Source of the DNA: Mytilus edulis
Lineage: Eukaryota
Length of the DNA stretch: 64,000 bases
NCBI RefSeq assembly: GCF_963676685.1
Contig: NC_092349.1
Location: 86,056,001 to 86,120,000, forward strand
Direction of reading: 5' to 3'
The translations under genes were made by a program, and so were the position numbers. Numbering within the stretch: the stretch's first letter is position 1; every line of letters starts with the position of its first letter. Shown here piece by piece: positions 1-64,000 of the stretch. Under the pieces are notes generated by a model. That model was given only the letters and a program-made list of their open reading frames with translations, ran no database searches and was not told the DNA's origin.

Positions 1-594
1 CTGACAGCATGTTATTTATCAATCTAAGTCAAGTTCAAGACCTGACAGCATGTTATTTATCAATCTAAGTCAAGTTCTAGACCTGACAGCATGTTATTTA
101 TCAATCTAAGTCAAGTTCTAGACCTGACAGCATGTTATTTATCAATCTAAGTCAAGTTCTAGACCTGACAGCATGTTATTTATCAATCTAAGTCAAGTTC
201 TAGACCTGACAGCATGTTATTTTTCAATCTAAGTCAAGTTCAAGACCTGACAGCATGTTATTTATCAATCTAAGTCAAGTTCAAGACCTGACAGCATGTT
301 ATTTATCAATCTAAGTCAAGTTCAAGACCTGACAGCATGTTATTTATCAATCTAAGTCAAGTTCAAGACCTGACAGCATGTTATTTATCAATCTAAGTCA
401 AGTTCAAGACCTGACAGCATGTTATTTATCAATCTAAGTCAAGTTCAAGACCTGACAGCATGTTATTTATCAATCTAAGTCAAGTTCAAGACCTGACAGC
501 ATGTTATTTATCAATCTAAGTCAAGTTTAAGACCTTACAGCATGTTATTTATCAATCTAAGTCAAGTTCAAGACCTTACAGCATGTTACTGATC
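1..594. repeat. Minisatellite, 41-bp unit, at least 14 copies (truncated by the window start)
   Basis: CTGACAGCATGTTATTTATCAATCTAAGTCAAGTTC(A/T)AGAC head to tail. Confidence 0.97.
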
Positions 595-917
595 AAAATA
601 CATGTACTTGGAAAACACAATCAGCTTCCGAATGCCTATTACAAGTGAATATAAAGCATTTGGGACAATATCCCTAATGCTCCTCAAAAGTCACGTGTAA
701 ACAAAAAGTCTCTGTGTAGTGATATTTGACACATTTCTATGATAAACAAATGACTGAGCTGAACCATTTGTGTTAATTTAGAACGTAGGGGAGCACAGAA
801 CAAATGTGTAAAAACTATGGAGCTATTAAATGTGTTCAAAGTATTAAATTTTCAAAGAACTTATTGTGTTAAAAATGGGATTTTTTACCACGAGGAGCCG
901 CATCACTTGCGGTTTGC

Positions 918-1484
918 TAAGGAGTAGGGGCAAGGCCTGGTTTTGGCCCAAGAAAATAAAATCTTTGACTATTTCAAATTTGCACATATTGTTGGGAAAG
1001 CAAAGAGGTAGGAAATATCAACAAAAAATATATATGTTTATATGATGACGTCACAATTACGTCATAGTAGTTACTGTTTTATGAAAACGATGAAAAATGC
1101 AGAATTTATGCAGTTTTCCTTCTATATTTTGTTTGCTGAAACATCGTGTGTAGACAAGAAACAACAAAATAAGAGAAGCGTTATTATAACTATTGATATA
1201 ATCTCACCAAATATAAAGTTGTTTCTTGTGTGCACACATACTTTGCCAATCTAAAATATACTTAGAATTTGATGAAAAACAAGGAAAATCAAGAAATTTT
1301 ACAAAATATACAGATTTCGTCATTGTTTGTTGCCATGGTAACTTGTTAAACATGATTTTTTTTATTATTTTCTGAATACCTTATAACTAAGTCTATTTAT
1401 GACAAATTTTATAATATGTTTGAAGATTTTAAATTTGCAGTAATAGTTGGGATAAAACCAGGCCTTAATGCCCCTACTCCTTTA
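918..1484. mobile_element. MITE with ~35-bp TIRs (Kolobok-like termini)
   Basis: AAGGAGTAGGGGCAAGGCCTGGTTTT ... AAAACCAGGCCTTAATGCCCCTACTCCTT. Confidence 0.75.
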
Positions 1485-2426
1485 CGGAAAAAGTAATCTC
1501 ACTTCGTACCCAAAAATTTAACCACATATGTGAAAATGTCTCAGCTTCGAAATGAGCCATCACACATATCCAAGATAACGATATGGACTGAGCAACAAAA
1601 GAAAACGTTACCATTACCGCCTATGGAGAAACTAATATGCATTATATTGTTACCCATATATGAAAAGCAAAAACGAATTATTTACTCACTAGGCTGAAAT
1701 TGTTATGAAATTGAATATAATTGATCCATAACGAAAGACTGTATACGAGTAGCAATAATATAGTTTCAAGATTTCTGATTTGCAAGTGACCGATAAAATT
1801 TGACAAAAATATTCAAATAACTGTTCTCAGGCTTATAATTTTTTTTATTTTGGCCACTTGAAAACTTATTATGTCTAAACTGTGACCTTTATGTACTGAA
1901 TAATAAACAATATCCGAAAAAAATCCTCATATGGTTATACAGTCAATTATAATAAAACTAAAACTATATGAATGAATTCTACATTCATGAGAAAATTAGT
2001 TTTACGCACAATTTATATGTTTTAAACTTAACAGAAACATGATTCACATTCCAAAGACTTCCCCAGTTACTGTTAATCGGGAACAAATTATAATGATAAT
2101 TTAATAAGTGTTATTCCATAATCATAAAACACAATAAACTCTATCATTATATAATGAAAATTTGGGATAAATAAGCCATAATATCGTATAATGGAAATTT
2201 CATGAAGATTAATTATTACATCATAGTTATATCATAAAATATTGAAAGTGATGTAACTGTTGTTTTGTAATGAAGTGTATAGGGGCATTACGTAATACGT
2301 AAAAAACATGATATCCTCATTTGATAATATCTTCACTTGTTCAGTGGCTGACTTTCAATGCTTAGAGAGGACTTTATTATCTTAGGGTAGTTCATATAGA
2401 GATCACTAGTCTGTCAATACTGACAG

Positions 2427-2563
2427 CAGTGGATCCAGGTCTTGGGATTGGAACCCCCCTTTTTTTGACGGTCAATGCATTTGAATGGAGACATATGGTT
2501 GGAACCCCTCCTTTATCCTGGGTTGGGAACCCCTCCTTGTGAAAATGGCTGGATCTGCCGCTG
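2427..2563. repeat. Short GTGGATCCAG...GGCTGGATC family (further copies at about 5740-5841, 20353-20497, 27730-27875 and 29250-29396)
   Basis: Shared CAATGCATTTGAATGG or AATCACTGAAGCATGA cores and inverted GGATCC ends. Confidence 0.6.
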
Positions 2564-2682
2564 ACTGAGTTGTGAGTGTTATCCCTGTTGATAACAAGAT
2601 GTGTTCAATTCCAGCTATAATTGACTTAAATTAACAGTTGACCTCCAAAGGTTTGCAGTTCTCTATAGTTTAGGTTTTCTCT

Positions 2683-2915
2683 AATAGTAAACATAGGTGA
2701 CAATGTAGTCTACTATCATCAAATAGTAAACATTGGTGACAATGTAGTCAACTATCATCAAATAGTAAACATTGGTGACAATGTAGTCAACTATCATCAA
2801 ATAGTAAACATTGGTGACAATGTAGTCAACTATCATCAAATAGTAAACATTGGTGACAATGTAGTCAACTATCATCTAATAGTAAACATTGGTGACAATG
2901 TAGTCAACTATCATC
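2683..2915. repeat. Minisatellite, 39-bp unit, 6 copies
   Basis: AATAGTAAACATTGGTGACAATGTAGTCAACTATCATCA. Confidence 0.96.
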
Positions 2916-3287
2916 GGCATTAAACACTAACAATCTACCCAATGTTCATAAAACACAAATTGGACTTTAAATTTTAAATACACTTGAACGAATAAAGTTG
3001 TCAATTGAACCAGGAACTATGTCCACTTGACCATCTTATACTATTCCGAATGCTTAAAGATAGCTAATGCACTAAACATTACCAGTCAGACCATCCAATT
3101 TCTATCCTCAAAAAAAGTTTCTGCACTAAACACTTCCTACCAGACCCTTAAATCCCCATCTTAAAAGAGTTGTGCACTAAACACACCCAAAGGACCATGA
3201 TCTGAAATAGACTGATCCCTATCATCAAAAAAGATTGGTGCAGTAACAATTTCAACCAGACCACTTTAAAATCCCTCTCCTAAAAAA

Positions 3288-4392
3288 ACTAGAGGCTGTT
3301 AAGAGCCTGCGTCGCTCACCTTGGTCTATGTGCACATTAAACAAAAAATACAGATGGATTCATGACAAAATTGTGTTTTGGTGATGGTGATGTGTTTGAA
3401 GTTCTTACTTTACTGAACATTCTTGTAACTTACAATTATCTCTATCTATAATAAACTTGGCCCATTAGTAACACAGGAAAATATTTTGTAAAAATTTACA
3501 AAAAATGTCACAAATTTATGAAAATTGTTAAAAATTGACTATAAAGGGCAATAACTCCTTAAAGGGTATAAACTTAAAATTTTAATCATGTTGACTTATT
3601 TGTAGATCTTACTTTGCTGAACATTATTGTTGTTTACAGTTTATCTCTATCTATGAAAATATTCAAGATAATAGCCAAAAACAGTAAAATTTCCTTAAAA
3701 ATTACCAATTCAGGGGCAGCAATCCAACAACCAGTTGTCTGATTTGTCTGAAAATTTAAGAGCAGATAGAGTCAGAATTGCTCTAAATGCTTTGGTTTAA
3801 GAGTTTTAAGCCAAAATCTACATTTTACCCCTATGTTCTATTTTTAGCCATGGCGGCCTATTTGGTTGCTTGGCCGGGTCATCCCACACATTTTTTTAAA
3901 CTACATACCCCAATGATGATAGTAGCCAAGTTTGGTTAAACTTGGCCTGGTTAAACTTGGCCCTGTAGTTTCAGAGGAGAAAATTTTTGTAAAAGATTAC
4001 AAAAATTTACAAAAAATTGGTCAAAAATGACTATAAAGGGCAATAACTCCTTAAGGGGTCAACTGACCATTTTGGTCATGGTAACTTATTTGTAGTTCTT
4101 ACTTTGCTGAACATTATTGCTGTGCACAGTTTATCTCTGTCTATAATAATATTCAAGATAATAACCAAAAACAGCAAAATTTCCTTTTCAGGGTCAGCAA
4201 CCCAACAACCCGTTGAACATGATCTTGGTTGATTGGCCGGGTCACACCACACATTTTTTAAAAACTAGATACCCCAATGATGATTGTGGCCAAGTTTGAA
4301 TTAGTTCAATTTGGCCCAGTAGATTTTGTAAAAGTCAATGACGACAGACACCGGACAATGCCGGACGCCAAGTGATGAGAAAAGCTCACTTA
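3288..4392 (+). mobile_element. Interspersed repeat with Helentron-associated (HINE/DINE-1-like) architecture, copy 1
   Basis: Homologous to 35885-37178: start ACTAGAGGCT..AGAGCCTG.GTCGCTCACC hairpin, internal tandem duplications, GACG/GAC microsatellite, end GTGATGAGAAAAGCTCAC. Confidence 0.7.
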
Positions 4393-5849
4393 GCACTAAA
4401 TACTGTGAACCAGACCATCATATCCTTTCCTCAAAAAGGTTTGTGTACAAACACTTCCAAGGTGACCATTCAATCCCTTTTCTCAAAACTTAAAGTATAT
4501 TATAATATACCATCCATGAGTAACCAAAATATTAACTTCCACATTAGACTCCAAAGTGGGAGATTCGATTAAATACCCTCCATAATCCCTTGCCTTCGTA
4601 ACAAATGACTACACCATACAGGTTCAAACAAACAATTAACTCCCTGACCTACAAAATATGGGATACTAAACATTGTTTATTAGACATGCCACTAAGTTGT
4701 TATCGCCAGTAAATGTTGGTTGCTTTCACTATAAACCAAACAATTCAGTTGATCTTCTTCATGATCAAAACAACCAGAAAAGTCAACAATGTCTGCTCTC
4801 GTATAATGACTGAAAATTGAAAATGTCTTTAGGATCATCCACTCATTCCTTGATGGTTAAATAGCAGTAAACACTTATCGATAGATGGATAGAATTCAGG
4901 ACTACATGCCTCAATTAACCTGACTGACAGAGTACTATCTGATACAGATGGACATATAATATGCAGGGGAAATACATCAATGGAAAATACAATAAATTTC
5001 CTTGTACTGATTTACTCCAAGGAAGTGAGATTGCAATGCAGTCAAATAACTGTATCTTTAAATGGATTAATTCCCCTGGGATGATTGGAATGTAATATTA
5101 TGTCATTTGATGTTCTTTCTATTGTTATATTGGTTAAAGTACCAACAAGTTATGTTTGTTGTCTTCACAGAGAGACAAAATAGCATTGACCTATAAAAAT
5201 ATTCACAATAGACGATCTATAATCAACGAAGTAATCTATTTATCATCTGGTCTTGTCTTTCAGGAATAAGACAGAATATGAATACAAGATTGATGTTGAT
5301 ATTCCACCAAATTATAGGCACAAAAGATGTATATGCAATTGATTAAAAGATACATCTCCATACCATATCATTTACATTTCATTTGAATGCAATTCAGTCA
5401 GAAGAGTTTATAAATGGTTCCTATCATAATTAAACATGGATAATAATTATACATGTAACGTGAAGGTACCCTAATTGCACCGAGTACCCAAATTGCACCT
5501 ATTTAGTAAAAATAGCAAGATTTCCTAGAGACTAAACAATTTGTATTTTAATGATTTGATACTATGCACGTCTTTCAACAAAAGTAAAAATATTTAGATA
5601 TACACAAATTTAAAACATTCACAGTATTTATCAACAGATTGACTGTTTACTGAAAAAGCAAAATGTACGGAAACGTCGTCATGCTCATCATCAAAATGTC
5701 ACCTTTTAAAATAAGCAAATACAATATGTTACAAGTATGGGGGGGGAGTTGGCATCCCTCCTTTTTTATGGCCCATCAATGCATTTGAATGGGGACATAT
5801 AGCTGGAACCCCCCTTTTTAAAATGGCTGGATCGGGCCCTGTTATAGTT

Positions 5850-7584
5850 GGCTTTGAACTACTACTTTCAGTAACTGTCAGTACTCTTATTGAACTACTA
5901 CTTTCAGTAACTGTCAGTACTCTTATTGAACTACTACTTTCAGTAACTGTCAGTACTCTTATTGAACTACTACTTTCAGTAACTGTCAGTACTCTTATTG
6001 AACTTCTACTTTCAGTAGCTGTCAGTACTCTTATTGAACTTCTACTTTCAGTAACTGTCAGTACTCTTATTTTTGGTTGGCTTTGAACTTCTACTTTCAG
6101 TAACTGTCAGTACTCTTATTTTGGTTGGCTTTGAACTACTACTTTCAGTAACTGTCAGTACTCTTATTTTGGTGCTTTGAACTACTAGTTTCAGTAACTG
6201 TCAGTACTCTTATTTTGGTTGGCTTTGAACTACTACTTTCAGTAACTGTCAGTACTCTTATTTTGGTGCTTTGAACTACTAGTTTCAGTAACTGTCAGTA
6301 CTCTTATTTTGGTGCTTTGAACTACTAGTTTCAGTAACTGTCAGCAGGGCCGTAACTAGGGTTCGAATTCAGGGGAGGCAGGGGTTTGAGGGCCGCCGAT
6401 TGAGCCCCCTTTGATTTTTTTTTCTCTCAGTCATTGGCTAAACATTACCCGTTTCCCTTCGATTTCCTTACTTTAAGAAACACCAGTATTGCTTGAACCT
6501 GGAAGCAACTTTTATGCAAAAACAAGCTGAGATTGCTGTTCGGGGTGAGCCAAAGCTAGTTCCGTCTTGAAAGCTGTACTTTGACCTATAATTGTTAACA
6601 TTAGATACATTGTGATCGTGGATTTTTTTCTCAAATGATATGGCTAAAATTACCCGTTTTCCTTCGATTTCCTTACTTTAAGAAAGATCAGTTTTGGCTT
6701 GCTGGATCCTTGGAGCAATTTTCATTCAAACAAATATTATCTGTATTTTCTGTATTTAAAAATATTTTTTTTTAGAAACTGGTAAGTTCAAAAAACATAT
6801 AAAGCAAGATTATAAAATGCAAGATATTTTTTTTTATCGAGGATCTTGAATTTCAATATTGTTGAAAGCTGAACAGACATGTATATAACTACAACCAGGG
6901 ACTTTCTATGCTAGTCTAGTATATACTTAGTATAGAAAGACCCTGCTACAACAAATGGGAGTGTTTACCTACTAAGGCATTGACCGTAATGTTCTAGTAC
7001 GATCGGGAAACTTAAAAAAAACGATCCAACAGCCAGTAACGAATTTCCAATATCTTATAAGATTCACAACACAAAAGGAACTTCCTCTGCTTAAATAATT
7101 GAGCCCCAAATAAATGTGAAAAGTTAAGTTTTTATTCAAAATTATCGAAAGCAAAGTTTCATATGTGTTCTCATACGAATCTGACCCCCTCAATACTGAA
7201 AAACAGACGGCGGTCACCCTGAATGAAAAAAAATAAAACAAATACTGAAAAGGTTTACTTTCGATCGAAAATCCGAAAAATGACAGACATATCACATATC
7301 ATGATAACACTGTTAAAACTGTTAACTGGAATTGTTTATAATATAAATTCAAGTTCTTCGTGTACATATTGTCAATGTTTTATTTTTTTACTTCAAAAAA
7401 AATTGTGTGTAGAAAATTCAGGGGAGGCAGTTGCCTCCCCTGCCTCATAGGTAGTTACGGCCCTGGTCAGTACTCTTATTTTGGTTGGCTTTGAACTACT
7501 ACTTTCAGTAACTGTCAGTACTCTTATTTTGGTGCTTTGAACTACTAGTTTCAGTAACTGTCAGTACTCCTATTTTGGTGCTTT
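5850..7584. repeat. Minisatellite (39-bp unit grading into ~48-52-bp variants), split by the hAT insertion
   Basis: TTGAACTACTACTTTCAGTAACTGTCAGTACTCTTAT units at 5850-6344 and 7466-7584. Confidence 0.93.
6345..7465. mobile_element. Non-autonomous hAT-like (hAT5-type) DNA transposon
   Basis: 14-bp TIR CAGGGCCGTAACTA / TAGTTACGGCCCTG; 5-bp TSD GTCAG (6340-6344 and 7466-7470); splits a minisatellite. Confidence 0.88.
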
Positions 7585-9490
7585 GTTTCTAATGCTTTAT
7601 GTTTTTGTGCCTTGTACCTATCTTTTGAGTTAAACCAACTGTTAATGATTTTAACATTTTGTTCTTAGGTTGAGCTGTTAAAGTGGTAAGTTTGAGCGCT
7701 TACAAATATGTTTAACCTAGTCACATTTTGTATATACCTGTCCAAGTCTGTCGGGAACCAGCAACTCAGTGGTTGTTTTTGGTTTCTTTTCTTTCTTTTT
7801 TTTTAAAAATAGGCCCATTAGTTCTCGTTTGAATTAATTTGTTTTATAGTTTTCATGTAGGGCTCTTTCACAGTAGACTATTAGTATGGGTATTTTCTCA
7901 TTGGTGAAAGCCATTTGTTTGTGGTCAATTGCTTACATTGACTGCATTAAGTTGCACTTTGTAAATACAGCTGTTTCACAAACCACGCGTGTACACCTCT
8001 TTTGGGGAGATATATAACATTCATAGAAATTTTGTTTTGTTTACATACTGGTTTGCAATATATGATCTCTTTGTTGCAACTCAAAGAGACAATAAACTTG
8101 AGAATATTACATGTATAAAAATACATGGTACCGGAGAAATTGAATTCTGAGGAAGACCCAAAATGAAGGGAGGGGTACTACAGAATTGTACTAGAAGTTT
8201 AAACTCTAAGAAGTTCAGGGCATATAATTGTTTAAAATATGCTGCAAAGCACTGTTCAATGACCTTAGGCTTTGAATAAAATAATAGTGCATATCAACTG
8301 TACAATGTATATTCTAGGGTATATATTTTTTAATTTTTATTGTGAAAGTGACACAGTTATGGTCATTGTCTATATTTACAGTATTGTAACTGTAAGTTTA
8401 ACTCTGTTGGATATATGCTTTCATTGGCAATCGACCTCATCTCTTTATTTCTATAAAGAATACAAAAATGGCTTGAAAGTTGAAGGAATACCTTGATGAA
8501 GACTCCCAGTCTCACTATCTAGACCCTTATATTAAATGAAGGTTTCATCAATATGCAATCCTATTATTAGCAGTCATATTGAACAAATCCAATTAAAAAC
8601 TTATGCCAACATTGATTTAATACTATCAAATGGCAGACATATAATTATGCTTAAAAAATTGACAGAAATAATATTTTCAGAAAAAGTTATTGCAGCACTG
8701 CAGCTGTAGCAAAGTATGACTTGAGAATCAGAAAATTAATTCAAGGAAGTTGAATATGTTTAACATTTGGAATAAATATATATGTTACAAGCTTTATTTT
8801 ACTATAAAAATCCTAAATCAATTCACTCAATAATATTTTTAAATATAATGTTGTGAATGTGCCTTTCAATGTTTTTTAGAGCTATAATCCTGAAGGAGCT
8901 ATTGTCAGAAAAGTGCATCAAACACACCAACATTTTCATTTAATTTTTAAGAAATACTGAATACTACTAAATTCCAATGCACAGTGCTGTTGGTATCATA
9001 AACAAGACACAGCATATCAATCTTATTTCTGATGAAAAGTTAATTTGAAAATGAATTCATAAAAATCAATATGTTACAAATGAGATAAGAGTTAATCAGA
9101 GAATAGAATATAAAAGTACATGTGTACCTCAAACCACCTATTTGTTCAAAACTCAATCAATGGGTTGCATCATTATAGAATACACAATTATTAAAAGTTT
9201 AAATTTAACAGGTTTGCCTTTCTGGAGAATGACAATCTGCATGCAACTTATGTCAAACAAGAATTTGTGTTCATCAGTAAAATAACTGTCCTTAGGCCTG
9301 CTTACACTAATTTTCTGTGATCAGTGAACTGTGAAATCTAGGTAAAAAATTGAGAAAAATTAGAAGTCCCTAACTCTGGGTGCAAGATTTTATCACTATG
9401 TTAAAAACCAATTGGTGGCCTTCAATGGGCTGCATTTTGATAATTGGCTGTGTTATTGTCTCTTTGGCACAATCTGTGTTTCCATTCTAT

Positions 9491-11284
9491 CCCCGGCGAG
9501 AAGAAATTCATGACTTCATGAACTATCATGAATGGTTCGTGAATGTTCATGAATGGTACATGAAAATTCATAAATAATTCATAAATGAAGGTTCATGAAT
9601 TTAATTCATGAACTGTTCATTAAAAGTATTTTATGAATGTTCATGAAGTTTTGATGAATCACTAGCTGCTCATAAAATTCATGAAATGTTCATTAAAAGT
9701 ATTTATGAATGGTCATGAAGTTTTGATGAATCACTAGGTGTAAAATTTATAACTTACATCACACAAAATAAATGAGTATCAAAGATACCGTTTCGACCTT
9801 TCAGAGTAGAACATTTTACCTAATTATTCGTGAAATATCATAAATGTATGGTGTTTTTATTTTTTTATTCCTGCAAAATAAAAAAATAAAATAAGATGAA
9901 ATAGAAGTTGTAGCTGTATTTTAAGATAGATATTATATACAAAACTAAAATTTTAAAAGGAAAACGTATATTTTAATGAAAGTGAAATACATTTTCAAAA
10001 CATTCTCAAACACCCATATTAAGGGGAAGTAACTCTTGTGATTTTAAATTTTTACAAACCGGCAAACCCCGCAAATCGGCTGTTTCCGTAGTCCAACGGT
10101 CGACCGATTTTGAGAAGTTCACTGAAATACCATAACAGGGACGAATCAACTTCGGGCCGATATTATATGGGACGAGATTGACACCTTGACTTAAACGCAC
10201 TTGCAAATATGACGTCATATGATTACGCTGGATAACAAAAATGGAGAATCCAAACGCAGATGTTTTCAGATAAGTATTTGATTTAACATATAATGATTAT
10301 GAAATACAATTTGTTGAGGCAATATAAAACATTTAGGATTTTAATCTGAGCAAAACATCAGAAAGTTTAGGCAGACAATAAATTAATGAAGAATGATAAA
10401 TTGATATATTGTTGTCACATTCATAACAGACATATCGTAATCTGACATGTAAATGGTACATGGGTATATATGATAATCTGATATGTAGAAATTAAATTGT
10501 GTGAATAATATTCATCGTAAATTAACTTGGTGAAACGTTAATAATAATTTAAGTCGCCAGTTTCATCTTCAAGGGTTAAAGAGGGGGGGGGGGGGGGGGG
10601 GGGGGGGTACTAAATTTGAGTTTAACTTAAACTTCCAATGCAATTTAAGATGCATAATGCTGTTTCTATTGAATGTATTGCTTCATACAATCATTACCTC
10701 TTGAACAATTGATTCTTTGTGGATATTTTTGTACTTTTAGGGGATTAAATATGAGCTGCCAGCAATGATATGAAACAGATTTTATGCAGACTCCATTTTA
10801 ATACCTTTATTCAGCAATTATTGTTGGAAATACAGAGACAGCAAGTTTTGAATTACAGAAAGGAAGAGAAGTTTATATATCACACATAATTTTTATATTA
10901 GTTAATCAGTTTGTGGATTTACCAGTGATAATTCCAGTGGAATCTACTGGAACAATTCATGAACAAGAAAGTTCATGAACATTTAAGTGTTCATGAACTT
11001 CAATGTTCATGAACAATTTATGAACAAAGTTCATGAACAATTCATGAACAAGAAAGGGTTCATGATCATTGTTGTTCATGAACATTTAAATGCTCATGAA
11101 CCTTTCTTGTTCATGAATTGTTCATGAACATTAAAGTTCATGAACATTACTGTCGATTTTCAGTTCATGAATTGCTCATCAAATGTTCATGAAGATATGA
11201 TGAACTGTTCATGAAATCTGTTCATGAACAGTTCATGAAATGTTCATGCATATTCATGAATTATTTATTATCATCTCACAGGGG
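9491..11284. mobile_element. Non-autonomous EnSpm/CACTA-like element with TTCATGAA subterminal arrays
   Basis: Left terminus CCCCGGCGAGAAGA versus reverse complement of right terminus CCCCTGTGAGATGA; 2-bp AT duplication; dense palindromic TTCATGAA repeats at 9505-9730 and 10955-11262; internal poly-G near 10583-10607. Confidence 0.72.
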
Positions 11285-11497
11285 ATCAACTATTAAGGTC
11301 ATGTATATTGATTTTCAGATTTTTGTCTGGTTTTGTGTGTTGTTGGATTGCTATATTGACCTTTCATTGACCTCCAGATATGTGTTTATCTTACGACAGC
11401 TTGCTGTGTCATTGAGGTTTAACCCAACTTCTCCTTTAATTTGTATGATGAGACCAGACAAGTAGTTAAGAGTATCAAATAAAAGAGGGAAGATGAT

Positions 11498-12149
11498 ACA
11501 GATAGATCAGTGATACCTGTGACTGAAACCATATGTCATATTTACATGTGTTATGCCCCTCCTATTCTACAGATAGATCAGTGATACCTGTGACTGAAAC
11601 CATATGTCATATTTACATGTGTTATGCCCCTCCTATTCTACAGATAGATCAGTGATACCTGTGACTGAAACCATATGTCATATTTACATGTGTTATGCCC
11701 CTCCTATTCTACAGATAGATCAGTGATACCTGTGACTGAAAGCATATGTCATATTTACATGTGTTATGCCCCTCCTATTCTACAGATAGATCAGTTATAC
11801 CTGTCACTGAAAGCATATGTCATATTTACATGTGTTATGCCCCTCCTATTCTACAGATAGATCAGTGATACCTGTGACTGAAAGCATATGTCCTATTTAC
11901 ATGTGTTATGCCCCTCCTATTCATTAACAGATAGATCAGTGATACCTGTGACTGAAAGCATATGTCCTATTTACATGTGTTATGCCCCTCCTATTCATTA
12001 ACAGATAGATCAGTGATACCTGTGACTGAAAGCATATGTTATATTTACATGTGGTATGCCCCTCCTATTCTACAGATAGATCAGTGATACCTGTGACTGA
12101 AACCATATGTCATATTTACATGTGTTATGCCCCTCCTATTCATTAACAG
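11498..12149. repeat. Minisatellite, 71-bp unit, about 9 copies
   Basis: ACAGATAGATCAGTGATACCTGTGACTGAAACCATATGTCATATTTACATGTGTTATGCCCCTCCTATTCT. Confidence 0.96.
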
Positions 12150-12963
12150 CTGTTTTACTATTCATTGATATGCAATACTTTCAATTTATTTACTTTGGTC
12201 AATAACCTGTTTTCATGAAATGATTAAAATCTATATTCTTATATCTTGCATTGATTTTATAACTATATATGTTAACTTGCAATGTACAATTAAAAAATTA
12301 TACCAGCTGAACTTTAAATAGAAAAAAATAATCATTTGTAATAGTTATATTGACTTTGTCTTCTACAAATTTTATAATTGGCTTTAAAACTGCATCTGTC
12401 CTGAATAATTCAATAAAAAAAATCAGAATGAAGAAATACTTTAATTTTCAAAAGCATATATATATATATTTTTTCATGCAATTCTTTTGTAACAGTTATG
12501 TAGAAAACACTTTTTATTGCCCTCCCAAATAAACAAATAAAGAGGATGAAACAAACATTTCTTTTTGTCTAAAAAATAAATGGTTTTGCCAGCCCACAAA
12601 TATTGCCCTATAATGATAAAACCACTGTATGACCTTGTGATATATGCATTTGTATTAAAAGAAGATTTGTATGACTAAAGCAGATCTTTGTAAGAAATAA
12701 GGTCATGGTTTTAATCAAATTACTAATCAGTAGGGAATGATACAATAACCACAAGTATGTGTTAATCACAGATTACATCTGAAGCTATACTGGAAGGCAA
12801 ATTTAATCAAAGTTATGTTAATTTACATCTTAAATGTGTCATTCTCAATACATGTACAATGCATTCCAAATAAGTATTTGTTTTACTCATTGTTGAAGGC
12901 TTTACCTATAGTTGTTAATTTCTATGTCATTGGTCTCTGGTGGAGGTATGCCTTACTGGCAAT

Positions 12964-13742
12964 GGGCAAAGGACGTTTGCGCTTTTTTACCTGTAAATCG
13001 ATAGGACATTTGCGCTTTAAATTTTGATTCACCTGTATTAAATAGTCCGGACATTTGCGCTTTTTACCTATATAGTCGTCTTCCTGTAATTTTAATCATT
13101 ACATAAATAAATTCAATTCATATTTGTCATTTAAGTTAGTTCACATTAACACAGTCTTATGCACGGAGTTTAAAGTTATAAAGACTAGTAATGGAAAAAA
13201 ATGTATGTCATGATGGATTTTTATATCGTTTTGATCAAACCCTCAAAAATGAGGACATTTCATGGAGATGTACCTTGAAAAATTGTAATGTAGTATTAAA
13301 ATGGACAATGGAACTACTTATAGTTTGAGTCAGAAAAATGAACATAATAAAACAAAATCGTGTTGGATTGAAATATGTAAGAAAGATGTTGGTGAGGATT
13401 CTTTGCATCCTAAGAACTTACAGCCTGTATCAAAGGTTATGTACAGAATAAGAAGAAAATCCCTATGTCCAGAGAAGATGTTCACACTCTCTTTGAAGGT
13501 TATTCCTTACAGACCTGAAAATCCTCAAAAAATCTCTGCCAGGTCAAATCTACCGGTCTCAAATACGGATAACACAGGAGGAAGTCTTAAACACCAAATA
13601 TTGCAAAAGCGTAAATGTCCTATGTAAAAAGCGCAAATGTCCTTTTTTTTTTAAATATTACAAATGTCCTGTAATATGAAGCGCAAGTGTCCAAAATAAA
13701 AAGCGCAAATGTCCTATGAAAAAGTGCAAACGTCCTGCGCCG
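12964..13742. mobile_element. Non-autonomous TIR transposon with 8-bp TSD
   Basis: Imperfect TIRs (GGGCAAAGGACGTTTGCGCTTTTT versus CGGCGCAGGACGTTTGCACTTTTT), subterminal GGACATTTGCGCTTT repeats at both ends, TSD CTGGCAAT (12956-12963 and 13743-13750). Confidence 0.85.
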
Positions 13743-16700
13743 CTGGCAATGATACCTCTTCTTCATATTTTTATTTGAAATATTTGCCATTGGACAGTAT
13801 GCAAAACCAATAAATATAAATTACAACTACAACCACTGTATATTGGTGTATATTGATTGTTGTTGTTTATTAGTGCTATGTTTGGTCATACAATGTTATT
13901 ACATTAATAATAAACCAACTGTAGCCAATCTTTATTAGATGTCAATGTTAACAAGCCAGTATATATGAGAAAGACCTGAGTGTGTATGAAAGCTAAGAAT
14001 GTCTGAGAATGGTTCCAATGATATAAAACAGTTCTATTTGTCTTAATTAACAATGACATAGCGACCTTAATGAACTCATGTAAATCAAATTAGAACATAG
14101 TTCAACATAATGTATGTTACAACAGAAATAAATAACAAAATCATTTATCATTAGCCTTCAAACCTATTTACCTTAAGGTTACAACTTCAGTATGTGATGT
14201 TTGATTTTCATTTAATTGGATATATATATATCAACTGTAATGTTATTTTACTTGACCGTGTTACCAAAAAATATTATGATATATATATATATAGGCTTAG
14301 CTGATGAAATCAATATTTGCATGATCTTTGAATAGCATCTCGGCCATGAGGTATCTTTAACAAACAAATGCAAGACATATCTGAGTTTTGTCTGATCAGT
14401 TTAACAGTTAAAATGTCTAAACAGCTGTGTGCTATGTTTTAAATTTTGCAATCATTTCAGCTTCAAGCCAAATTCAGTTTAAGTTCTGTCCTTACAAGAA
14501 TTGTACTGTGCTATAGTGCAAATTCGTTATATATACATATTATATGTCAAAAAGTAATTGAAATCACTAACATTTATAACATCAAAATATTGTATTTCAT
14601 TTGTATTTTCAGCAATGATTTACTTAGGCATAATTGTCTATGTATACCTATTCTGACCTTTTTATATGATAATAATATATCTTAAGTAAACTTTGTTTGT
14701 ACAGTGTCTACGGCATTCAATGCAGTTTTCAAGGTTTTTATCCATTAATTTTTACAAAAATATCTAATAAATCCCATAATTTTTATAATAAGTATATTAT
14801 GTAAATAATTAGGTGATTTTCAATATAAATAATTTTTTTTATACTCAATCTAAATATTTGAATGTACTGTCTCACCAGTATATTTACATGTCAAATTTTA
14901 AAATATTATGTAATTCATTGTTGAAACTATCAACATTATAAGAAAGGGACATAAGACCCCCACATAACAATGCTGCAGAGGTTTACTGGTTTTACAGTAC
15001 AAATCTAAAAATAGTAGTAAATATGAGGGGAGAATTTAGGATCAGACTTTTAAATTACTTTCATTGAACAAAGTTACAAGTAAAGTTATCCTGAAGTTCA
15101 TAATATCTAACTTTTTTTTTTTTTTAGGTAAATCAAATATTTCTTTATTTTTATATGTTTTTGTATTCAAACAAGGTCAAAAATTATAAGACCTTTATAG
15201 GTCTATATACTTTCATAATCCATATGGCAAAAAGTCACAAGCTTCCAACGTAAATAATTTCTGCAATCAGAACTTCAACAGTCAATGTTGTCAAATAAAA
15301 AGATTTAAGAGTAGACAAGGAGAGAAAAACCTGAAGTACCACTTTGAAACATGTATGTAAAATTGCCATCACTTTGGTATTATGTTGTATACAAATTATC
15401 AACAATTTGTCTTGCATGGTCTTAGGAATTTTTACTTCAACCATTAAGCACACTCTCTTAATTTCCCCACTCAAGTAAGTAATCTTTAAATATATACAAT
15501 CAGAGCGACAAACAACTTTTTTGTGTGGTATGAATATGGGTGGTCAGACATTTTATGGCCGTTTTACCAAATTTCCATGCCATAGGAAACAAAAAATAAG
15601 GGAAAAACACATTCATAGTGAATACAATAATCCATTAATTTGAACACATCATAAGTGTTTTATCAACAATGTAAGTCTTGAGCTGTTAAGATTTGCAAGA
15701 TGTAAAATTTATTGCTGTTCAAAGCGATACTTATGTTAACTTTAGTTTACAAACATTTTGATGTTTTTGAACAAAAGTATGAAAGGAATGTCTTCCCTAT
15801 ATATATATAAAATCACAGACTTTTAACTAGAATGCATTCTTTTCCCTGATCAGGAATTAAGTAAAGAATTAAAGATCATCTAATTCATGTTTTCATCGCA
15901 GTAAGTTACATATGAATTATTTATTCTCTGAAAGCTCAGTACGTAAGTACTTTGATTTTGACAAGCTGACACATCTCTTACATTTATTTATTATTTTTCT
16001 GAAGGACGAAAGGGGAGTAGAGGTAATTGTTCATAACAGAAAAGGAGGGAAGATACTTATAGAAAATTATGTCCTTTATATACATGCTTGAATATTTGTC
16101 ACGACAGTTTCTTTGGATTGGCATCTAGTATCAAATTTATGATATAAAATTAAAAAATCCTTTTATAAAAAAATTCAAAGGTGGAAAAAAAAAATAATGA
16201 AGAGGGAGGCATGGGGAAAGGTATATTTCTTATTTAGTTTGTAACTATAGTTTTGAAGAAAAAAAGACTAACATGGTATGGGTTTTGCTAATTGTTGAAG
16301 GCTGTACGGTGACCTATAGTTGTTAATCTTTGTGTCATTTTGGTCTCTTGTGGAGAGTTGTCTCATTGGCAATCACTCCACATCTTCTTTTTTATATAAC
16401 ATATCTTAGCTGTTTATACCTTATACATGTATTGTAATTTAAAATGTTTTATACTTGATGCCTTTTTTGCTATTGATTCATGCCTATGTTATTGACAATA
16501 TGTGACATGTCATTAACATGTTCCCCGTGCGTAATCTTGACTATTTGCATATTGTTTTCCTCCTAAAGAAAACTTAGAATATCTGTCATTGACAACACCT
16601 GCACACTCAACGAGCAAAAGCTGTTACAATTAACACGCGAGTCTTCTTCAACAAGAAACATGCCAACTATCTGCTGATTACATAATAAATTAACTATACA

Positions 16701-16817
16701 AATTGTTATATAACTCTTATCAATATTTTTTTCCATTTGTTGCAGGATATGGAGTAGTGGTAGCATGACGAATCACAGCACAAGAATAAAAACAATCCTT
16801 CTGCTGACAAGATCACA

Positions 16818-18095
16818 ATGGTTAACCACTCATATGTGATTCCAGGCCACTACGAAAATTTCCTCCAAGATGACCAAGCTATCCAAACCTATATGGAAAA
16901 ATCAGTTGAGGATAGAAATGACCATTCCATACAAAATACTTTTCACCAAGAGGCCTACTATCTCTACTTTGTGGCTGTGCTTGGTATATTACTGAACCTT
17001 GTGGTGGTATTGTTTGTTTTTATACGACAAACATTGAGGAAAATGACAAGTGCCTTTTTAATACATGCATGCTTTTTGGATTGCCTGAAAGCAGCTTATT
17101 GCATTCCAATAGCAAACAATCTTGTAACGCAGAAGAAACCTGCCGACTGTGATTTCTTTGGAGCAACTTACGTATTAATTGTAACTGCCTCTGTGTTTAA
17201 CATGCTGGCCATGGTTTGTACAGAGGCATACACTTTTGGAGAAATAAATATCGGTGGGAATTCAAGAGGATCATTGTGTTGTATTCTTTTTGGAATAATA
17301 CTTGTTTACATAGCTAGTACAGTGTTGCATCTTGGTCCAACGTTGATCGGTGGATATTTTGATTTTCATCCTGAAATTGGCAGCTGCTCATTTGTCTTGG
17401 GCAAAGAGACAGGATATGTGGCTCATGCAATGTGGATTGCAATATCCACCCTAGCAATAGTAGGAATAATCCACTTCATATGTAAGTTATATAAAGAAAT
17501 TCAAGTGAATCATACAAATCGTGTATCAATGCTTGTGAGGTCCTCTCTTACAATAACGGATGAAACACTGACTTCTTGTAATGTTCAAAATTTCATAAAT
17601 GATTCCAGCCATCGTGCAAAAATTTTCATTCTCAACACTATTGCCTTTGTGATTTGTTGGTACCCGCTATTTTTGTTACTATTAATAGATGTGCACTTCA
17701 AAGTATCTCCGAAAGTTTACCAATCATTCAGTTTCATCGCGTGGACACAAGGAAGTATTCAACCAATGATCTACATTCTGTTCGACAGACATATTCACTT
17801 ACTAGCAAAATATATCTATTGTGATCGTTACCGACAATACCGCTTGACAACAATTGCCAATCTGATGAACCAACAAATAACCGCTGCTGCCGCGGCAAAC
17901 AATGCACCAAGTTCCGTTCCGTGTTATGATATCGAGGACAATGAAATAGTATATGGTGTCTCAAACAACGAAAATCAAAGTTCTCATAGTACTTCTCCCA
18001 GTACAATGTTACAACTAAGCCATGAGTCTACACCTTTATCAAATATTCAAATAGAAGACCGAACATTGAACCAAGACATTGGACTACCATGTTAG
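16818..18095 (+). CDS. Orphan class A (rhodopsin-like) GPCR, SREB/GPR85/GPR173-like; uninterrupted CDS, 425 aa
   Basis: Seven hydrophobic segments; TM1 GILLN, TM2 FLIHACFLDCLKAAYCIP (compare SREB FLLDLCxxDxxRSAxCFP), Cys at the top of TM3 and in ECL2 (GSCSF), TM6 CWYP, TM7 WTQGSIQPMIY. The subfamily call is from remembered similarity only. Confidence 0.9.
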   Translation: MVNHSYVIPGHYENFLQDDQAIQTYMEKSVEDRNDHSIQNTFHQEAYYLYFVAVLGILLNLVVVLFVFIRQTLRKMTSAFLIHACFLDCLKAAYCIPIANNLVTQKKPADCDFFGATYVLIVTASVFNMLAMVCTEAYTFGEINIGGNSRGSLCCILFGIILVYIASTVLHLGPTLIGGYFDFHPEIGSCSFVLGKETGYVAHAMWIAISTLAIVGIIHFICKLYKEIQVNHTNRVSMLVRSSLTITDETLTSCNVQNFINDSSHRAKIFILNTIAFVICWYPLFLLLLIDVHFKVSPKVYQSFSFIAWTQGSIQPMIYILFDRHIHLLAKYIYCDRYRQYRLTTIANLMNQQITAAAAANNAPSSVPCYDIEDNEIVYGVSNNENQSSHSTSPSTMLQLSHESTPLSNIQIEDRTLNQDIGLPC

Positions 18096-18814
18096 CTGTA
18101 TATATATATCCATAATAATCATATCAATTTCGTATGAAAAATTAAAAATTATTCAATTTTCTGAGACTGATTGAATGCATTGCTTGGCAAGAAATATTTT
18201 CTGAAACAGTAAAGTTTAAAGGATAAAAGACAGCTTTTTGATTGATTGGTGAATGTTTTACGTCCATGACAGAACACATTTATTGGGTATGGTATATAGC
18301 TTTTTTGGTAGCATTTGAAAGTAAAGGCTATAATAAGACATCTAGTTTTTTTTTATATATGAATCAAGCAGTTATTAATCTCTGTTTTAGGAGTTTAAGG
18401 TACATCGCTTTGCATTACATTTCTTTTTATATTTGCTAATATCAATTTTATTTTGATGATTGTTAATTATGTTTTACTGATAGAATGTCAGAACTTTTAT
18501 TACAATCATAAACTGAACACAGCAACAAGAGTTATATCTCCAATGTGTTGTATCTGCCAAAAAAATGAGAAAATCTGAGATTTAATCTACAAATTAAGAT
18601 TATATTAAGAATATGCATATTATTGAAATCAAATTATTGTCAAAAAATATGTCTTAATTATCAAAATTTAATCCAAGTAACATGAGTAACAAAAAAACTT
18701 AACTTATGGATATTCAAAAACATCCAGAAAACTATAATATATATATATATATTTAATATCAATTACAAAAAGAAAAAAGAAAAAAGCAAAAAAAGCAAAA
18801 CAACAGTCTAAAGC

Positions 18815-19030
18815 TTATAGTGCTCTAAAAGGGAAGGCATTTCCAGGAGTGTTCTTCTGTTGGCAACCCTTAAAGTGCTCTGGAAGGGTTACTTAGCATT
18901 TCTTCTTCTATTGGCAACCCCTTAAAGTGCTCTAGAAGGCTAAGTATTTCCTGTTCTTCTGTTGGCAACCCTTAGAGTGCTCTGGAATGGTTAGCATTTC
19001 TGGTTCTTCTAGAGGCAACTGTTCTGCTAC
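18815..19030. repeat. Degenerate ~55-60-bp tandem repeat, about 4 copies
   Basis: GTTCTTCTGTTGGCAACCCTTAAAGTGCTCT(G/A)GAAGG..AGCATTT. Confidence 0.75.
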
Positions 19031-21533
19031 TTGTACGGCAAGTAAAAGAGGACCACGTTCTGGCAACATATCTCAACCCTATCAAGATTAAATACCTCTT
19101 TTAATTCAGAAGACTGGTCACAAAATCATTCATGTAACAACTGCATGGAAGGAAACAGTAATGGAATCTATACAATAATCTATCAATCTAAAATTGTAAT
19201 GACTAAATTGAAGTAATTTTTTTCATCCATTTTTTTTTATGAATGAAAAATGAGAATAATTCATCCTGAAACCAACAAATTATCAAATTTGTTATTTATA
19301 AGTTTCTGTTACAAGAGATTTCTACAGCATACAACCATCATGGTAATCTCATCTAGATGTTCTGGTGCCAAATCTGGTTATCTCTACTCAAGGACTATTG
19401 TAGAATGCCAAGCTTTGGATAACAGATTGTTGTGTCAATATGTTTTGGATTGATCAAATTCCCTGATTTAATTTTATGATTTTTATGAATTTATCAACAT
19501 CTATCTGAAGTATTTTATCTGTCCCAAAAAAAATTGAACATTGGAAAGATGAATTCTCTGCAATAAAATGATCTTCTTTTCCCTTCTTTCAAGTTAACCA
19601 TACAAGCATAGACAAGATGCTCCTCATGGATATTCATAAAAAGATCTGCTTCTGTCATTTATAATTTCAGATTTCCATGTAGAATTTAACAAGATTTGAT
19701 AAATGTAACTGCTAAAAAGCAGTTGTCAAAAATGTAATGCTATTTTACTGCCTTGACATAAAAACAACTAGGTTTCCTTATCAATTCTTTCAATGATAAA
19801 GTTTTCTTTTAAACTTAGGTTATGTAATGATAAGAAATTTTTCAATGTTAATATGAATTTGATTTATTCCGTATCAGCTGATTCTCTAATGATGGGATAT
19901 TGACTTTGTAATAACTAATTTGAATGTAAATCATTCAACAGTAGCAGCTTGGCTTTAACCATTAAAGATAGGAATTTATTACAAACATAAAAACAACTCT
20001 TTTTATAGAATTTTTTTTGCCATTTGTAAGAAAAATTTAAACAAACTATATATATGTGTTTTTGTTTTCTAAGATTGATCTTGCATACCAAGGTTAACTG
20101 CTCTGACTATGAAAGTTGTTTAATGCAATGTGGCAAATCAAATAACAATTAAAGGTCCAAACTCCTTATGTGGAATGTTATCTGGTGTAACACTGCAATA
20201 TTTTTGTTGTTTTCTGTTAACCCTTTTTATGCATTATTCCTGAATAAAAAGGAGTGTTACAGTTTAAATATAATTATACAAATTGAAATTTGGATTAAAA
20301 CTTTCAACGAACTGTGATAAGAACTGAAGTAACAATCAACACAGTGTTCATATGTGGATCCAGGGGCCCCCTTTTGTTGGAAAAACTTGGTTGATTATAT
20401 AGGGAATCACTAAAGCATGACTGAAGTGAGCCCCCCCCCCCCCTTTTAGGTCAGTCAGTGCCCCTCCCCCTTATAAAAAGTTCTGGATCTGCCATTGGTG
20501 TTACACTAGGTCCTGATGTACTACCTTATCAGCTCTCTACTAATTATAAGTACTAGTGCATTTCAAGACCATAGTTGATACTTATAAGTTATCTAGGCTA
20601 AATTTAGAGCCCTACCATTGATGAAGGTAGGAATGGTCTTTTTATCAAGTGTCAAATGCCTCTTTTTGCTTTACTGCTAGGGTTAAATGAGGTTAAATTT
20701 CTAATTAAATTTAATACAAATAAAACATATTAAAACACTGATTATCAGTGTGATGCAATGTTTAATCTAACATCTTCTACATATCTGTATGCTGTTAATA
20801 CCTTTAAATAACACTCAAATAGTTTTAAAGTGTTTTTGACTTTGCCCTGTATCCTGAAGGGACAAACCATTTGCAAACTTTCTCAATTATTCTCTACAAA
20901 TAATGTTTGGAAGTATGCACATGATATATTCACTGCAGATTTAATGCCAATTGATTTACAAAACCATTTGACTAAAACATGTAAAATACAGATTACAAGT
21001 TTTAAGCACGAATATGATTTATTATATAGACAGAATCATTGACTAAACACAAATCTTTGAACAGACACTGTAACAGCAATAATCACAGGGCAATAAACTT
21101 GTACAAATGTATGGAAAATACCACTAAAGCAGTTGTTACTTAATGTATCTACCTACACACATATTTCTATAGTAATTACTTATATCTGTACTGACACATG
21201 TCACATCAAACAATACCAGGAGTTTTTACTTGTCTTTTTTTCTCACATATACTGTAGTATAGACAGTATAGATTGATAGAATTCTGTTAGAATCTGGCAA
21301 GATAGAGCAGGATATGATATGATAGATGTTTGTTAATCTGTAAGAAATAAACAAATAGATATCTATTAAATCAATACTAATTTGTTTGATAAATAAACAA
21401 TTATGAATCCTGAAGATCAGACAGAGGATCAAAGGTATAGAGTATAACAAGGATGATATATAACAACTATCTATTCTGCATGAGTGTAAAGTGCATTATG
21501 AATCTAATGGTAGAGAACTTTCGGTATGGGCTT

Positions 21534-22160
21534 TGATCATTGTTGAAGGCTGTACAGTGACCTATAGTTGTTAATTAATTTCTGTGTCTTTGATCATTGT
21601 TGAAGGCTGTACAGGGACCTATAGTTGTTAATTAATTTCTGTGTCTTTGATCATTGTTGAAGGCTGTACAATGACCTATAGTTGTTAACTGATTTCTGTG
21701 TCATTGATCATTGATGAAGGCTGTACAGTGACCTATAGTTGTTAATTAATTTCTGTGTCATTGATCATTGTTGAAGGCTGTACAGTGACCTATAGTTGTT
21801 AATTAATTTCTGTGTCATTGATCATTGCTGAAGGCTGTACAGTGACCTATAGTTGTTAATTAATTTCTGTGTCTTTGATCATTGTTGAAGGCTGTACAGG
21901 GACCTATAGTTGTTAATTAATTTCTGTGTCTTTGATCATTGTTGAAGGCTGTACAATGACCTATAGTTGTTAACTGATTTCTGTGTCATTGATCATTGAT
22001 GAAGGCTGTACAGTGACCTATAGTTGTTAATTAATTTCTGTGTCATTGATCATTGTTGAAGGCTGTACAGTGACCTATAGTTGTTAATTAATTTCTGTGT
22101 CATTGATCATTGCTGAAGGCTGTACAGTGACCTATAGTTGTTAATTAATTTCTGTGTCAT
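21534..22160. repeat. Minisatellite, 57-bp unit, 11 copies, derived from an interspersed repeat
   Basis: TGATCATTGTTGAAGGCTGTACAGTGACCTATAGTTGTTAATTAATTTCTGTGTC(A/T)T; the same sequence is single-copy in dispersed elements, e.g. 16275-16395. Confidence 0.96.
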
Positions 22161-22444
22161 TTGCCTTTTGGTCTCTTCTTTTTTATAATTAGTCCAGTAC
22201 ACCATTACATTCAGAGATGTGGTCTGATAGCCAATGAGTCAAAAGGAGGATGCTATAGCTAACCTTACAGCTTTCATCAATGAGTGAAATCCTTACTGTA
22301 TAGAGGTCTCATAAAGGGTGGTCTGTAGAACCTAACAACTAAATTTTGCAAAGGATTGACACATGTATACAGTTATGGTATTTTGCAATAGAAATAATAG
22401 TTAGGATCAGCAGATTTCCTAAAGGTCAATCAGGAATGTTTTTA

Positions 22445-22960
22445 GAGAACTCATGATACTGACATATCAAGTAAACTATAAATCCTAGAGAGAACTCATG
22501 ATACTGTATCAAGTAAGCTATAAATCCTAGAGAGAACTCATGATACTGTATCAAGTAAGCTATAAATTCTAGAAATGTATCAAGTAAGCTATAAATTCTA
22601 GAAATGTATCAAGTAAGCTACAAATCCTAGAAATGTATCAAGTAAGCTATAAATCCTAGAACTGTATCAAGTAAGCTATAAATTCTAGAAATGTATCAAG
22701 TAAGCTACAAATCCTAGAAATGTATCAAGTAAGCTACAAATCCTAGAAATGTATCAAGCTTAAGTAAGCTACAAATCCTAGAAATGTATCAAGTAAGCTA
22801 CAAATCCTAGAAATGTATCAAGTAAGCTACAAATCCTAGAAATGTATCAAGTAAGCTACAAATCCTAGAAATGTATCAAGTAAGCTATAAATCCTAGAAA
22901 TGTATCAAGTAAGCTATAAATCCTAGAAATGTATCAAGCAAGCTATAAATCCTAGAAATG
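22445..22960. repeat. Minisatellite, 29-bp unit
   Basis: AGAAATGTATCAAGTAAGCTA(T/C)AAAT(C/T)CT, preceded by longer ~41-bp variants. Confidence 0.95.
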
Positions 22961-24673
22961 ACTAAATGAGAAACAATTCAGACAAAAAAAAACTGTCTTC
23001 TTTATTTCAGGCATGTTTAAATCTTCTGCTTCGTCTTTAAAATCTATAAAACCAACAAAAATGACAAAGTTGAAAAAAATATCTGAATTGATTTCAAGCT
23101 TATTTCCTAATGCATGTAGAGTAAGACTTTTGTTGGCTTGCTTGCTTTGTTTAAATATTGTACAATTGTATTTGCGGGCCAACCAAAGTCTTAGTTTACA
23201 AGCATTGAGAAACTAGCCAATGCAATTGCTAATTTGCCTTTTCCATGCACAATATCCTCCTTTTATAACCCTTTTACAAGGAAAATAATTTTTAATGGGT
23301 TAAGGATTAACTGTATTTTACAGGATATTATAATTTTGTGCTTTTGCATTAAGTCTGCAAACTTAGCCTATAAAAAATGTACTTTGATGAACATTACATA
23401 TTGGGGTTCACCTGTTCCAAAAAATGGTATCCCACGGTTTCCCACCAGTAAAATTGAATATCCAGTACATCAAGTACCTGTTTAATCATAACACATTTAT
23501 TAGTTCAAAAGAAGCATTTCAGAAGAGACAGATAAAGTATATGACAGCAGAGTATAAGATAATATCTAAAATGTATGGAGTGAAAAACAACAGAGGCTAG
23601 TTACACTCATGGTGTGTGCATTCCATACTGTAACAGTCTGAGAGTTAATTTGACAAGATTAAAGACTAATTTGTTATTCTAGAAAGCATAAGCCAGAATA
23701 AACTGTAAGATTAATTCTCTTAAGATAGTATCTAAAGGAACTACAACAAGAATTCAGATTGTTTCTAAATTACCACATAATACATGTCAATAAATCACAA
23801 ATTTTTCATCAAGTAATGAAATTTGCAGTTCAAAAGCAAACATTTCACAGAAGATTGTACAAATTGAATTATTCGGCCCATTAAACTTCAATAAGTTTAT
23901 GATAAATTGGCCATACAAAAGTTGAATCATACCAATCAACATTGAGAATGGATATGGGGAAAATGTCAAAGAGACAACAACCTGACCATAGAGCAGATAA
24001 CAGCCAAAGGCCACCAAATTGGGTCTTTATTGCAGTGAGAAAATCCTGCACCCAGAGGTGGTCCTTATAGCTGGCACCTAAATAAAATTGTGTACTAGTT
24101 CATTGAAAATGGACATCATACTAAACTCCAAAACATATAAATGAACTAAAATTAAAATAATTGTATGGATCATTGCTGGTACTCCATATGTAATAAAGCA
24201 GAATTAATATGTGTGTGTTAAAATAAGACAATATGCAACAGAATTAAGCTAAGGCTCTCACATTAAAGACGAGTCCATAACTCATGATTTTCTGACTGAC
24301 ACTCACCAAACTCTGTACTTTCAAGTTTAAAGATAAAGTAAAGATTCTGACAGTTGAGCCATGTAATCTTTACTTATTGGAAAAGATATTTAGGTTACTG
24401 ATAATTTTCCTTGAAACTTTAAATGTGTAATGGTAAAAAAATAATTTACTTAGATGCTCCAATCCCCTAAAAATTCTCATTAAAGAACTGATTAAATTAC
24501 TATAAATGCAAAAAGTAATGCTTATTTTAATCAATGCCATATGAAAATTGAGATAGTATATTCATTAATCAAAACTGCATTTTATTAACTTTACCAATGC
24601 AATGTTCTTCCATAGGCCTTTATTTAACATCATGGTAATACAATGCTTTATTGCTTGAATATGATGTTATCTG

Positions 24674-24809
24674 GCCTCGCGGTCATAAAACTTTCGAGCA
24701 CGATTTTTGTACTCAGACTCACGAATCAACCAATCAAAATACTGGATTTCATGTTTCGAGCATGATTTTTGTGCTCCGAGCACTGAGCAAAGTTTTATGA
24801 CTTCAACCC
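24674..24809. mobile_element. Small MITE (PIF/Harbinger-like, CTG TSD)
   Basis: GTCATAAAACT / AGTTTTATGAC inverted ends, CTG on both flanks, and locally CpG-rich in a CpG-poor region. Confidence 0.6.
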
Positions 24810-27800
24810 CTGAAAGGATTTACTCTTTGTAATGAATGCTACCAATGCTACAAACAAGATGGTATTTCGAATATCATCTTCACTAGAATACTAAATGAAT
24901 TTATTTAAAATAGTTTTAAATCACAATCTTTAATTAGTAGCGCTAACTTTGAATTTACATTAATTTCTAAATTAACAGCCTATGGTTTTGCTGTAAGAGT
25001 TAATATGTCATTCAAGTTCAAATATTTCTCAATAATATAAAATTCTTCTTGTCAATATGTCAAATTAACTTGATGAATGCTGTAAACCAAATTTTAGCTT
25101 ATTGTCACAGAATCTTTATTTCATATTTAGTGTTTTCTAGTCGAATTCGTGGATATTCATTTAGTAATTTTTCTTGCTTTCTAAAAGTCTTAATATTAGG
25201 GAGGACCAATTGATTTTATATATTCCTGAGGTCACCGTATTAAATTTATCAACAATTTGTTTTTTAGTCTCTGTTGACAGTTCAGATAAATTCAACTTAC
25301 ATTAACTGGTTAAAAATGTGTTTGCCATACCATAAGTGCATTTTGTCTAGAAAAGACTCATTAGTGACGCTCGATTCAAAAAAATTTAAAAGACCAAATA
25401 AAGGATGAATATTAGAATTTGAATGTTGAATATTATATAACCTGACTATAATTAGAAATGACATTTTGACCTCTAGATGTCCTTTGATTGTTTGTATTGT
25501 TGGATAGTTATCATTGACAAATACATCACATCTCTTTATATTCAGGCTTGAATTGGACAAGGGATATTATAATATTGATCAACATTTATCATCTATACAT
25601 TTGAAGCTACCAACAGCAACACTTAAAAACCTGTTAAAAACATATTTGTATCATATGCTGAATTAATTTAAAATGTAACATATTTCTTTTTCAGTCAATG
25701 AATATAAAATCAGACAGATATTATGCTAAAAATAAATCTCATAAATTCCAAAATAAAAATGATATTCTTTTTATGTCATAACAGCCATTCATCAGTATTA
25801 TCTTGATGTAACTACAGGGAGGATATTTGTAAATACCTTCATTACAATCTCATTAGACAACCACTACAACCTCAATGATTCTCCCTTAACATTCTGGTTT
25901 ACTTTGGTGTACTGAACGTGATTGTTATGTAATAAAACACTAACTGTGTTCACACCCATACAAACCATAGCAATGGCACTTTTAATTTTTTGTACATTTA
26001 CCTTCAAGCTAAATAGGCTTTACTTCGAGAGAACATGAAAAAATCAAATGGTTTGGATTGAGCATATTTAAGAGAGAAAAAAATATACCATAGGGATACT
26101 AAAACTCATAGTTTTAGTTGATAGAAAACTGACAATATAATGGCAAAAAAACAAAGAACGACTGAAAGACAAACTACAGTATATATATAAGTGATGGCTG
26201 ATAGCCATGTACACACTCTTACATATTGTCTCAATTATTCTATAGCCATGGACACACTCTTACATATTGTCTCAATTATTCTATAACTCATAGCTGTCAT
26301 ATATAGTGTTCATCTTAAAAGGGTGTTGGTTATAGATAAAATAAAAAAAGCACAATTCCAAGATATATTTTTAGGCCAGCCTTCAGACATCTTGCTGTTC
26401 AATGAAGTATATAGAACATCCCCCTTTTTCTAACACTTTTAAGATAAAGTCAAGCTAAAACAAGAGTAAACAGGAATGTGTCCATATCACATAGATGCCT
26501 CACTCCTACAATAATTTTCTAATTGAAATTGGAGTCAAAACTCTAATTTTAAGCATTACAGTTAGAAAGATCATACCACAAGAAACATCTGCATTAAGTT
26601 TCAAGTTGATTGGAATTTGGACTTCAACCTCATAAAAAAATACCTTGACCAGAACGAAGTAACTGACAAACAGACACACAAACCGAATGGCATCATGCCC
26701 CTAGGTGGAGCATAAATTTATGTTTTTTATCATATAACCTTATAATAAGTTCTGGTTTGACAAACTGGTCAAATTTATGACAGCTCTTTAATTATATGCT
26801 GACATGACAAAAATGAAAATGGACTTCTGTACTGGATGAATAACAGCTAGCAGGTGCAAAGTGTTTTCATGAAAAACTAGAAACCAAACAATATAATATT
26901 ATCTACACATTAACAATATCCTATATAATAACATATGCATGAAAGAAGATTCATTAAACATATGGCATTAGCAAGTTTAGTCCATTCATACATCAAGAAA
27001 TTTAATAAAAACAAGAACAAGAATGTGTCCATAGTACACAGATGCCCCACTCCCACTATCATTTTCTTTGTTCAGTTGACTGTGAAATTAAGGTCAAAAA
27101 TCAAATTTGGCATTTAAATTAGAAAGATTATATCATTATCATAGGGAACATGTGTACTAACTAGCTTCATCAAAATCATTACCTGAAGCAGGACAGACAG
27201 TTAAACTGACAGAATGAGATGGATGAATGGTACAACAAATGGACACACAGACAGGATAACACAATGCCCTTAGATGGGGCATAAACATATATCTCCATAG
27301 AACACAGCCTCCCATTGCAGAATTCAAATTATTGTTCAAGTTCAGTGAACCATAAAATCTGGGTCAGAATCATACTTTGACATATGATTTTAAAAGTTCA
27401 CAATATGACCCAGATGAGTTCTAGCTAGGTTTCAAGTTGATATATGGCATATTTCATGCAAACTACCTTTACCACAACTTTAACCAGAGAATGTATGGAT
27501 TTAAGGTGTCACATTTCCAAGATAAAAATCATCATTTGAGAGCAATATACTCTTAATATGAAGTCATGTGACAATTTTTGTGAAAATGGACAGCAGGAGC
27601 AGATTTCAACAGTTTGAATATATTTATACCTGACAGATTTAAAGCAGTTTTCAAGACATTATTGACAAAATCTATATGTTCTATTAACAGCCATGTGGGC
27701 CATGTTGGTAAGACATGAAACTCCAATTAGTGGTGGATCCAGAAAACTGGAGATTTGAACCCCTCCCCTTTTTTTGTACAATCAATGCATTTGAAAGGGG

Positions 27801-29908
27801 ACATATAATTGGACCCCCCTCCCCATTATCCCGGGTTGAGAACACCCCTTTTCAAAATGGCTGGATCTGCCCGTGCTGATATTGATTATTGGCAAAGTAG
27901 TTACAGAAGAGACAAAGGATGACAACTGTCATCTGATGAGAAACTTAACCCTTTTGGGTTAGATGAGCTAAAAAGAAGATGTGCTATGAAATGCCAATGA
28001 GACAACTGGACAATTTAGTGACCAAAGGACAAAGATGTACACAACTACATGTAATTGTTCAGAATAAAATGATGGGCAAATTATTCTTGCATAGAAAACT
28101 ATAAAAGTTATGGATTATGAAATGTGAAAAAAAATATATAATCCAAACAAGAAAGGAACCTGGACTGTACCAATGACACAGAAATAGAATTACACAAGGT
28201 CATCATAATTACACAAGGTCATCATAATTAGTTTTTGTTCACAATATAAATAAGAAGATGTGGTATGTTTGCCAATGAGACAACTTTCCACTAGAGACCA
28301 AATGATACAGAATTAACAGCTAAAGGTCACTGTATGTTCTTCAACAATGAGCAAAGCTCATACCATAAAGTCAGCTAAAAAAGGCAGAGAAATCACAAAT
28401 GTAAAACAACTCAAACCAGAAAAGAAAAATGGCCTGATTGAATTAATGTATACAAAATAAAGGAAAAACAAATATGTAACAAAAATAATCCAAAAGAAAA
28501 ACATTATGGTTTGACATGGAACTTAAAAAAGACTGACTGAAAAAAAAAGTTATCTACAGTGGTTATCTCCCTTAACGGTATCCTCACAGGTGTTTAAAAT
28601 TAATTCTCTTTTATATCTGGATGATTTATACAAAACTTATAAGACATCTGTACAATATAATTATTTGATTGGCTATATATTAACTTGAATTGTGGTATTA
28701 ATTTGTATTTTGACATTTCAATGTATATCTATATGACTTATCACAAGATAAGTTACTATTAAATATGATAGATTGGAATAATTCAATGATGAACATTGGA
28801 TACAGATGCTGGTGTATACATGTATACTGTTAATAGTCTGCAGTAGTGAAAGACTTTTAAATCAAAAAATTTAAGGTTCAAGGAGATTAATTGATACATA
28901 TAACAATCTGCATCAACGTACAGACAAATTACTTGTTAGTTAAATGACATGAAAGTTAGCAATTAAAGGTCATGTTTGGCCTTCAATAATGAGAAAACCC
29001 CATGATGTTTATAACCAGCCAGAATGTCTTGTTTACTAACGTGTCCCTTCAGCAACACCACTCCTGAATCATTGTGAATTGCATGGGCAATTAATTAACA
29101 ATGAAAGAAAAAAACAAGAAGAGAGGAATTTGCTTTTAAGCCTGTCCTTCAAACCATTCTTTGATATCAAAGCCAAACTTTATGAATGACTGATGAACAA
29201 ATGAATAAATGATCATCAACTAATGATTTGCTTGTCACTGTCAAAACACGGAGGCAAATTAAGAGGGGCCCAGGAGGCCTCCCCCTTTTGTAGGAATAAT
29301 TTGGTTCATTATAAAGAGAGAATCACTGAAGCATGAATGGCTCCCTCTTAGGCAGTCAATAGAAAAAAGTCATATGAAATTTCTGTTTCCACCACTGAAA
29401 CAGTTCTCTTTACCTTCATTCAACATATATTTTGCCCTGTACTTTTATAAATTACTTTCTAATGAAGAAACAAGCTATATAATAAAGTACTATCAGCTGT
29501 TCCTGAAAACAAAGAGGGAATTCACATGATTGTTGGCATTATGTAATCTACACATGCTTTTGTAACACTTTAACTTGTTGCTTCAGAAACATGCCAAAAA
29601 AAAAGACACTTATACTACTGTCTACAGAATAACTGTTGGAGTTGTTTATATAGCTTCGGCTAAAATAAAATAGCATGCTAGGAAGACAGATTGCAACTTA
29701 AAGTTAATATTTAAAATGTTAAAATTAAAACAGAAAATGACAAATGTGCTAGGTCCACATTCCCAGATTTGCAATCTTTTAAAAAAGTTGTAATATTTGT
29801 CATTCTATCATCATTTGAAACTTTTGCTAACACTCTTCAATTTGAAAAAATATTGCTAACATCATTGTGTATTTGTCATGTGAGTTGACAACACTATTTT
29901 GTATGTTT

Positions 29909-32096
29909 AGTTTAAACAGTATTTATTAATGAAAAATGTCAAGACAAATATTACAATGTTACATAAAGTTCAAATATGGGATTCGGAAACAAGTTTGGAA
30001 AAACTTTTATAAATCCGTCTCCCTAAAAAAAAACAAAAAAAAATCTATTTAACATACAATATTACGTGCCAACAGTATATTCATTTTATGGTAGCATATG
30101 ATACATTGAATAAATAAACACACACACACACGCAAAAAAAAAAATAATAATAAAAAAAAATACAAAAAATACAAAACAAATAAAATAAAGGAAAACAATA
30201 AAAAGTGAGGGAAAAAAAACAAAAAAAACAAAAAAAAACAAACAACAAAAACAGTCAACTCTTATTTACTTTTCTAGACAGTCACTGGAACCAACACACA
30301 CGTTCGACCACAATCAATTACAACGGACAATCCACTCGATTTTACATCATATTTAAAAAAAAAAGTATAAATATATAATATATATATACATATACTAGAT
30401 TAACTTTCAAAACGTTTTGTTTTATTTATGTATTCAGAAACTTTATGAAATATTTGCATATTGTCCTCGTCAGCTTTTAGACCATCCCCATATAAGATAA
30501 TCTTAAGATTAAAACAAGAGATCGTCCCGATAGTATCCCTTCGAATTTCATTATATTTTGGACATTTGAAGAAATAATGAGAAGTAGTTTCTACTTTACC
30601 ACAGGAACACAGTGCGTTCTCGATTAGATTTTTTTAAAATAGATGGTCCCTTAGAACACTACTCTGGAGCCTTATTCTTGCTAAGCATATCTGTTCTCTT
30701 CTACAGCCGAAGTGAAAATACAATGGTATTTTATTAATATTTTGAGAGAGATAAGTCTTAAAACCTGATTTTGATTGATTTAGACGGATGTCGTCAGGAA
30801 TATTGTTCCAAAGGTTTACTACGGCTGGTAGAAATGACTTTTGATAATAGCTTGTTCTGCATAATACAGTTTGTAAATTTGAAGACCCCCTGGTCCTGTG
30901 GTCGTGTAGATCTAGTCTCTGATTTGGGACTAACACAGAAAGATAATCAGGACAATCTCCGTGAAACATTTGATGAAATTTTAATAACTTATGTTTGTCA
31001 CGTCGAGACTGGAGAGTTTCCCAACCGGTTTCATCGTACAGCAACTGTCTCGATGTTATCTTAGTACCACCTGTAACGATTCTTGCTGCTTCTAGTTGTA
31101 AGTTTTCCAGAGATGTTTTCAAATAATTAGGTATATTATCCCAGACAATGTCCCCATATTCTAAGACTGGGCGAATGAAAGATAAATAAATAGTTTCTAA
31201 ATGTTTCCTTTTAAGTTTAAACTTTAACTTCCGGAATAATGCTAATCTAGGAATAGCCTTATCAATAATCATTTTTACATGATTATTCCAGCTTCCATCT
31301 TCATTTATAATAACCCCTAAATGCTTATGCGACTCAACTTCTTTTATGATATTAGTATCCATATACACTGGCGGGTGGTGGGGTTTTTGATGCCTTTTTG
31401 AAATGGTCATTATTTCTGTTTTGTTTGGATTGAAATTGACAAGCCATTGCTTTGACCAATTATGTATTTTCTCAATATCTTTATTTAACTTTTCTGCCGC
31501 TTCATATTCGTTATCAACCACTATATAAATTGAGGTGTCATCAGCAAAAAGTTTTATATCACATTCGATGTCATTAACTATGTCATTTATATAAATGAGA
31601 AATAAAATAGGACCCAAGATAGACCCTTGGGGTACCCCAGCTGAGACATGTTCGTTATTGGACATTTCTCCACCAATGACAACCTGTTGCCTTCTTGAGT
31701 TTAAATAGCTTTCAAACCAAAGTAACAAGTTACCATTAATTCCTATTTTTCTAAGCTTATATAGTAAGCCTTTATGCCAAACTCGGTCGGAAGCTCGACT
31801 AATGTCGCAGAAGATTACCCTGACCTCTTTCCCTTCATCTAATGCTTTACCAAAATCATTAATAATACATAGTAGTTGGTTTACTGTCGAATCACCAGGG
31901 ATGAAACCAGACTGGAATTTTGTTAATAAAGAATTTGTAATAATAAAGTTAAAAAGGTATTTAAAAATGCATCTCTCCATTGTCTTACCAATGTTAGACA
32001 GCAAAGATATAGGTCTATAATTAAGTAAAAATCTGGGCCACCTTTGTTCTTATAAACAGGTATAACATTTGCTAGTTTCCACACATCTGGAACATA
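29909..32096 (-). mobile_element. 5'-truncated non-LTR retrotransposon (LINE, CR1/L2-group-like) with RT remnant, 3' UTR and 11-bp TSD
   Basis: ORF 32004-30634 carries RT motifs QSGF, DISRASDRVWH, GVPQGSILGPILFLIYIND, LFADD and HKHLGV. The frame continues past a premature TAA into CSCG..ETTSHYFFKC (CCHC) and stops at 30400. TTTGTATGTTT is duplicated at 29898-29908 and 32097-32107. Confidence 0.93.
30400..32096 (-). pseudogene. Disrupted LINE ORF2 (reverse transcriptase plus C-terminal zinc knuckle)
   Basis: No endonuclease domain (5' truncation), probable frameshift near 32020-32040, premature stop at 30634-30636, and Phe-to-Ser change in the DxxxAFD motif. Confidence 0.88.
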
Positions 32097-33404
32097 TTTG
32101 TATGTTTGTTAGATGCATTCCTTTTTTCATCACTTTTCAATGTTTTTTAAGCTTCTGTTGTCTTAAACAATACTGATAACTGAAATTTATCCTTTCTATT
32201 ACATTTCAGCAATTGAAAAACAAATAACTCATGTTCAAATGACAATGACCTTTATATGCACATTTTTAAACTCCACTTTGATGTTTTCCAATTATACAAA
32301 GCACTATCTAGCTAACCAAATGCAGTTGGGAAATCTTGTTAAATATAACAAAACAAATTACACTCTGGTAAGTTAAAATTGATCCAATTATTGATTATTC
32401 AAAGTGTCAAAAATACTGAATTTCATCGCCAGACATCCTCTATAAAAAGCTTTTGAACCTTTTAACTCTTTGTCTGCACCATAAGGCACCTTTTGACATT
32501 TTTTTCATCTCAATGAATTGTTTGTCTCTGGTTTCCATCAAAACAACCAATATAACAGCACCAGTTTTTCACTAAATCAAGACATTTATCATGTCTTTGA
32601 ACACAAGATTTAATTTAAGTGGACAAAGTCATTGAAAAATGATCTTAATTTAGTTTATAAGCATTGATTTTATTCAGATCATTTGTTATTAATGATTAGG
32701 TGTCTACTAAACTGAAGAAGTTGATGGCCAATGCTTTTTAAACGAAAATTTAATTAATTATTGATCTTGAATCTTGTCATCTAACCGGCAGTGTCAGATC
32801 ACTGGTGAAATAGTTATTTTTCAAAGACCATGACATATGAGTCTTATTTTTTTTTCTAGCTTATGTGTCTTTCAATTTTTCACTCACTTAGTTTAAACAT
32901 ATTTATATATAGTGGATTGGGAAACAAGTTATATTTCAACTTATATTAATCCCTTTCCACTTTGCAGATGCGAGTGCTGCCTTGTAATTGTATTAGTGCG
33001 AAAATACATTCTTAATATATATGTTTCATTACAATTTGTTGGCTTTAAAATATTTGTCTTTGAGAGTCTCTAGTGATGGTGAATCTCTACACAAGTCTGT
33101 GTTCATCTTTTATCTTGTATTTGAATGTTCCAAAATCCACCAAAGTTTAATATACATGTACATGTATATATGCAATTGCTTAAGGTTGATTTCTAACCGG
33201 TGCAGCTCATATTATGATTTGTCCAAGAAGAACTTAGAACTATTTTTTAAACTGAGAGAAGAAATTTATTTTTACAGTAACTGATTAACAAGGGAAGTCA
33301 TTTTAAACATAAGTGAGAAAAAGCAATGAGACACTATATTTTTGGTACTGCAATAGATCTGCAAAAATCATTATTGCCTTTAATAACATTTTTTTTAGAA
33401 TATA

Positions 33405-33795
33405 ACAAGAATGTGTCCATAGTACATGGATGCCACACTCCCATTATCGTTTTCTATGTTCAGTGGACCGTGAAATTGGGATAAAAAATATAATTTGGCA
33501 TTTAAATTAGAAAGATCATAACATAACATGACAAAAAAATACCTTGACCAAAAACTTTAACCTGAAACTTGCACTATCATTTTCTATGTTCAGTGGACCG
33601 AGAAATTGGGGCCAAAGTCTAATTTGGCAATTAAATTAGAAAGTTTGAAGTTGATTGGACTTCCACTTCATCAAAAACAACCTTGACCAAAAACTTTAAC
33701 CTAAATGAACAAATGGAAGGATGGACGGTACAACAAACAGACGCACAGACCAGAAAACATAATGCCCTTCTACTATCGTAGGTGGGGCATAAAAA
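33405..33795 (+). repeat. Interspersed repeat family AACAAGAATGTGTCCATAGTAC...ATGCCC..GGGGCATAAAA (further copies at about 26470-26715 and 27016-27285)
   Basis: Three recognisably homologous copies with a GGAC/AGAC microsatellite and a 3' hairpin. Confidence 0.7.
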
Positions 33796-35646
33796 TAAAA
33801 AAGGTGGTATGATTACCAATGAAACAAATCTCTTCTAGAAACCAAATGACATAGAAATTAACTACTATAGGTTACTGTATGGCCTTAAACAATGAGCAAA
33901 GCCTTTACCCCATAGTCAGCTGTAAAAGGCCCTGAAATGACAAACGCAAAACAAATCAAACCAGAAAACTCCCGATATCCACTTAAAGTAGTCTTTATCT
34001 TGACAAATACTACTGCAGGTTCTATTGCCTACAGGACTGATGCTCTGATTTATCAGAGAAATTCTCGTTAGGATATTCAAGGTCCCTTTAACAAAAGATT
34101 TGCTATTGATCTTCTTACATCAGCATTACAATCAAGGAATTTATTAATTGTCAAAATAACATTATTTCATACTTATGTAATGAAATTATTGATCAATATC
34201 AACTGACTAACAATGACTTATATGATGTAACCAAATATTATCCAAAAAAAAGTTAAAATATTGTTGTAATTGAAATAGTATCTTTTAAAATGACCTTATT
34301 TTAGTTGCACTTTTGAATATAGAATTGCAACAGGACCAGTTTCCTGTGACATTTTGAATAGAACTGAACCCTTTGATGAAAGGATGTGGGTCTTTTGTAC
34401 AACTTTAAGAAGCACATGTCGTTGTTTATCTAGCCATAAACTTCTACCACTAACAATCTTTTACTTTGACAGTTCTGAGGTTTTTATTGGAAAATCAAAC
34501 TTGCTTTCAACATTTTACATGTAATATAGTGACTCAAATCAAGAAGGTCAAATAAAATATTTAAAAATTTAGACATTTGTTTTTAGTGTAATCAAACATT
34601 AAGTTTAAGAACAAATCAAACATTTGCTCACATTGGAAAAATATTTGTATAATGATTCAATAAAATTGTGTTTTTATCAATATTTTGGTTTAAGTCAGAA
34701 TTTTATTATTATTAAATTTAATTAAACCAGAAATATTGAAACATCAATTAGCTATATATATATTTAGAGAATCATTATAACATAACTCTAGAAATGGTGA
34801 AACATAGACAAAAAATACATTTGTCACAGATTTCACTAATGCTATGTACTGATACTTTTATATAATTGATTTAGTCAAGTTTACTGAAAACAGATATATG
34901 GTATGACTGTGAAACAAGAAATGAACAAAGAAAGATAATGCAAAATCTCCAACCAAACAACTGAACATTATTACAAGTGAAACAGGTGCTTGGTTATTAT
35001 ATAATGGATATGTTAACATGTATGTTAAGGCATTTAAGTTTTTTTACTAAATAAAACTGGTCTTACTTCAACATATAGCCAAAATATATTGTTTTTCCAA
35101 CATGCTATTTTAATATATATTACATAAACTGGATGTTTTTCAATCTACAGGTTGCATAAAAAATTTATTTTTACTTTTCACTTCACAATTTACTTCTATA
35201 AAAACAGGAATTCTATCAACCATACTTCAATGGCTGAATTAAGTTTGAAGGTAGAAATTGTTTGCCAAATATTTTTTTCCCAAATTGAATGTGTTATTTA
35301 ACCAATTTACCGGAGTTTGGCAAGGACTCCATTATCATAGAAATAGACTTGAAACCGAAAGACAGAGCTATAAGTGTGTACTGATGATTTGTTAACCCAG
35401 AAAAACTTTTTATAACAAGTTTAAAGGACTCTAAATTGGTTATTCAATTTTCATGGTGCCTTCAAGAGAAGAATATAGGTTTTGATTCATAAGCCTTTAT
35501 TCCATTCATATGCTGATTCCATAATCTGGGTAGTTATTCTGGTTTCATGACTGGCCTTACATTAATTTGAAGTTACACAACTGCTGGTGTTAAGAGTCAA
35601 TAAAAACACACACACACACAGATCTACAGCTAACACCCAATGTTAC

Positions 35647-35759
35647 CTTGGACCATTTACTTCTTCATGTACATGTCTGTTTAGGTGTAAAGTCTCCATA
35701 CATATGCTATCTACTTTTTCATTGGTTCTTGTCATGTGACATATCACCTGATCGCTAGC
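35647..35759 (-). CDS. MTO1: MTO1 coding exon 7
   Basis: [37 protein letters not shown](R); phase-2 donor AG|GTAACA just before the expected YCPSIE motif. Confidence 0.92.
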
Positions 35760-38700
35760 CTATTTATAGAAAAAAATGATAGCAATTATTATTCAATTTT
35801 TATATTTCATTACGATCTACCACAAAAATAAAACATCAAAGTCACTATAATGATAATGGGCAAATCCTTTCACAGAAAATCCAAACTAGAGGCTCTCAAG
35901 AGCCTGTGTCGCTCACCTGTTACTGTATTCACTGATGTTGGCCATCTTGGCTGGTAGGCGGGGTCATTAGACACTTTTTTAAAATAGATACCCTAGTAAT
36001 GATTGTGGCCAAGTTTGGTTAAATTTGGCCCATAGTTTTAAAAAAGAAGATTTTTGTACAAGTTACAAAAATGACAAAAAGTTGTTCAATATTGACTATA
36101 AAGGACAATAACTCCTTAAGGGGTTCTCTGACAATTTTGGTCATGTTTACTTACTTGTATATCTTACTTTGCTGAACATTATTGCAGTTTACAGTTTATC
36201 TCTATCTATAATAGTATTCAAGATAATAACCAAAAACTGCAAAATTTCCTTAAAATTACCAATTTTAGGGCAGCAACCCAACAACAGATTGAAGGATTCA
36301 ACTGAAAATTTGTGAGGGGATAGATCTTATTCTGATGGACATTTAAATCTTGAAAGATTTGCCCTAAATGTCTTAGTTTCAAAGATATAAAGCAAAATCT
36401 GCATTTTGCCACTATGTTCTAATTTTAGCCATGTCGGCCATTTTTTTTGGTAGGTGGGGTCATCGGACACATTTTTTAAACTATATACCACAATTATGAT
36501 TGTGGCCAAGTTTGGTTTAATTTGGCCCAGTAGTTTCAGAGAAGAAGATTTTTGTATAAGTTCCAAAAAATGACGAAAAAGTTGTTAAAATTGACTATAA
36601 AGGGCAATAACTCCTTAAGGGGTTGACTGACAATTTTGGTCTTGTTGACTTATTTGTAGGTCTTATTTTGCTGAACATTATTGCTGTTTACAGATAGATC
36701 TTGACCTAATCCACAATTTTACCCCATGTCAAATTTGCTCTCAATGCTTTGGTTTTTGAGTTATAAGCCAAAAACTGTATTTTACCCCTGTGTTCTATTT
36801 TTAGCCATGGTAGCCATCTTGGTTTAAATTTGATGGCCAGGTCATCGGACACATTTTTTAAACTAGATACCCCAATGTTGATTGTGGCCAAGTTTGGTTA
36901 AATTTGGCCCAGTAGTTTCAGAGGAGAAGACTTTTATAAAAGTTTACGGACGACAGACGCAAGACGACGGACGACAGACGCCAAGTGATGAGAAAAGCTA
37001 ACTTGACATTTATAATAATAATAATAATAATAAATTCTTTATTTAAAGAGGGTAAACTCAGTTAGTTACAATAAACTAATCTTCCCTGAGGCCCTCACAT
37101 ACAAATTTCAATACAATCAAAACAGATATACACATAGTTAATTTACACATAGTTAATCAGGTAAGGTGAGCTAAAAAAGCTTTAAGGATCCTGCTTACAT
37201 GTTTAACCCCACCATATTATGTATGTATGTTCCTGTCCCAAGTCAAGAGCCTGTTATTCAGTGGTTGTTGTTGTTGCTGTGTTACATATTTATTTTTTTT
37301 CATTTTTTAGGCAGTTAGTTTTCTTGTTTGAATTGATTTACATTTGTTATTTCAAGGCCTTTTATACCCAACTATACAGTATGGGCTTTGCTCATTGTTG
37401 AAAATCATATGTTGACTGATAATTATTCATTTCTGTGTTATTTGGTCTGTTGAGGAGAGTTGTTCCATAGTTTGCTGTTGATCAGGACAAAATATATGAA
37501 TATAAATGCCACACCCATGATTTAAGGAAAACAAATCGATGGCTCCCATGAATTATTTCTTATACTTCAACATATGTCACACTGACCTTAATCCATACTT
37601 GATCATTAATGAAGGAGAATGGTTCGGGAGGATCATCACCATACTTTATTTCTGTTTTGGAGAAATCAATCGTCTTACCATCTAATCTAGGTGGTGTACC
37701 TATAAATAAAACTATGTTTTGTCACAAGGGAGACAGTAAACATCAAGTTTCTGTCATTAGCATAGCATAGACATTCTCACAATCTAGTCCTAATAATGCT
37801 CCTAGGAGTAAATCTGATAATGGTTAAATTTTGATTGAATGATTGATTGATTATTGGTTTTTAATGCCACGTTCGGCACTCTGCGCTATTTGATACAGGC
37901 TAGTTTTTACTTGTGGAGGAACCTGGAGAACCACCATCTTCCAATCAAAACTTGAAATTGTAGTTTATTGAGATCTAACACACCTTACTACAAGTGGGTT
38001 CCAAACTCACAACTTCAGGTTCATATTTTGAACAAATGAACACTAATAATGAGACTTTACATACTGTTGACTTATCAGTGTTTAGTAAGATTAAGGAAAT
38101 ATTGGATTTTCAGGGATATTTAACCAACATTATCTGTTGACTGGTATAACTTTAAGATATCCACTGCAGTGCATTGCTTACAGAACTATACAGTACCTGT
38201 TTTCAGTCTACCCATTGTAAATCCTGCATTTTCAATACTTTTAGCCAGACCAACGGCAGGCTGATCTCCTAGTCGGCCAGCTGGGATAACATCTAAACCA
38301 ATATTTATACTTCCTCTCAAAAATGTGCCAGCTGTTAGTATTACAGTCTTGCCATATATTTCTTTACCATCACCTGCAAACAATAAAATCTTGAATCTAA
38401 ACCAGAGGTTATAATGATCAATGACAATTTGTGGTACTTTTATTTATCTCAACAGTGTGATGAACCTATGGCATTTGTCTCCGGTTGAGAGTTTTCTCGT
38501 GGGCTAGCATACCAAGTCTTTTTATTTTTCTTGTATAAACAGACAAAGAACAGGATACCTATGTATCATTATATTAATTTGAGGTTGGGAAAAACCCAGA
38601 ATAAACATGAATAATAATTCATTATATAAAAGCATTACTATATCATTTTACTGATTTAGCCAACAAAATATTCTTTTTAACTTTCATATAAAACTTTAAA

Positions 38701-41209
38701 GATTTAACGTCTCAGAGATGAGTTAATTTTAGTAATCCTATAATTTGAAAAATTAGTTTGGTTTTTTTTAAAGAAAATGCAGACAAATAGCAGGGAAAAT
38801 AGTGTGTCTAGTACAATTTTGTTAAGATTTTTGTGTTGTTATGCTAAATGGAGTCTTGCTGACATCAAACACCACTCTCACATTGATTCATTTGTACAAT
38901 ATTGTCATTACCCAGTTTTACACCACAACATTCTTGTTTCATTAAATCATGACTAGGGTGTGTTGCTGTTTTCAAAATCAGATCTTCGACTGGGGACACT
39001 TCTATAGCTAGGTTTGCTGTGGTCTCCACTTCTTCTTGGATGTGTTTCTTATATAGCATCCTGTCTATCTGTGCTCTAGGGCCCTTAAAATATAAGGTAG
39101 AAAGTTTAATGATTCAATCTAATGAAATGGAAATTTTATCACATATAAAGGTTATTTTTTTATTTCTCAAAATTAAGTCTAAGACTTAATAATTTACTTC
39201 CTCTATTTGACACTTCTTGACAAAGTCTCTGCTTGCTCATACATTTTCATAGCATCAATTGTCAAAATGAATGTAACAAACGATGAAGCATTAGAATGCT
39301 TAATCATCACTGTGGTTGTTTGAAGCAGAAATAATGGCCAATAATTTTAATTCTCATTTCAAAAATCAGAAATAAATAATCTTGTGAGTCAGTAAAAATG
39401 TTTTTGTTTTTTTATAGTTATGTATTATTCAGACCTGACCATAGGTCAATCAGGACGTCTAACAATAACATCTTACCCATACAGCAGGTCCCTTCTTTTT
39501 GTTCAGTATTCTATACTGTATTCCTGATTTATCTGAAACAGTGTGAGATATTGTTTGTATTGTAGACATCTAACATGGCGAATCTCTGATATATATAAGA
39601 AAATGTCCAGACTTTATAATGGAAATAACAGAGCTTTTTTTCATTTCATAAAAATATTTAACAGAATTGAATTAAATTTGCTTTGCAGTCTCTTTAAAAT
39701 AAATAATCTGTTAGAGTTATCTCCCCTTATATAGCAACCATAATTGTGTAATGGACATCTTCATTTGCATGTCAATATAAATACTTTTAAAATTCAAATG
39801 AAAACTTTAAAATAAAAGTCAAAATTTGATAAAAAGATGAAGGCTGCAGATATTAATGAATACTTAGTGTGTTCAAATTTGTTTAGTTAGCTTAAAGCTT
39901 ATTACACCCAATTCACCACCTGTTCTTGACCAACTAGTACTGCAACAGGAAATATTCAATACTCAGCAATTGCCTCCAGGCAAGCAAAAAGGGCTCTATT
40001 GCCAGTCTAGGCTGTTAAAAACATTATCATCATTCAATCCTATGCTATTTTCTGAATCCTAGGCTATTTCTACCAATCAAGACTTTAAATGCTGAAATGT
40101 CTGACTCCATTGTTGGTTCTGTTCAATCTGTTTTTGAAAAACTTTATAATTCAGTATTTCTAAACTCCAAGATGAACTCTGATATACAAGTACCTACCAC
40201 AGATTCTGGCACACACTCCATCTAAGGCATCTAATTCCTTCATCAGATGACCTTTACCTATTCCTCCAAATGATGGGTTACAGGACATTTCACCTGAATA
40301 AAATAACAAAATATTCATAAAATAATAGTTATAGGCATTGAAATTGTTCAAATTATTTAATCTGTCTTGTTTTTTTTATTCTAACAATGCATAGTCAGGC
40401 TTTCAAAAAGTGATATCTTCATTCCAATACAATGACAGATAGTAATTTATTTGTAACAAGAAAGTAATTTGAATTGATTGTGTATCTGCCATTTCTATTT
40501 GGTTCAATCTCAAATATTGCATGTATTGTATTCTCTAGGTTGAACTTTTTTGTTATCTTTTGTCACTTAGAAAAGAAAAAGAAATTAGAAGCAGACTCTT
40601 TATTTCTTGTCATTTTACAAAAAAAAACGCCAAAATTAGTTAATTTTCAGTAATGTCTAAATAAATTATCTCATTGAATTGATTATATTTGTGCAAAATA
40701 TCTCCCTTATTTTTGTTTACATGTTTACATATTTTGTGCATGCAGGTATCTTTTTGCCAACCTGCTAAAATGGTGAAAGTAATAAGCAATTATTTCTTTA
40801 AAACAACAACATAAAATACTGTTAACTAATTTGTTTTCAATTACATGTATACTCTGCCCTTTCTAGCCAACTTCATGGGAATTAATTTTCTTGATTTTCA
40901 AATTTTCTTTATGTATTCTCTGATTATATAAAATTAGTATGTTTTCAGTACACATAATAAAATTGCAGCAGTCAGCAATTGTATGTAATGACATTATAAT
41001 TTACCTATGGTCTCAAACTTGTGTGTAACTAATAAAGTCTGCACTCCCATTCTAGCTGCTGCACAGGCTGCTTCTGTTCCAGCATGGCCCCCACCAACAA
41101 CTATAACATCATAGGGTAGGGCAGTTGTCCCTTGGGTAGAGCTCAGTAATCGTCTTCCTGTACATCTAGCATACTGACACACATGGCCAAGTTTCAGTGC
41201 TGTTCTCAT
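35647..41209 (-). CDS. MTO1: MTO1 (mitochondrial tRNA U34 modification enzyme, GidA/MnmG family), N-terminal ~310 aa
   Basis: Coding exons 41209-41005, 40293-40198, 39532-39477, 39083-38912, 38373-38197, 37699-37587 and 35759-35647 are GT-AG and phase-compatible. Motifs: [16 protein letters not shown] (FAD-binding), [54 protein letters not shown]. The N-terminus is basic and presequence-like. Confidence 0.96.
35885..37178 (+). mobile_element. Same Helentron-associated-like family, copy 2, in an MTO1 intron; its 3' end is interrupted by a short retroposon tail (about 37010-37160)
   Basis: Shared start, end and internal blocks with 3288-4392; the expected GGTGAGCTAAAAA end resumes at about 37165. 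Confidence 0.7.
37587..37699 (-). CDS. MTO1: MTO1 coding exon 6
   Basis: [38 protein letters not shown]. Confidence 0.94.
38197..38373 (-). CDS. MTO1: MTO1 coding exon 5
   Basis: [59 protein letters not shown]. Confidence 0.95.
38912..39083 (-). CDS. MTO1: MTO1 coding exon 4
   Basis: [37 protein letters not shown]...CCGVKL. Confidence 0.93.
39477..39532 (-). CDS. MTO1: MTO1 coding exon 3
   Basis: [19 protein letters not shown]; boundaries tttcag| and |gtaag. Confidence 0.93.
40198..40293 (-). CDS. MTO1: MTO1 coding exon 2
   Basis: [32 protein letters not shown]. Confidence 0.95.
41005..41209 (-). CDS. MTO1: MTO1 coding exon 1
   Basis: [10 protein letters not shown]...[36 protein letters not shown]; donor G|GTAAAT. 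Confidence 0.95.
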
Positions 41210-41819
41210 CCTTTGATTAGCTTAAACTGTAAAGGTTATACATCTGAACTGAAAAAGGACACATGTGCTATAGAAAAGTTACAATTAATAAAACTGAAAT
41301 ATACATTTGTTGATTTTGTGCAAACAGTCAATATGTAATTCTTATATTTTACTGAATGAAATAAGATTCAGTTGACATATATTGCTATTTTAGTTGATAT
41401 TGGCCGAAGAACATAAATAATGGGGTCATGGTCAGATGAACCATTGTTCAGAACTTCCATTTGTAATATATTGTTAACCTTTTGCTTTTAAAAAAGTACT
41501 AATATGAAAAATAGACCTAACCACAAAAACCTTAGCATTGACCAATGAACCGTGCAATTTAGGTCAAGGTCAGACAAAATCTGTCAGATAGACAGTTTCT
41601 TTGTTACATATTTGTTTGTTTTTATAGTGATTGAGATTATAACACAATCTTAACTGCTGTACCCTTAGTTTTGACATTTTTATTTATTATGTCTGTTTGT
41701 TTTCTTCACACATTGTTTATCAATATAATGGAATTTTATGTGACTTTCATATAGTGAGAGGTTTGGCTAGCTATAAAACCAGGTTTAATCCACCAATTTC
41801 TACATACATGTACATGTAA

Positions 41820-42080
41820 GGTCAAATAAAATAAAATGTGTGTTTCCTTTTACATCTCTGAAAAAAAACATAGGGTTGGTAGGCAGGTAGGTCATTGTAG
41901 GTAGGGAACATTTTTTTATTTAACAATTTTTTGTTCATTGTGTAAAGTGGAGAGAAATTCTTACTTTTAACAGCGCTTATTGAAAAAAGTCATTTTTTTT
42001 AAAAGTCTACAGGCTATTTCTAAGCTTAAAATAGAGGGTAGGTAGGGAAATATGAAACACACATACTTTTTTATTCAGCC
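41820..42080. mobile_element. MITE with 3-bp TAA TSD (Zator-like)
   Basis: GGTCAAATAAAATAAAATGTGTGTTTC versus reverse complement GGCTGAATAAAAAAGTATGTGTGTTTC; TAA on both flanks; interrupts an older interspersed repeat. Confidence 0.65.
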
Positions 42081-43227
42081 TAAGACAATGGCTGCATCAA
42101 GTCAGGAATATGACACTTGTTATCCATCTGTTTGATGTGTTTGAGCTTTTGATTTTGACATTTGACTAGGGACTTTCTGTTCTCAATTTTCCTCATAGTT
42201 GGATATTTTTGTGATTTTTTTTATACACCTTACAACCATATATACTAGGAATAGGATTGGACCCAGTACACTGCTCTGGGGGAACTCCTGATAGTACAGG
42301 TATTGTGTTTTATCTTCAGTTTTGGGGGACCACATGCTGTGTTCTGGTGAGTTGAAAATTCTCCAATCCAGCCGTGAAGACTAACCTGTATTCAGTCAGG
42401 GGACTTACTTTTAAATGAATGATTTTTTAATCACTGATTCAAGAAACATTGTCTCAACATTTAGTAGCCAACCATAACAATCAGAAGCATTCAGACATTT
42501 AGTTTACTTGCATCATAAATGAACAAGGTGTTAGATTATATGTACATTTGAATTCATATTAACCTAGGGTCATTTGTATAAATCAGCTCCCAAAATCTAT
42601 AGCGCCTTATATAATTACTTTTTCTCAATGATCACATGACAAATCTTTCAAAATGAAAGTTTAAATACCAGAATCGATGGATCACTGTGAAACCTGTCCA
42701 AATATGAGAAAATAAAGGTTGACAGGTAGATGAAACTTACATAAACGAAGAGATATATGAAAAATGAATAAATTGAGGCCAGATATATACAGTTCCAAGG
42801 AGGTCAGTTGGCCCCAGAAGCAACGAAACAGTGCATCCATTTTGGATGGGCAAATATCCATTTTTTGATATGGGATGAGTTCTGACATCCCATGGCCCCA
42901 ACTTGTCTGGCAAAACAGACCTTGTATCAGAGTAATCTGGACTAGTGATAGGATTGCTTCCTTTAGTAAATGATAATTGGTCAGCCGTAAGTAGTTGAGG
43001 TAAGGAAGTACTTCTTAACTCAGTCGGTATTCACACTGCCTTATAACCCAGAGGTCTTAGTGAAGACAAGCAATTTTGTGATCAGAAGCATGCTCTCTGG
43101 TTACATGGATAAGATTCAATTTTCATTGTAAATTATCATATATATAACACAAATTGTATCGCTATAAATCAGAAACCGTATCGTTCAACAAAATGATAAA
43201 TAATAAGTCTCTAGGCTTGTGACTTAC

Positions 43228-43400
43228 TATGATTCTACTATGATTTCTTCGGATTAATTTTGCAGACCACTTTTTTCAAGAGACGGTTAGGGTATGGGAA
43301 AGACATAAAGGTTTGAGGTTAAGAAAGTTGTTATAATTTAAGTTGAAACCCGGACCGGACATTACAACCCGGACTAAATATATACAAGCGGCGATTTTAA
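43228..43400 (-). promoter_or_regulatory. Putative non-coding first exon and promoter of MTO1
   Basis: Consensus donor GTAAGT (- strand) at 43227-43222; pyrimidine-rich acceptor CCTTTTTCAG near 41249, upstream of the ATG; CpG density rises immediately beyond this point. The transcription start is not directly visible. Confidence 0.5.
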
Positions 43401-43522
43401 AATCTTGAGGTATAGTAATTTTAAAGAACATTTTGTTCATCAATAGATAGTATATACCTGCAATACAAAATAAGAGATTCCTTGAGTGACTATGTTTTTT
43501 TTTTAATTTGGCTCAGGAAAAG

Positions 43523-43611
43523 CACAGGCACTTGTCTCAGAAATTTTATTCCCTATATACCTTAATATAACAAGGTATATAGGGGGAAATAATCTGAGAC
43601 AAGTGCCTGTG
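43523..43611. mobile_element. 89-bp fold-back MITE with 8-bp TSD
   Basis: CACAGGCACTTGTCTCAGA...TCTGAGACAAGTGCCTGTG; TSD AGGAAAAG (43515-43522 and 43612-43619). Confidence 0.88.
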
Positions 43612-46600
43612 AGGAAAAGGCTCGGAAAAGTTCGTTTCCATTGTTTCATCTAAGAAAGACGTAAATGAATATTTAAAAAAAAAAAAAAAGAAGAAAGGAA
43701 TTCAAATGTTGTTCCTGGGTTTTTTTAAATTAAAGTTGGAAAGTCACAAGAAGACAGTAACTTTTTTAAAGTCGTCATATACATGTAAGTACATTGCTGG
43801 TTCTACCTCTATTTTTTTTATAGATCTTAATATGAAAACAACGCGTATATCTAGAAGTACATTCAATGCTAGATAAATGTTTAAGCAGTTCCGTAGTCAA
43901 ATGTAATTATAAAACTTTGAAATTCTTTTAGTGCATATCACTAAATTTCACAGCTGGTTTTAAAATAATTACACGCTACATGTGTCATGGCTTTGTAGGT
44001 TTTCTTTCACTATACAGGCATAAAAACTGCTTTATATGGTTCTTAATTTAAAATTTACTGTTATTTTCAATGTCTTCGATTGAGGACTTTTGATTAATGT
44101 CATATTCTAGTTTGATTTCAACTCTTTCAGTTCCCTAGTCAAAACTATGTTGCACCATGAAATTCGATTACACAAGTCACTGATACTACCAAATATGACG
44201 GCCCAAGTTGTCATGAGAAAAACAGGATAGCAATGATTGCAATTGCGGAGCACCATGTATTACTTCTGCTTTATAAGGATTTGAATGGTCAAAGATTTGT
44301 TTTTGTTGGTGATCACACACATTTTCAAATACAAATAAACCAACGAAGACGTGTCAAGCAAAAACTATAAACAGAAAAAAGACCAAACAACAATTGTCTG
44401 TACACATGCACACACTAAAGGGTCTTCAATAATTGACCCCATTATTGTTCTACAACTTTTAAATAACAGGGCCATACAATGCAACATACGAAAAGGAGAA
44501 ATAGATATATAGTATGACGTTAAGCACGTTATTGCGTCAATGCCGTGAAATGCGGCAGAGCAATTTGATAAATAGCTCTTGTATGAAAACTAACTAGTTC
44601 AGCTTTATGGAATGTATATCCGTAGATTAGGCAGGTATTACTGTTTCCAAAAATATTAAAAATATTCTTTAACTTTTCATAATAATTTCAAATAATGATA
44701 CAAATATTACCAAAACGTCAAAAATATGCGTGTCAGACGTAACAAATTATTCGCAAAATAACTTTTGCGGGAATTTTTGTGGTCTAATAAAAAGTTTAAA
44801 ATCCGCGAAAATTCGCATGAATGATAAAAGTCTAATATAATTTATGATGCCATTGCTGTTTTTTGTGTTGATCGAACGGTAATTTTTTTTTTTTCAAAAA
44901 TGAATAATCCTCGCCATGGTCAGGTTTCTGAAAATGGTAAGTTATCAAAATTTATCGCTTTTTAAAATATCAGATGATATAAAATTTTGTTTTTATAAAT
45001 TATTCCTACAAATGTGCTTAGATAGACCATTTCAAATCCGGAATTTTACAGCACTCGCACCTCAAATAAAAACGCATTGGCCTCGGGAAAATGTCTTGCA
45101 AGATTGTCCAATGTCGAATTTCGCCGCTTTTTACAAAAACACTGTCAGTTTCAACGTCATTTTATTAAATATCCAATTTGTAGCATATAAGATAGTACTT
45201 TTTTGTAATTGTGCTTTCACCCCACAATACGATAACATACTTTTTGATAAGCTGTTAAGTCGAAATGACTTCGTTTTTTAACAAATCAAATGTCTTGCAA
45301 GTTTGTCCACTAAGCAATTTTCTTACGTTTTGAACGTTTTCGATTCGGGACGCTATACATATATATATTTTCAAATTATTTCTAAAAGTTTGTTCTTTGT
45401 TTTGGTGTTAAAAGTGTCTCATAAGTCAGTCATGGCTGGATACCGATATTTTAACTTCGATTTAAATTCTTATTTGTATTTTTACACTTATATTATTATG
45501 TATGATATTGTTCAGTATTGGTATGTGACACTATAATAAAATATTCTGTCTGTCTGTCTGTCTGTCTGTTAAACACCACATCATGTATAAGCGACATTTG
45601 TTGTATTTTATTGACCTATCATCAAAGGTATGAGAAGCCGGACATCAGGCGACCTTAAGTTAAAATAGTTGCAATAACTGTCGATTAGGATCGGAGTCGA
45701 ACAAATCTCGCTACGAGCGTATCTTAAAATTACCATGCTTTTTATCACTTTATATGAACTCATTTGGCCAATCATCCTCCTAGGCCATCGAATTTGAAAG
45801 CAGTTCGTATTATCATATGATATGTGAACGATATTTCATTGTTTTTAAATAACAAGTACGGTTCGATTTTATGTTTTAAGATCAGAGGACAAAACAAAAT
45901 AACCAAATTACAAATTTCGAAAATAGATAGAATCATAGAAACCACGATAAGAACTGCAATATATAAAAGTAGTTATAATCAAATAGAAAATGAATAATTA
46001 TCTAAAATGAAAAAAAAAACATATGGTAATTTGTCAATAAATAGGTAAAATATTAATTACAGACCAGAAGAATTTCATATCCGAGACAGAGAGAATTAAA
46101 TATTGTAAAGAGATAAAGAAACTAAAAAGAAAAGTGCAAAAAAATAAAAGTTACAATAAATATAAAGAAAAATACAACACAAGCCGAATCAGAAGTCCGA
46201 AAAGTTCATTTGCTTGCGTATCTACCAGTAGCAAATATTTCATACATATTCAAGACTTTGAAGTATCCAATTCGATCAAAAATGATTACAATCAAAACGA
46301 ACAAAGTATACTCGATTACTGACGTAAAACGTCAAATTTTGACGTTACCAATTGGGACGCAATATCGTGCGTAACGTCTAATATATGATTTACACTGAGA
46401 CATCTATCCAACAAAATCATACATTGCTATAATAATATGTGGTATGAGTGCCAATGACGCAACTTTCCATCCATGTCACAATTTGTAAAAGTAAACCATT
46501 ACAGGTCAAAATGGGGCCTTCAACACTGAGCCTTGACTGACACCGAACAGCAAAATATAAAGGGCCCAGAAATGACTTGTGTGAAACCATTAAAACAGGA

Positions 46601-48000
46601 AAACCATCAGTCTAAATTATACAAAAAACACGAGAAACGGGAAACCCTTATGAACCATATCAACAAACGACAACCACTGACCAAACGAAAACCACTGACC
46701 AACAGATCCTAATTTGTTTTGTTATAGATAAGATCGTTAGTTTTTCGTACGAATTGTTACTAATTTTTCATTTTTGGGCTTTTATAGCCGACTAGACGGT
46801 GTTTTTTTCTTTTCCCTGTTTGAGGATGTTCTGTTGTCTATGCATGCTTGCTTATATATATCCACTCCATTTGAACTCTGACTGATTGTTGTCTCTTTTG
46901 TAATAATACCCCAATTACTTATTTTTAGATAGTTTCAATAATTTTTCTTAAAAATGACACTTAAAAAAAGAGAGAATAAGAGCTTTTTATATATTAAGGA
47001 ATGCGTTTTAGTTAAATTTCGCTAAATATATGTAATTTGTTGTATTTGATTAGAAATGATTGAATTCATTTCCATGATACGCGGGTTATGTTCTTCACAT
47101 ATATTTAATGATGGTATAATACTAAGGATTGTACTTGCTATTCATATGATGAAGACATAATCTTTCAATCAGTTTAATTGAGGTCTGGAGCTGGCATGTC
47201 AGTAACTGCTAGTAGTCCTTTGTTTATTTATGTATCATAGTCATTTTGTTTAGTTTCTTTTGTTACCTATTTTGACATTGGACTCGGACTTCTTTTGAAC
47301 TGAGTGTTACGGTGCGTAATTGCTGGGTGTTTGTTTTTTCTACATTGGCTGTTCTTTGGTCGTGTTGTTGTCTCTTTGACACATTCTCCATTTCCAGTCT
47401 CAATTTTATTTTCATCATAGCCTTGATTGAAATTCTATATTTGCGCAAGACGCGTGCTTCGTCTACAAAAGACTCATAAGTCAATACATTCTAAAATAAA
47501 TCATAAAAAAAAATAATAATAAACAAAATATTTCATTTAAAAATAATTTTATAAGCCTGACTTAGGTCACGTACAGAAATATAGATGTTAGTTGAACAAA
47601 TATTGATTGTTTTAAACTTCATGTTTAATCTCTGACACGAAGATTTATAGTTTTAATAATATGTTTTAGCTAGCAATTGCAATATGTCTATAAACATGAT
47701 AAAGTCAAGTAAAACCTATACTGAAAAAACGCAGAACTATTCCTTTTCATGAAAGTATTTTTATTTTTAAATTTATAAATTTTCTCTATTTTTGTTTATA
47801 CTGATGGTAAACATCATTATGCTAATTCATCCTCGATCTTATTGAGATAATTCTACAATGGTCTACGCATGACGAACAAGGTCAAGTAAAAATACATTTT
47901 TTATCTGTGTACTAAACAATGTTTTGAGGTGAATATTTTTATGACTATTCGTAGTACTAGTGTATATGTATTATATATCCTTTTATGATAATATAATAAA

Positions 48001-48181
48001 ATGAGTATCATGTTAAGACGAAGTTTTCTATCTGGATTGAACAAATGGATATATATAAACAGCGCATACTGCTCTTCTGCATGGAATTTCACGGGAATCC
48101 AGTTGCAGTCAAAGAACTATGGTCATAATGTTCGGAAGCTTGGAACTGCTGCTGCTGCAACTTCAGACTTTGTCAAACCGG
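48001..48181 (+). CDS. hcp: HCP exon 1: putative mitochondrial targeting presequence (60 aa)
   Basis: [60 protein letters not shown] is R/K/S/L-rich with no acidic residue until D56. The phase-1 donor G|GTAGGT fits the exon 2 acceptor TTTCAG|AC (gives Asp then Met). Confidence 0.78.
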
Positions 48182-51100
48182 GTAGGTACTAAATACTGAA
48201 TATGAGACGCATATATAAATAATAAGTGTGACAGTGTATATGTAAAAATTGAATGTCCCCGTTTTTAGCATCGTTACACGATTAGGAACATGGGAAAAGA
48301 GCTGTCGATATTCTGATCAATCATGATCAACAAATATATAAACTCATCTATATATTATTAATAATAACTTTAACTTGATTAGAATTTTTTTTCATTATTT
48401 GTACAAACAAACAAACAAACAAACAAACAAACAAACAAACAAACAAACAAACAAACAAACTAATACCTTTATTAGAGTCTCTCCTCTTTAAAATATTTGA
48501 GTATACAACTGAATATAATATTAACAGACCAACTCACAAAAAAGCTACTTTAAAATGATTTATTTGAGACTGTAAAACACACATTAAAAATACATTTATA
48601 TTATACATATCATATATCAATACTCAAATTATTAAAATTACTTTCTACATTACATACACTATTAAAAACATTGCAAATCTGCATATTCTGGGCATTCTAA
48701 CAACACAATGTATGTTTCTTGTGTATATTATGTTTGCATTTTAACCCGTCAGGGATTGACCATTTTGCAATAAAGTTATGTATATATATATAAAAAGTGA
48801 AGTTAACATTTTTGTTAAAAAAAAATATTTAAACTTGAAGCAACATAAAGGTAAGGAACCCCTTAAGGTAATAACGCTCGCCAGTTTGATGAGTCGTTTG
48901 TTTGATAAATATACCTTGGGTAAAGAAAAAATGAAATAGAAAAAAAACGTCTTATTTGGAGTCAAAGTTTTTGTGTGGCCTGGTTTTGGTCTCTAGAATT
49001 TCATGTTCTCATACTCATATTGGATTCCGTTAGTTGGTAATTCTACTCTCAATATATATTGTTATATGGGCCGTGTAATTTGGTAAATAAAAGTAATTCA
49101 TTCTATTCTATAGTAGTCAATCGACAACCTGTTTAAAGTTTGTTGTAGAAAATGTAGGAAAGAGACGAGGTAGTAATGGCAAATGTGGCAAATGTGGCAA
49201 ATGTGGAAATTGATAGAAAATAAATAAAGCTGTACAAAATAAAAACTGATGCAACAAAAACAGGATTTACAAATTCAAATACCTTACTGTCCCTCTATCT
49301 TTTAAAAGTTTAATGCACATCAAGTTTGTGAAGTGTATTTAATATATATTCAAATTATTACACCAAGTGATAAACAAACTGTTACAGCATGTTAAAGTCG
49401 GTATGATAGAACGTAAATTACAATTTAAATGCGAACTGTATTCTGGTTGAATGCATTTTATCAAATATTCATCCGGGTAGATCAATCAAAATACCATTAA
49501 ATTAAACGCAGAACTGTTAAATCAGATTACCTATTCATCTTACCAAACCCTTCCCATAAAGTACTTTAGTTGAATATATACAGCATAGGGTGATGTAATA
49601 CGACAATAAATATCATTGCTTGAGATTAATATACCAAAATGAAGCTACATGTTGGGCTTCTAATAAAAGTTCATTTTTTACTGAAATTTCCTCGTAAGCT
49701 TATCTAATACACTGAATATGGAGGTTATCAAGTGATTTATCGATCCTTTTCTTATAAATCCTAATTATAAGCGTATACGTGCCAAGCTTCAGTCACGTAC
49801 TTGCACTATGCACATTTTGTACCATGACTTGACAATAAATTTTTCATTTCATCTATTTGAGTCACTTAAAAACAAATCGTTGAAGATTTCGTAATTTGAA
49901 AAATACAAGAAGCAGAGTTCTTTTTTTAACTAAACATAAAAGATACCTCGAAATAGCTATAATGGTGTAGTTTAAGTTTTCGCTAAGTTTTAAGTACAGA
50001 TAATACGATGGAACAGGTCCCAATTATTATATGAATAAAAATAAGATTGTCGTCATTGAAGCCTTAAAACATATTTTTGGTAAAAAATATTTTGCTGATT
50101 ATTTTCGATTTCAACTTGAATACAGATTTTGTTTAAGAGAAGATTTTTAATAAATAGGACAGACACCAAGTGATAGCAATTGCTCACAAATTTCCTACAG
50201 GACACGTGTTTAATTAAACCATACATGTATATTGGATTGTAGCACTCATACATATATTCGCAAAACTTCCAACTTTTTTTAACCCCTTTTTCATGTATAA
50301 TTAGTCAACAGAAAAGGGGGGATCAAAGATTGGTATAGTAACTATACAAATCATTGAACATATCAATAAGTCTTTGATAGCCAACAAATTTATTGTTTAT
50401 GTATTATTTTTGGTAAGTGCTCCAATGTGTAATGTCGGACTTCTTCTATACTACTAACATGACTAAAGGAAGAGACCTATTTCATTGAGCCGCATCTCCT
50501 TTGAAACCATACAAAGTCGGAAGTGATATGAAGTATAAATGTAGTGTTTTGTAATTCCCAAATTTGTCTTTGAAACAATCTTTTTCCACAGAAAACGCCA
50601 ATTTTTGAGAAATAACCCATTTCGGAGACCGTTATCGATCCGTGTCTTATAAGCTTTCAGTCGAAGTACTGCACGCGAAATTTAAGGTTTATGTACCCTT
50701 CTGTAGCCATTTTTGTACGATTTTTTCAAACCTCAATTGTATCAAAACTAAAGATATAATAAATAATAGAGATAGGCCATTTAGTACATGTTCCAAGGGG
50801 AAACTTGATGCAAAACATTATTTTTTACTGTTTCATTGCATTTGATAGAAAAAGAGGACTTTGTGGCAAATAAATCAAGATTTTTATAGAAAATCCACAG
50901 CCTTTAATACAGAGATTTTTGTTATAAAATTTGAAACATAAATTACTCACTTGATTTTCTATGATGTGCTAGTGTTTATTTTTTACAAAAAGTTCTAAGT
51001 AACCTGTAAATTCCAAAACACCTCGTGCTGAGTCACTAAAGTCGAGCGCACCCTAAAAGGTGTACTTGATTTTGGCCATATTTATACTTGTCTTAACCAA

Positions 51101-54100
51101 TAACTACATTTATAAACTTGTTTTAAGGAAATCAATGCTAGCACTGCATGCAATAATCCTATATCTATCAGTCATCAAATTGCCAAATATGAGAGTACAA
51201 GGATAAAGGCTGTGGATTTTCTATAAAAATCTTGATTTATTTGCCACAAAGTCCTCTTTTTCTATTAAATGAAATGGAACAGTAAAAAATAATGCTTTGC
51301 ATCAAGTTTCCCCTTGGAATATGTACAAAATGGCCTATCTCTATTATTCATTATATCTGTAGTTTTGATACAATTGAAGTTTGAAAAGTTCGTACAAAAA
51401 TGGCTACAGAAGGGTACATAAACCTTAAAAATTCTTTGTTTCAACACATGCCCAATTGTACCACGATTTCGCGGGTTTCATCTAGTGATATACAAATAAA
51501 CAAGTCATGTTATAAAACCAAAATATCTTAACACGGTTGCTTTACCCGAATATATGTTTAACATCGTTTCCCTTTACTAATTATATTGATTTATTGTATT
51601 TGTACTATTATTTCAGACATGTTTTGTTTCCAGTGCGAGCAGACCAAGAGCCGAAAAGGCTGTGTAACCGTAGGAGTATGCGGTAAAACGTCACAGGTAT
51701 CTGCACTACAAGATCTACTAATGTATGCTGTGCAGGGGTTGTCCATGTATGCCAATAGAGCTATTAAATCAGGCATCACTATGTCTAAAGAATGTGACCT
51801 ATTTATACAGCAAGCTATGTTTAGGTACATACAATATTCTTAAAGAAGATAGACATAAAGCATGGACAAAGAGAGGAATTTTTTCGATTAAATACAATTT
51901 GGGATAGATGAATTTGTTCTAAACATCGGATATGGGAATATACACAATAGAAAAGGATGACCATAATGAAAAAGAATAGATAAAAATGATATAAAATTAA
52001 AAAATAGATCAATTGAGTGATAAAATTTAAAGATTAGAAAAATAATTGTCCAACGAATCTTAATAGAGAAAATGGCCTAACATTATAGAATGCAAAAATG
52101 AAGACCTACCACCAAGACCCTCTTAACTGACACAAAGTCTCCTATGTCTATATAAATACTATCTATTTCTGCTATAAAGGCAAACGTGAATATAACTAGT
52201 CTAATTTAGAATTAACGCCCGTATAAAGCAGAAATAAAAAGTATATGTCTCATAAGTTCTGCATAGCGTAAGGTTACGACAGGGCATATATATTTGGTTT
52301 AAGGAGTGTAAGTTGTAATTGAGTCTGAGATCAATTAAGGCACCACGCAAATCCACACAATCTTTTGAAATGATAGCCATCGCGGTTAAGAGTCACTGTC
52401 TAAAGAACGAAATCATAGATGCTAGTATTTCAAAGTCTTTATATGGGTGTCTGCCTCGAGGTGCATACTTATTGTTCAGAATATTTAAACATAGGCAATG
52501 CATTTGTCTGTACTGACTTTTGCATTCTTTGTTTTTAAGCACCGAACATAAAGATAGGAATATGCAATATTTTCGTCGATAAAGCAATACTTGACACTAT
52601 GGGGATACACATTAAAATAATATCATTATTTATATATTAAACTACTTTATTGCCTGCTTGAGACTACTATTTGCTCTTACTTTACAGCACATTGACAAAT
52701 GTGAACTTTGACCAGGATCGCTTTCCGGAATATATCAAAACTGCAATCAAACATCGCGATGCCATCAAGAAAATTATGGAGGAAAAATCATCGCAAACTC
52801 TTGACGAAAAACTCAAGCATGGTCCTGCTAGCTGGGTTCCAGAATCATATGATTTGACATATTTAGAAGACGAAGGTAAATTACTAAGGCATGCTACGTA
52901 CTGATACTAATTTAAGTCTTGTCAACGATTTACAATGGAACTAAGTTTTTGTATTTGCGGAGGTTAAGCACAGGCACTTTGTCTCTGAAAAACAATAATC
53001 CATATATAACCATTTATTAAAGTATATCAATCTAATTAAAAACCGATATCTCATCGCTCCCGTTTTCTGATATGTCGGGACGCGACACATCAGAAAACGG
53101 GAGCGATCAGAGATCGGTTTGACATATCAGAAAACGGGAACGATGAGAGATCGGTTTTTAATTAGATTGAAGGTATATAGGATTTTTTTCTGAGAAAAGT
53201 GCCTGTGGTTTGTGATTGAGATTGGTTCGGTACCACTACCAACTGACTTTGTTATAGAAAATCATGTAAATTTGAGACGTGTTCACTTATCGAAATAAAA
53301 TATGTATTACATGGTAATCAAGAAAAAGACTTGAGTATAAAAACAACGCGAAACACCGTGTGATCTTTGTTGTGACATGCTTAGCTCGAGTAAGTGAGGT
53401 CTTAAGCTGTAATCCAACCTTGGTCAAATCAGTTGTATTATCAATGCTGCTCCATCGAAAACTCGGTAACTACGATTATAAATAAGAACAAATATTGTTT
53501 GGCTTCTTGAGTCATTAGCCAAAGGATTGAAGGGTGATATCCCACCTGTGGCCTATTGCAATTTAAGATACGTGCATTTTTAAAAGTTCGACTCAGTGAG
53601 TTAGTACAAATGTACCACACGAGAAACTCGGCAGCTTTCCCTACTTAAAAACAAATAATAATACAGAGAAGTTTTATTCGTTTGATATTAAAATGCCATC
53701 TTCAAGAATAATTATGCACGTATTTACGGCTTGAAATAGAACAGTCATCATTTATTCATGATCACCAGTTGACCAAGTTAAATCTTTAAAAACGTGCTGT
53801 CAATCTGTGGTCAATCGGTAGACGGTTGACTTCTAAGTATCATTTTCCTACTATAAAATTAAGAATGGAAATGGGGAATGTGTAAAAGAGACAACAACCC
53901 GACCAAAGAGCAGAAATCAGCCGAAGGTCACGAATGGGCCTTCAACACAGCAAGAAAAAACCCCACCTGCAGGCGGGCTTCAGCTTTTTATGTCTATGAC
54001 AAAAGACCTCGAAATTTTCTTTATAAAAATCTTATGTAGGCGAAACGCGTGTCTTAGTTGATATAAACAGTACTTATTTTTTTTAAAAATCTTACATTAA

Positions 54101-57100
54101 AGTAGAACAATTTTTCATAGCACGTGCCTTCATTAACAAATACTATATAACTAATCTGGGATCACTTTATTTTTGAAACTTGATATGCATAATCTCTATA
54201 AAAATGAGTGTTGATCATGCATGAATGAATTATAACCGACTTATCTTTACAACTTTGTTTACTTTGTAAATGTAGGTCTAAAAGTTGGTGTATTAGAAAA
54301 CCAGAGTATTTATGGACCAGACGTGAATGGTGTTCGTTACATGACCATATATGGCATTAAAGGATTATCTGCATACGCCTGCCATGCTAATGCGCTTGGA
54401 GAAGAAGACCCTGAGGTTTCCACTTCCTTATACGAGGTATATTGTTGAATAACTCATACTCATCACATTCCAATGGTTAATTTCCCTCGTGGATAAGTCA
54501 GAAGACCAAATAAGAAAAAAAAGTGTTTTTTTTTTGTTATCCTGATAACTCTATAAATGAAAATCTCTCATAAGTCAGTGTGGCTACATGTTAACTTAGA
54601 TTTAAATCTTGTTTGTATGTTTGAGTACACAAATGAAATATTCTGTCCGTCTTTCTGTCTAATATGTTATGAAATTCCCCGAAGTCCTTACGTATACATC
54701 CATTCGTTGTCAAACATTTTTGGTAAGCGAATTTTACATAAAAAAGGTTTTTCTTTATTCGGCATTGATGAAAACGGTCACACCTGTACATTTTACATGA
54801 ACATGGAGCTTATGTACTATAGTATGACTATCTATTACTCGACTAATTAAATAGAACAAACAAAAAAGAAAACGGAGTAATTATAAAGCTATGTTTTATT
54901 ATTTCTTTTTTCAGCTCACGTTTTCTTTAAAAATGATGATGTCTGCTGATTTTTACAATTCAGGTTTTGGACTTTTTGACTAGTGGAACAGAAGAAGAGC
55001 GTCATGATCTGACTACGAATCTAAAACTTGCTCTAAAAGTAGGGGAAATAAACCTCCGAGTGATGGAGCTGTTAGATAAAGGTCACCGGAAGCAGCTTGG
55101 TATACCATCTCCCTCAACAGTTAACAGAGCACCTGTCCAAGGAAAGGTACACTCTTAAAGTATTTTATTAGTTACCAATGAGACAGGAGTTTGAGCAAGT
55201 TTACAAGAGCACAAACAATTTGTTTTAACGAAAATAATACTACCAATTTCGCGTGTCCGAAGAGATTTTCTGAATTTAACTTCCTTTTTATTTCAAGTTA
55301 CGAGCAAAAAAAAACAACAACATGTAAGCATTTTTAACCCCTTTTTGACCATTTTTGGTAGCTTGGTACCTTGATACTAATTCCGCTATATATGGGCATG
55401 TATTGTCCTATGTCGTTACTTTTGTTGACCAGTATACGTTGACTTAAGTTATAAATGTCGTGTTCTTACCTATAGTAACGTGCTGCGTATAGATTATCGG
55501 GTTTTCAACACATTGATATCGTAAAATATCAGCCGCGAGCCACAATGTGAACCTTTTTGGCGAGTAAGCGTAGCGAACGATCTAAAAAGTTTCACATTGT
55601 GTCGAGCGGCTGATATTTTACGATATCTATACGTAGAAAACCCGATTATCTGTTTATCGTCTTTTTTCCTCTCCCTAAGACAGTTTTACGCTTGACGAAA
55701 GCAAGCTTGATAACGTGTGACGTCTCTGATAACTTCTCCTCTCACATTGTGACGTCGCTGATAATGCCTGGTCTCGTTTTGAAGTTTTGATATGAGAATT
55801 ACTGAGCGACAGAGCAGGGTGATATAGGCGTAGGGAAGGACAATAATATATATGATATTACATTCATTCATTTCTTTATTTCTTCTAGATCACGAGATTC
55901 AATGAACAACTATATGTAATCAGATTAAATTACAAAAGTTTGCAAATCATAATAACACAATATAATATTACAATATGTACAATAAGTACAGTTAATATGT
56001 AATTGTTTATAACTAAAGAATTCGAACATGTCGTCAAGAAAATTGCTCTCATTAACGACGGTTCATGCACTGGCACATATACGAATCGTCGTTCTCGCTA
56101 GTCTGTTATACATGCAGCGACACAGTGTGCAACGTGCATGTGGCAAAGCTTCCAAAAACTGTCGGTGTCGATATTGATTGTTGTTACGTGATTGCCAAAA
56201 ACAATGCTTGTCGTATGAATCAAGTTCCACAAATAAATGCAATGGAAGTTTTTCAATTATGAACTCCCACCACACATCTCTGATTGTATGAGTTCCACAA
56301 CAGCTATAACATGGATGTACATGCATCTAAAACTGACTGTTACATGGCTCGCGCGTGCCTCCTGAGATTGATACAATTCACCTTTTTTCTTTACTTTTGC
56401 TTCTTTCACTCAGGTAGCAAATTGTTAGATTCCACTACTAAAAAACTATTATTAGCAAATATAATGTCATCATTAAAGCCTACATTTCATGGTTTCGCGT
56501 GTTGCTTTTAAATTTACTTCTTAAACAAATGGATTGACAATAAAGGACTTACCATTAATTTTTTAAATAAAAGCAAGGGAAAAGGCAAATTAAATACTTT
56601 CAGATAAACTGGCTTGACAAATAACAACTACAGTTTGTTATTTTACTCCCATTTTTCCCTTTATGATTCAATAAGAAATAATGCATATTTTAAGTTCTTG
56701 CTCGTAATATAACACACCAAGGGTGATATGATTGCTCAAATGAAAGGACCAACCGTTCGAAGGTTTCCTTTGTGCAATCCTAGAGGTGGATCCATTTTTT
56801 ATATCCGATATTACACTGTATGTATGAGCCTAAGCTATGTACATGCTTGTATATTTAAATGTGCATACAAGAAATAACGTTTACATCTGTATTGTAGTGT
56901 ATACTGGTTTCAGGACATGACCTGATGGATCTTTATGCTATTCTGAAACATACTGAAAAAGAAGGAATAAACGTCTACACTCACGGAGAGATGTTACCAG
57001 CACACAGCTATCCCATTTTGAGAGAGTTCAAGGTACATACCCATATACACAAATGACACATATTAACGAATAAAGATCTGAGAAAACTATGTTTTACCTA

Positions 57101-60100
57101 TTATATATATTGTTTAAGGTTTAATGAGTGGAGCTGGAACTGCCTTCTTATCCTACACTTGCAGTTATCCATGTTTCGGTGGGAGTCATGGTTTATGTGG
57201 TTTATTGACTATCGTGATCTAATGTGTTTGATTCCTTCCCGTCGGCATTCAATTTTGTTCTAAAACCAAAATGTCACCTTTAACAAGGCAGAATGATAAT
57301 GCTTTTTTTAAACAAACAAATATCGAAATAGAAATATTTTCTTAATTGACCAATACTAACATAACATACATCTTGGACTATCTGAAGATACATATTGTAT
57401 TATCTGATTAAGAAATTTCGTTATTCAAATTTTGTCTATGGATTCAAAAATGAAGTAAACTTCATAAACTTTATTCAGGGACCAGCTAAGTCCCACCTCG
57501 GTCGCGGGATATTCTCTCTGAGTTGAAGACTCATTGGTGGCCTTCGGCTGTTGTCTGCTATTTGGTCGGGTTGTTGTCTCTTTTACATATGCCCCGTTTT
57601 CATTCTCAATTTTATCGTAAAAACTTAGATATGACACTAAACTTCGACTTTGAACTTTTTCTGAAGTACATTTCATCTTCTCGTAGAATCTGGTTGGTCA
57701 GTTTGGTAGTGCATGGCAGAATCAGAAGATTGAATTTGGAACTTTTCCAGGACCAGTTGTCATAACAACAAATTGTGTTATCGAGCCTTTGAAGTCTTAC
57801 AGAGATAGACTGTATACTTTGAACGAGACAGGAATCCATGGAGTTAAACATATCAATTTGGAAAATAAAGAGGAAATTTCTCAATTGATAAACGTAAGCT
57901 TAAGGTAGATAGGGTGTCTTCCTCCATCTTGGATTTGGAAATACCAGAAAACAAGGTCTAGATCTTTAATAGAATGTGCAAATTTTTAGAGAAGTAGATA
58001 ATTCATGTGTAAGAAATTCCACTTCTACATAGAAAATGACATGTTTTATCATATTTATGATTGTATTTTACAAAAAACAGAAATTTTTTGTTCGAACAAT
58101 TTTTTTCCAACTTTGCCACATAAGGGGATGCAACTCAAATGCAAGGGCAGATAATGCAGATTATGGTATTTTTACAATAGAATGTGTTAGGAATTTCTCT
58201 ATTTTATTATGTAACAAGAAAACAGGTCCGGTGACCCCATTTTTTCTTTTTCTTAACTGAAAGCATACTATTAAAGCTATCTTCTCATATGTTATCTCAA
58301 AATTCTATGGTGTAGTTTACGCTTTATTGCAGAAAATTGGGGTTTCCATGCATAATCTATACAAAATTTGACAATTTTGAACACCGTGTAGCATGAATAA
58401 AAGCCCGGTGACCCATTCTTTTTATTACTTTTTTTTAAAAAGCATAATATAAACTTCATTTTGGCAAATTATTAAAAAATTCTATGGATTATAATTTAGA
58501 CACCCCATCTACCTTAACACGTATATATTTTCACTACTGTGGCAAGTATTGTCTAGAAAGGTTCCCAAGAGTGTGCAATTGAGATTTCATCATAAGATAC
58601 CTTAATGTATTTTGCCGTATCATAAAATAAGCTTTGTATTTGAAAAACGAAGAACAACGTACAGACAATCAAAATTTCACTATTGCGTTACATAATTTAT
58701 TTTTGGCAAAGAATGATTAAAAAAAAAAAATGCATCTGGTTAAATATAGTACACTCATCACAGATCTAGTTTGATAATTTGACGCGTGTTTTGTCTTTAA
58801 AAGAGTCATCAGTGACGCTAAAATAAAAAAGGAGTAGAAAAGGGCTCAACGAAGAAACAGTTTGCTCCATACACAGACAAAATTGAATTTCACTCGAGTC
58901 AATTTCACGTATATTTAATTTCAATGCGAATTTCACATCAAACGGGCTTATTCGTAAAAATCGCGTGATTATTATATTAAAATTGATACCAATTTCAATT
59001 TTGAAAAACGACACGTTTTGTAAAATAACTTGCATCAGATATCTCGTGACCTGACCTTGAACCTTACCTCACGTTTGAGAGATTATAACATGAAATGTAG
59101 AATGCACCTCAGTCCAGAAGAACTTCAAAAGAACAAGCATAAGACTGATTTTGTGTGAGAGAGTTTTAATACGACACAAGGGTTTACAAACTGAACGATT
59201 TCATTAATACTGAATTTTTAATGTAATATTTACAGCATGCTAGTTATGTAGTTATGGTCATTGTGGTCATTGATAAAGTAGAAACCATTTATAATATATC
59301 TAAATAACTTTATCATCCATTGAATGCGTGACACGTCCCTGAAGAAAATATTGCAAACAATTAGTTCAATTTTTGACCAAGACTACATTTACCTTTTAAA
59401 AAACCTGGTTCAACTCTCTGATACATGAATAGCGTTATATAGTTATAGGAATAGTGCAACTTATCAAAGCAACCTTCATAGGATAAGCTACTTATCAAAA
59501 TATATCTGTTTAATAATTTGTATGATCGGCTTGGCTTAGACGGATACATAATATTGTAAGGTATTCTACAGTTTGTTTTTCAGAACAAACATTTCTCATG
59601 AAATGAAAATGAAAGAAATTAAACACAGAATATGGAAATAAATAAATCCCTAAGGCTCGCACCCCCTTTTAAAAGAGATGAATACGAATGATATAATTTG
59701 AAAGTGTAAGTGCGGTGTTTGTAGAAGAGATCTACAATGAAATACATTTTGGAACACATTTTTGAAAAAGAAAATATAAAGAAATTAAACACAGTATATT
59801 GTAATATATAGTAGCTTCACATCCTTTTGTTTCAACAACGTTTCAACAAAGGTATGATTATATCATGAATTTTATAAGCGTAAGAGTGAAATGGGAAGGA
59901 GGAACCCTACAATGAAATATAAGGATAATACTTCTTCATTTCCAGCATGCAAAATCACTTCCTGGATTCGACGACAAGACAATTCAGAAGTTTGATAAAA
60001 ATACATTTACTGTCGGCTTTGGAAGAGAGATTATCTTAGATAATGCAGAAAAAGTGAGTTGTGTACAGCTTGGATTGTTTTATTTTTACTTATATTTTTA

Positions 60101-63100
60101 CTCTATTTCATTTGGTGGACTGTAGCAAATAGTCTTACATCAGTATTGTCAAGATTTGTCTTTTACATAATACTTATAGTCATACTAAATAAATATGTTC
60201 TGCGGAATGCCGTATAAAAACACATCCACGTCCGTTCATAATTTTAACCATTTGGCTCCCTAAAAATACCAGGCTTATAATCCAGTTCGCAAGATATACG
60301 TTTCATTGATTTCAATTAAAATCTGATGTTTGTGTTTGGAAATTTCCGTGCTATGCAGGTTGATCTGCAACTCTTCGTTAGTTTATTGAATTACTTTCTT
60401 TCTGTCCCTATCCAACATATTATCTTTTTCACATGGAATGTCACATTTCTTACCTTCAATATGGTCACCTCGTTTTGAAAAATAATCCTGTTTGAAAAAT
60501 TGTTTAATTTGATCTTGTCCTGTAATATATGTTGTTTAGTTAAATAAATGCAATGTATTTTATGCATGGTTGTTGAGACTCTCGACTCGCATATTTGTTT
60601 TGTTACTTCTTCCTTAAACATAATCTTAATCCTTAAATTATGTTTTGAATTACAACATTGCTTATATCATGCTTTTGGCTTCTATTACACAACGATTATC
60701 ATTTCATCGTGTTTCACATTTTTTAAATCCTAAATTCACGTGACTGATTGTACAGTAATCTCTAATACACATGACTATGTCAGGCTTTTGTTACTTTCTT
60801 ACTTATTTAAACTTGTACTTGTACCACTCTTTCTATACATTCATCGGGGTTATGGTATATCACGCTGAAACTTCTGTAGGATTTCTTTTTGAGCCGACTT
60901 CGTCAAAATTGTCCGTCTACCACGATTGGTATCGATAAACATGTTTTATTATGTTATAACTCAATCGAGCGATGATACACTAGTGATAACATGAAGAAAA
61001 GTACATGTAGTTTGTGTAATCCTGATTTTGTTTTTATTCTGCATGTGTAAATATTAGTGTTGTCAAATCGTAAACTTTTGCCTAACCGGTTACAGGGGCG
61101 TAGCTAGAATAAAACGATGTGGAAGCAACTATCGCCGAGCGGAGCGAGGCGAACAAATTTTGGGACCCTTTTATGCAGAAATTTTTTTTCGGTTTTCGGT
61201 TATCATGGTCATAGGACGCCCGGTTAAAAGTGGAGCTACATGTAGATAAAAATTTATGAACGTTAAACTATTAATAAATCTTCTGAATAAACAAGACATA
61301 TTTGTGATACAGAATTTACTCAAAATTGTCCAAAATCTGCTCTTCGGGTCTGGGCAGAAACAAACTTCTCTATTACTTTGTCAATATTCACACTGAAATC
61401 CCGATGAATATGCAGTAATACTATGTATGTTCTGTCGGTGTTCATTGTTGATCGTACATTTGTTTTCAATAAAATACGTAGTACTGTGACTAATAAATCT
61501 CCAGCATGGCATGGTAGCACTCGCGAGATGTTATAAACCAGCTTACGTGTTCGGCATCGAGAGACCTCCCAATTGAATTCGTCAAAATTACATGCCAGAT
61601 CAGTTTCAAATGTCTCAGACAATATTGAGATTTGTTCGTTTGAAATATAACCTACAACACGATGAAGCAGATTCAGCGCAAAAAAAGAGATTTTCTGATA
61701 ATACTTGACGCGACTCCACTCTCCAAATCCCTTATCATATGGTCAACGAACTCAAAAATAATGAGACTTTCCAATACTGTTTTGGCGTTGTTGCAGGGTG
61801 ATTGGCTCCGGTAGTCTGTCGACCACATCGCCTCGGCATATTTTTAACGATATCGAAGGGATCTGATAATTCTAATGCCATTGGTACATCTCATTCAAAA
61901 CTGATGAACTGTACACTGTTAAATGTGCTTCAAACCTACATGTCTTAGACTGAGTATTACAAATTCAAATATTGTAAAAGATACAAGTTACCTTCCGATG
62001 TTGGCATAATCTCAAAAAAAAATAATTTTGAAACCAAATGTCGTTATTTAATGATATTTCATCAATTAAAAAAGTGACAACATAGGTGTTTCCTTTAACA
62101 TTCAATTTTTATTTTGCCATTTCTTTCTTGCATGCCGAATCAATGTGCACGCAACTGCGTGTTAGCGTATAGGGAGCTATGATATTTTTCTGCATGACTC
62201 GAACATCTTCATCAACACTTTTAACTAGGTTGTCAAACTAATATCCGGGATAAACAGAACAGACACCAACAGTCTCCGAACGTTAGATAATACATCACGC
62301 TGTCCGATTCCGATTGACCAACTCGTCTCTCTCTCTTCTGTTTTTGTTTTTTTTTTGTTTTTTTTTGTGTGTGAAAACGACGTGGATGCACGTGCTGTCG
62401 TGCCTCCGGGTAGCTACGCCCCTGGGTTACTTGTATACTCGTTCGACCGATTAACCGGTTAACCAGCATTTTAAGTTAATGTTTGAAGGACTTATCAATA
62501 GTATCCTACACATCGATATAAGAAGATGTGATATGAGTGTCAATGTGACTATATTCCATCCAACTCATACATTTACGTTTTTATAATACGATGAATTGAA
62601 GTTTGGCTTTTGGTTTTATAAGGCTTGTCTGTGAAGATTCCTGTCGAAGTTTGACTTTTAATAATCAAATACACGGTATCAACTTAATTTCCGGTACTTC
62701 AAGAGAATACAGCTCGAAAACCAGCACGGTTGCTATGGACTGTCTTTGCACCAATGGATTTGTCGTTTATATTTGAATCGCAATTCGAATTTACAAAAAA
62801 ATCTATTGACCAACGAATTAGAAAATCATTATAAAGTAAAAATATATGCCGTGTTTTTTTAATGATTTCCCCTACATATCCTTTGTACTTCTGGCGTAGC
62901 ATGCTGTTAGTTTCAACAGCTTGTATCTGAAAAACGGAAACGGTTACCCCCTTTTTTATTTTATATTCTGATGTATTTTTACAAGTAGAATCCACATGTA
63001 AAAATTTTTAAAAATCTGTTGAGAGTTATATTACGTACACTTCGCCTTAATCCTGATATTCGTACCATCATGTATACATAGATTACATTCACGTTGGTTT

Positions 63101-64000
63101 GCTATTTACAGTTTTTGAGTTAGCATTTAGTTTAAAGTATGACAAAGACTTGCACAACGGAGTTTGCATATTTAGATGTAGGTCTACACAATATAAGATT
63201 AAAAATGAAATAATGAAGTAAATCATGAATTGAATCGTACTACTGATTAAAAATTACTGTTAAAAAACAGGAACCTAATACTAAATATTAAAGAAGTAAA
63301 GCTTCTACAGTCGTCCTGTTGTACTACGTCAGGAATATAACAGTTGTTTTCCATTCGTTTGATGTGTTTGAGCATTTGATTTTGCCTTTTGATTCGGGAC
63401 TTTCCATTTTGAACTTTCCTTTGTGTTCGGTATTTTTTTTATTTTATTTTTTCACATGTTAAGAATTGAAAAAAATATACTGCAAGTTGTGATAACTTGT
63501 GTCCGATTTTTTTGTTAATTATCTCTCTCTCTCTCTGCATACAGCCTACTCTATTCTACTCTGTAATAAGAACGAAATGAACAACATATAAAAAGTAACA
63601 AAATCATATTAGTATATGGTGACTTGTAAACTAATAGTTGGTATAGACTTATATTAATCTGGTAATATTTTAGGTTCTTCAAGCAGTAGCCGATGGAGAT
63701 TTGACGAGAATATTTGTCATTGGTGGATGTGACGGTTCGGAACACAAACGTAACTATTTCAAAACATTGGCACACTCATTGCCCCCACAAACGCTTATAC
63801 TTACTATGGGTTGCGCTAAATATAGAATCAACGATAAAGACTATGGAACTCTGGGAAATACTGGAATCCCCCGACTTCTTGACCTTGGACAGTGTAATGA
63901 CAGTTATGGTGCAATAATGGTAGCTCAGGCACTGGCGTCGGCACTCAATACTGACATTAACAGTTTGCCTCTTTCTTTATCATTGTCGTGGTTTGAACAG
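48001..64000 (+). CDS. hcp: Hybrid cluster protein (HCP, prismane / hydroxylamine reductase), spliced gene with probable mitochondrial presequence; 3' end lies beyond the window
   Basis: Hand-spliced exons 48001-48181, 51617-51824, 52688-52875, 54276-54436, 54964-55146, 56898-57032, 57687-57893, 59946-60053 and 63674-64000+. All introns are GT-AG and phase-compatible, giving 566 stop-free codons. Motifs in the correct order: [101 protein letters not shown]. Confidence 0.97.
48403..48460. repeat. (CAAA)n microsatellite, probably the tail of a minus-strand retroposon fragment
   Basis: Perfect CAAA run; on the - strand AATAAA lies just upstream of (TTTG)n. Confidence 0.85.
50686..51424. mobile_element. 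Long-TIR TTAA-flanked MITE (Kolobok-like) in HCP intron 1
   Basis: Inverted arms of about 220 bp (50681-50906 and 51204-51429), highly similar, with TTAA at both ends; mirrored ORFs 50642+ and 51447- show the same symmetry. Confidence 0.88.
51617..51824 (+). CDS. hcp: HCP exon 2: [4Fe-4S]-binding Cx2Cx8Cx5C motif
   Basis: [46 protein letters not shown]...QAMF; boundaries tttcag| and |gtacat. Confidence 0.96.
52688..52875 (+). CDS. hcp: HCP exon 3
   Basis: (S)[28 protein letters not shown]...LEDE; boundaries ttacag| and |gtaaat. Confidence 0.95.
52969..53207. mobile_element. Second copy of the CACAGGCAC MITE with a nested palindromic element (53027-53170)
   Basis: Same termini as 43523-43611; internal inverted repeat TCAATCTAATTAAAAACCGAT...ATCGGTTTTTAATTAGATTGA. 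Confidence 0.8.
54276..54436 (+). CDS. hcp: HCP exon 4
   Basis: (G)[53 protein letters not shown]; boundaries tgtag| and |gtatat. Confidence 0.95.
54964..55146 (+). CDS. hcp: HCP exon 5
   Basis: [61 protein letters not shown]; boundaries ttcag| and |gtacac. Confidence 0.95.
55491..55651. repeat. ~160-bp palindromic element in HCP intron 5
   Basis: Arms AGATTATCGGGTTTTC..GATATCGTAAAATATCAGCCGC..CACAATGTGAA pair with their reverse complement around a GCGAGTAAGCGTAGCGAAC loop. Confidence 0.8.
56898..57032 (+). CDS. hcp: HCP exon 6 (His and Glu ligands of the hybrid cluster)
   Basis: [45 protein letters not shown]; boundaries tgtag| and |gtacat. Confidence 0.96.
57687..57893 (+). CDS. hcp: HCP exon 7
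   Basis: [69 protein letters not shown]; boundaries cgtag| and |gtaagc. Confidence 0.96.
57904..58513. mobile_element. TTAA-targeting MITE (Kolobok-like) in HCP intron 7
   Basis: TIR GGTAGATAGGGTGTCT / AGACACCCCATCTACC, flanked by TTAA on both sides. Confidence 0.85.
59946..60053 (+). CDS. hcp: HCP exon 8
   Basis: [36 protein letters not shown]; boundaries ttccag| and |gtgagt. Confidence 0.93.
61093..62424 (-). mobile_element. Deleted hAT5-type DNA transposon with transposase remnant, in HCP intron 8
   Basis: TIR CAGGGGCGTAGCTA / TAGCTACGCCCCTG; 5-bp TSD GGTTA. The - strand remnant ...[32 protein letters not shown] (61320-61622) resembles the hAT C-terminal dimerisation region of ZMYM1/THAP12-like transposases. 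Confidence 0.88.
63674..64000 (+). CDS. hcp: HCP exon 9 (runs to the window edge)
   Basis: [109 protein letters not shown]; acceptor ttttag|. Confidence 0.96.

What the first reader, a model, noticed from the sequence alone, without database searches (positions are those of the whole stretch)
48001..64000. Intron-rich, apparently mitochondrion-targeted hybrid cluster protein (HCP/prismane) in an animal genome
Seen in the sequence: nine phase-compatible GT-AG exons give 566 stop-free codons of clear HCP. The gene sits among host MITEs beside a normal nuclear gene (MTO1), so it is not bacterial contamination. Established: HCP carries a [4Fe-4S] cluster plus a unique 4Fe-2S-2O hybrid cluster. 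It is typical of anaerobic and facultative prokaryotes and some microbial eukaryotes (anaerobic protists, green algae). Reported activities are NO reductase (NO to N2O), hydroxylamine reductase and S-nitrosylase. I know of none in vertebrates, flies or nematodes. Inference: this animal, probably a hypoxia-tolerant bivalve, encodes its own mitochondrial anaerobic NO or hydroxylamine detoxifying enzyme. That could protect respiration during emersion or anoxia and might be an endogenous source of N2O. Automated database annotations may exist, but I know of no functional description in animals.
Basis: partly seen in the sequence, partly recalled or inferred. Interest (0 to 1): 0.95.

Follow-up and report, generated by a model that had tools for sequence, protein, structure and literature searches.

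The report
Mussel nuclear gene for mitochondrial HCP
The blue mussel carries an intact, spliced and transcribed nuclear gene for a hybrid cluster protein, an iron-sulfur enzyme typical of anaerobic microbes, with a mitochondrial-type leader; databases already auto-annotate it, but I found no published study of its function in any animal.

Summary
Nine GT-AG exons (window 48001 to 64174, 174 nt past the window end) encode 623 aa, of which 566 codons lie inside the window. The model is identical to an NCBI protein on the same 93.9-Mb contig, so the genome is most likely the Mytilus edulis RefSeq assembly and the gene is auto-annotated as 'hydroxylamine reductase-like'.

- **Family:** it is a full-length HCP, scoring about twice the NCBIfam equivalog cut-offs. 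All 12 cluster residues are present, and the predicted fold matches solved HCPs (TM 0.92-0.95).
- **Transcripts:** RNA contigs from three runs carry the exon 1-2 and 2-3 junctions.
- **Targeting:** exon 1 encodes a 61-aa basic, disordered leader. All 24 animal homologues examined have such a leader, and 14 carry an R-3 cleavage-like motif. Mitochondrial targeting is therefore likely but not shown.
- **Relatives:** named homologues are bivalves, a brachiopod and annelids. They form one clade inside eukaryotic HCPs, next to an ichthyosporean, which argues against recent bacterial transfer.
- **Second copy:** a copy 33 kb downstream is truncated and frameshifted.

Function (anaerobic NO or hydroxylamine reduction) is inferred. 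I found no functional paper on animal HCP. The scan's index held only notes on this same stretch. Verdict: a real, moderately surprising new member of a known family.

The parts
47866..48000 (+). 5' UTR and transcript start region
   Evidence: RNA contigs collinear with the genome begin at 47866 (run X7) and 47960 (run X4), and no upstream exon is seen. In-frame stops lie 12-15 nt before the ATG.
48001..48181 (+). Exon 1: start codon and 60 1/3 codons of the N-terminal leader (putative mitochondrial presequence, aa 1-61). A phase-1 donor, GTAGGT, follows the exon.
   Evidence: The joint 48180->51616 (GT..AG) is present in contigs of three runs. The leader has 7 K/R and only 2 acidic residues, both at its end, plus an RKLG motif 17 aa before the first Met of the mature domain. 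pLDDT is below 50 for residues 1-55. Transcripts show in-frame indel variants of 6 nt at 48049 and 3 nt at 48127.
48182..51616 (+). Intron 1, holding a (CAAA)n microsatellite near 48400-48460 and a MITE-like element with 226-nt inverted arms at 50681-51429
   Evidence: The element is covered at depth 100-500 by many RNA contigs that also fit other places, so it is a repeated host element and not part of the mRNA.
51617..51824 (+). Exon 2 (aa 61-129): begins one codon before the Met that aligns with residue 1 of bacterial HCPs, and carries the four N-terminal cluster cysteines C64, C67, C76 and C82 (spacing C-x2-C-x8-C-x5-C)
   Evidence: The joint 51822->52686 is present in three contig runs and one raw read.
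52688..52875 (+). Exon 3 (aa 130-192), with the conserved TLTNVNFD motif
   Evidence: The loose end after 52877 reads on into the start of exon 4.
54276..54436 (+). Exon 4 (aa 193-246)
54964..55146 (+). Exon 5 (aa 247-307)
56898..57032 (+). Exon 6 (aa 308-352), with hybrid-cluster ligands His314 and Glu338
57687..57893 (+). Exon 7 (aa 353-421), with hybrid-cluster ligand Cys382
59946..60053 (+). Exon 8 (aa 422-457)
63674..64000 (+). Exon 9 (aa 458-623). It runs on to window coordinate 64174 (L001:1612-2112) and holds Cys476 (the persulfide position), Cys504, Cys531, Glu565 and Lys567. Lys567 and the last 57 codons lie just past the window end.
38138..41110 (-). 5' exons of the neighbouring MTO1-like (GIDA family) gene, head-to-head with the HCP gene about 6.9 kb away. 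The rest of that gene extends leftwards beyond the window start.
   Evidence: Pfam GIDA matches exon by exon at C6:86094138-86097110, and again at 86018136-86020887.

Best explanation
This is a functional nuclear gene of a mussel, most likely Mytilus edulis, for a eukaryote-type hybrid cluster protein.

**Shown.** Nine exons are spliced into an mRNA of about 2 kb that encodes 623 aa. Residues 62-623 form a complete HCP, with the four N-terminal cysteines for the Fe-S cubane and all eight residues that hold the 4Fe-2S-2O hybrid cluster.

**Inferred.** Residues 1-61, encoded almost entirely by exon 1, act as a mitochondrial presequence that is cleaved near L47/G48. The matrix ISC machinery would load the clusters. 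During valve closure, emersion or sediment anoxia the enzyme would take electrons from a matrix donor, perhaps a ferredoxin since no hcr-like partner is fused or adjacent. It would reduce NO to N2O, or hydroxylamine to ammonia, and so protect respiration and Fe-S enzymes from nitrosative damage.

**Origin.** The gene belongs to a lophotrochozoan clade with shared exon borders. That clade sits inside eukaryotic HCPs next to holozoan protists. The best reading is old vertical inheritance with loss in most other animals, not recent transfer from bacteria.
For: **Gene model**
- The model is exact and equals NCBI protein P0430 on the same contig.
- The exon 1-2 and 2-3 junctions are present in RNA contigs of three runs, including a 1971-nt full-length contig, and one raw RNA-seq read carries the 2-3 junction.
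- Fourteen runs, one recorded as RNA and the rest guessed to be RNA, hold 0.11-0.17 of the sampled words; the exonic fraction of the stretch is 0.126.

**Family membership**
- Pfam Prismane matches residues 62-608 at E 2e-135.
- NCBIfam equivalog NF003658 scores 664.7 bits against a cut-off of 367, and TIGR01703 scores 639.3 against 360.8.
- The best solved relative is E. coli Hcp, 7DE4, at E 8e-143.
- All 12 ligand positions are present, and they are invariant across 40 aligned homologues.
- The AlphaFold model has pTM 0.83 and superposes on 8CNR, 1GN9 and 7DE4 with TM 0.92-0.95 at 2.1-2.3 A.

**Leader**
- It is absent from the bacterial and Mastigamoeba HCPs examined.
- It is 54-72 aa long in all 24 animal sequences, with net charge +3 to +8 over the first 40 residues.
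- There is no hydrophobic run longer than 6 residues.
- R-x-[FYLM]-[AGS] lies 13-22 aa before the mature Met in 14 of 24 sequences. Shuffled leaders average 2.7, and none of 2000 shuffles reached 14.

**Phylogeny**
- The animal clade has support 100/99, and the bivalve branching order follows the species tree.
- The sister group is Amoebidium plus an unnamed sequence, with support 90/80.
- The eukaryotes separate from the closest bacteria at 100/99.

**Exon borders**
- ORF fragments from other eukaryote-sized contigs stop aligning exactly at mussel exon borders, at aa 129, 193, 352/353, 421 and 457/458.

**Precedent**
- Acanthamoeba HCP is mitochondrial by proteomics and microscopy and is induced by hypoxia and anoxia (PMC13632651).
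Against: - No localisation predictor or experiment was available, so the mitochondrial call rests on composition, a motif and comparison.
- Ten of the 24 animal leaders lack the strict R-3 motif.
- Nothing here shows cluster content, activity, the electron donor or induction by anoxia.
- The one raw-read RNA run gave only a handful of reads over the exons, so expression can be low.
- The physiological substrate of HCP is debated even in bacteria (NO, hydroxylamine, S-nitrosylation).
- Support for the sister relation with Amoebidium is only moderate, and the choanoflagellate sequence does not join that group.
Confidence: 0.75

Rival explanations
1. The HCP is bacterial or protist contamination, a chimeric scaffold, or a very recent bacterial insertion that is not a working host gene.
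For: HCP is mainly a prokaryotic family. An HCP cDNA from the tubeworm Riftia was once dismissed as contamination (PMC2175520).
Against: - The gene has eight GT-AG introns holding host repeats, and its G+C content (0.30-0.36) matches the rest of the window.
- Spliced transcripts exist.
- It lies 86 Mb into a 93.9-Mb contig among animal-type sequences: an MTO1-like gene, a GPCR ORF, reverse-transcriptase elements and a STAND-ankyrin ORF.
- Four Mytilus species have the annotated gene on chromosome-sized contigs.
- The closest bacterial sequences are only 43-49% identical and form the outgroup in the tree.
Confidence: 0.02
2. The enzyme is a real host HCP but is not in the mitochondrial matrix. 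It could be cytosolic, dual-targeted or secreted, and the leader could be a poorly conserved extension with another role.
For: - The leader sequence is barely conserved.
- Ten of 24 leaders lack the strict cleavage motif.
- No predictor or experiment was available.
- Anaerobic protists such as Mastigamoeba have leaderless HCPs.
Against: - Every animal homologue, and both holozoan protists, keeps a basic leader that is poor in acidic residues, 37-72 aa long, even though its sequence drifts.
- No leader has a signal-peptide-like hydrophobic core; the longest hydrophobic run is 6 residues or fewer.
- The motif sits at a fixed distance from the mature start far more often than in shuffled leaders.
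- Transcripts carry only in-frame indels in exon 1.
- Acanthamoeba HCP is experimentally mitochondrial.
Confidence: 0.15
3. The protein is mitochondrial, but its main job is not bulk NO-to-N2O detoxification. It might scavenge hydroxylamine, transfer NO groups to proteins (S-nitrosylase signalling), or act as a peroxidase. Animal N2O would then still come from gut and shell microbes.
For: N2O emission by bivalves is currently attributed to gut denitrifiers and shell biofilms (PMC5640653). No copper nitrite reductase gene that could feed NO was found in this genome.
Against: The sequence cannot separate these activities, because the active site is identical at every ligand position to enzymes with NO reductase activity. 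NO sources other than NirK exist in animal mitochondria (established knowledge, not tested here).
Confidence: 0.3
4. The lophotrochozoan ancestor acquired the gene by lateral transfer from another eukaryote, such as an alga or protist, rather than inheriting it vertically from the holozoan ancestor.
For: - The distribution in animals is very patchy: only bivalves, a brachiopod and annelids are named.
- HCP is a classic laterally transferred gene among protists (PMC1484493).
- Holozoan sequences are not monophyletic in the tree, and the branch joining animals to Amoebidium has only 90/80 support.
Against: - By profile score, the two best non-animal matches are a choanoflagellate and an ichthyosporean, and the undescribed opisthokont 'Opistho-2' also ranks high.
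- The best tree puts the ichthyosporean next to animals.
- The topology inside the animal clade follows the species tree, and exon borders are shared.
Confidence: 0.3

Closest known systems
RefSeq 'hydroxylamine reductase-like' / 'hcp' proteins of Mytilus (M. californianus XP_052075359.1, M. coruscus CAC5413459.1, M. galloprovincialis, M. edulis)
   Same: One member of the 90% cluster, P0430 (623 aa, on the 93,901,275-bp contig), is identical to the model. The others are 93-95% identical over the full length, leader included.
   Different: These are automatic annotations only. I found no publication that discusses them.
Escherichia coli Hcp (PDB 7DE4, class II HCP, NO reductase working with the NADH oxidoreductase Hcr)
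   Same: It is the best solved match (E 8e-143, 42% identity, TM 0.94). Residues matching E. coli His249, Glu273, Cys317, Cys405, Cys433, Cys458, Glu492 and Lys494 are all present.
   Different: The mussel N-terminal cysteine spacing is C-x2-C-x8-C-x5-C, not the longer E. coli C-x2-C-x11-C-x6-C. The mussel protein has a 61-aa leader, eight introns, and no hcr-like partner fused or adjacent.
Desulfovibrio HCPs (PDB 1E2U/1W9M, 1GN9; class I)
   Same: They share the class I-type cysteine spacing and the three-domain fold (TM 0.91-0.95).
   Different: Overall identity is lower (37%) than to the E. coli enzyme. They are bacterial, with no leader and no introns.
Acanthamoeba castellanii mitochondrial HCP (PMC13632651, 2026)
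   Same: It is a eukaryotic HCP in an aerobic organism that faces anoxia. The authors confirmed it as mitochondrial by proteomics and microscopy and found it induced by hypoxia and anoxia. They propose NO removal or nitrogen metabolism, and an ancestry possibly reaching back to LECA.
   Different: It is amoebozoan, not animal. That paper describes anaerobic ATP-producing pathways (hydrogenase, PFOR, ASCT1B) as absent from yeast and animals and does not mention animal HCPs in the passages I read. I did not compare its sequence here.
Green-algal HCPs (Chlamydomonas and relatives) and holozoan protist HCPs (Salpingoeca punica, Amoebidium parasiticum)
   Same: They fall in the same eukaryote-dominated group, at 43-49% identity, and carry N-terminal targeting-type extensions.
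   Different: They come from different lineages, and their organelle targeting was not examined here. Intron data for them were not available.

Membership tests
Hybrid cluster protein (Pfam PF03063 Prismane; NCBIfam NF003658 / TIGR01703 hydroxylamine reductase) | A full-length match to the family profile above the curated cut-off | tested here: met
   Prismane matches residues 62-608 at E 2.1e-135 (452.7 bits, cut-off 27). NF003658 scores 664.7 bits against a cut-off of 367. TIGR01703 scores 639.3 bits against 360.8. The CODH model TIGR01702 scores only 45 bits against 478.
Hybrid cluster protein | An N-terminal four-cysteine motif for the cubane (or 2Fe-2S) cluster | tested here: met
   C64, C67, C76 and C82, with spacing C-x2-C-x8-C-x5-C (class I type). 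These positions are invariant in 40 aligned homologues.
Hybrid cluster protein | The hybrid 4Fe-2S-2O cluster ligands: His, Glu, Cys, persulfide Cys, Cys, Cys and Glu, plus the neighbouring Lys | tested here: met
   H314, E338, C382, C476, C504, C531, E565 and K567 align with E. coli H249, E273, C317, C405, C433, C458, E492 and K494. The E. coli residue numbers and roles come from my own knowledge and were checked by counting in the alignment. All eight are invariant in alignment A2.
Hybrid cluster protein | The three-domain HCP fold | tested here: met
   The AlphaFold model has pTM 0.83. Foldseek gives TM 0.92-0.95 and rmsd 2.1-2.3 A to 8CNR, 1GN9 and 7DE4, whereas CODHs reach only TM about 0.5.
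Hybrid cluster protein | Actual cluster content and NO or hydroxylamine reductase activity | not testable with these tools
   This needs anaerobic expression, EPR and enzyme assays.
Nuclear-encoded mitochondrial matrix protein with a cleavable presequence | An N-terminal extension that is absent from prokaryotic homologues, is basic and poor in acidic residues, and has no signal-peptide core | tested here: met
   The mussel extension is 61 aa with 7 K/R and 2 D/E, both near its end. The 24 animal homologues have extensions of 54-72 aa with net charge +3 to +8 over the first 40 residues, and the longest hydrophobic run is 6 residues or fewer. The bacterial sequences have no extension. The model is disordered over residues 1-55.
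Nuclear-encoded mitochondrial matrix protein with a cleavable presequence | A processing-peptidase motif (R-2 or R-3) near the end of the leader | tested here: inconclusive
   RKLG sits at residues 45-48. The R-x-[FYLM]-[AGS] motif occurs in 14 of 24 animal leaders at a fixed distance from the mature start, against a mean of 2.7 in shuffles. Ten leaders lack it, and the related sequences are not independent.
Nuclear-encoded mitochondrial matrix protein with a cleavable presequence | Demonstrated import or localisation | not testable with these tools
   No localisation predictor or experiment was available. The only experimental precedent found is Acanthamoeba HCP.

The most novel reading that the evidence does not exclude
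Bivalves, brachiopods and annelids may have kept an ancestral eukaryotic mitochondrial NO-reducing module that other animals lost. If so, during anoxia the animal's own mitochondria, and not only its gut and shell microbes, would turn NO or nitrite-derived nitrogen into N2O. Part of the N2O flux measured from benthic macrofauna would then be of animal origin.
Probability: 0.2. Interest if true: 0.85.

Novelty: new member of a known kind. Interest (0 to 1): 0.6.

Why it matters
HCP is treated as an enzyme of anaerobic microbes and a few protists. A conserved, expressed animal version with a mitochondrial-type leader shows that some animals keep part of the anaerobic nitrogen-oxide toolkit. It fits the recent proposal that mitochondrial HCP dates back to early eukaryotes (PMC13632651).

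It also gives a concrete candidate gene for how intertidal and sediment-dwelling invertebrates tolerate NO and nitrite during anoxia. And it makes a standing assumption directly testable: that N2O from bivalves and worms is purely microbial (PMC5640653).

It is not a new kind of system. Genome pipelines already annotate the gene.

Tried and rejected
- **Genomic loci of other animals.** As a proxy I used ORF fragments that sit in the same 90% clusters as full-length transcripts.
- **Joined model.** I never typed or sent the joined spliced model to a search tool. Exon 9 was searched by reference. The whole protein was used only through the database id P0430, which turned out to be identical to the model. 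Inside scripts, the joined model was built from the files.
- **Copy 2 as a working paralogue: rejected.** It lacks exons 1-2 and all but a stub of about 40 nt of exon 3. It has a 1-nt deletion at codon 519 that removes C531, E565 and K567. Its RefSeq product is a 221-aa fragment. The low dN/dS of 0.14 against copy 1 suggests the decay is recent or that gene conversion has occurred. I cannot exclude an assembly error at the 1-nt deletion.
- **Contamination or recent bacterial transfer: rejected**.
- **Copper nitrite reductase (NirK, TIGR02376).** I looked for it as a possible mitochondrial NO source, as in Acanthamoeba. The genome gave only weak multicopper-oxidase-like matches (36 bits or less against a cut-off of 296), so none was found.
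- **Literature.** Searches for animal HCP found only two items: a list entry in the Manila clam genome paper (PMC5499747), and a Riftia cDNA dismissed as contamination (PMC2175520).
- **Earlier findings.** A word search of the scan's own findings returned nothing.
- **Raw-read run X24.** It gave too few reads to measure expression.
- **Not run.** I did not run an AU test of holozoan monophyly, and I could not identify the species behind the unnamed Logan transcripts.

Full report
**Where the window is.** The window is C6:86056001-86120000 of a 1.37-Gb genome. G+C content is 0.28-0.36 throughout, with no compositional break at the finding.

**The observation.** A six-frame Pfam search of the whole genome found Prismane (PF03063) matches only at two nearby places on C6. 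One is the reported gene. The other lies about 33 kb downstream.

Reading the frames and splice sites gave nine exons with AG acceptors and GT donors. Their coordinates are 48001-48181, 51617-51824, 52688-52875, 54276-54436, 54964-55146, 56898-57032, 57687-57893, 59946-60053 and 63674-64174. They join into 1872 nt, which is 623 codons plus a stop.

The last exon continues 174 nt beyond the window to a TAA that is followed by AATAAA, so it is not disrupted. In-frame stops lie 12-15 nt upstream of the ATG at 48001.

**The gene is already annotated, and the genome can be identified.** Exon 9 was searched by reference. A full-length relative was then used as a query. Cluster look-ups followed. One 90% cluster holds P0430, a 623-aa NCBI protein on a contig of 93,901,275 bp. 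That is exactly the length of C6, and P0430 is identical to my model.

The same contig carries XP_071180978.1, labelled 'hydroxylamine reductase-like [Mytilus edulis]'. The genome is therefore most likely the M. edulis RefSeq assembly. Homologues 93-95% identical over the full length are annotated in M. californianus, M. coruscus ('hcp') and M. galloprovincialis.

The whole protein was used only through the id P0430.

**It is a host gene and it is transcribed and spliced.** Fourteen runs, one recorded as RNA and the rest guessed to be RNA, hold 0.11-0.17 of the sampled words of a 10-kb stretch. The exonic fraction of that stretch is 0.126. The 20 runs that hold the stretch or a part of it come from 13 studies.

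I laid four runs on 47501-53500, which is 6000 letters as prescribed. The result showed two joints:
- 48180->51616 (GT..AG) in contigs of three runs.
- 51822->52686 (GT..AG) in the same three runs and in one raw RNA-seq read.

The result also included a 1971-nt contig that runs from 47960 through exons 1, 2 and 3 and onward. The loose end after exon 3 reads into the start of exon 4.

The introns hold MITE-like inverted repeats at 50681-51429, 53027-53170 and 55491-55651. Many contigs that also fit other places cover these repeats.

The neighbourhood is animal-type:
- an MTO1-like GIDA gene on the minus strand, whose 5' exons lie at window 38138-41110
- a rhodopsin-type GPCR ORF
- reverse-transcriptase ORFs
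- DEAD-helicase and DUF6589 ORFs
- an nSTAND3-ankyrin ORF

Contamination and chimerism are excluded.

**What the protein is.** Residues 62-608 match Prismane at E 2e-135. The NCBIfam equivalog models for hydroxylamine reductase score 664.7 bits against a cut-off of 367, and 639.3 bits against 360.8. The CO-dehydrogenase model fails its cut-off.

The best solved relative is E. coli Hcp (7DE4, E 8e-143), followed by the Desulfovibrio and Methanothermococcus HCPs. I counted along that alignment. The residues that match E. coli H249, E273, C317, C405, C433, C458, E492 and K494 are mussel H314, E338, C382, C476, C504, C531, E565 and K567. The roles of the E. coli residues come from my own knowledge.

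The N-terminal cysteines are C64, C67, C76 and C82. All twelve positions are invariant in a 40-sequence alignment spanning animals, protists, algae and bacteria.

The cysteine spacing, C-x2-C-x8-C-x5-C, is the class I type. Overall identity, however, is higher to the class II E. coli enzyme (42%) than to the class I structures (37%).

An AlphaFold model (mean pLDDT 82.5, pTM 0.83) superposes on 8CNR, 1GN9 and 7DE4 with TM 0.92-0.95 at 2.1-2.3 A. Residues 1-55 are below pLDDT 50.

**The leader.** Exon 1 supplies residues 1-60 and the first base of codon 61. The Met that aligns with residue 1 of bacterial HCPs is residue 62, the second codon of exon 2.

The 61-aa extension has 7 K/R. Its only two acidic residues are at positions 56 and 61. 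It has no hydrophobic run longer than four residues.

All 24 animal homologues examined have an extension of 54-72 aa with net charge +3 to +8 over the first 40 residues. Salpingoeca and Amoebidium have similar leaders. The Mastigamoeba and bacterial sequences have none.

The leader sequence itself is barely conserved, but one motif recurs. R-x-[FYLM]-[AGS], the form of the R-3 processing site (established knowledge), lies 13-22 residues before the mature Met in 14 of 24 leaders. Shuffled leaders average 2.7, and none of 2000 shuffles reached 14. The related sequences are not independent, so this is supportive and not decisive. Transcripts carry only in-frame indels (6 nt and 3 nt) in exon 1.

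Animals have no plastid and the leader has no signal-peptide core. A mitochondrial presequence is therefore the best reading, at about 0.8, but no predictor or experiment was available.

**Relatives and origin.** A profile search found about 25 clusters scoring 898 bits or more, followed by a gap down to 820 bits. The named members are:
- bivalves: Mytilus, Mercenaria, Dreissena, Mactra, Mya, Sinanodonta and Solemya
- the brachiopod Lingula
- the annelids Owenia and Helobdella

The rest are unnamed transcript assemblies of about 2 kb that encode 600-646 aa with leaders. No gastropod, cephalopod, ecdysozoan, deuterostome or non-bilaterian was named. The search scores only the 8000 candidates that share most words and only proteins of similar length, so absence is not proven.

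The next-best hits are the choanoflagellate Salpingoeca punica and the ichthyosporean Amoebidium parasiticum. The undescribed opisthokont 'Opistho-2' also ranks high.

A careful maximum-likelihood tree of 53 sequences, built with the leaders removed, gave the following (quick trees):
- The animals form one clade with support 100/99.
- The bivalves are monophyletic at 100/99, and Solemya and Sinanodonta branch first, as in the species tree.
- Amoebidium plus an unnamed sequence is sister to the animals at 90/80.
- All eukaryotes are separated from the closest bacteria at 100/99.

ORF fragments called on other eukaryote-sized contigs, up to 2.6 Mb long, stop aligning exactly at mussel exon borders:
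- Seven fragments from four clusters end at aa 129.
- Others cover 132-193, 355-421, 352-458 or begin at 457.

This indicates shared intron positions, although in one lineage exons 7 and 8 appear to be fused.

Together these results argue for old inheritance within Lophotrochozoa. They are compatible with descent from a holozoan ancestor followed by wide loss. An ancient eukaryote-to-animal transfer is not excluded.

**The second copy.** From intron 3 to the gene end (53577-64188), the locus is duplicated at window-equivalent 90001-97690, with most of the block at about 93% nucleotide identity. Exons 4-9 are present with intact splice sites, together with a stub of about 40 nt of exon 3 and its acceptor. 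Exons 1-2 were not found.

A 1-nt deletion at codon 519 shifts the frame before C531, E565 and K567. RefSeq models this copy as a 221-aa fragment. Pairwise dN/dS is 0.14, so the decay is recent or the copies have exchanged sequence. I read it as a truncated pseudogene.

**Function and mechanism.**
- Shown: an intact, transcribed HCP with every cluster ligand.
- Inferred from the family's known chemistry: anaerobic reduction of NO to N2O and/or of hydroxylamine to ammonia.
- Inferred from the leader and from the Acanthamoeba precedent (mitochondrial by proteomics and microscopy, induced by hypoxia and anoxia; PMC13632651): action in the matrix during anoxia.

The electron donor is unknown. No hcr-like partner is fused or adjacent, so a matrix ferredoxin is a guess. 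No NirK-type nitrite reductase was found in the genome.

**Literature.** I found no functional study of an animal HCP. The Manila clam genome paper lists the family among reductase families seen only in that clam (PMC5499747). A Riftia study dismissed an HCP cDNA as contamination (PMC2175520). N2O emission by bivalves and other macrofauna is attributed to gut denitrifiers and shell biofilms (PMC5640653).

**Verdict.** This is a new, undescribed-in-print member of a known enzyme family. It is already auto-annotated and is shared by several lophotrochozoan groups. It is moderately surprising, and it makes an endogenous animal route from NO to N2O testable.

**Limits.** The scan's index held only notes on this same stretch.

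Noticed in passing
L011:6708 to L012:3673 (C6:86146708-86153673; window-equivalent 90708-97673): A partial tandem duplicate of the HCP gene. It has exons 4-9 plus a stub of about 40 nt of exon 3, and most of the duplicated block is about 93% identical to copy 1 at the nucleotide level. A 1-nt deletion at codon 519 shifts the frame. RefSeq models it as a 221-aa 'hydroxylamine reductase-like' protein (XP_071180978.1). dN/dS against copy 1 is 0.14.
   Followed up: yes
window 48049 and 48127 (exon 1): Transcript contigs from other individuals carry a 6-nt deletion and a 3-nt insertion in the leader exon. Both are in frame, so the presequence length is polymorphic while the reading frame is kept.
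   Followed up: partly
window 50681-51429 (intron 1): A MITE-like element with 226-nt inverted arms that are 95% complementary. RNA contigs that also fit other places cover it at depth 100-500, so the element family is abundantly transcribed somewhere in the genome.
   Followed up: partly
L009:1130-1225 (window-equivalent 65130-65225): An alternative annotated product (P0438, 655 aa) uses a donor 2 nt before the stop codon. It adds a 32-aa C-terminal tail from an extra exon about 1 kb downstream. I did not check transcript support for it.
   Followed up: partly
window 16764-18092 (+): A 443-aa open frame with a rhodopsin-family 7TM domain (E 6e-12). It appears to be nested in an intron of the minus-strand MTO1-like gene.
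   Followed up: no
window 30637-32049 (-) and L012:5118-5570 (-): Reverse-transcriptase (RVT_1) ORFs of retroelements, one inside the MTO1-like gene and one just downstream of HCP copy 2.
   Followed up: no
L010:604-2769 (+) and L010:4803-5885 (-): Between the two HCP copies lie DEAD/Helicase_C ORFs and a DUF6589 ORF. They may belong to a large mobile element that separated or accompanied the duplication.
   Followed up: no
L012:9721 to L013:2579 (-): A 953-aa intron-less ORF with an nSTAND3 NTPase domain followed by many ankyrin repeats.
   Followed up: no
L013:4176-5388: A minisatellite of about 1.2 kb that stays open in several frames on both strands, with a 27-nt unit (the 9-aa units IIKTGITLS and LLKLVSLYQ).
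   Followed up: no
proteins P0003, P0011, P0014, P0019, P0028, P0151 (not in the window): Several eukaryotic HCPs of 1190-1313 aa, for example from the glaucophyte Cyanoptyche, carry the HCP as the C-terminal half of a fusion. I did not identify the N-terminal partner of about 600 aa, which could point to the electron donor of eukaryotic HCPs.
   Followed up: no

What the first reader, a model, noticed from the sequence alone, without database searches (positions are those of the whole stretch)
48001..51640. Targeting peptide on its own exon, joined just before the bacterial start Met
Seen in the sequence: exon 1 encodes 60 aa with no resemblance to HCP. It is basic and hydroxylated, acid-free to residue 55, and has a cleavage-like VRKL|GTAAA. 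A phase-1 intron ends two bases before ATG TTT TGT (MFCFQC), where prokaryotic HCPs begin. Inference: the presequence was recruited as a module after the gene was acquired. The retained ancestral Met could also yield a cytosolic isoform through an alternative first exon or leaky scanning.
Basis: partly seen in the sequence, partly recalled or inferred. Interest (0 to 1): 0.78.

Follow-up and report, generated by a model that had tools for sequence, protein, structure and literature searches.

The report
Mussel HCP gene's separate targeting-peptide exon
A mussel nuclear gene for an iron-sulfur enzyme best known from anaerobic microbes really does splice a separate first exon, probably a mitochondrial address tag, onto the enzyme's old start, but the tag looks inherited from early eukaryotes and not added in mussels.

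Summary
Observation confirmed. The 60-codon ORF at 48001-48181 is spliced, GT..AG and phase 1, to 51617, two bases before ATG TTT TGT. One RNA contig (run X9) and one raw RNA read (run X21) show the joint. The gene is a nine-exon, about 609-codon hybrid cluster protein (HCP, Pfam PF03063).

Interpretation partly supported. Exon 1 is basic, acid-free to residue 55 and single-copy, so it looks like a mitochondrial presequence. My crude helix test was not distinctive, and no predictor was available.

The extension is not a mussel or animal novelty. Twenty-three distinct eukaryote-type HCPs, including Pigoraptor, Chlamydomonas, Prymnesium, Lentomonas and Stygamoeba, carry 23-77 residue basic extensions ending right at MFC, often "..KPD|MFC" as here. 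Six of seven mussel exons place with these eukaryotic HCPs. The last exon's best tree agrees (support 94/95.7), but an AU test does not reject the alternative.

An unnamed intron-rich metagenome contig (L097) has the same layout, with a phase-1 intron five bases before the ATG. Another eukaryote (L096) has no intron there.

A cytosolic isoform by leaky scanning is unlikely: six AUGs lie in exon 1.

Other notes of this scan on this same stretch (s1-837610, s1-837682) read it alike; I saw none on other DNA.

The parts
47981..48000 (+). 5' leader, minimum extent; holds a 3-codon upstream ORF (ATG at 47985)
   Evidence: The RNA contig of run X9 begins at 47981.
48001..48181 (+). Exon 1 coding part: 60 codons plus 1 base; N-terminal extension (putative mitochondrial presequence)
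   Evidence: ORF. Spliced in RNA. No Pfam match. Single copy in the genome. Composition.
48182..51616 (+). Intron 1, phase 1, 3435 nt, GT..AG
   Evidence: Joint in the X9 contig and in one X21 read; sequence.
48405..48460 (.). (CAAA)n microsatellite inside intron 1
   Evidence: Read. Read laying skipped repeats at 48394-48469.
50681..51429 (.). Foldback element in intron 1: inverted arms 50681-50906 and 51204-51429 (226 nt, 95% complementary)
   Evidence: RNA-run reads cover it at depth 10-40, with opposite-strand joints, as expected of a multi-copy repeat.
51617..51824 (+). Exon 2: AC + ATG TTT TGT...; HCP N-terminus with Cys motif C-x2-C-x8-C-x5-C
   Evidence: Pfam PF03063 E=1.6e-11, profile positions 1-60. 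Both boundaries seen in RNA.
52688..52875 (+). Exon 3 (TLTNVNFD...)
   Evidence: Acceptor seen in RNA. The 3' end is inferred from GT/AG and phase.
54276..54436 (+). Exon 4
   Evidence: Homology; boundaries inferred.
54964..55146 (+). Exon 5
   Evidence: Pfam E=1.1e-4; boundaries inferred.
56898..57032 (+). Exon 6 (..VSGHDL..THGEM..)
   Evidence: Pfam 27.4 bits; boundaries inferred.
57687..57893 (+). Exon 7 (..TTNC..)
   Evidence: PF03063 match, 55.7 bits; boundaries inferred.
59988..60053 (+). Exon 8 (..TVGFGRE..); the 5' boundary is uncertain (59979, 59988 or 59991)
63674..64000 (+). Exon 9, the last and largest. It runs 171 coding bases past the window end, then a stop codon. It holds GGCDG, GCAKY, GQCND and SWFEQKA.
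   Evidence: PF03063 match, 184.7 bits. Translation with stop. PDB HCP chains match at E=5e-46.

Best explanation
This is the first coding exon of a nuclear, nine-exon, about 609-codon gene for a hybrid cluster protein (HCP, also annotated hydroxylamine reductase; Pfam Prismane). Earlier notes of this scan call the genome a blue mussel.

Shown: exon 1 (48001-48181) is spliced by a GT..AG phase-1 intron to 51617. A 60-residue HCP-unrelated extension plus one Asp therefore precedes the conserved MFCFQC start.

Inferred: the extension is a mitochondrial matrix presequence. The precursor is imported and cut, perhaps after R45-K46-L47. The enzyme receives its iron-sulfur clusters in the matrix. There it reduces NO or hydroxylamine when the animal's mitochondria run without oxygen.

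Also inferred: the extension was not added in mussels. It is the mussel version of an N-terminal extension shared by a wide clade of eukaryotic HCPs, one of which (Acanthamoeba) has been shown to be mitochondrial. The intron at the junction is old enough to be shared with at least one other intron-rich lineage.
For: Splicing: one search shows the X9 contig with GT..AG joints at both ends of exon 2, and one X21 read from a separate study.

Coding use of exon 1:
- Its frame runs into exon 2.
- The RNA variant differs from the genome in exon 1 by an in-frame 6-nt deletion at 48049 and five substitutions. By my reading of the codons these are two synonymous changes, one double change in a single codon and one further replacement.
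- Exon 2 has one change in 207 nt, and it is synonymous.

HCP identity: PF03063 matches exon by exon across profile positions 1-503, and PDB HCP chains match at E=5e-46.

Presequence-like make-up: 7 K/R, 1 D/E, first acid at residue 56. Only 2 of 46 control ORFs are as acid-free.

A shared eukaryotic trait:
- 30 of 133 HCPs of >=450 aa in the set have >=15 residues before MFC.
- Named ones are Pigoraptor chileana, Chlamydomonas leiostraca, Prymnesium, Lentomonas and Stygamoeba.
- Asp stands at position -1 in 9 of 23 distinct eukaryote junctions, against 4 of 37 short-leader sequences. 'KPD' or 'KPE' recurs.

Placement of the mussel exons:
- The last exon lies inside the extension-bearing clade: SH-aLRT 96, and 94/95.7 in the careful tree.
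- Six of seven exons attach inside eukaryote groups on a fixed backbone.
- After adding Archamoebae, all eukaryote rows still sit on one side of a branch (SH-aLRT 82).

Same layout elsewhere: L097 has a 49-codon basic ORF with donor GAAG|GTAAGC (phase 1) and acceptor ttattgcag|AGCAGATG (phase 1). It shares the exon 2 3' boundary and the exon 3 start with the mussel.

Localisation of a relative: passages of PMC13632651 report Acanthamoeba HCP in mitochondria by proteomics and microscopy. They also cite companion work finding HCP homologues with predicted mitochondrial localisation across eukaryotes.
Against: - No targeting predictor could be run.
- The best 18-residue hydrophobic moment of exon 1 (0.345) equals the median of control ORFs, and 54% of shuffles reach it.
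- Net charge of the first 40 residues is only +4.
- The AU test does not reject a tree with the mussel's last exon outside the eukaryote clade (lnL difference 5.14, p 0.437).
- After Archamoebae were added, no starred clade holds the mussel exon.
- Exon 3 attaches among Bacillota and Spirochaetota. Exon 5's ten most identical rows include only one eukaryote-clade row.
- By plain identity the last exon is as close to bacterial HCPs (up to 63%, Planctomycetota) as to eukaryotic ones (up to 62%).
- In the full-length backbone, short class-III-like bacterial HCPs sit among some eukaryote rows. This may be long-branch attraction.
- L096, a eukaryote contig, has the extension and MFC in one exon. 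The intron is therefore not universal.
- Expression in three mussel RNA runs was almost nil.
- L097's exon 1 is a gene-model inference without RNA support.
Confidence: 0.62

Rival explanations
1. A bacterial HCP entered an animal (mollusc-line) genome by horizontal transfer. A host exon encoding a presequence was then captured in that lineage and spliced just upstream of the bacterial start codon.
For: The extension sits on its own exon, and the intron lies two bases from the ancestral ATG. By identity the last exon matches bacterial HCPs as well as eukaryotic ones. The AU test leaves a position outside the eukaryote clade open. My paper searches found no description of HCP in animals, which fits a patchy, transfer-like distribution.
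Against: Extensions ending at the same point, often with the same KPD/D junction, occur across distant eukaryotes, including a holozoan. Six of seven exons place with eukaryotic HCPs. Nine exons with kilobase introns, and boundaries shared with L097 and L098, point to long residence. No donor copy of exon 1 exists in the genome.
Confidence: 0.12
2. The extension is real and translated, but it is not a mitochondrial signal. It targets another compartment, or it is a plain N-terminal tail of a cytosolic enzyme.
For: The crude amphipathicity measure is not above controls, and the charge is modest. Passages of PMC13632651 say the Chlamydomonas and Nyctotherus localisations still await validation.
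Against: The extension is acid-free over 55 residues, rich in Ser/Thr and basic residues, starts [13 protein letters not shown], and has Arg at -3 of a plausible cut. I saw no hydrophobic signal-peptide core by eye. Relatives carry similar extensions, and one is experimentally mitochondrial.
Confidence: 0.18
3. Dual localisation. Most protein is imported, but some translation starts at the retained Met (51619) and gives a cytosolic form.
For: The Met is kept in 23 of 23 extension-bearing sequences.
Against: Six AUGs in exon 1 and one in the leader precede it. No transcript starting inside intron 1 was seen. The same Met is kept in 37 of 37 sequences that have a short leader before it, so it is conserved for reasons other than initiation.
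Confidence: 0.06
4. Exon 1 is only a 5' untranslated exon whose open frame is accidental, and translation starts at 51619.
For: 2 of 46 random ORFs in this AT-rich window are equally acid-free.
Against: The frame is open for 60 codons and in phase with exon 2. The indel in the RNA variant is a multiple of three. The first AUG has A at -3. L097 has an analogous in-phase ORF. Relatives have extensions of similar length.
Confidence: 0.03

Closest known systems
Mitochondrial HCP of Acanthamoeba castellanii (PMC13632651, Cell 2026; passages read) and the eukaryotic HCPs with predicted mitochondrial localisation that it cites from companion work
   Same: Same enzyme family. Each has an N-terminal extension ahead of the conserved MFC start. 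The mussel exons fall in the clade of extension-bearing eukaryotic HCPs.
   Different: The host is an animal. Localisation is untested here. I could not tell which protein in my set, if any, is the Acanthamoeba one. The companion study is not in the library and supplements were closed, so it may already list animal HCPs.
Bacterial and archaeal class I HCP (solved structures such as 1W9M, 1GNT, 8CNR; E. coli 7DE4)
   Same: Pfam PF03063. N-terminal Cys spacing C-x2-C-x8-C-x5-C. Conserved GHD, HGE, TNC, GCDG, GCxKxR, QCND and WFEQKA stretches.
   Different: The mussel gene has eight spliceosomal introns and a 61-residue N-terminal addition. It is 48-63% identical over the last exon.
Archamoebae HCPs (Mastigamoeba, Pelomyxa) and other protist HCPs discussed by Andersson et al. 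2006 (PMC1484493, passages read)
   Same: Eukaryotic HCPs. In the last-exon tree Archamoebae sit beside the group that holds the mussel (SH-aLRT 83).
   Different: P0040 has only 8 residues before MFC, and its relatives listed are 538-574 aa long.
[quoted passage not shown]
   Same: A targeting peptide encoded upstream of an intron that sits at or near the old start of a prokaryote-type reading frame.
   Different: In those cases the donor of the presequence is sometimes identifiable (for example an HSP gene for sdh3). Here no donor was found, and the event, if any, predates the lineage.

Membership tests
Hybrid cluster protein (Pfam PF03063 Prismane, HCP branch) | Profile match above the curated cut-off | tested here: met
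   exon-wise matches of 184.7, 55.7, 44.9 and 43.7 bits (cut-off 27) over profile positions 1-503 of 513; exon 2 scores 44 bits.
Hybrid cluster protein (Pfam PF03063 Prismane, HCP branch) | N-terminal four-Cys motif for the cubane cluster, class I spacing | tested here: met
   Exon 2 reads [19 protein letters not shown]. That this spacing means 'class I' is recalled knowledge; it is also stated in note s1-837682.
Hybrid cluster protein (Pfam PF03063 Prismane, HCP branch) | Ligands of the hybrid [4Fe-2S-2O] cluster (His, Glu, Cys residues) | tested here: inconclusive
   The conserved stretches SGHD, HGE, TTNC, GGCDG, GCAKY, GQCND and WFEQKA are all present. Assigning them to ligands is recalled, not computed here.
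Mitochondrial matrix presequence | N-terminal, rich in basic and hydroxylated residues, nearly free of acidic ones | tested here: met
   7 K/R, 11 S/T, 1 D/E, first acid at residue 56. Two of 46 control ORFs are as acid-free.
Mitochondrial matrix presequence | Amphipathic helix | tested here: inconclusive
   the best 18-residue hydrophobic moment is 0.345. This equals the control median, and 54% of shuffles reach it. L097's exon 1 scores 0.53, above the control 95th percentile of 0.502.
Mitochondrial matrix presequence | Processing-peptidase motif (Arg at -2 or -3) | tested here: inconclusive
   R45-K46-L47|G48 fits an R-3 pattern by eye. The motif is recalled, and no predictor was available.
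Mitochondrial matrix presequence | Import into mitochondria | not testable with these tools
   Needs a GFP fusion, organelle proteomics or an import assay.
Clade of eukaryotic HCPs with N-terminal extensions | Extension ending directly at the conserved MFC | tested here: met
   The junction VKP-D-MFC resembles KKPD, PKPD and AKPD|MFC in others.
Clade of eukaryotic HCPs with N-terminal extensions | Phylogenetic placement inside the clade | tested here: inconclusive
   The best trees place the last exon inside (96; 94/95.7). Six of seven exons place inside. The AU test gives p 0.437 for the alternative. Only single exons could be placed.
Presequence gained by capture of a host exon | Presequence on its own exon, with the intron at the junction to the old reading frame | tested here: met
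   likewise in L097.
Presequence gained by capture of a host exon | An identifiable donor gene or paralogous exon | tested here: not met
   The exon 1 peptide and its DNA match only themselves in the 1.37 Gb assembly.

The most novel reading that the evidence does not exclude
The phase-1 intron just upstream of the MFC Met is a relic of the event that first gave a bacterial HCP its mitochondrial presequence in an early eukaryote. An upstream exon was spliced onto a site a few bases before the bacterial start.

Three lineages would then keep the same intron, always in phase 1, shifted only by whole codons:
- the mussel, 2 nt before the ATG (shown);
- the unnamed intron-rich contig L097, 5 nt before the ATG (gene model);
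- a short-intron protist lineage, 8 nt before the ATG. This last case is inferred only from comparing protein P0033 with P0160.

Mussel mitochondria, the classic facultatively anaerobic animal mitochondria, would thus retain an ancient anaerobic NO/hydroxylamine-reducing enzyme.
Probability: 0.18. Interest if true: 0.65.

Novelty: new member of a known kind. Interest (0 to 1): 0.45.

Why it matters
HCP is regarded as an enzyme of anaerobic microbes. A 2026 paper showed it inside Acanthamoeba mitochondria and suggested that mitochondrial HCP may go back to early eukaryotes.

A spliced, expressed, presequence-bearing HCP in a mussel would extend that picture to an animal whose mitochondria are the textbook case of facultative anaerobiosis. 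It would also give a concrete candidate for handling NO or hydroxylamine during tidal anoxia.

The exon layout offers a small, testable case of how targeting peptides and introns relate in genes of bacterial ancestry. The splice itself is ordinary, and the general idea of mitochondrial HCP in eukaryotes is already in print.

Tried and rejected
- translated one base out of frame (my coordinate slip).
- Putting all exon pieces as separate rows into one full-length tree gave artefacts. For example, exon 4 attached to class-III rows that lack those columns. I replaced this with per-exon windows on a fixed backbone.
- One search failed on a thread setting. One search diagnosed it and one search corrected it.
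- I searched with P0156 and P0040 hoping to pull out annotated animal HCPs. Neither top-120 list named an animal. P0040 turned out to be an Archamoebae HCP.
- I did not use the third word search on the 60-residue exon 1. Its length filter (33-105 aa) cannot see full-length proteins.
- Contamination or a bacterial contig was rejected: spliceosomal introns, host-like GC of 0.30-0.35, RNA splicing, and flanking GPCR-like and reverse-transcriptase ORFs.
- A repeat or transposon origin of exon 1 was rejected.
- Paper searches for HCP in animals found no title on it. Searches were badly posed and returned unrelated papers. [quoted passage not shown]
- Supplements were closed, and the companion MitoTOL study is not in the library. 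Either may already list animal HCPs.

Full report
**What is there.** The window is G000:C6:86056001-86120000 of a 1.37 Gb assembly with GC near 0.32. Earlier notes of this scan call the genome a blue mussel; I did not check that.

An ATG at 48001, preceded by in-frame TAA stops, opens 60 codons ([16 protein letters not shown]...TSDFVKP). One more base (G, 48181) follows, then GTAGGT. At 51616 a pyrimidine-rich stretch ends in CAG, and exon 2 begins AC ATG TTT TGT. The split codon G|AC is Asp.

My first two translations were one base out of frame and are void.

**Is it spliced?** I laid four RNA runs on 47300-53000.

- Run X9 (metatranscriptomic, 2017) has a 1468-nt contig, depth 18.5. It lies on 47981-48180, 51616-51822 and 52686-52877, with GT..AG at both joints.
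- One read of run X21 (raw RNA-seq, 2026, another study) shows the 48180>51616 joint and the same sequence variants.
- Runs X22 and X23 show nothing at the joints. All three raw-read runs barely cover the exons.
- Exon 1 and exon 2 are single-copy in the assembly, so the spliced form is not a genomic retrocopy of this assembly.

The RNA variant differs in exon 1 by five substitutions and a 6-nt in-frame deletion. It differs in exon 2 by one synonymous change. That is the pattern of a coding but loosely constrained leader.

**The gene.** PF03063 (Prismane) matches exon by exon. With GT/AG sites and phase I get nine exons:

- exon 1: 48001-48181
- exon 2: 51617-51824
- exon 3: 52688-52875
- exon 4: 54276-54436
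- exon 5: 54964-55146
- exon 6: 56898-57032
- exon 7: 57687-57893
- exon 8: about 59988-60053
- exon 9: 63674 to 171 bases beyond the window, then a stop

These sum to 1827 nt, or 609 codons. Only the first two introns are seen in RNA. The last exon matches solved HCP structures at E=5e-46.

A truncated tandem copy lies about 26 kb downstream of the gene's stop (C6:86145968-86153673). It lacks exons 1 and 2, keeps 12 residues of exon 3, and has a stop in exon 5 and a frame break in exon 9. It is a pseudogene.

**Is exon 1 a targeting peptide?** Exon 1 has 7 K/R, 11 S/T and a single acidic residue at position 56. Two of 46 control ORFs in the window are as acid-free.

Its best hydrophobic moment is not above controls or shuffles. 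On sequence alone the case is suggestive, not strong.

**Relatives.** I searched the exon 2 peptide against 1.84 billion representatives. It found 2021 proteins at E<=1e-3.

Many hits carry extensions that stop exactly at MFC[FY]QCEQT. In the set then held, 30 of 133 proteins of >=450 aa had >=15 residues before MF. Those with 22 or more, after setting aside five that look like misplaced starts or fusions, give 23 distinct junctions. Most are basic and acid-poor.

Named members are Pigoraptor chileana (a unicellular relative of animals, 77 residues), Chlamydomonas leiostraca, a Prymnesium MAG, Lentomonas and Stygamoeba.

Asp precedes the Met in 9 of 23 distinct junctions, and 'KPD/KPE' recurs, as in the mussel (VKP-D-MFC). 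The Met is kept in 23 of 23, but also in 37 of 37 sequences with a short leader. Its retention therefore says nothing about alternative initiation.

**Where does the mussel gene belong?** I placed exons singly.

- The last exon (166 aa) falls in a clade of 32 rows, 29 of them extension-bearing (SH-aLRT 96).
- In a careful tree, the eukaryote clade plus the mussel is one side of a branch (94/95.7). The mussel sits with Chlamydomonas, Prymnesium and P0048 (95/89).
- The AU test does not reject the mussel lying outside the clade (p 0.437).
- On a fixed backbone, six of seven exons attach within eukaryote groups. Exon 3 attaches among Bacillota and Spirochaetota.
- Among each exon's ten most identical rows, the eukaryote-clade rows number 8, 6, 9, 1, 7, 10 and 5 for exons 2-7 and 9. 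The eukaryote clade makes up 30-31 of the 72-142 rows compared.
- Adding 11 Archamoebae HCPs and 10 more bacteria keeps all eukaryote rows together (SH-aLRT 82), but no strongly supported clade then holds the mussel exon.
- The best bacterial matches to the last exon reach 63% identity (Planctomycetota, Sumerlaeota, Hydrogenedentota, Nitrospirota). Many of these are short, class-III-like proteins.
- In the full-length backbone those short forms sit among some eukaryote rows, which I take for a long-branch effect.

**The intron elsewhere.** Of 80 metagenome contigs fetched with the exon 2 alignment, three are intron-bearing eukaryote genes.

- L097 and L098 share the mussel's exon 2 3' boundary (..ALF|R gt) and exon 3 start (TLTNVNFD), with kilobase introns.
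- In L097 a 49-codon basic ORF (acid-free to residue 48) ends at GAAG|GTAAGC, and the acceptor is ttattgcag|AGCAGATG. Both are phase 1, and the acceptor is five bases before the ATG.
- L096 has the extension and MFC in one exon (..KATD|MFC).
- Several genomic-ORF fragments (P0001, P0003, P0005, P0014, P0032, P0070) end at the same ..FR boundary.
- Comparing P0033 with P0160 suggests a 66-nt phase-1 intron eight bases before the ATG in a short-intron organism.

**Reading.** The splice and the exon are real. The extension is most likely a mitochondrial presequence, mainly because relatives carry equivalent extensions and the Acanthamoeba enzyme is mitochondrial by proteomics and microscopy (PMC13632651, passages).

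The extension is a trait of the eukaryotic clade, not a mussel addition. Whether it first arose by exon capture cannot be decided here. Leaky scanning to the inner Met is unlikely, because six AUGs in exon 1 and one in the leader precede it.

**Literature.** I found no paper on HCP in animals. The one exception is a single line in the Manila clam genome paper. Presequence gain next to introns is known for transferred organelle genes (PMC8317393, passages).

Noticed in passing
G000:C6:86145968-86153673 (L013-L015; about 26 kb downstream of the gene's stop codon): Tandem partial duplicate of the HCP gene, 93-97% identical in protein. It lacks exons 1 and 2 and has only 12 residues of exon 3. It carries an in-frame stop in exon 5 and a frame break in exon 9, so it is a pseudogene.
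   Followed up: partly
window 50681-50906 and 51204-51429: Inverted repeat of 226 nt, 95% complementary, with a 297-nt spacer, inside intron 1. RNA-run reads cover it at depth 10-40 with opposite-strand joints, as for a multi-copy foldback element.
   Followed up: partly
window 47352-47411, with similar stretches near 53840-54060 and 57490-57770: A roughly 60-nt core with very high depth in all four RNA runs (thousands in X9, hundreds in the raw-read runs) and many loose ends on both sides. Similar translated stretches occur in two introns of the gene. It looks like a highly abundant short repeat.
   Followed up: no
window 16818-18095 (+) and 30634-32004 (-): An intronless 425-aa ORF with a seven-helix receptor look, and a 456-aa reverse-transcriptase-like ORF. 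Neither was examined further.
   Followed up: no
L016-L050 (bacterial genome loci): The bacterial HCPs most identical to the mussel's last exon (58-63%) are mostly short forms of about 440 residues that lack the segment after the Cys motif. They come from Planctomycetota, Sumerlaeota, Hydrogenedentota, Nitrospirota and Myxococcota.
   Followed up: partly
P0076 (782 aa): An HCP whose MFC start is preceded by about 400 residues that look like a separate, flavoprotein-reductase-like domain. It may be a natural fusion in an AT-rich eukaryote. It was not analysed.
   Followed up: no
window 48405-48460: (CAAA)n microsatellite in intron 1.
   Followed up: no

What the first reader, a model, noticed from the sequence alone, without database searches (positions are those of the whole stretch)
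51617..64000. All visible cluster ligands are intact, and Cys spacing is class I (strict-anaerobe type)
Seen in the sequence: C-x2-C-x8-C-x5-C at the N-terminus and no large deletion after it. The hybrid-cluster ligands His (SGHDL), Glu (THGEM), Cys (TTNC), persulfide Cys (GGCDG), Cys (GCAKY), Cys (GQCND) and Glu (WFEQ) are all present; the following Lys would lie just outside the window. Established: class I has Cx2Cx7-8Cx5C (Desulfovibrio type), class II has Cx2Cx11Cx6C (E. coli type, paired with Hcr), and class III carries a deletion. Inference: the enzyme is under purifying selection and did not come from an enterobacterial donor. Its origin is either an old horizontal transfer or patchy retention from unicellular ancestors.
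Basis: partly seen in the sequence, partly recalled or inferred. Interest (0 to 1): 0.7.

Follow-up and report, generated by a model that had tools for sequence, protein, structure and literature searches.

The report
Mussel mitochondrial hybrid cluster protein
A mussel carries its own intact, intron-containing gene for a hybrid cluster protein, an iron-sulfur enzyme that the papers I read list only for microbes; the protein is likely imported into mitochondria, where it would remove nitric oxide when oxygen runs out.

Summary
All motifs are real and in register, but they belong to a 9-exon animal gene (48001 to 174 bases past the window end). The product is a 623-aa hybrid cluster protein (HCP); its nearest named relatives are Mytilus proteins. 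Spliced contigs confirm three junctions, last-exon variants are almost all silent, and the model fits Desulfovibrio and E. coli HCP about equally. Exon 1 encodes a basic, acid-free leader, likely a mitochondrial presequence; 25 of 30 animal-clade sequences carry a similar one. Orthologs occur in bivalves, a brachiopod and annelids and form one clade inside a eukaryote-wide HCP clade. Every tested prokaryotic placement is rejected, class II and Desulfovibrio-type alike. 'Class I spacing' is therefore the common state, not a sign of a strict-anaerobe source. The eukaryotic sister is unresolved: inheritance from unicellular holozoans or transfer from a protist. Most likely role, untested: mitochondrial NO-to-N2O reductase in hypoxia. 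Databases already name these proteins, but my ten paper searches found only two passing mentions in animals. The scan's earlier notes hold only bacterial HCPs.

The parts
47921..48000 (+). 5' untranslated part of exon 1 (minimum extent)
   Evidence: Contig of run X4 covers 47921-48180 (6 other letters, 9 gaps) and continues in exon 2 (record 23)
48001..48181 (+). Coding exon 1: 60 codons of the 61-residue leader, likely a mitochondrial presequence; phase-1 GT donor
   Evidence: Matches P0122 residues 1-60 at 100%; donor GTAGGT; no Asp or Glu in the first 40 residues; pLDDT under 50 for residues 1-51
51617..51824 (+). Exon 2: cubane [4Fe-4S] motif C64-x2-C67-x8-C76-x5-C82
   Evidence: joined to exon 1 in run X4 and to exon 3 in run X1
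52688..52875 (+). Exon 3
   Evidence: contig of run X1 joins exons 2 and 3 (record 2)
54276..54436 (+). Exon 4
   Evidence: AG/GT ends and open frame; matches P0122
54964..55146 (+). Exon 5
56898..57032 (+). Exon 6: hybrid-cluster ligands H314 and E338
57687..57893 (+). Exon 7: ligand C382
59946..60053 (+). Exon 8
   Evidence: joint 60053>63674 with GT..AG ends in 4 of 4 runs
63674..64000 (+). Exon 9, part inside the window: persulfide C476, C504, C531, E565. It continues past the edge with K567 and a stop ending at 64174 in window numbering

Best explanation
This is an intact, spliced nuclear gene of a Mytilus-type mussel for a hybrid cluster protein that is likely imported into mitochondria and would there reduce nitric oxide to nitrous oxide when oxygen is low. 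Shown here: nine exons with GT-AG introns, a 623-aa product with every cluster ligand, the HCP fold, spliced contigs, strong constraint, and orthologs in bivalves, a brachiopod and annelids that nest inside eukaryotic HCPs. Inferred steps: (1) the 61-residue leader directs import and is cut off (about 0.85); (2) the mitochondrial Fe-S machinery supplies the cubane and hybrid clusters; (3) with no Hcr found and no fused reductase, a general low-potential carrier, most simply mitochondrial ferredoxin, passes electrons through the cubane to the hybrid cluster; (4) the hybrid cluster joins two NO into N2O, as shown for bacterial HCP (about 0.6). That would cap the NO that builds up in hypoxic mussel tissue and inhibits cytochrome c oxidase, when oxygen-dependent NO removal stalls. 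Origin: present before bivalves, brachiopods and annelids split, and derived from a eukaryote. Inheritance from unicellular holozoans with many losses (about 0.5) and transfer from a protist (about 0.45) cannot be told apart; direct transfer from a prokaryote is about 0.05.
For: Gene: 8 of 8 introns have GT-AG ends, and the 1872-nt frame equals database protein P0122. It lies on a 93.9-Mb contig of a 1.37-Gb genome, with a 7tm_1 receptor gene and a reverse-transcriptase fragment in the same window. Contigs join exons 1-2, 2-3 and 8-9. Constraint: 23 synonymous and 2 non-synonymous single-site changes over 114 and 384 sites, ratio about 0.03. Fold: pLDDT 89.4; Z 52.3 and 1.4 A over 538 residues to Desulfovibrio 1gn9; Z 50.9 and 1.6 A over 542 to E. 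coli 7de4. Leader: 25 of 30 animal-clade proteins have a leader of 35 residues or more (24 of them 55-72). Their first 40 residues hold 11.9% Arg and 2.9% Asp+Glu, against 3.9% and 11.8% in the mature part; 0 of 522 mature 40-mers of P0122 are acid-free, whereas its first 40 residues are. Leaders outside Mytilus are 6-21% identical where the mature part is 57-76% identical. Acanthamoeba HCP was shown to be mitochondrial and rises in hypoxia (PMC13632651, passages). Bacterial HCP is a high-affinity NO reductase; hydroxylamine and peroxide reduction are judged side reactions (PMC10210160, section 3). NO rises 1.6- to 2.4-fold in hypoxic Mytilus edulis gills and is linked to complex IV inhibition (PMC6411825, abstract); a similar picture holds in Arctica (PMC7205294, abstract). 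Trees: animal clade 100/100 and eukaryote clade 99/97; SH-aLRT 100 and 95 under C20.
Against: No activity, cofactor, localisation or hypoxia-induction data exist here for any animal HCP. No targeting predictor was available. The Mytilus leader has only 3 Arg, and its hydrophobic moment (0.68) is reached by 12% of mature 30-mers. The function of HCP is still debated, and one archaeon makes it constitutively with no NO source (PMC10210160). No electron donor was identified. The runs that show splicing are only guessed to be RNA or have no recorded kind, and contigs give no expression level. 13 of the 25 variant letters equal those of the broken tandem copy, so they may come from it or be ancestral; of the other 12, 11 are silent. 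Animals, the choanoflagellate clade and Amoebidium do not form one supported clade. No named sponge, cnidarian, ecdysozoan, deuterostome, oyster, gastropod or cephalopod protein appeared in three lists of the best 120 hits, so vertical descent needs many losses.
Confidence: 0.5

Rival explanations
1. Same mitochondrial protein, but it works as an S-nitrosylase or NO-signalling hub that passes nitrosyl groups to respiratory or metabolic enzymes and helps set metabolic depression, rather than destroying NO.
For: E. coli Hcp is annotated as a protein S-nitrosylase; a dinitrosyl form of the cluster exists (PMC10210160); bivalves use NO as a signal in hypoxia (abstracts).
Against: The S-nitrosylase role is called debated in the same text; nothing here tests it.
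Confidence: 0.15
2. It is a general anaerobic electron sink or a peroxide/hydroxylamine detoxifier of the mitochondrion, re-oxidising ferredoxin during anoxia or handling re-oxygenation stress.
For: Chlamydomonas HCP4 was proposed to re-oxidise ferredoxin (PMC8003979, passage); hydroxylamine reductase and peroxidase activities were measured in vitro; the Manila clam paper lists the family among antioxidant reductases (PMC5499747, passage).
Against: Km in the millimolar range and turnover of 0.05-0.17 per second are judged unphysiological.
Confidence: 0.2
3. The protein is an NO reductase but not mitochondrial (cytosolic or another compartment), guarding gut, gill or haemocytes against NO from microbes, nitrite or the animal's own immune response.
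For: The Mytilus leader is a weak example of a presequence (3 Arg, unremarkable moment); an HCP transcript was found in a gill-plume library of Riftia (PMC2175520).
Against: A basic, acid-poor, disordered, fast-evolving leader is kept across three phyla and has no long hydrophobic core (highest 11-residue Kyte-Doolittle mean 0.87 in P0122); Acanthamoeba HCP is mitochondrial.
Confidence: 0.12
4. The stretch is microbial contamination, a recent bacterial insertion or a dead gene.
For: HCP is mostly microbial; the neighbouring tandem copy is broken; an animal HCP transcript was once set aside as possible contamination.
Against: Eight spliceosomal introns, a chromosome-scale contig, spliced contigs, silent variation, and orthologs that broadly follow bivalve relationships (Mya+Dreissena, Mactra+Mercenaria, Solemya first).
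Confidence: 0.01

Closest known systems
Mitochondrial HCP of Acanthamoeba castellanii (PMC13632651; passages read)
   Same: Eukaryotic nuclear-encoded HCP; shown there to be mitochondrial and raised by hypoxia; the authors propose the same NO-removing or nitrogen role.
   Different: A protist with hydrogenase and PFOR; this gene is in an animal. The Acanthamoeba sequence was not identified in my trees.
Chlamydomonas reinhardtii HCP1-4 and other algal HCPs
   Same: x2-x8-x5 spacing, N-terminal leader, same eukaryote clade; 46% identity (P0229).
   Different: Three are predicted for the chloroplast and one for the mitochondrion (PMC8003979). Placing the animal clade beside green algae was rejected (p-AU 0.0096, fixed backbone).
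Class I HCP of Desulfovibrio desulfuricans and D. vulgaris (PDB 1gn9, 1e2u)
   Same: Same Cys spacing, ligands and fold (Z 52.3 and 50.6; 1.4 and 1.6 A); no Hcr.
   Different: Only 39% identical. The Desulfosarcina/Parabacteroides proxy for this lineage is the outgroup side of the tree and is rejected as sister. No leader and no introns.
Class II Hcp of Escherichia coli (PDB 7de4) with Hcr
   Same: Best solved match by sequence (485.7 bits; 42-43% identity); all ligands. The proteobacterial clade that holds it is sister to the eukaryote clade in both 90-row trees (92/95; SH-aLRT 92).
   Different: The mussel protein lacks the x11-x6 insertion, no Hcr was found in the genome, and it does not nest in class II.
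Diflavin-reductase-HCP fusions of oomycetes, chytrids and Creolimax
   Same: Same eukaryote clade; placement beside them is not rejected (p-AU 0.066).
   Different: They carry their own CysJ-like flavodoxin/FAD module; the mussel protein stands alone and needs a separate donor.

Membership tests
Hybrid cluster protein (prismane, hcp) | Four-Cys cubane motif near the start of the mature protein | tested here: met
   C64, C67, C76, C82
Hybrid cluster protein (prismane, hcp) | Hybrid-cluster ligands His, Glu, Cys, persulfide Cys, Cys, Cys, Glu in register | tested here: met
   H314, E338, C382, C476, C504, C531, E565 align with 7de4, 1gn9 and 1e2u; kept in 30 of 30 animal-clade proteins
Hybrid cluster protein (prismane, hcp) | Score above curated equivalog cut-offs | tested here: met
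   PRK05290 664.7 against 367; TIGR01703 639.3 against 360.8
Hybrid cluster protein (prismane, hcp) | HCP fold over the whole chain | tested here: met
   Model pLDDT 89.4; Z 50-52 over 538-542 residues to class I and II structures
Hybrid cluster protein (prismane, hcp) | Bound [4Fe-4S] and Fe-S-O hybrid clusters; NO reductase activity | not testable with these tools
   Needs purified protein, EPR and an NO/N2O assay
Class I HCP (sequence class) | No insertion in the Cys motif and no central deletion | tested here: met
   x2-x8-x5; aligns to class I chains over residues 59-614 of P0001
Desulfovibrio-type (strict-anaerobe) lineage | Groups with Desulfovibrio-like HCPs in a tree | tested here: not met
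   Proxy sequences L103 (Desulfosarcina) and L104 (Parabacteroides): 319 lnL worse, rejected. The Desulfovibrio proteins themselves were not available for the trees.
Class II HCP | Cx2Cx11Cx6C insertion | tested here: not met
   Spacing is x8-x5; E. coli and six other named proteobacteria show x11-x6
Class II HCP | Partner reductase Hcr | tested here: inconclusive
   0 matches to NF007964 in G000 (2 candidates scored); a gene split by introns could be missed
Class II HCP | Nests in the class II clade | tested here: not met
Class III HCP | Deletion of about 100 residues in the N-terminal half | tested here: not met
   Class III 7e0l aligns only over model residues 199-623, classes I and II over 59-623
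Ni,Fe carbon monoxide dehydrogenase | Score above the CODH cut-off | tested here: not met
   TIGR01702 45 bits against 478; Z about 23 and under 21% identity
Mitochondrial matrix protein with cleavable presequence | Basic, acid-poor, amphipathic, non-conserved N-terminal leader | tested here: inconclusive
   Composition, disorder and divergence fit; the amphipathic moment is unremarkable and no predictor or experiment was available

The most novel reading that the evidence does not exclude
Bivalves, brachiopods and annelids have kept, from their unicellular ancestors, an animal-encoded mitochondrial NO reductase. It switches off NO inhibition of respiration during anoxia and makes N2O inside animal cells, so part of the N2O that such animals emit, so far credited to gut and shell bacteria, would come from the animal's own enzyme.
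Probability: 0.25. Interest if true: 0.85.

Novelty: new member of a known kind. Interest (0 to 1): 0.62.

Why it matters
Papers from 2006 to 2023 that I read in part describe HCP as a protein of bacteria, archaea and unicellular eukaryotes (PMC1484493, PMC10210160, PMC10502027). Here it is an old, conserved, spliced gene of three animal phyla, many of them tolerant of low oxygen or sulfide (habitats recalled). That adds a microbial-type Fe-S-O enzyme to the list of animal anaerobic metabolism genes and offers a concrete candidate for oxygen-independent NO removal in mussels. It also makes testable whether animals make N2O themselves; the paper I checked credits it to gut denitrifiers and shell biofilms (PMC5640653, passages). 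The narrow point of the finding, ligand conservation and class I spacing, is ordinary.

Tried and rejected
Cys spacing as a marker of donor: rejected. Contamination or pseudogene: rejected. One search used a wrong first coordinate and gave a nonsense frame; corrected. A true dN/dS between congeners could not be run because no congener coding DNA was available; variant sites in one exon served as a proxy. The re-optimised AU test for animals+enterobacteria did not finish. Free and constrained searches on 56 rows timed out (free -40800.4, holozoa-constrained -40838.2, both unfinished, not interpreted). They were replaced by a fixed-backbone graft test: 54 of 84 placements were scored, and 16 chosen ones were tested with 5000 replicates, fewer than the program advises. 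A fixed backbone leans towards rejection, and four placements on mixed eukaryote branches only 4-13 lnL from the best (listing) were not in the AU set. FastTree did not make proteobacteria the sole sister of eukaryotes, so the bacterial source stays open. Class III sequences were dropped from all trees by the coverage filter. The ESM Atlas added only that the nearest cluster is 79% eukaryotic. Van Lis 2020 is not held, the MitoTOL companion paper was not found and Hagen 2022 was not seen; any of them may mention animal HCPs. Paper searches were swamped by unrelated hits. No complex was predicted, since no partner is known. No supplements were read.
Full report
Setting. The window is G000:C6:86056001-86120000 of a 1.37-Gb, AT-rich genome. 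The nearest protein cluster (90% identity, 17 members, 15 listed) names Mytilus californianus, M. galloprovincialis, M. coruscus and M. edulis, so the host is very likely a Mytilus mussel.

The observation. With neighbouring stretches fetched, the gene resolves into nine coding exons: 48001-48181, 51617-51824, 52688-52875, 54276-54436, 54964-55146, 56898-57032, 57687-57893, 59946-60053 and 63674-64174 (window numbering). All eight introns have GT-AG ends. The product equals database protein P0122, 623 aa. The cubane motif is C64, C67, C76, C82; the hybrid-cluster residues are H314, E338, C382, C476, C504, C531 and E565, and K567 follows just outside the window. They align with the same motifs in 7de4, 1gn9 and 1e2u. 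NCBIfam scores are far above cut-off. The AlphaFold model (136-row alignment, pLDDT 89.4) matches Desulfovibrio 1gn9 at Z 52.3 and 1.4 A, and E. coli 7de4 at Z 50.9 and 1.6 A; class III aligns only from residue 199.

A living animal gene. Contigs from four runs (kind guessed or not on record) join exons 1-2 (X4), 2-3 (X1) and 8-9 (4 of 4 runs, GT..AG) (its joint table was cut, so other junctions are neither shown nor excluded). In the coding part of exon 9, four runs showed 25 variant sites. 24 leave the residue unchanged; counted singly, 23 are synonymous and 2 are not, a ratio of about 0.03. Thirteen of the 25 letters equal those of the broken tandem copy; of the other 12, 11 are silent. This is a proxy, not a formal dN/dS. 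All 12 key residues are kept in 29 of 30 animal-clade proteins; the 30th is 5'-partial and keeps the last 8. The genome-wide family search found this gene and one broken tandem copy, nothing else.

Distribution. Three searches, each listing the best 120 of about 8000 scored candidates, plus cluster look-ups, named these animals: Mytilus, Mya, Mactra, Dreissena, Mercenaria, Sinanodonta, Solemya, Lingula, Helobdella, Owenia, Lamellibrachia and Ridgeia. No other animal phylum was named; many hits are unnamed, so this means 'not found', not 'absent'. Unicellular holozoans have the gene: Salpingoeca punica and Amoebidium parasiticum, and a fused form under a Creolimax-type identifier (P0099; name recalled from the prefix).

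Class and origin. Of 497 sequences with a BLAST hit, 354 have x2-x8-x5, 11 have x11-x6, 98 have no motif and 34 have other spacings. The class I spacing is thus the default, and class II is described as a subgroup of class I (PMC10210160, section 3). A FastTree on 362 rows (392 passed a coverage filter that removed class III; 30 near-duplicates were dropped) gave a 28-row animal clade (0.999) within a 175-row, largely eukaryotic clade (0.979), apart from the 13-row proteobacterial clade. On 90 hand-picked rows, IQ-TREE LG+G4 gave animals 100/100, eukaryotes 99/97 and eukaryotes+proteobacteria 92/95; the C20 quick tree gave SH-aLRT 100, 95 and 92. Many rows in the eukaryote clade are unnamed. 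The best tree puts animals beside Amoebidium, below 80% support. In a fixed-backbone graft test of 16 placements, three were not rejected: Amoebidium (p-AU 0.97), the choanoflagellate clade (0.093) and the fusion clade (0.066). Green algae (0.0096), five other eukaryotic positions and all seven prokaryotic ones (127-319 lnL worse) were rejected. The gene reached animals through eukaryotes. Holozoan monophyly was not recovered with support, so inheritance with many losses and protist-to-animal transfer remain about even. Within bivalves the tree broadly follows species relationships as I recall them, except for Sinanodonta.

The leader. 25 of 30 animal-clade proteins have a leader of 35 residues or more. 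It is Arg- and Ser-rich, poor in acids, not conserved in sequence, and predicted to be disordered in P0122. This fits a mitochondrial presequence, and HCP is mitochondrial and hypoxia-induced in Acanthamoeba (PMC13632651, passages). Against: the Mytilus leader has only three Arg and an ordinary hydrophobic moment, and no predictor was run.

Mechanism. From the bacterial enzymes: electrons enter through the cubane and reach the hybrid cluster, which reduces NO to N2O with high affinity; hydroxylamine and peroxide activities are thought to be side reactions, and S-nitrosylation is debated. The donor of class I enzymes is unknown and may be a general carrier (PMC10210160, section 22). Hcr was not found in G000 and the protein has no fused reductase, so mitochondrial ferredoxin is my inferred donor. 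Mussel gills accumulate NO in hypoxia, which is linked to complex IV inhibition (PMC6411825, abstract; PMC7205294, abstract). An oxygen-independent NO sink in the matrix would limit that inhibition. All of this is inference; I put the whole chain at 0.5.

What is in print. Passages read say microbial or unicellular eukaryotes only: PMC1484493, PMC10210160, PMC10502027. Ten searches (listings only, unless a paper is cited as read) turned up two passing mentions in animals: a family name in the Manila clam genome paper (PMC5499747) and a Riftia transcript set aside as possible contamination (PMC2175520). One search listed 40 of 46 papers. NCBI and UniRef already name the proteins 'hydroxylamine reductase' or 'hcp'. 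Van Lis 2020, Hagen 2022 and the MitoTOL paper were not seen and may cover animals. The scan's earlier notes hold bacterial HCPs only.

Verdict. Observation confirmed; interpretation partly supported. This is a new member of a known kind, in a kingdom where the papers I read do not list it. The motif check itself is ordinary; the interest lies in an ancient lophotrochozoan, probably mitochondrial HCP and its testable role in NO handling. Interest 0.62.

Noticed in passing
G000:C6 about 86145960-86153690 (89959-97690 in extended window numbering; loci L011-L012): A broken tandem copy about 26 kb downstream: 93% identical over a 4.4-kb block including introns. Exons 1-2 were not found, exon 3 is cut short, exon 5 holds a stop and exon 9 a frameshift; 37 silent and 24 amino-acid-changing differences from the gene. 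Truncated database proteins in other Mytilus species suggest similar copies.
   Followed up: partly
P0019 (Helobdella) against window 51824/52688: The leech gene model has an 11-residue insertion exactly where the mussel has intron 2, which hints at a shared intron position in annelid and bivalve.
   Followed up: partly
PMC2175520 with P0380 and P0382: A Riftia plume HCP transcript was set aside in 2007 as possible bacterial contamination. The related tubeworms Lamellibrachia and Ridgeia encode animal-clade HCPs, so it was probably the worm's own gene; the EST itself was not checked.
   Followed up: partly
P0025, P0026: Two unnamed transcript-derived proteins form the sister of all named lophotrochozoan HCPs (100/100). 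Their hosts may be other animal phyla or the closest protist lineage.
   Followed up: partly
P0037, P0090, P0094, P0099, P0114: CysJ-like diflavin reductase fused in front of HCP in oomycetes, chytrids and Creolimax, forming one clade, which suggests transfer between eukaryotes.
   Followed up: no
P0130; extended window 65130-65225: A database isoform with a 32-residue C-terminal addition from a further exon; no support was sought.
   Followed up: no
window 16764-18095 (+): Single long ORF of a rhodopsin-family receptor (7tm_1, 46 bits).
   Followed up: partly
window 30634-32049 (-): Reverse-transcriptase fragment of LINE type (RVT_1, 107 bits).
   Followed up: no
window about 5860-6080: A tandem repeat with a 30-base unit, seen as repeated 10-residue units in two ORFs.
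   Followed up: no
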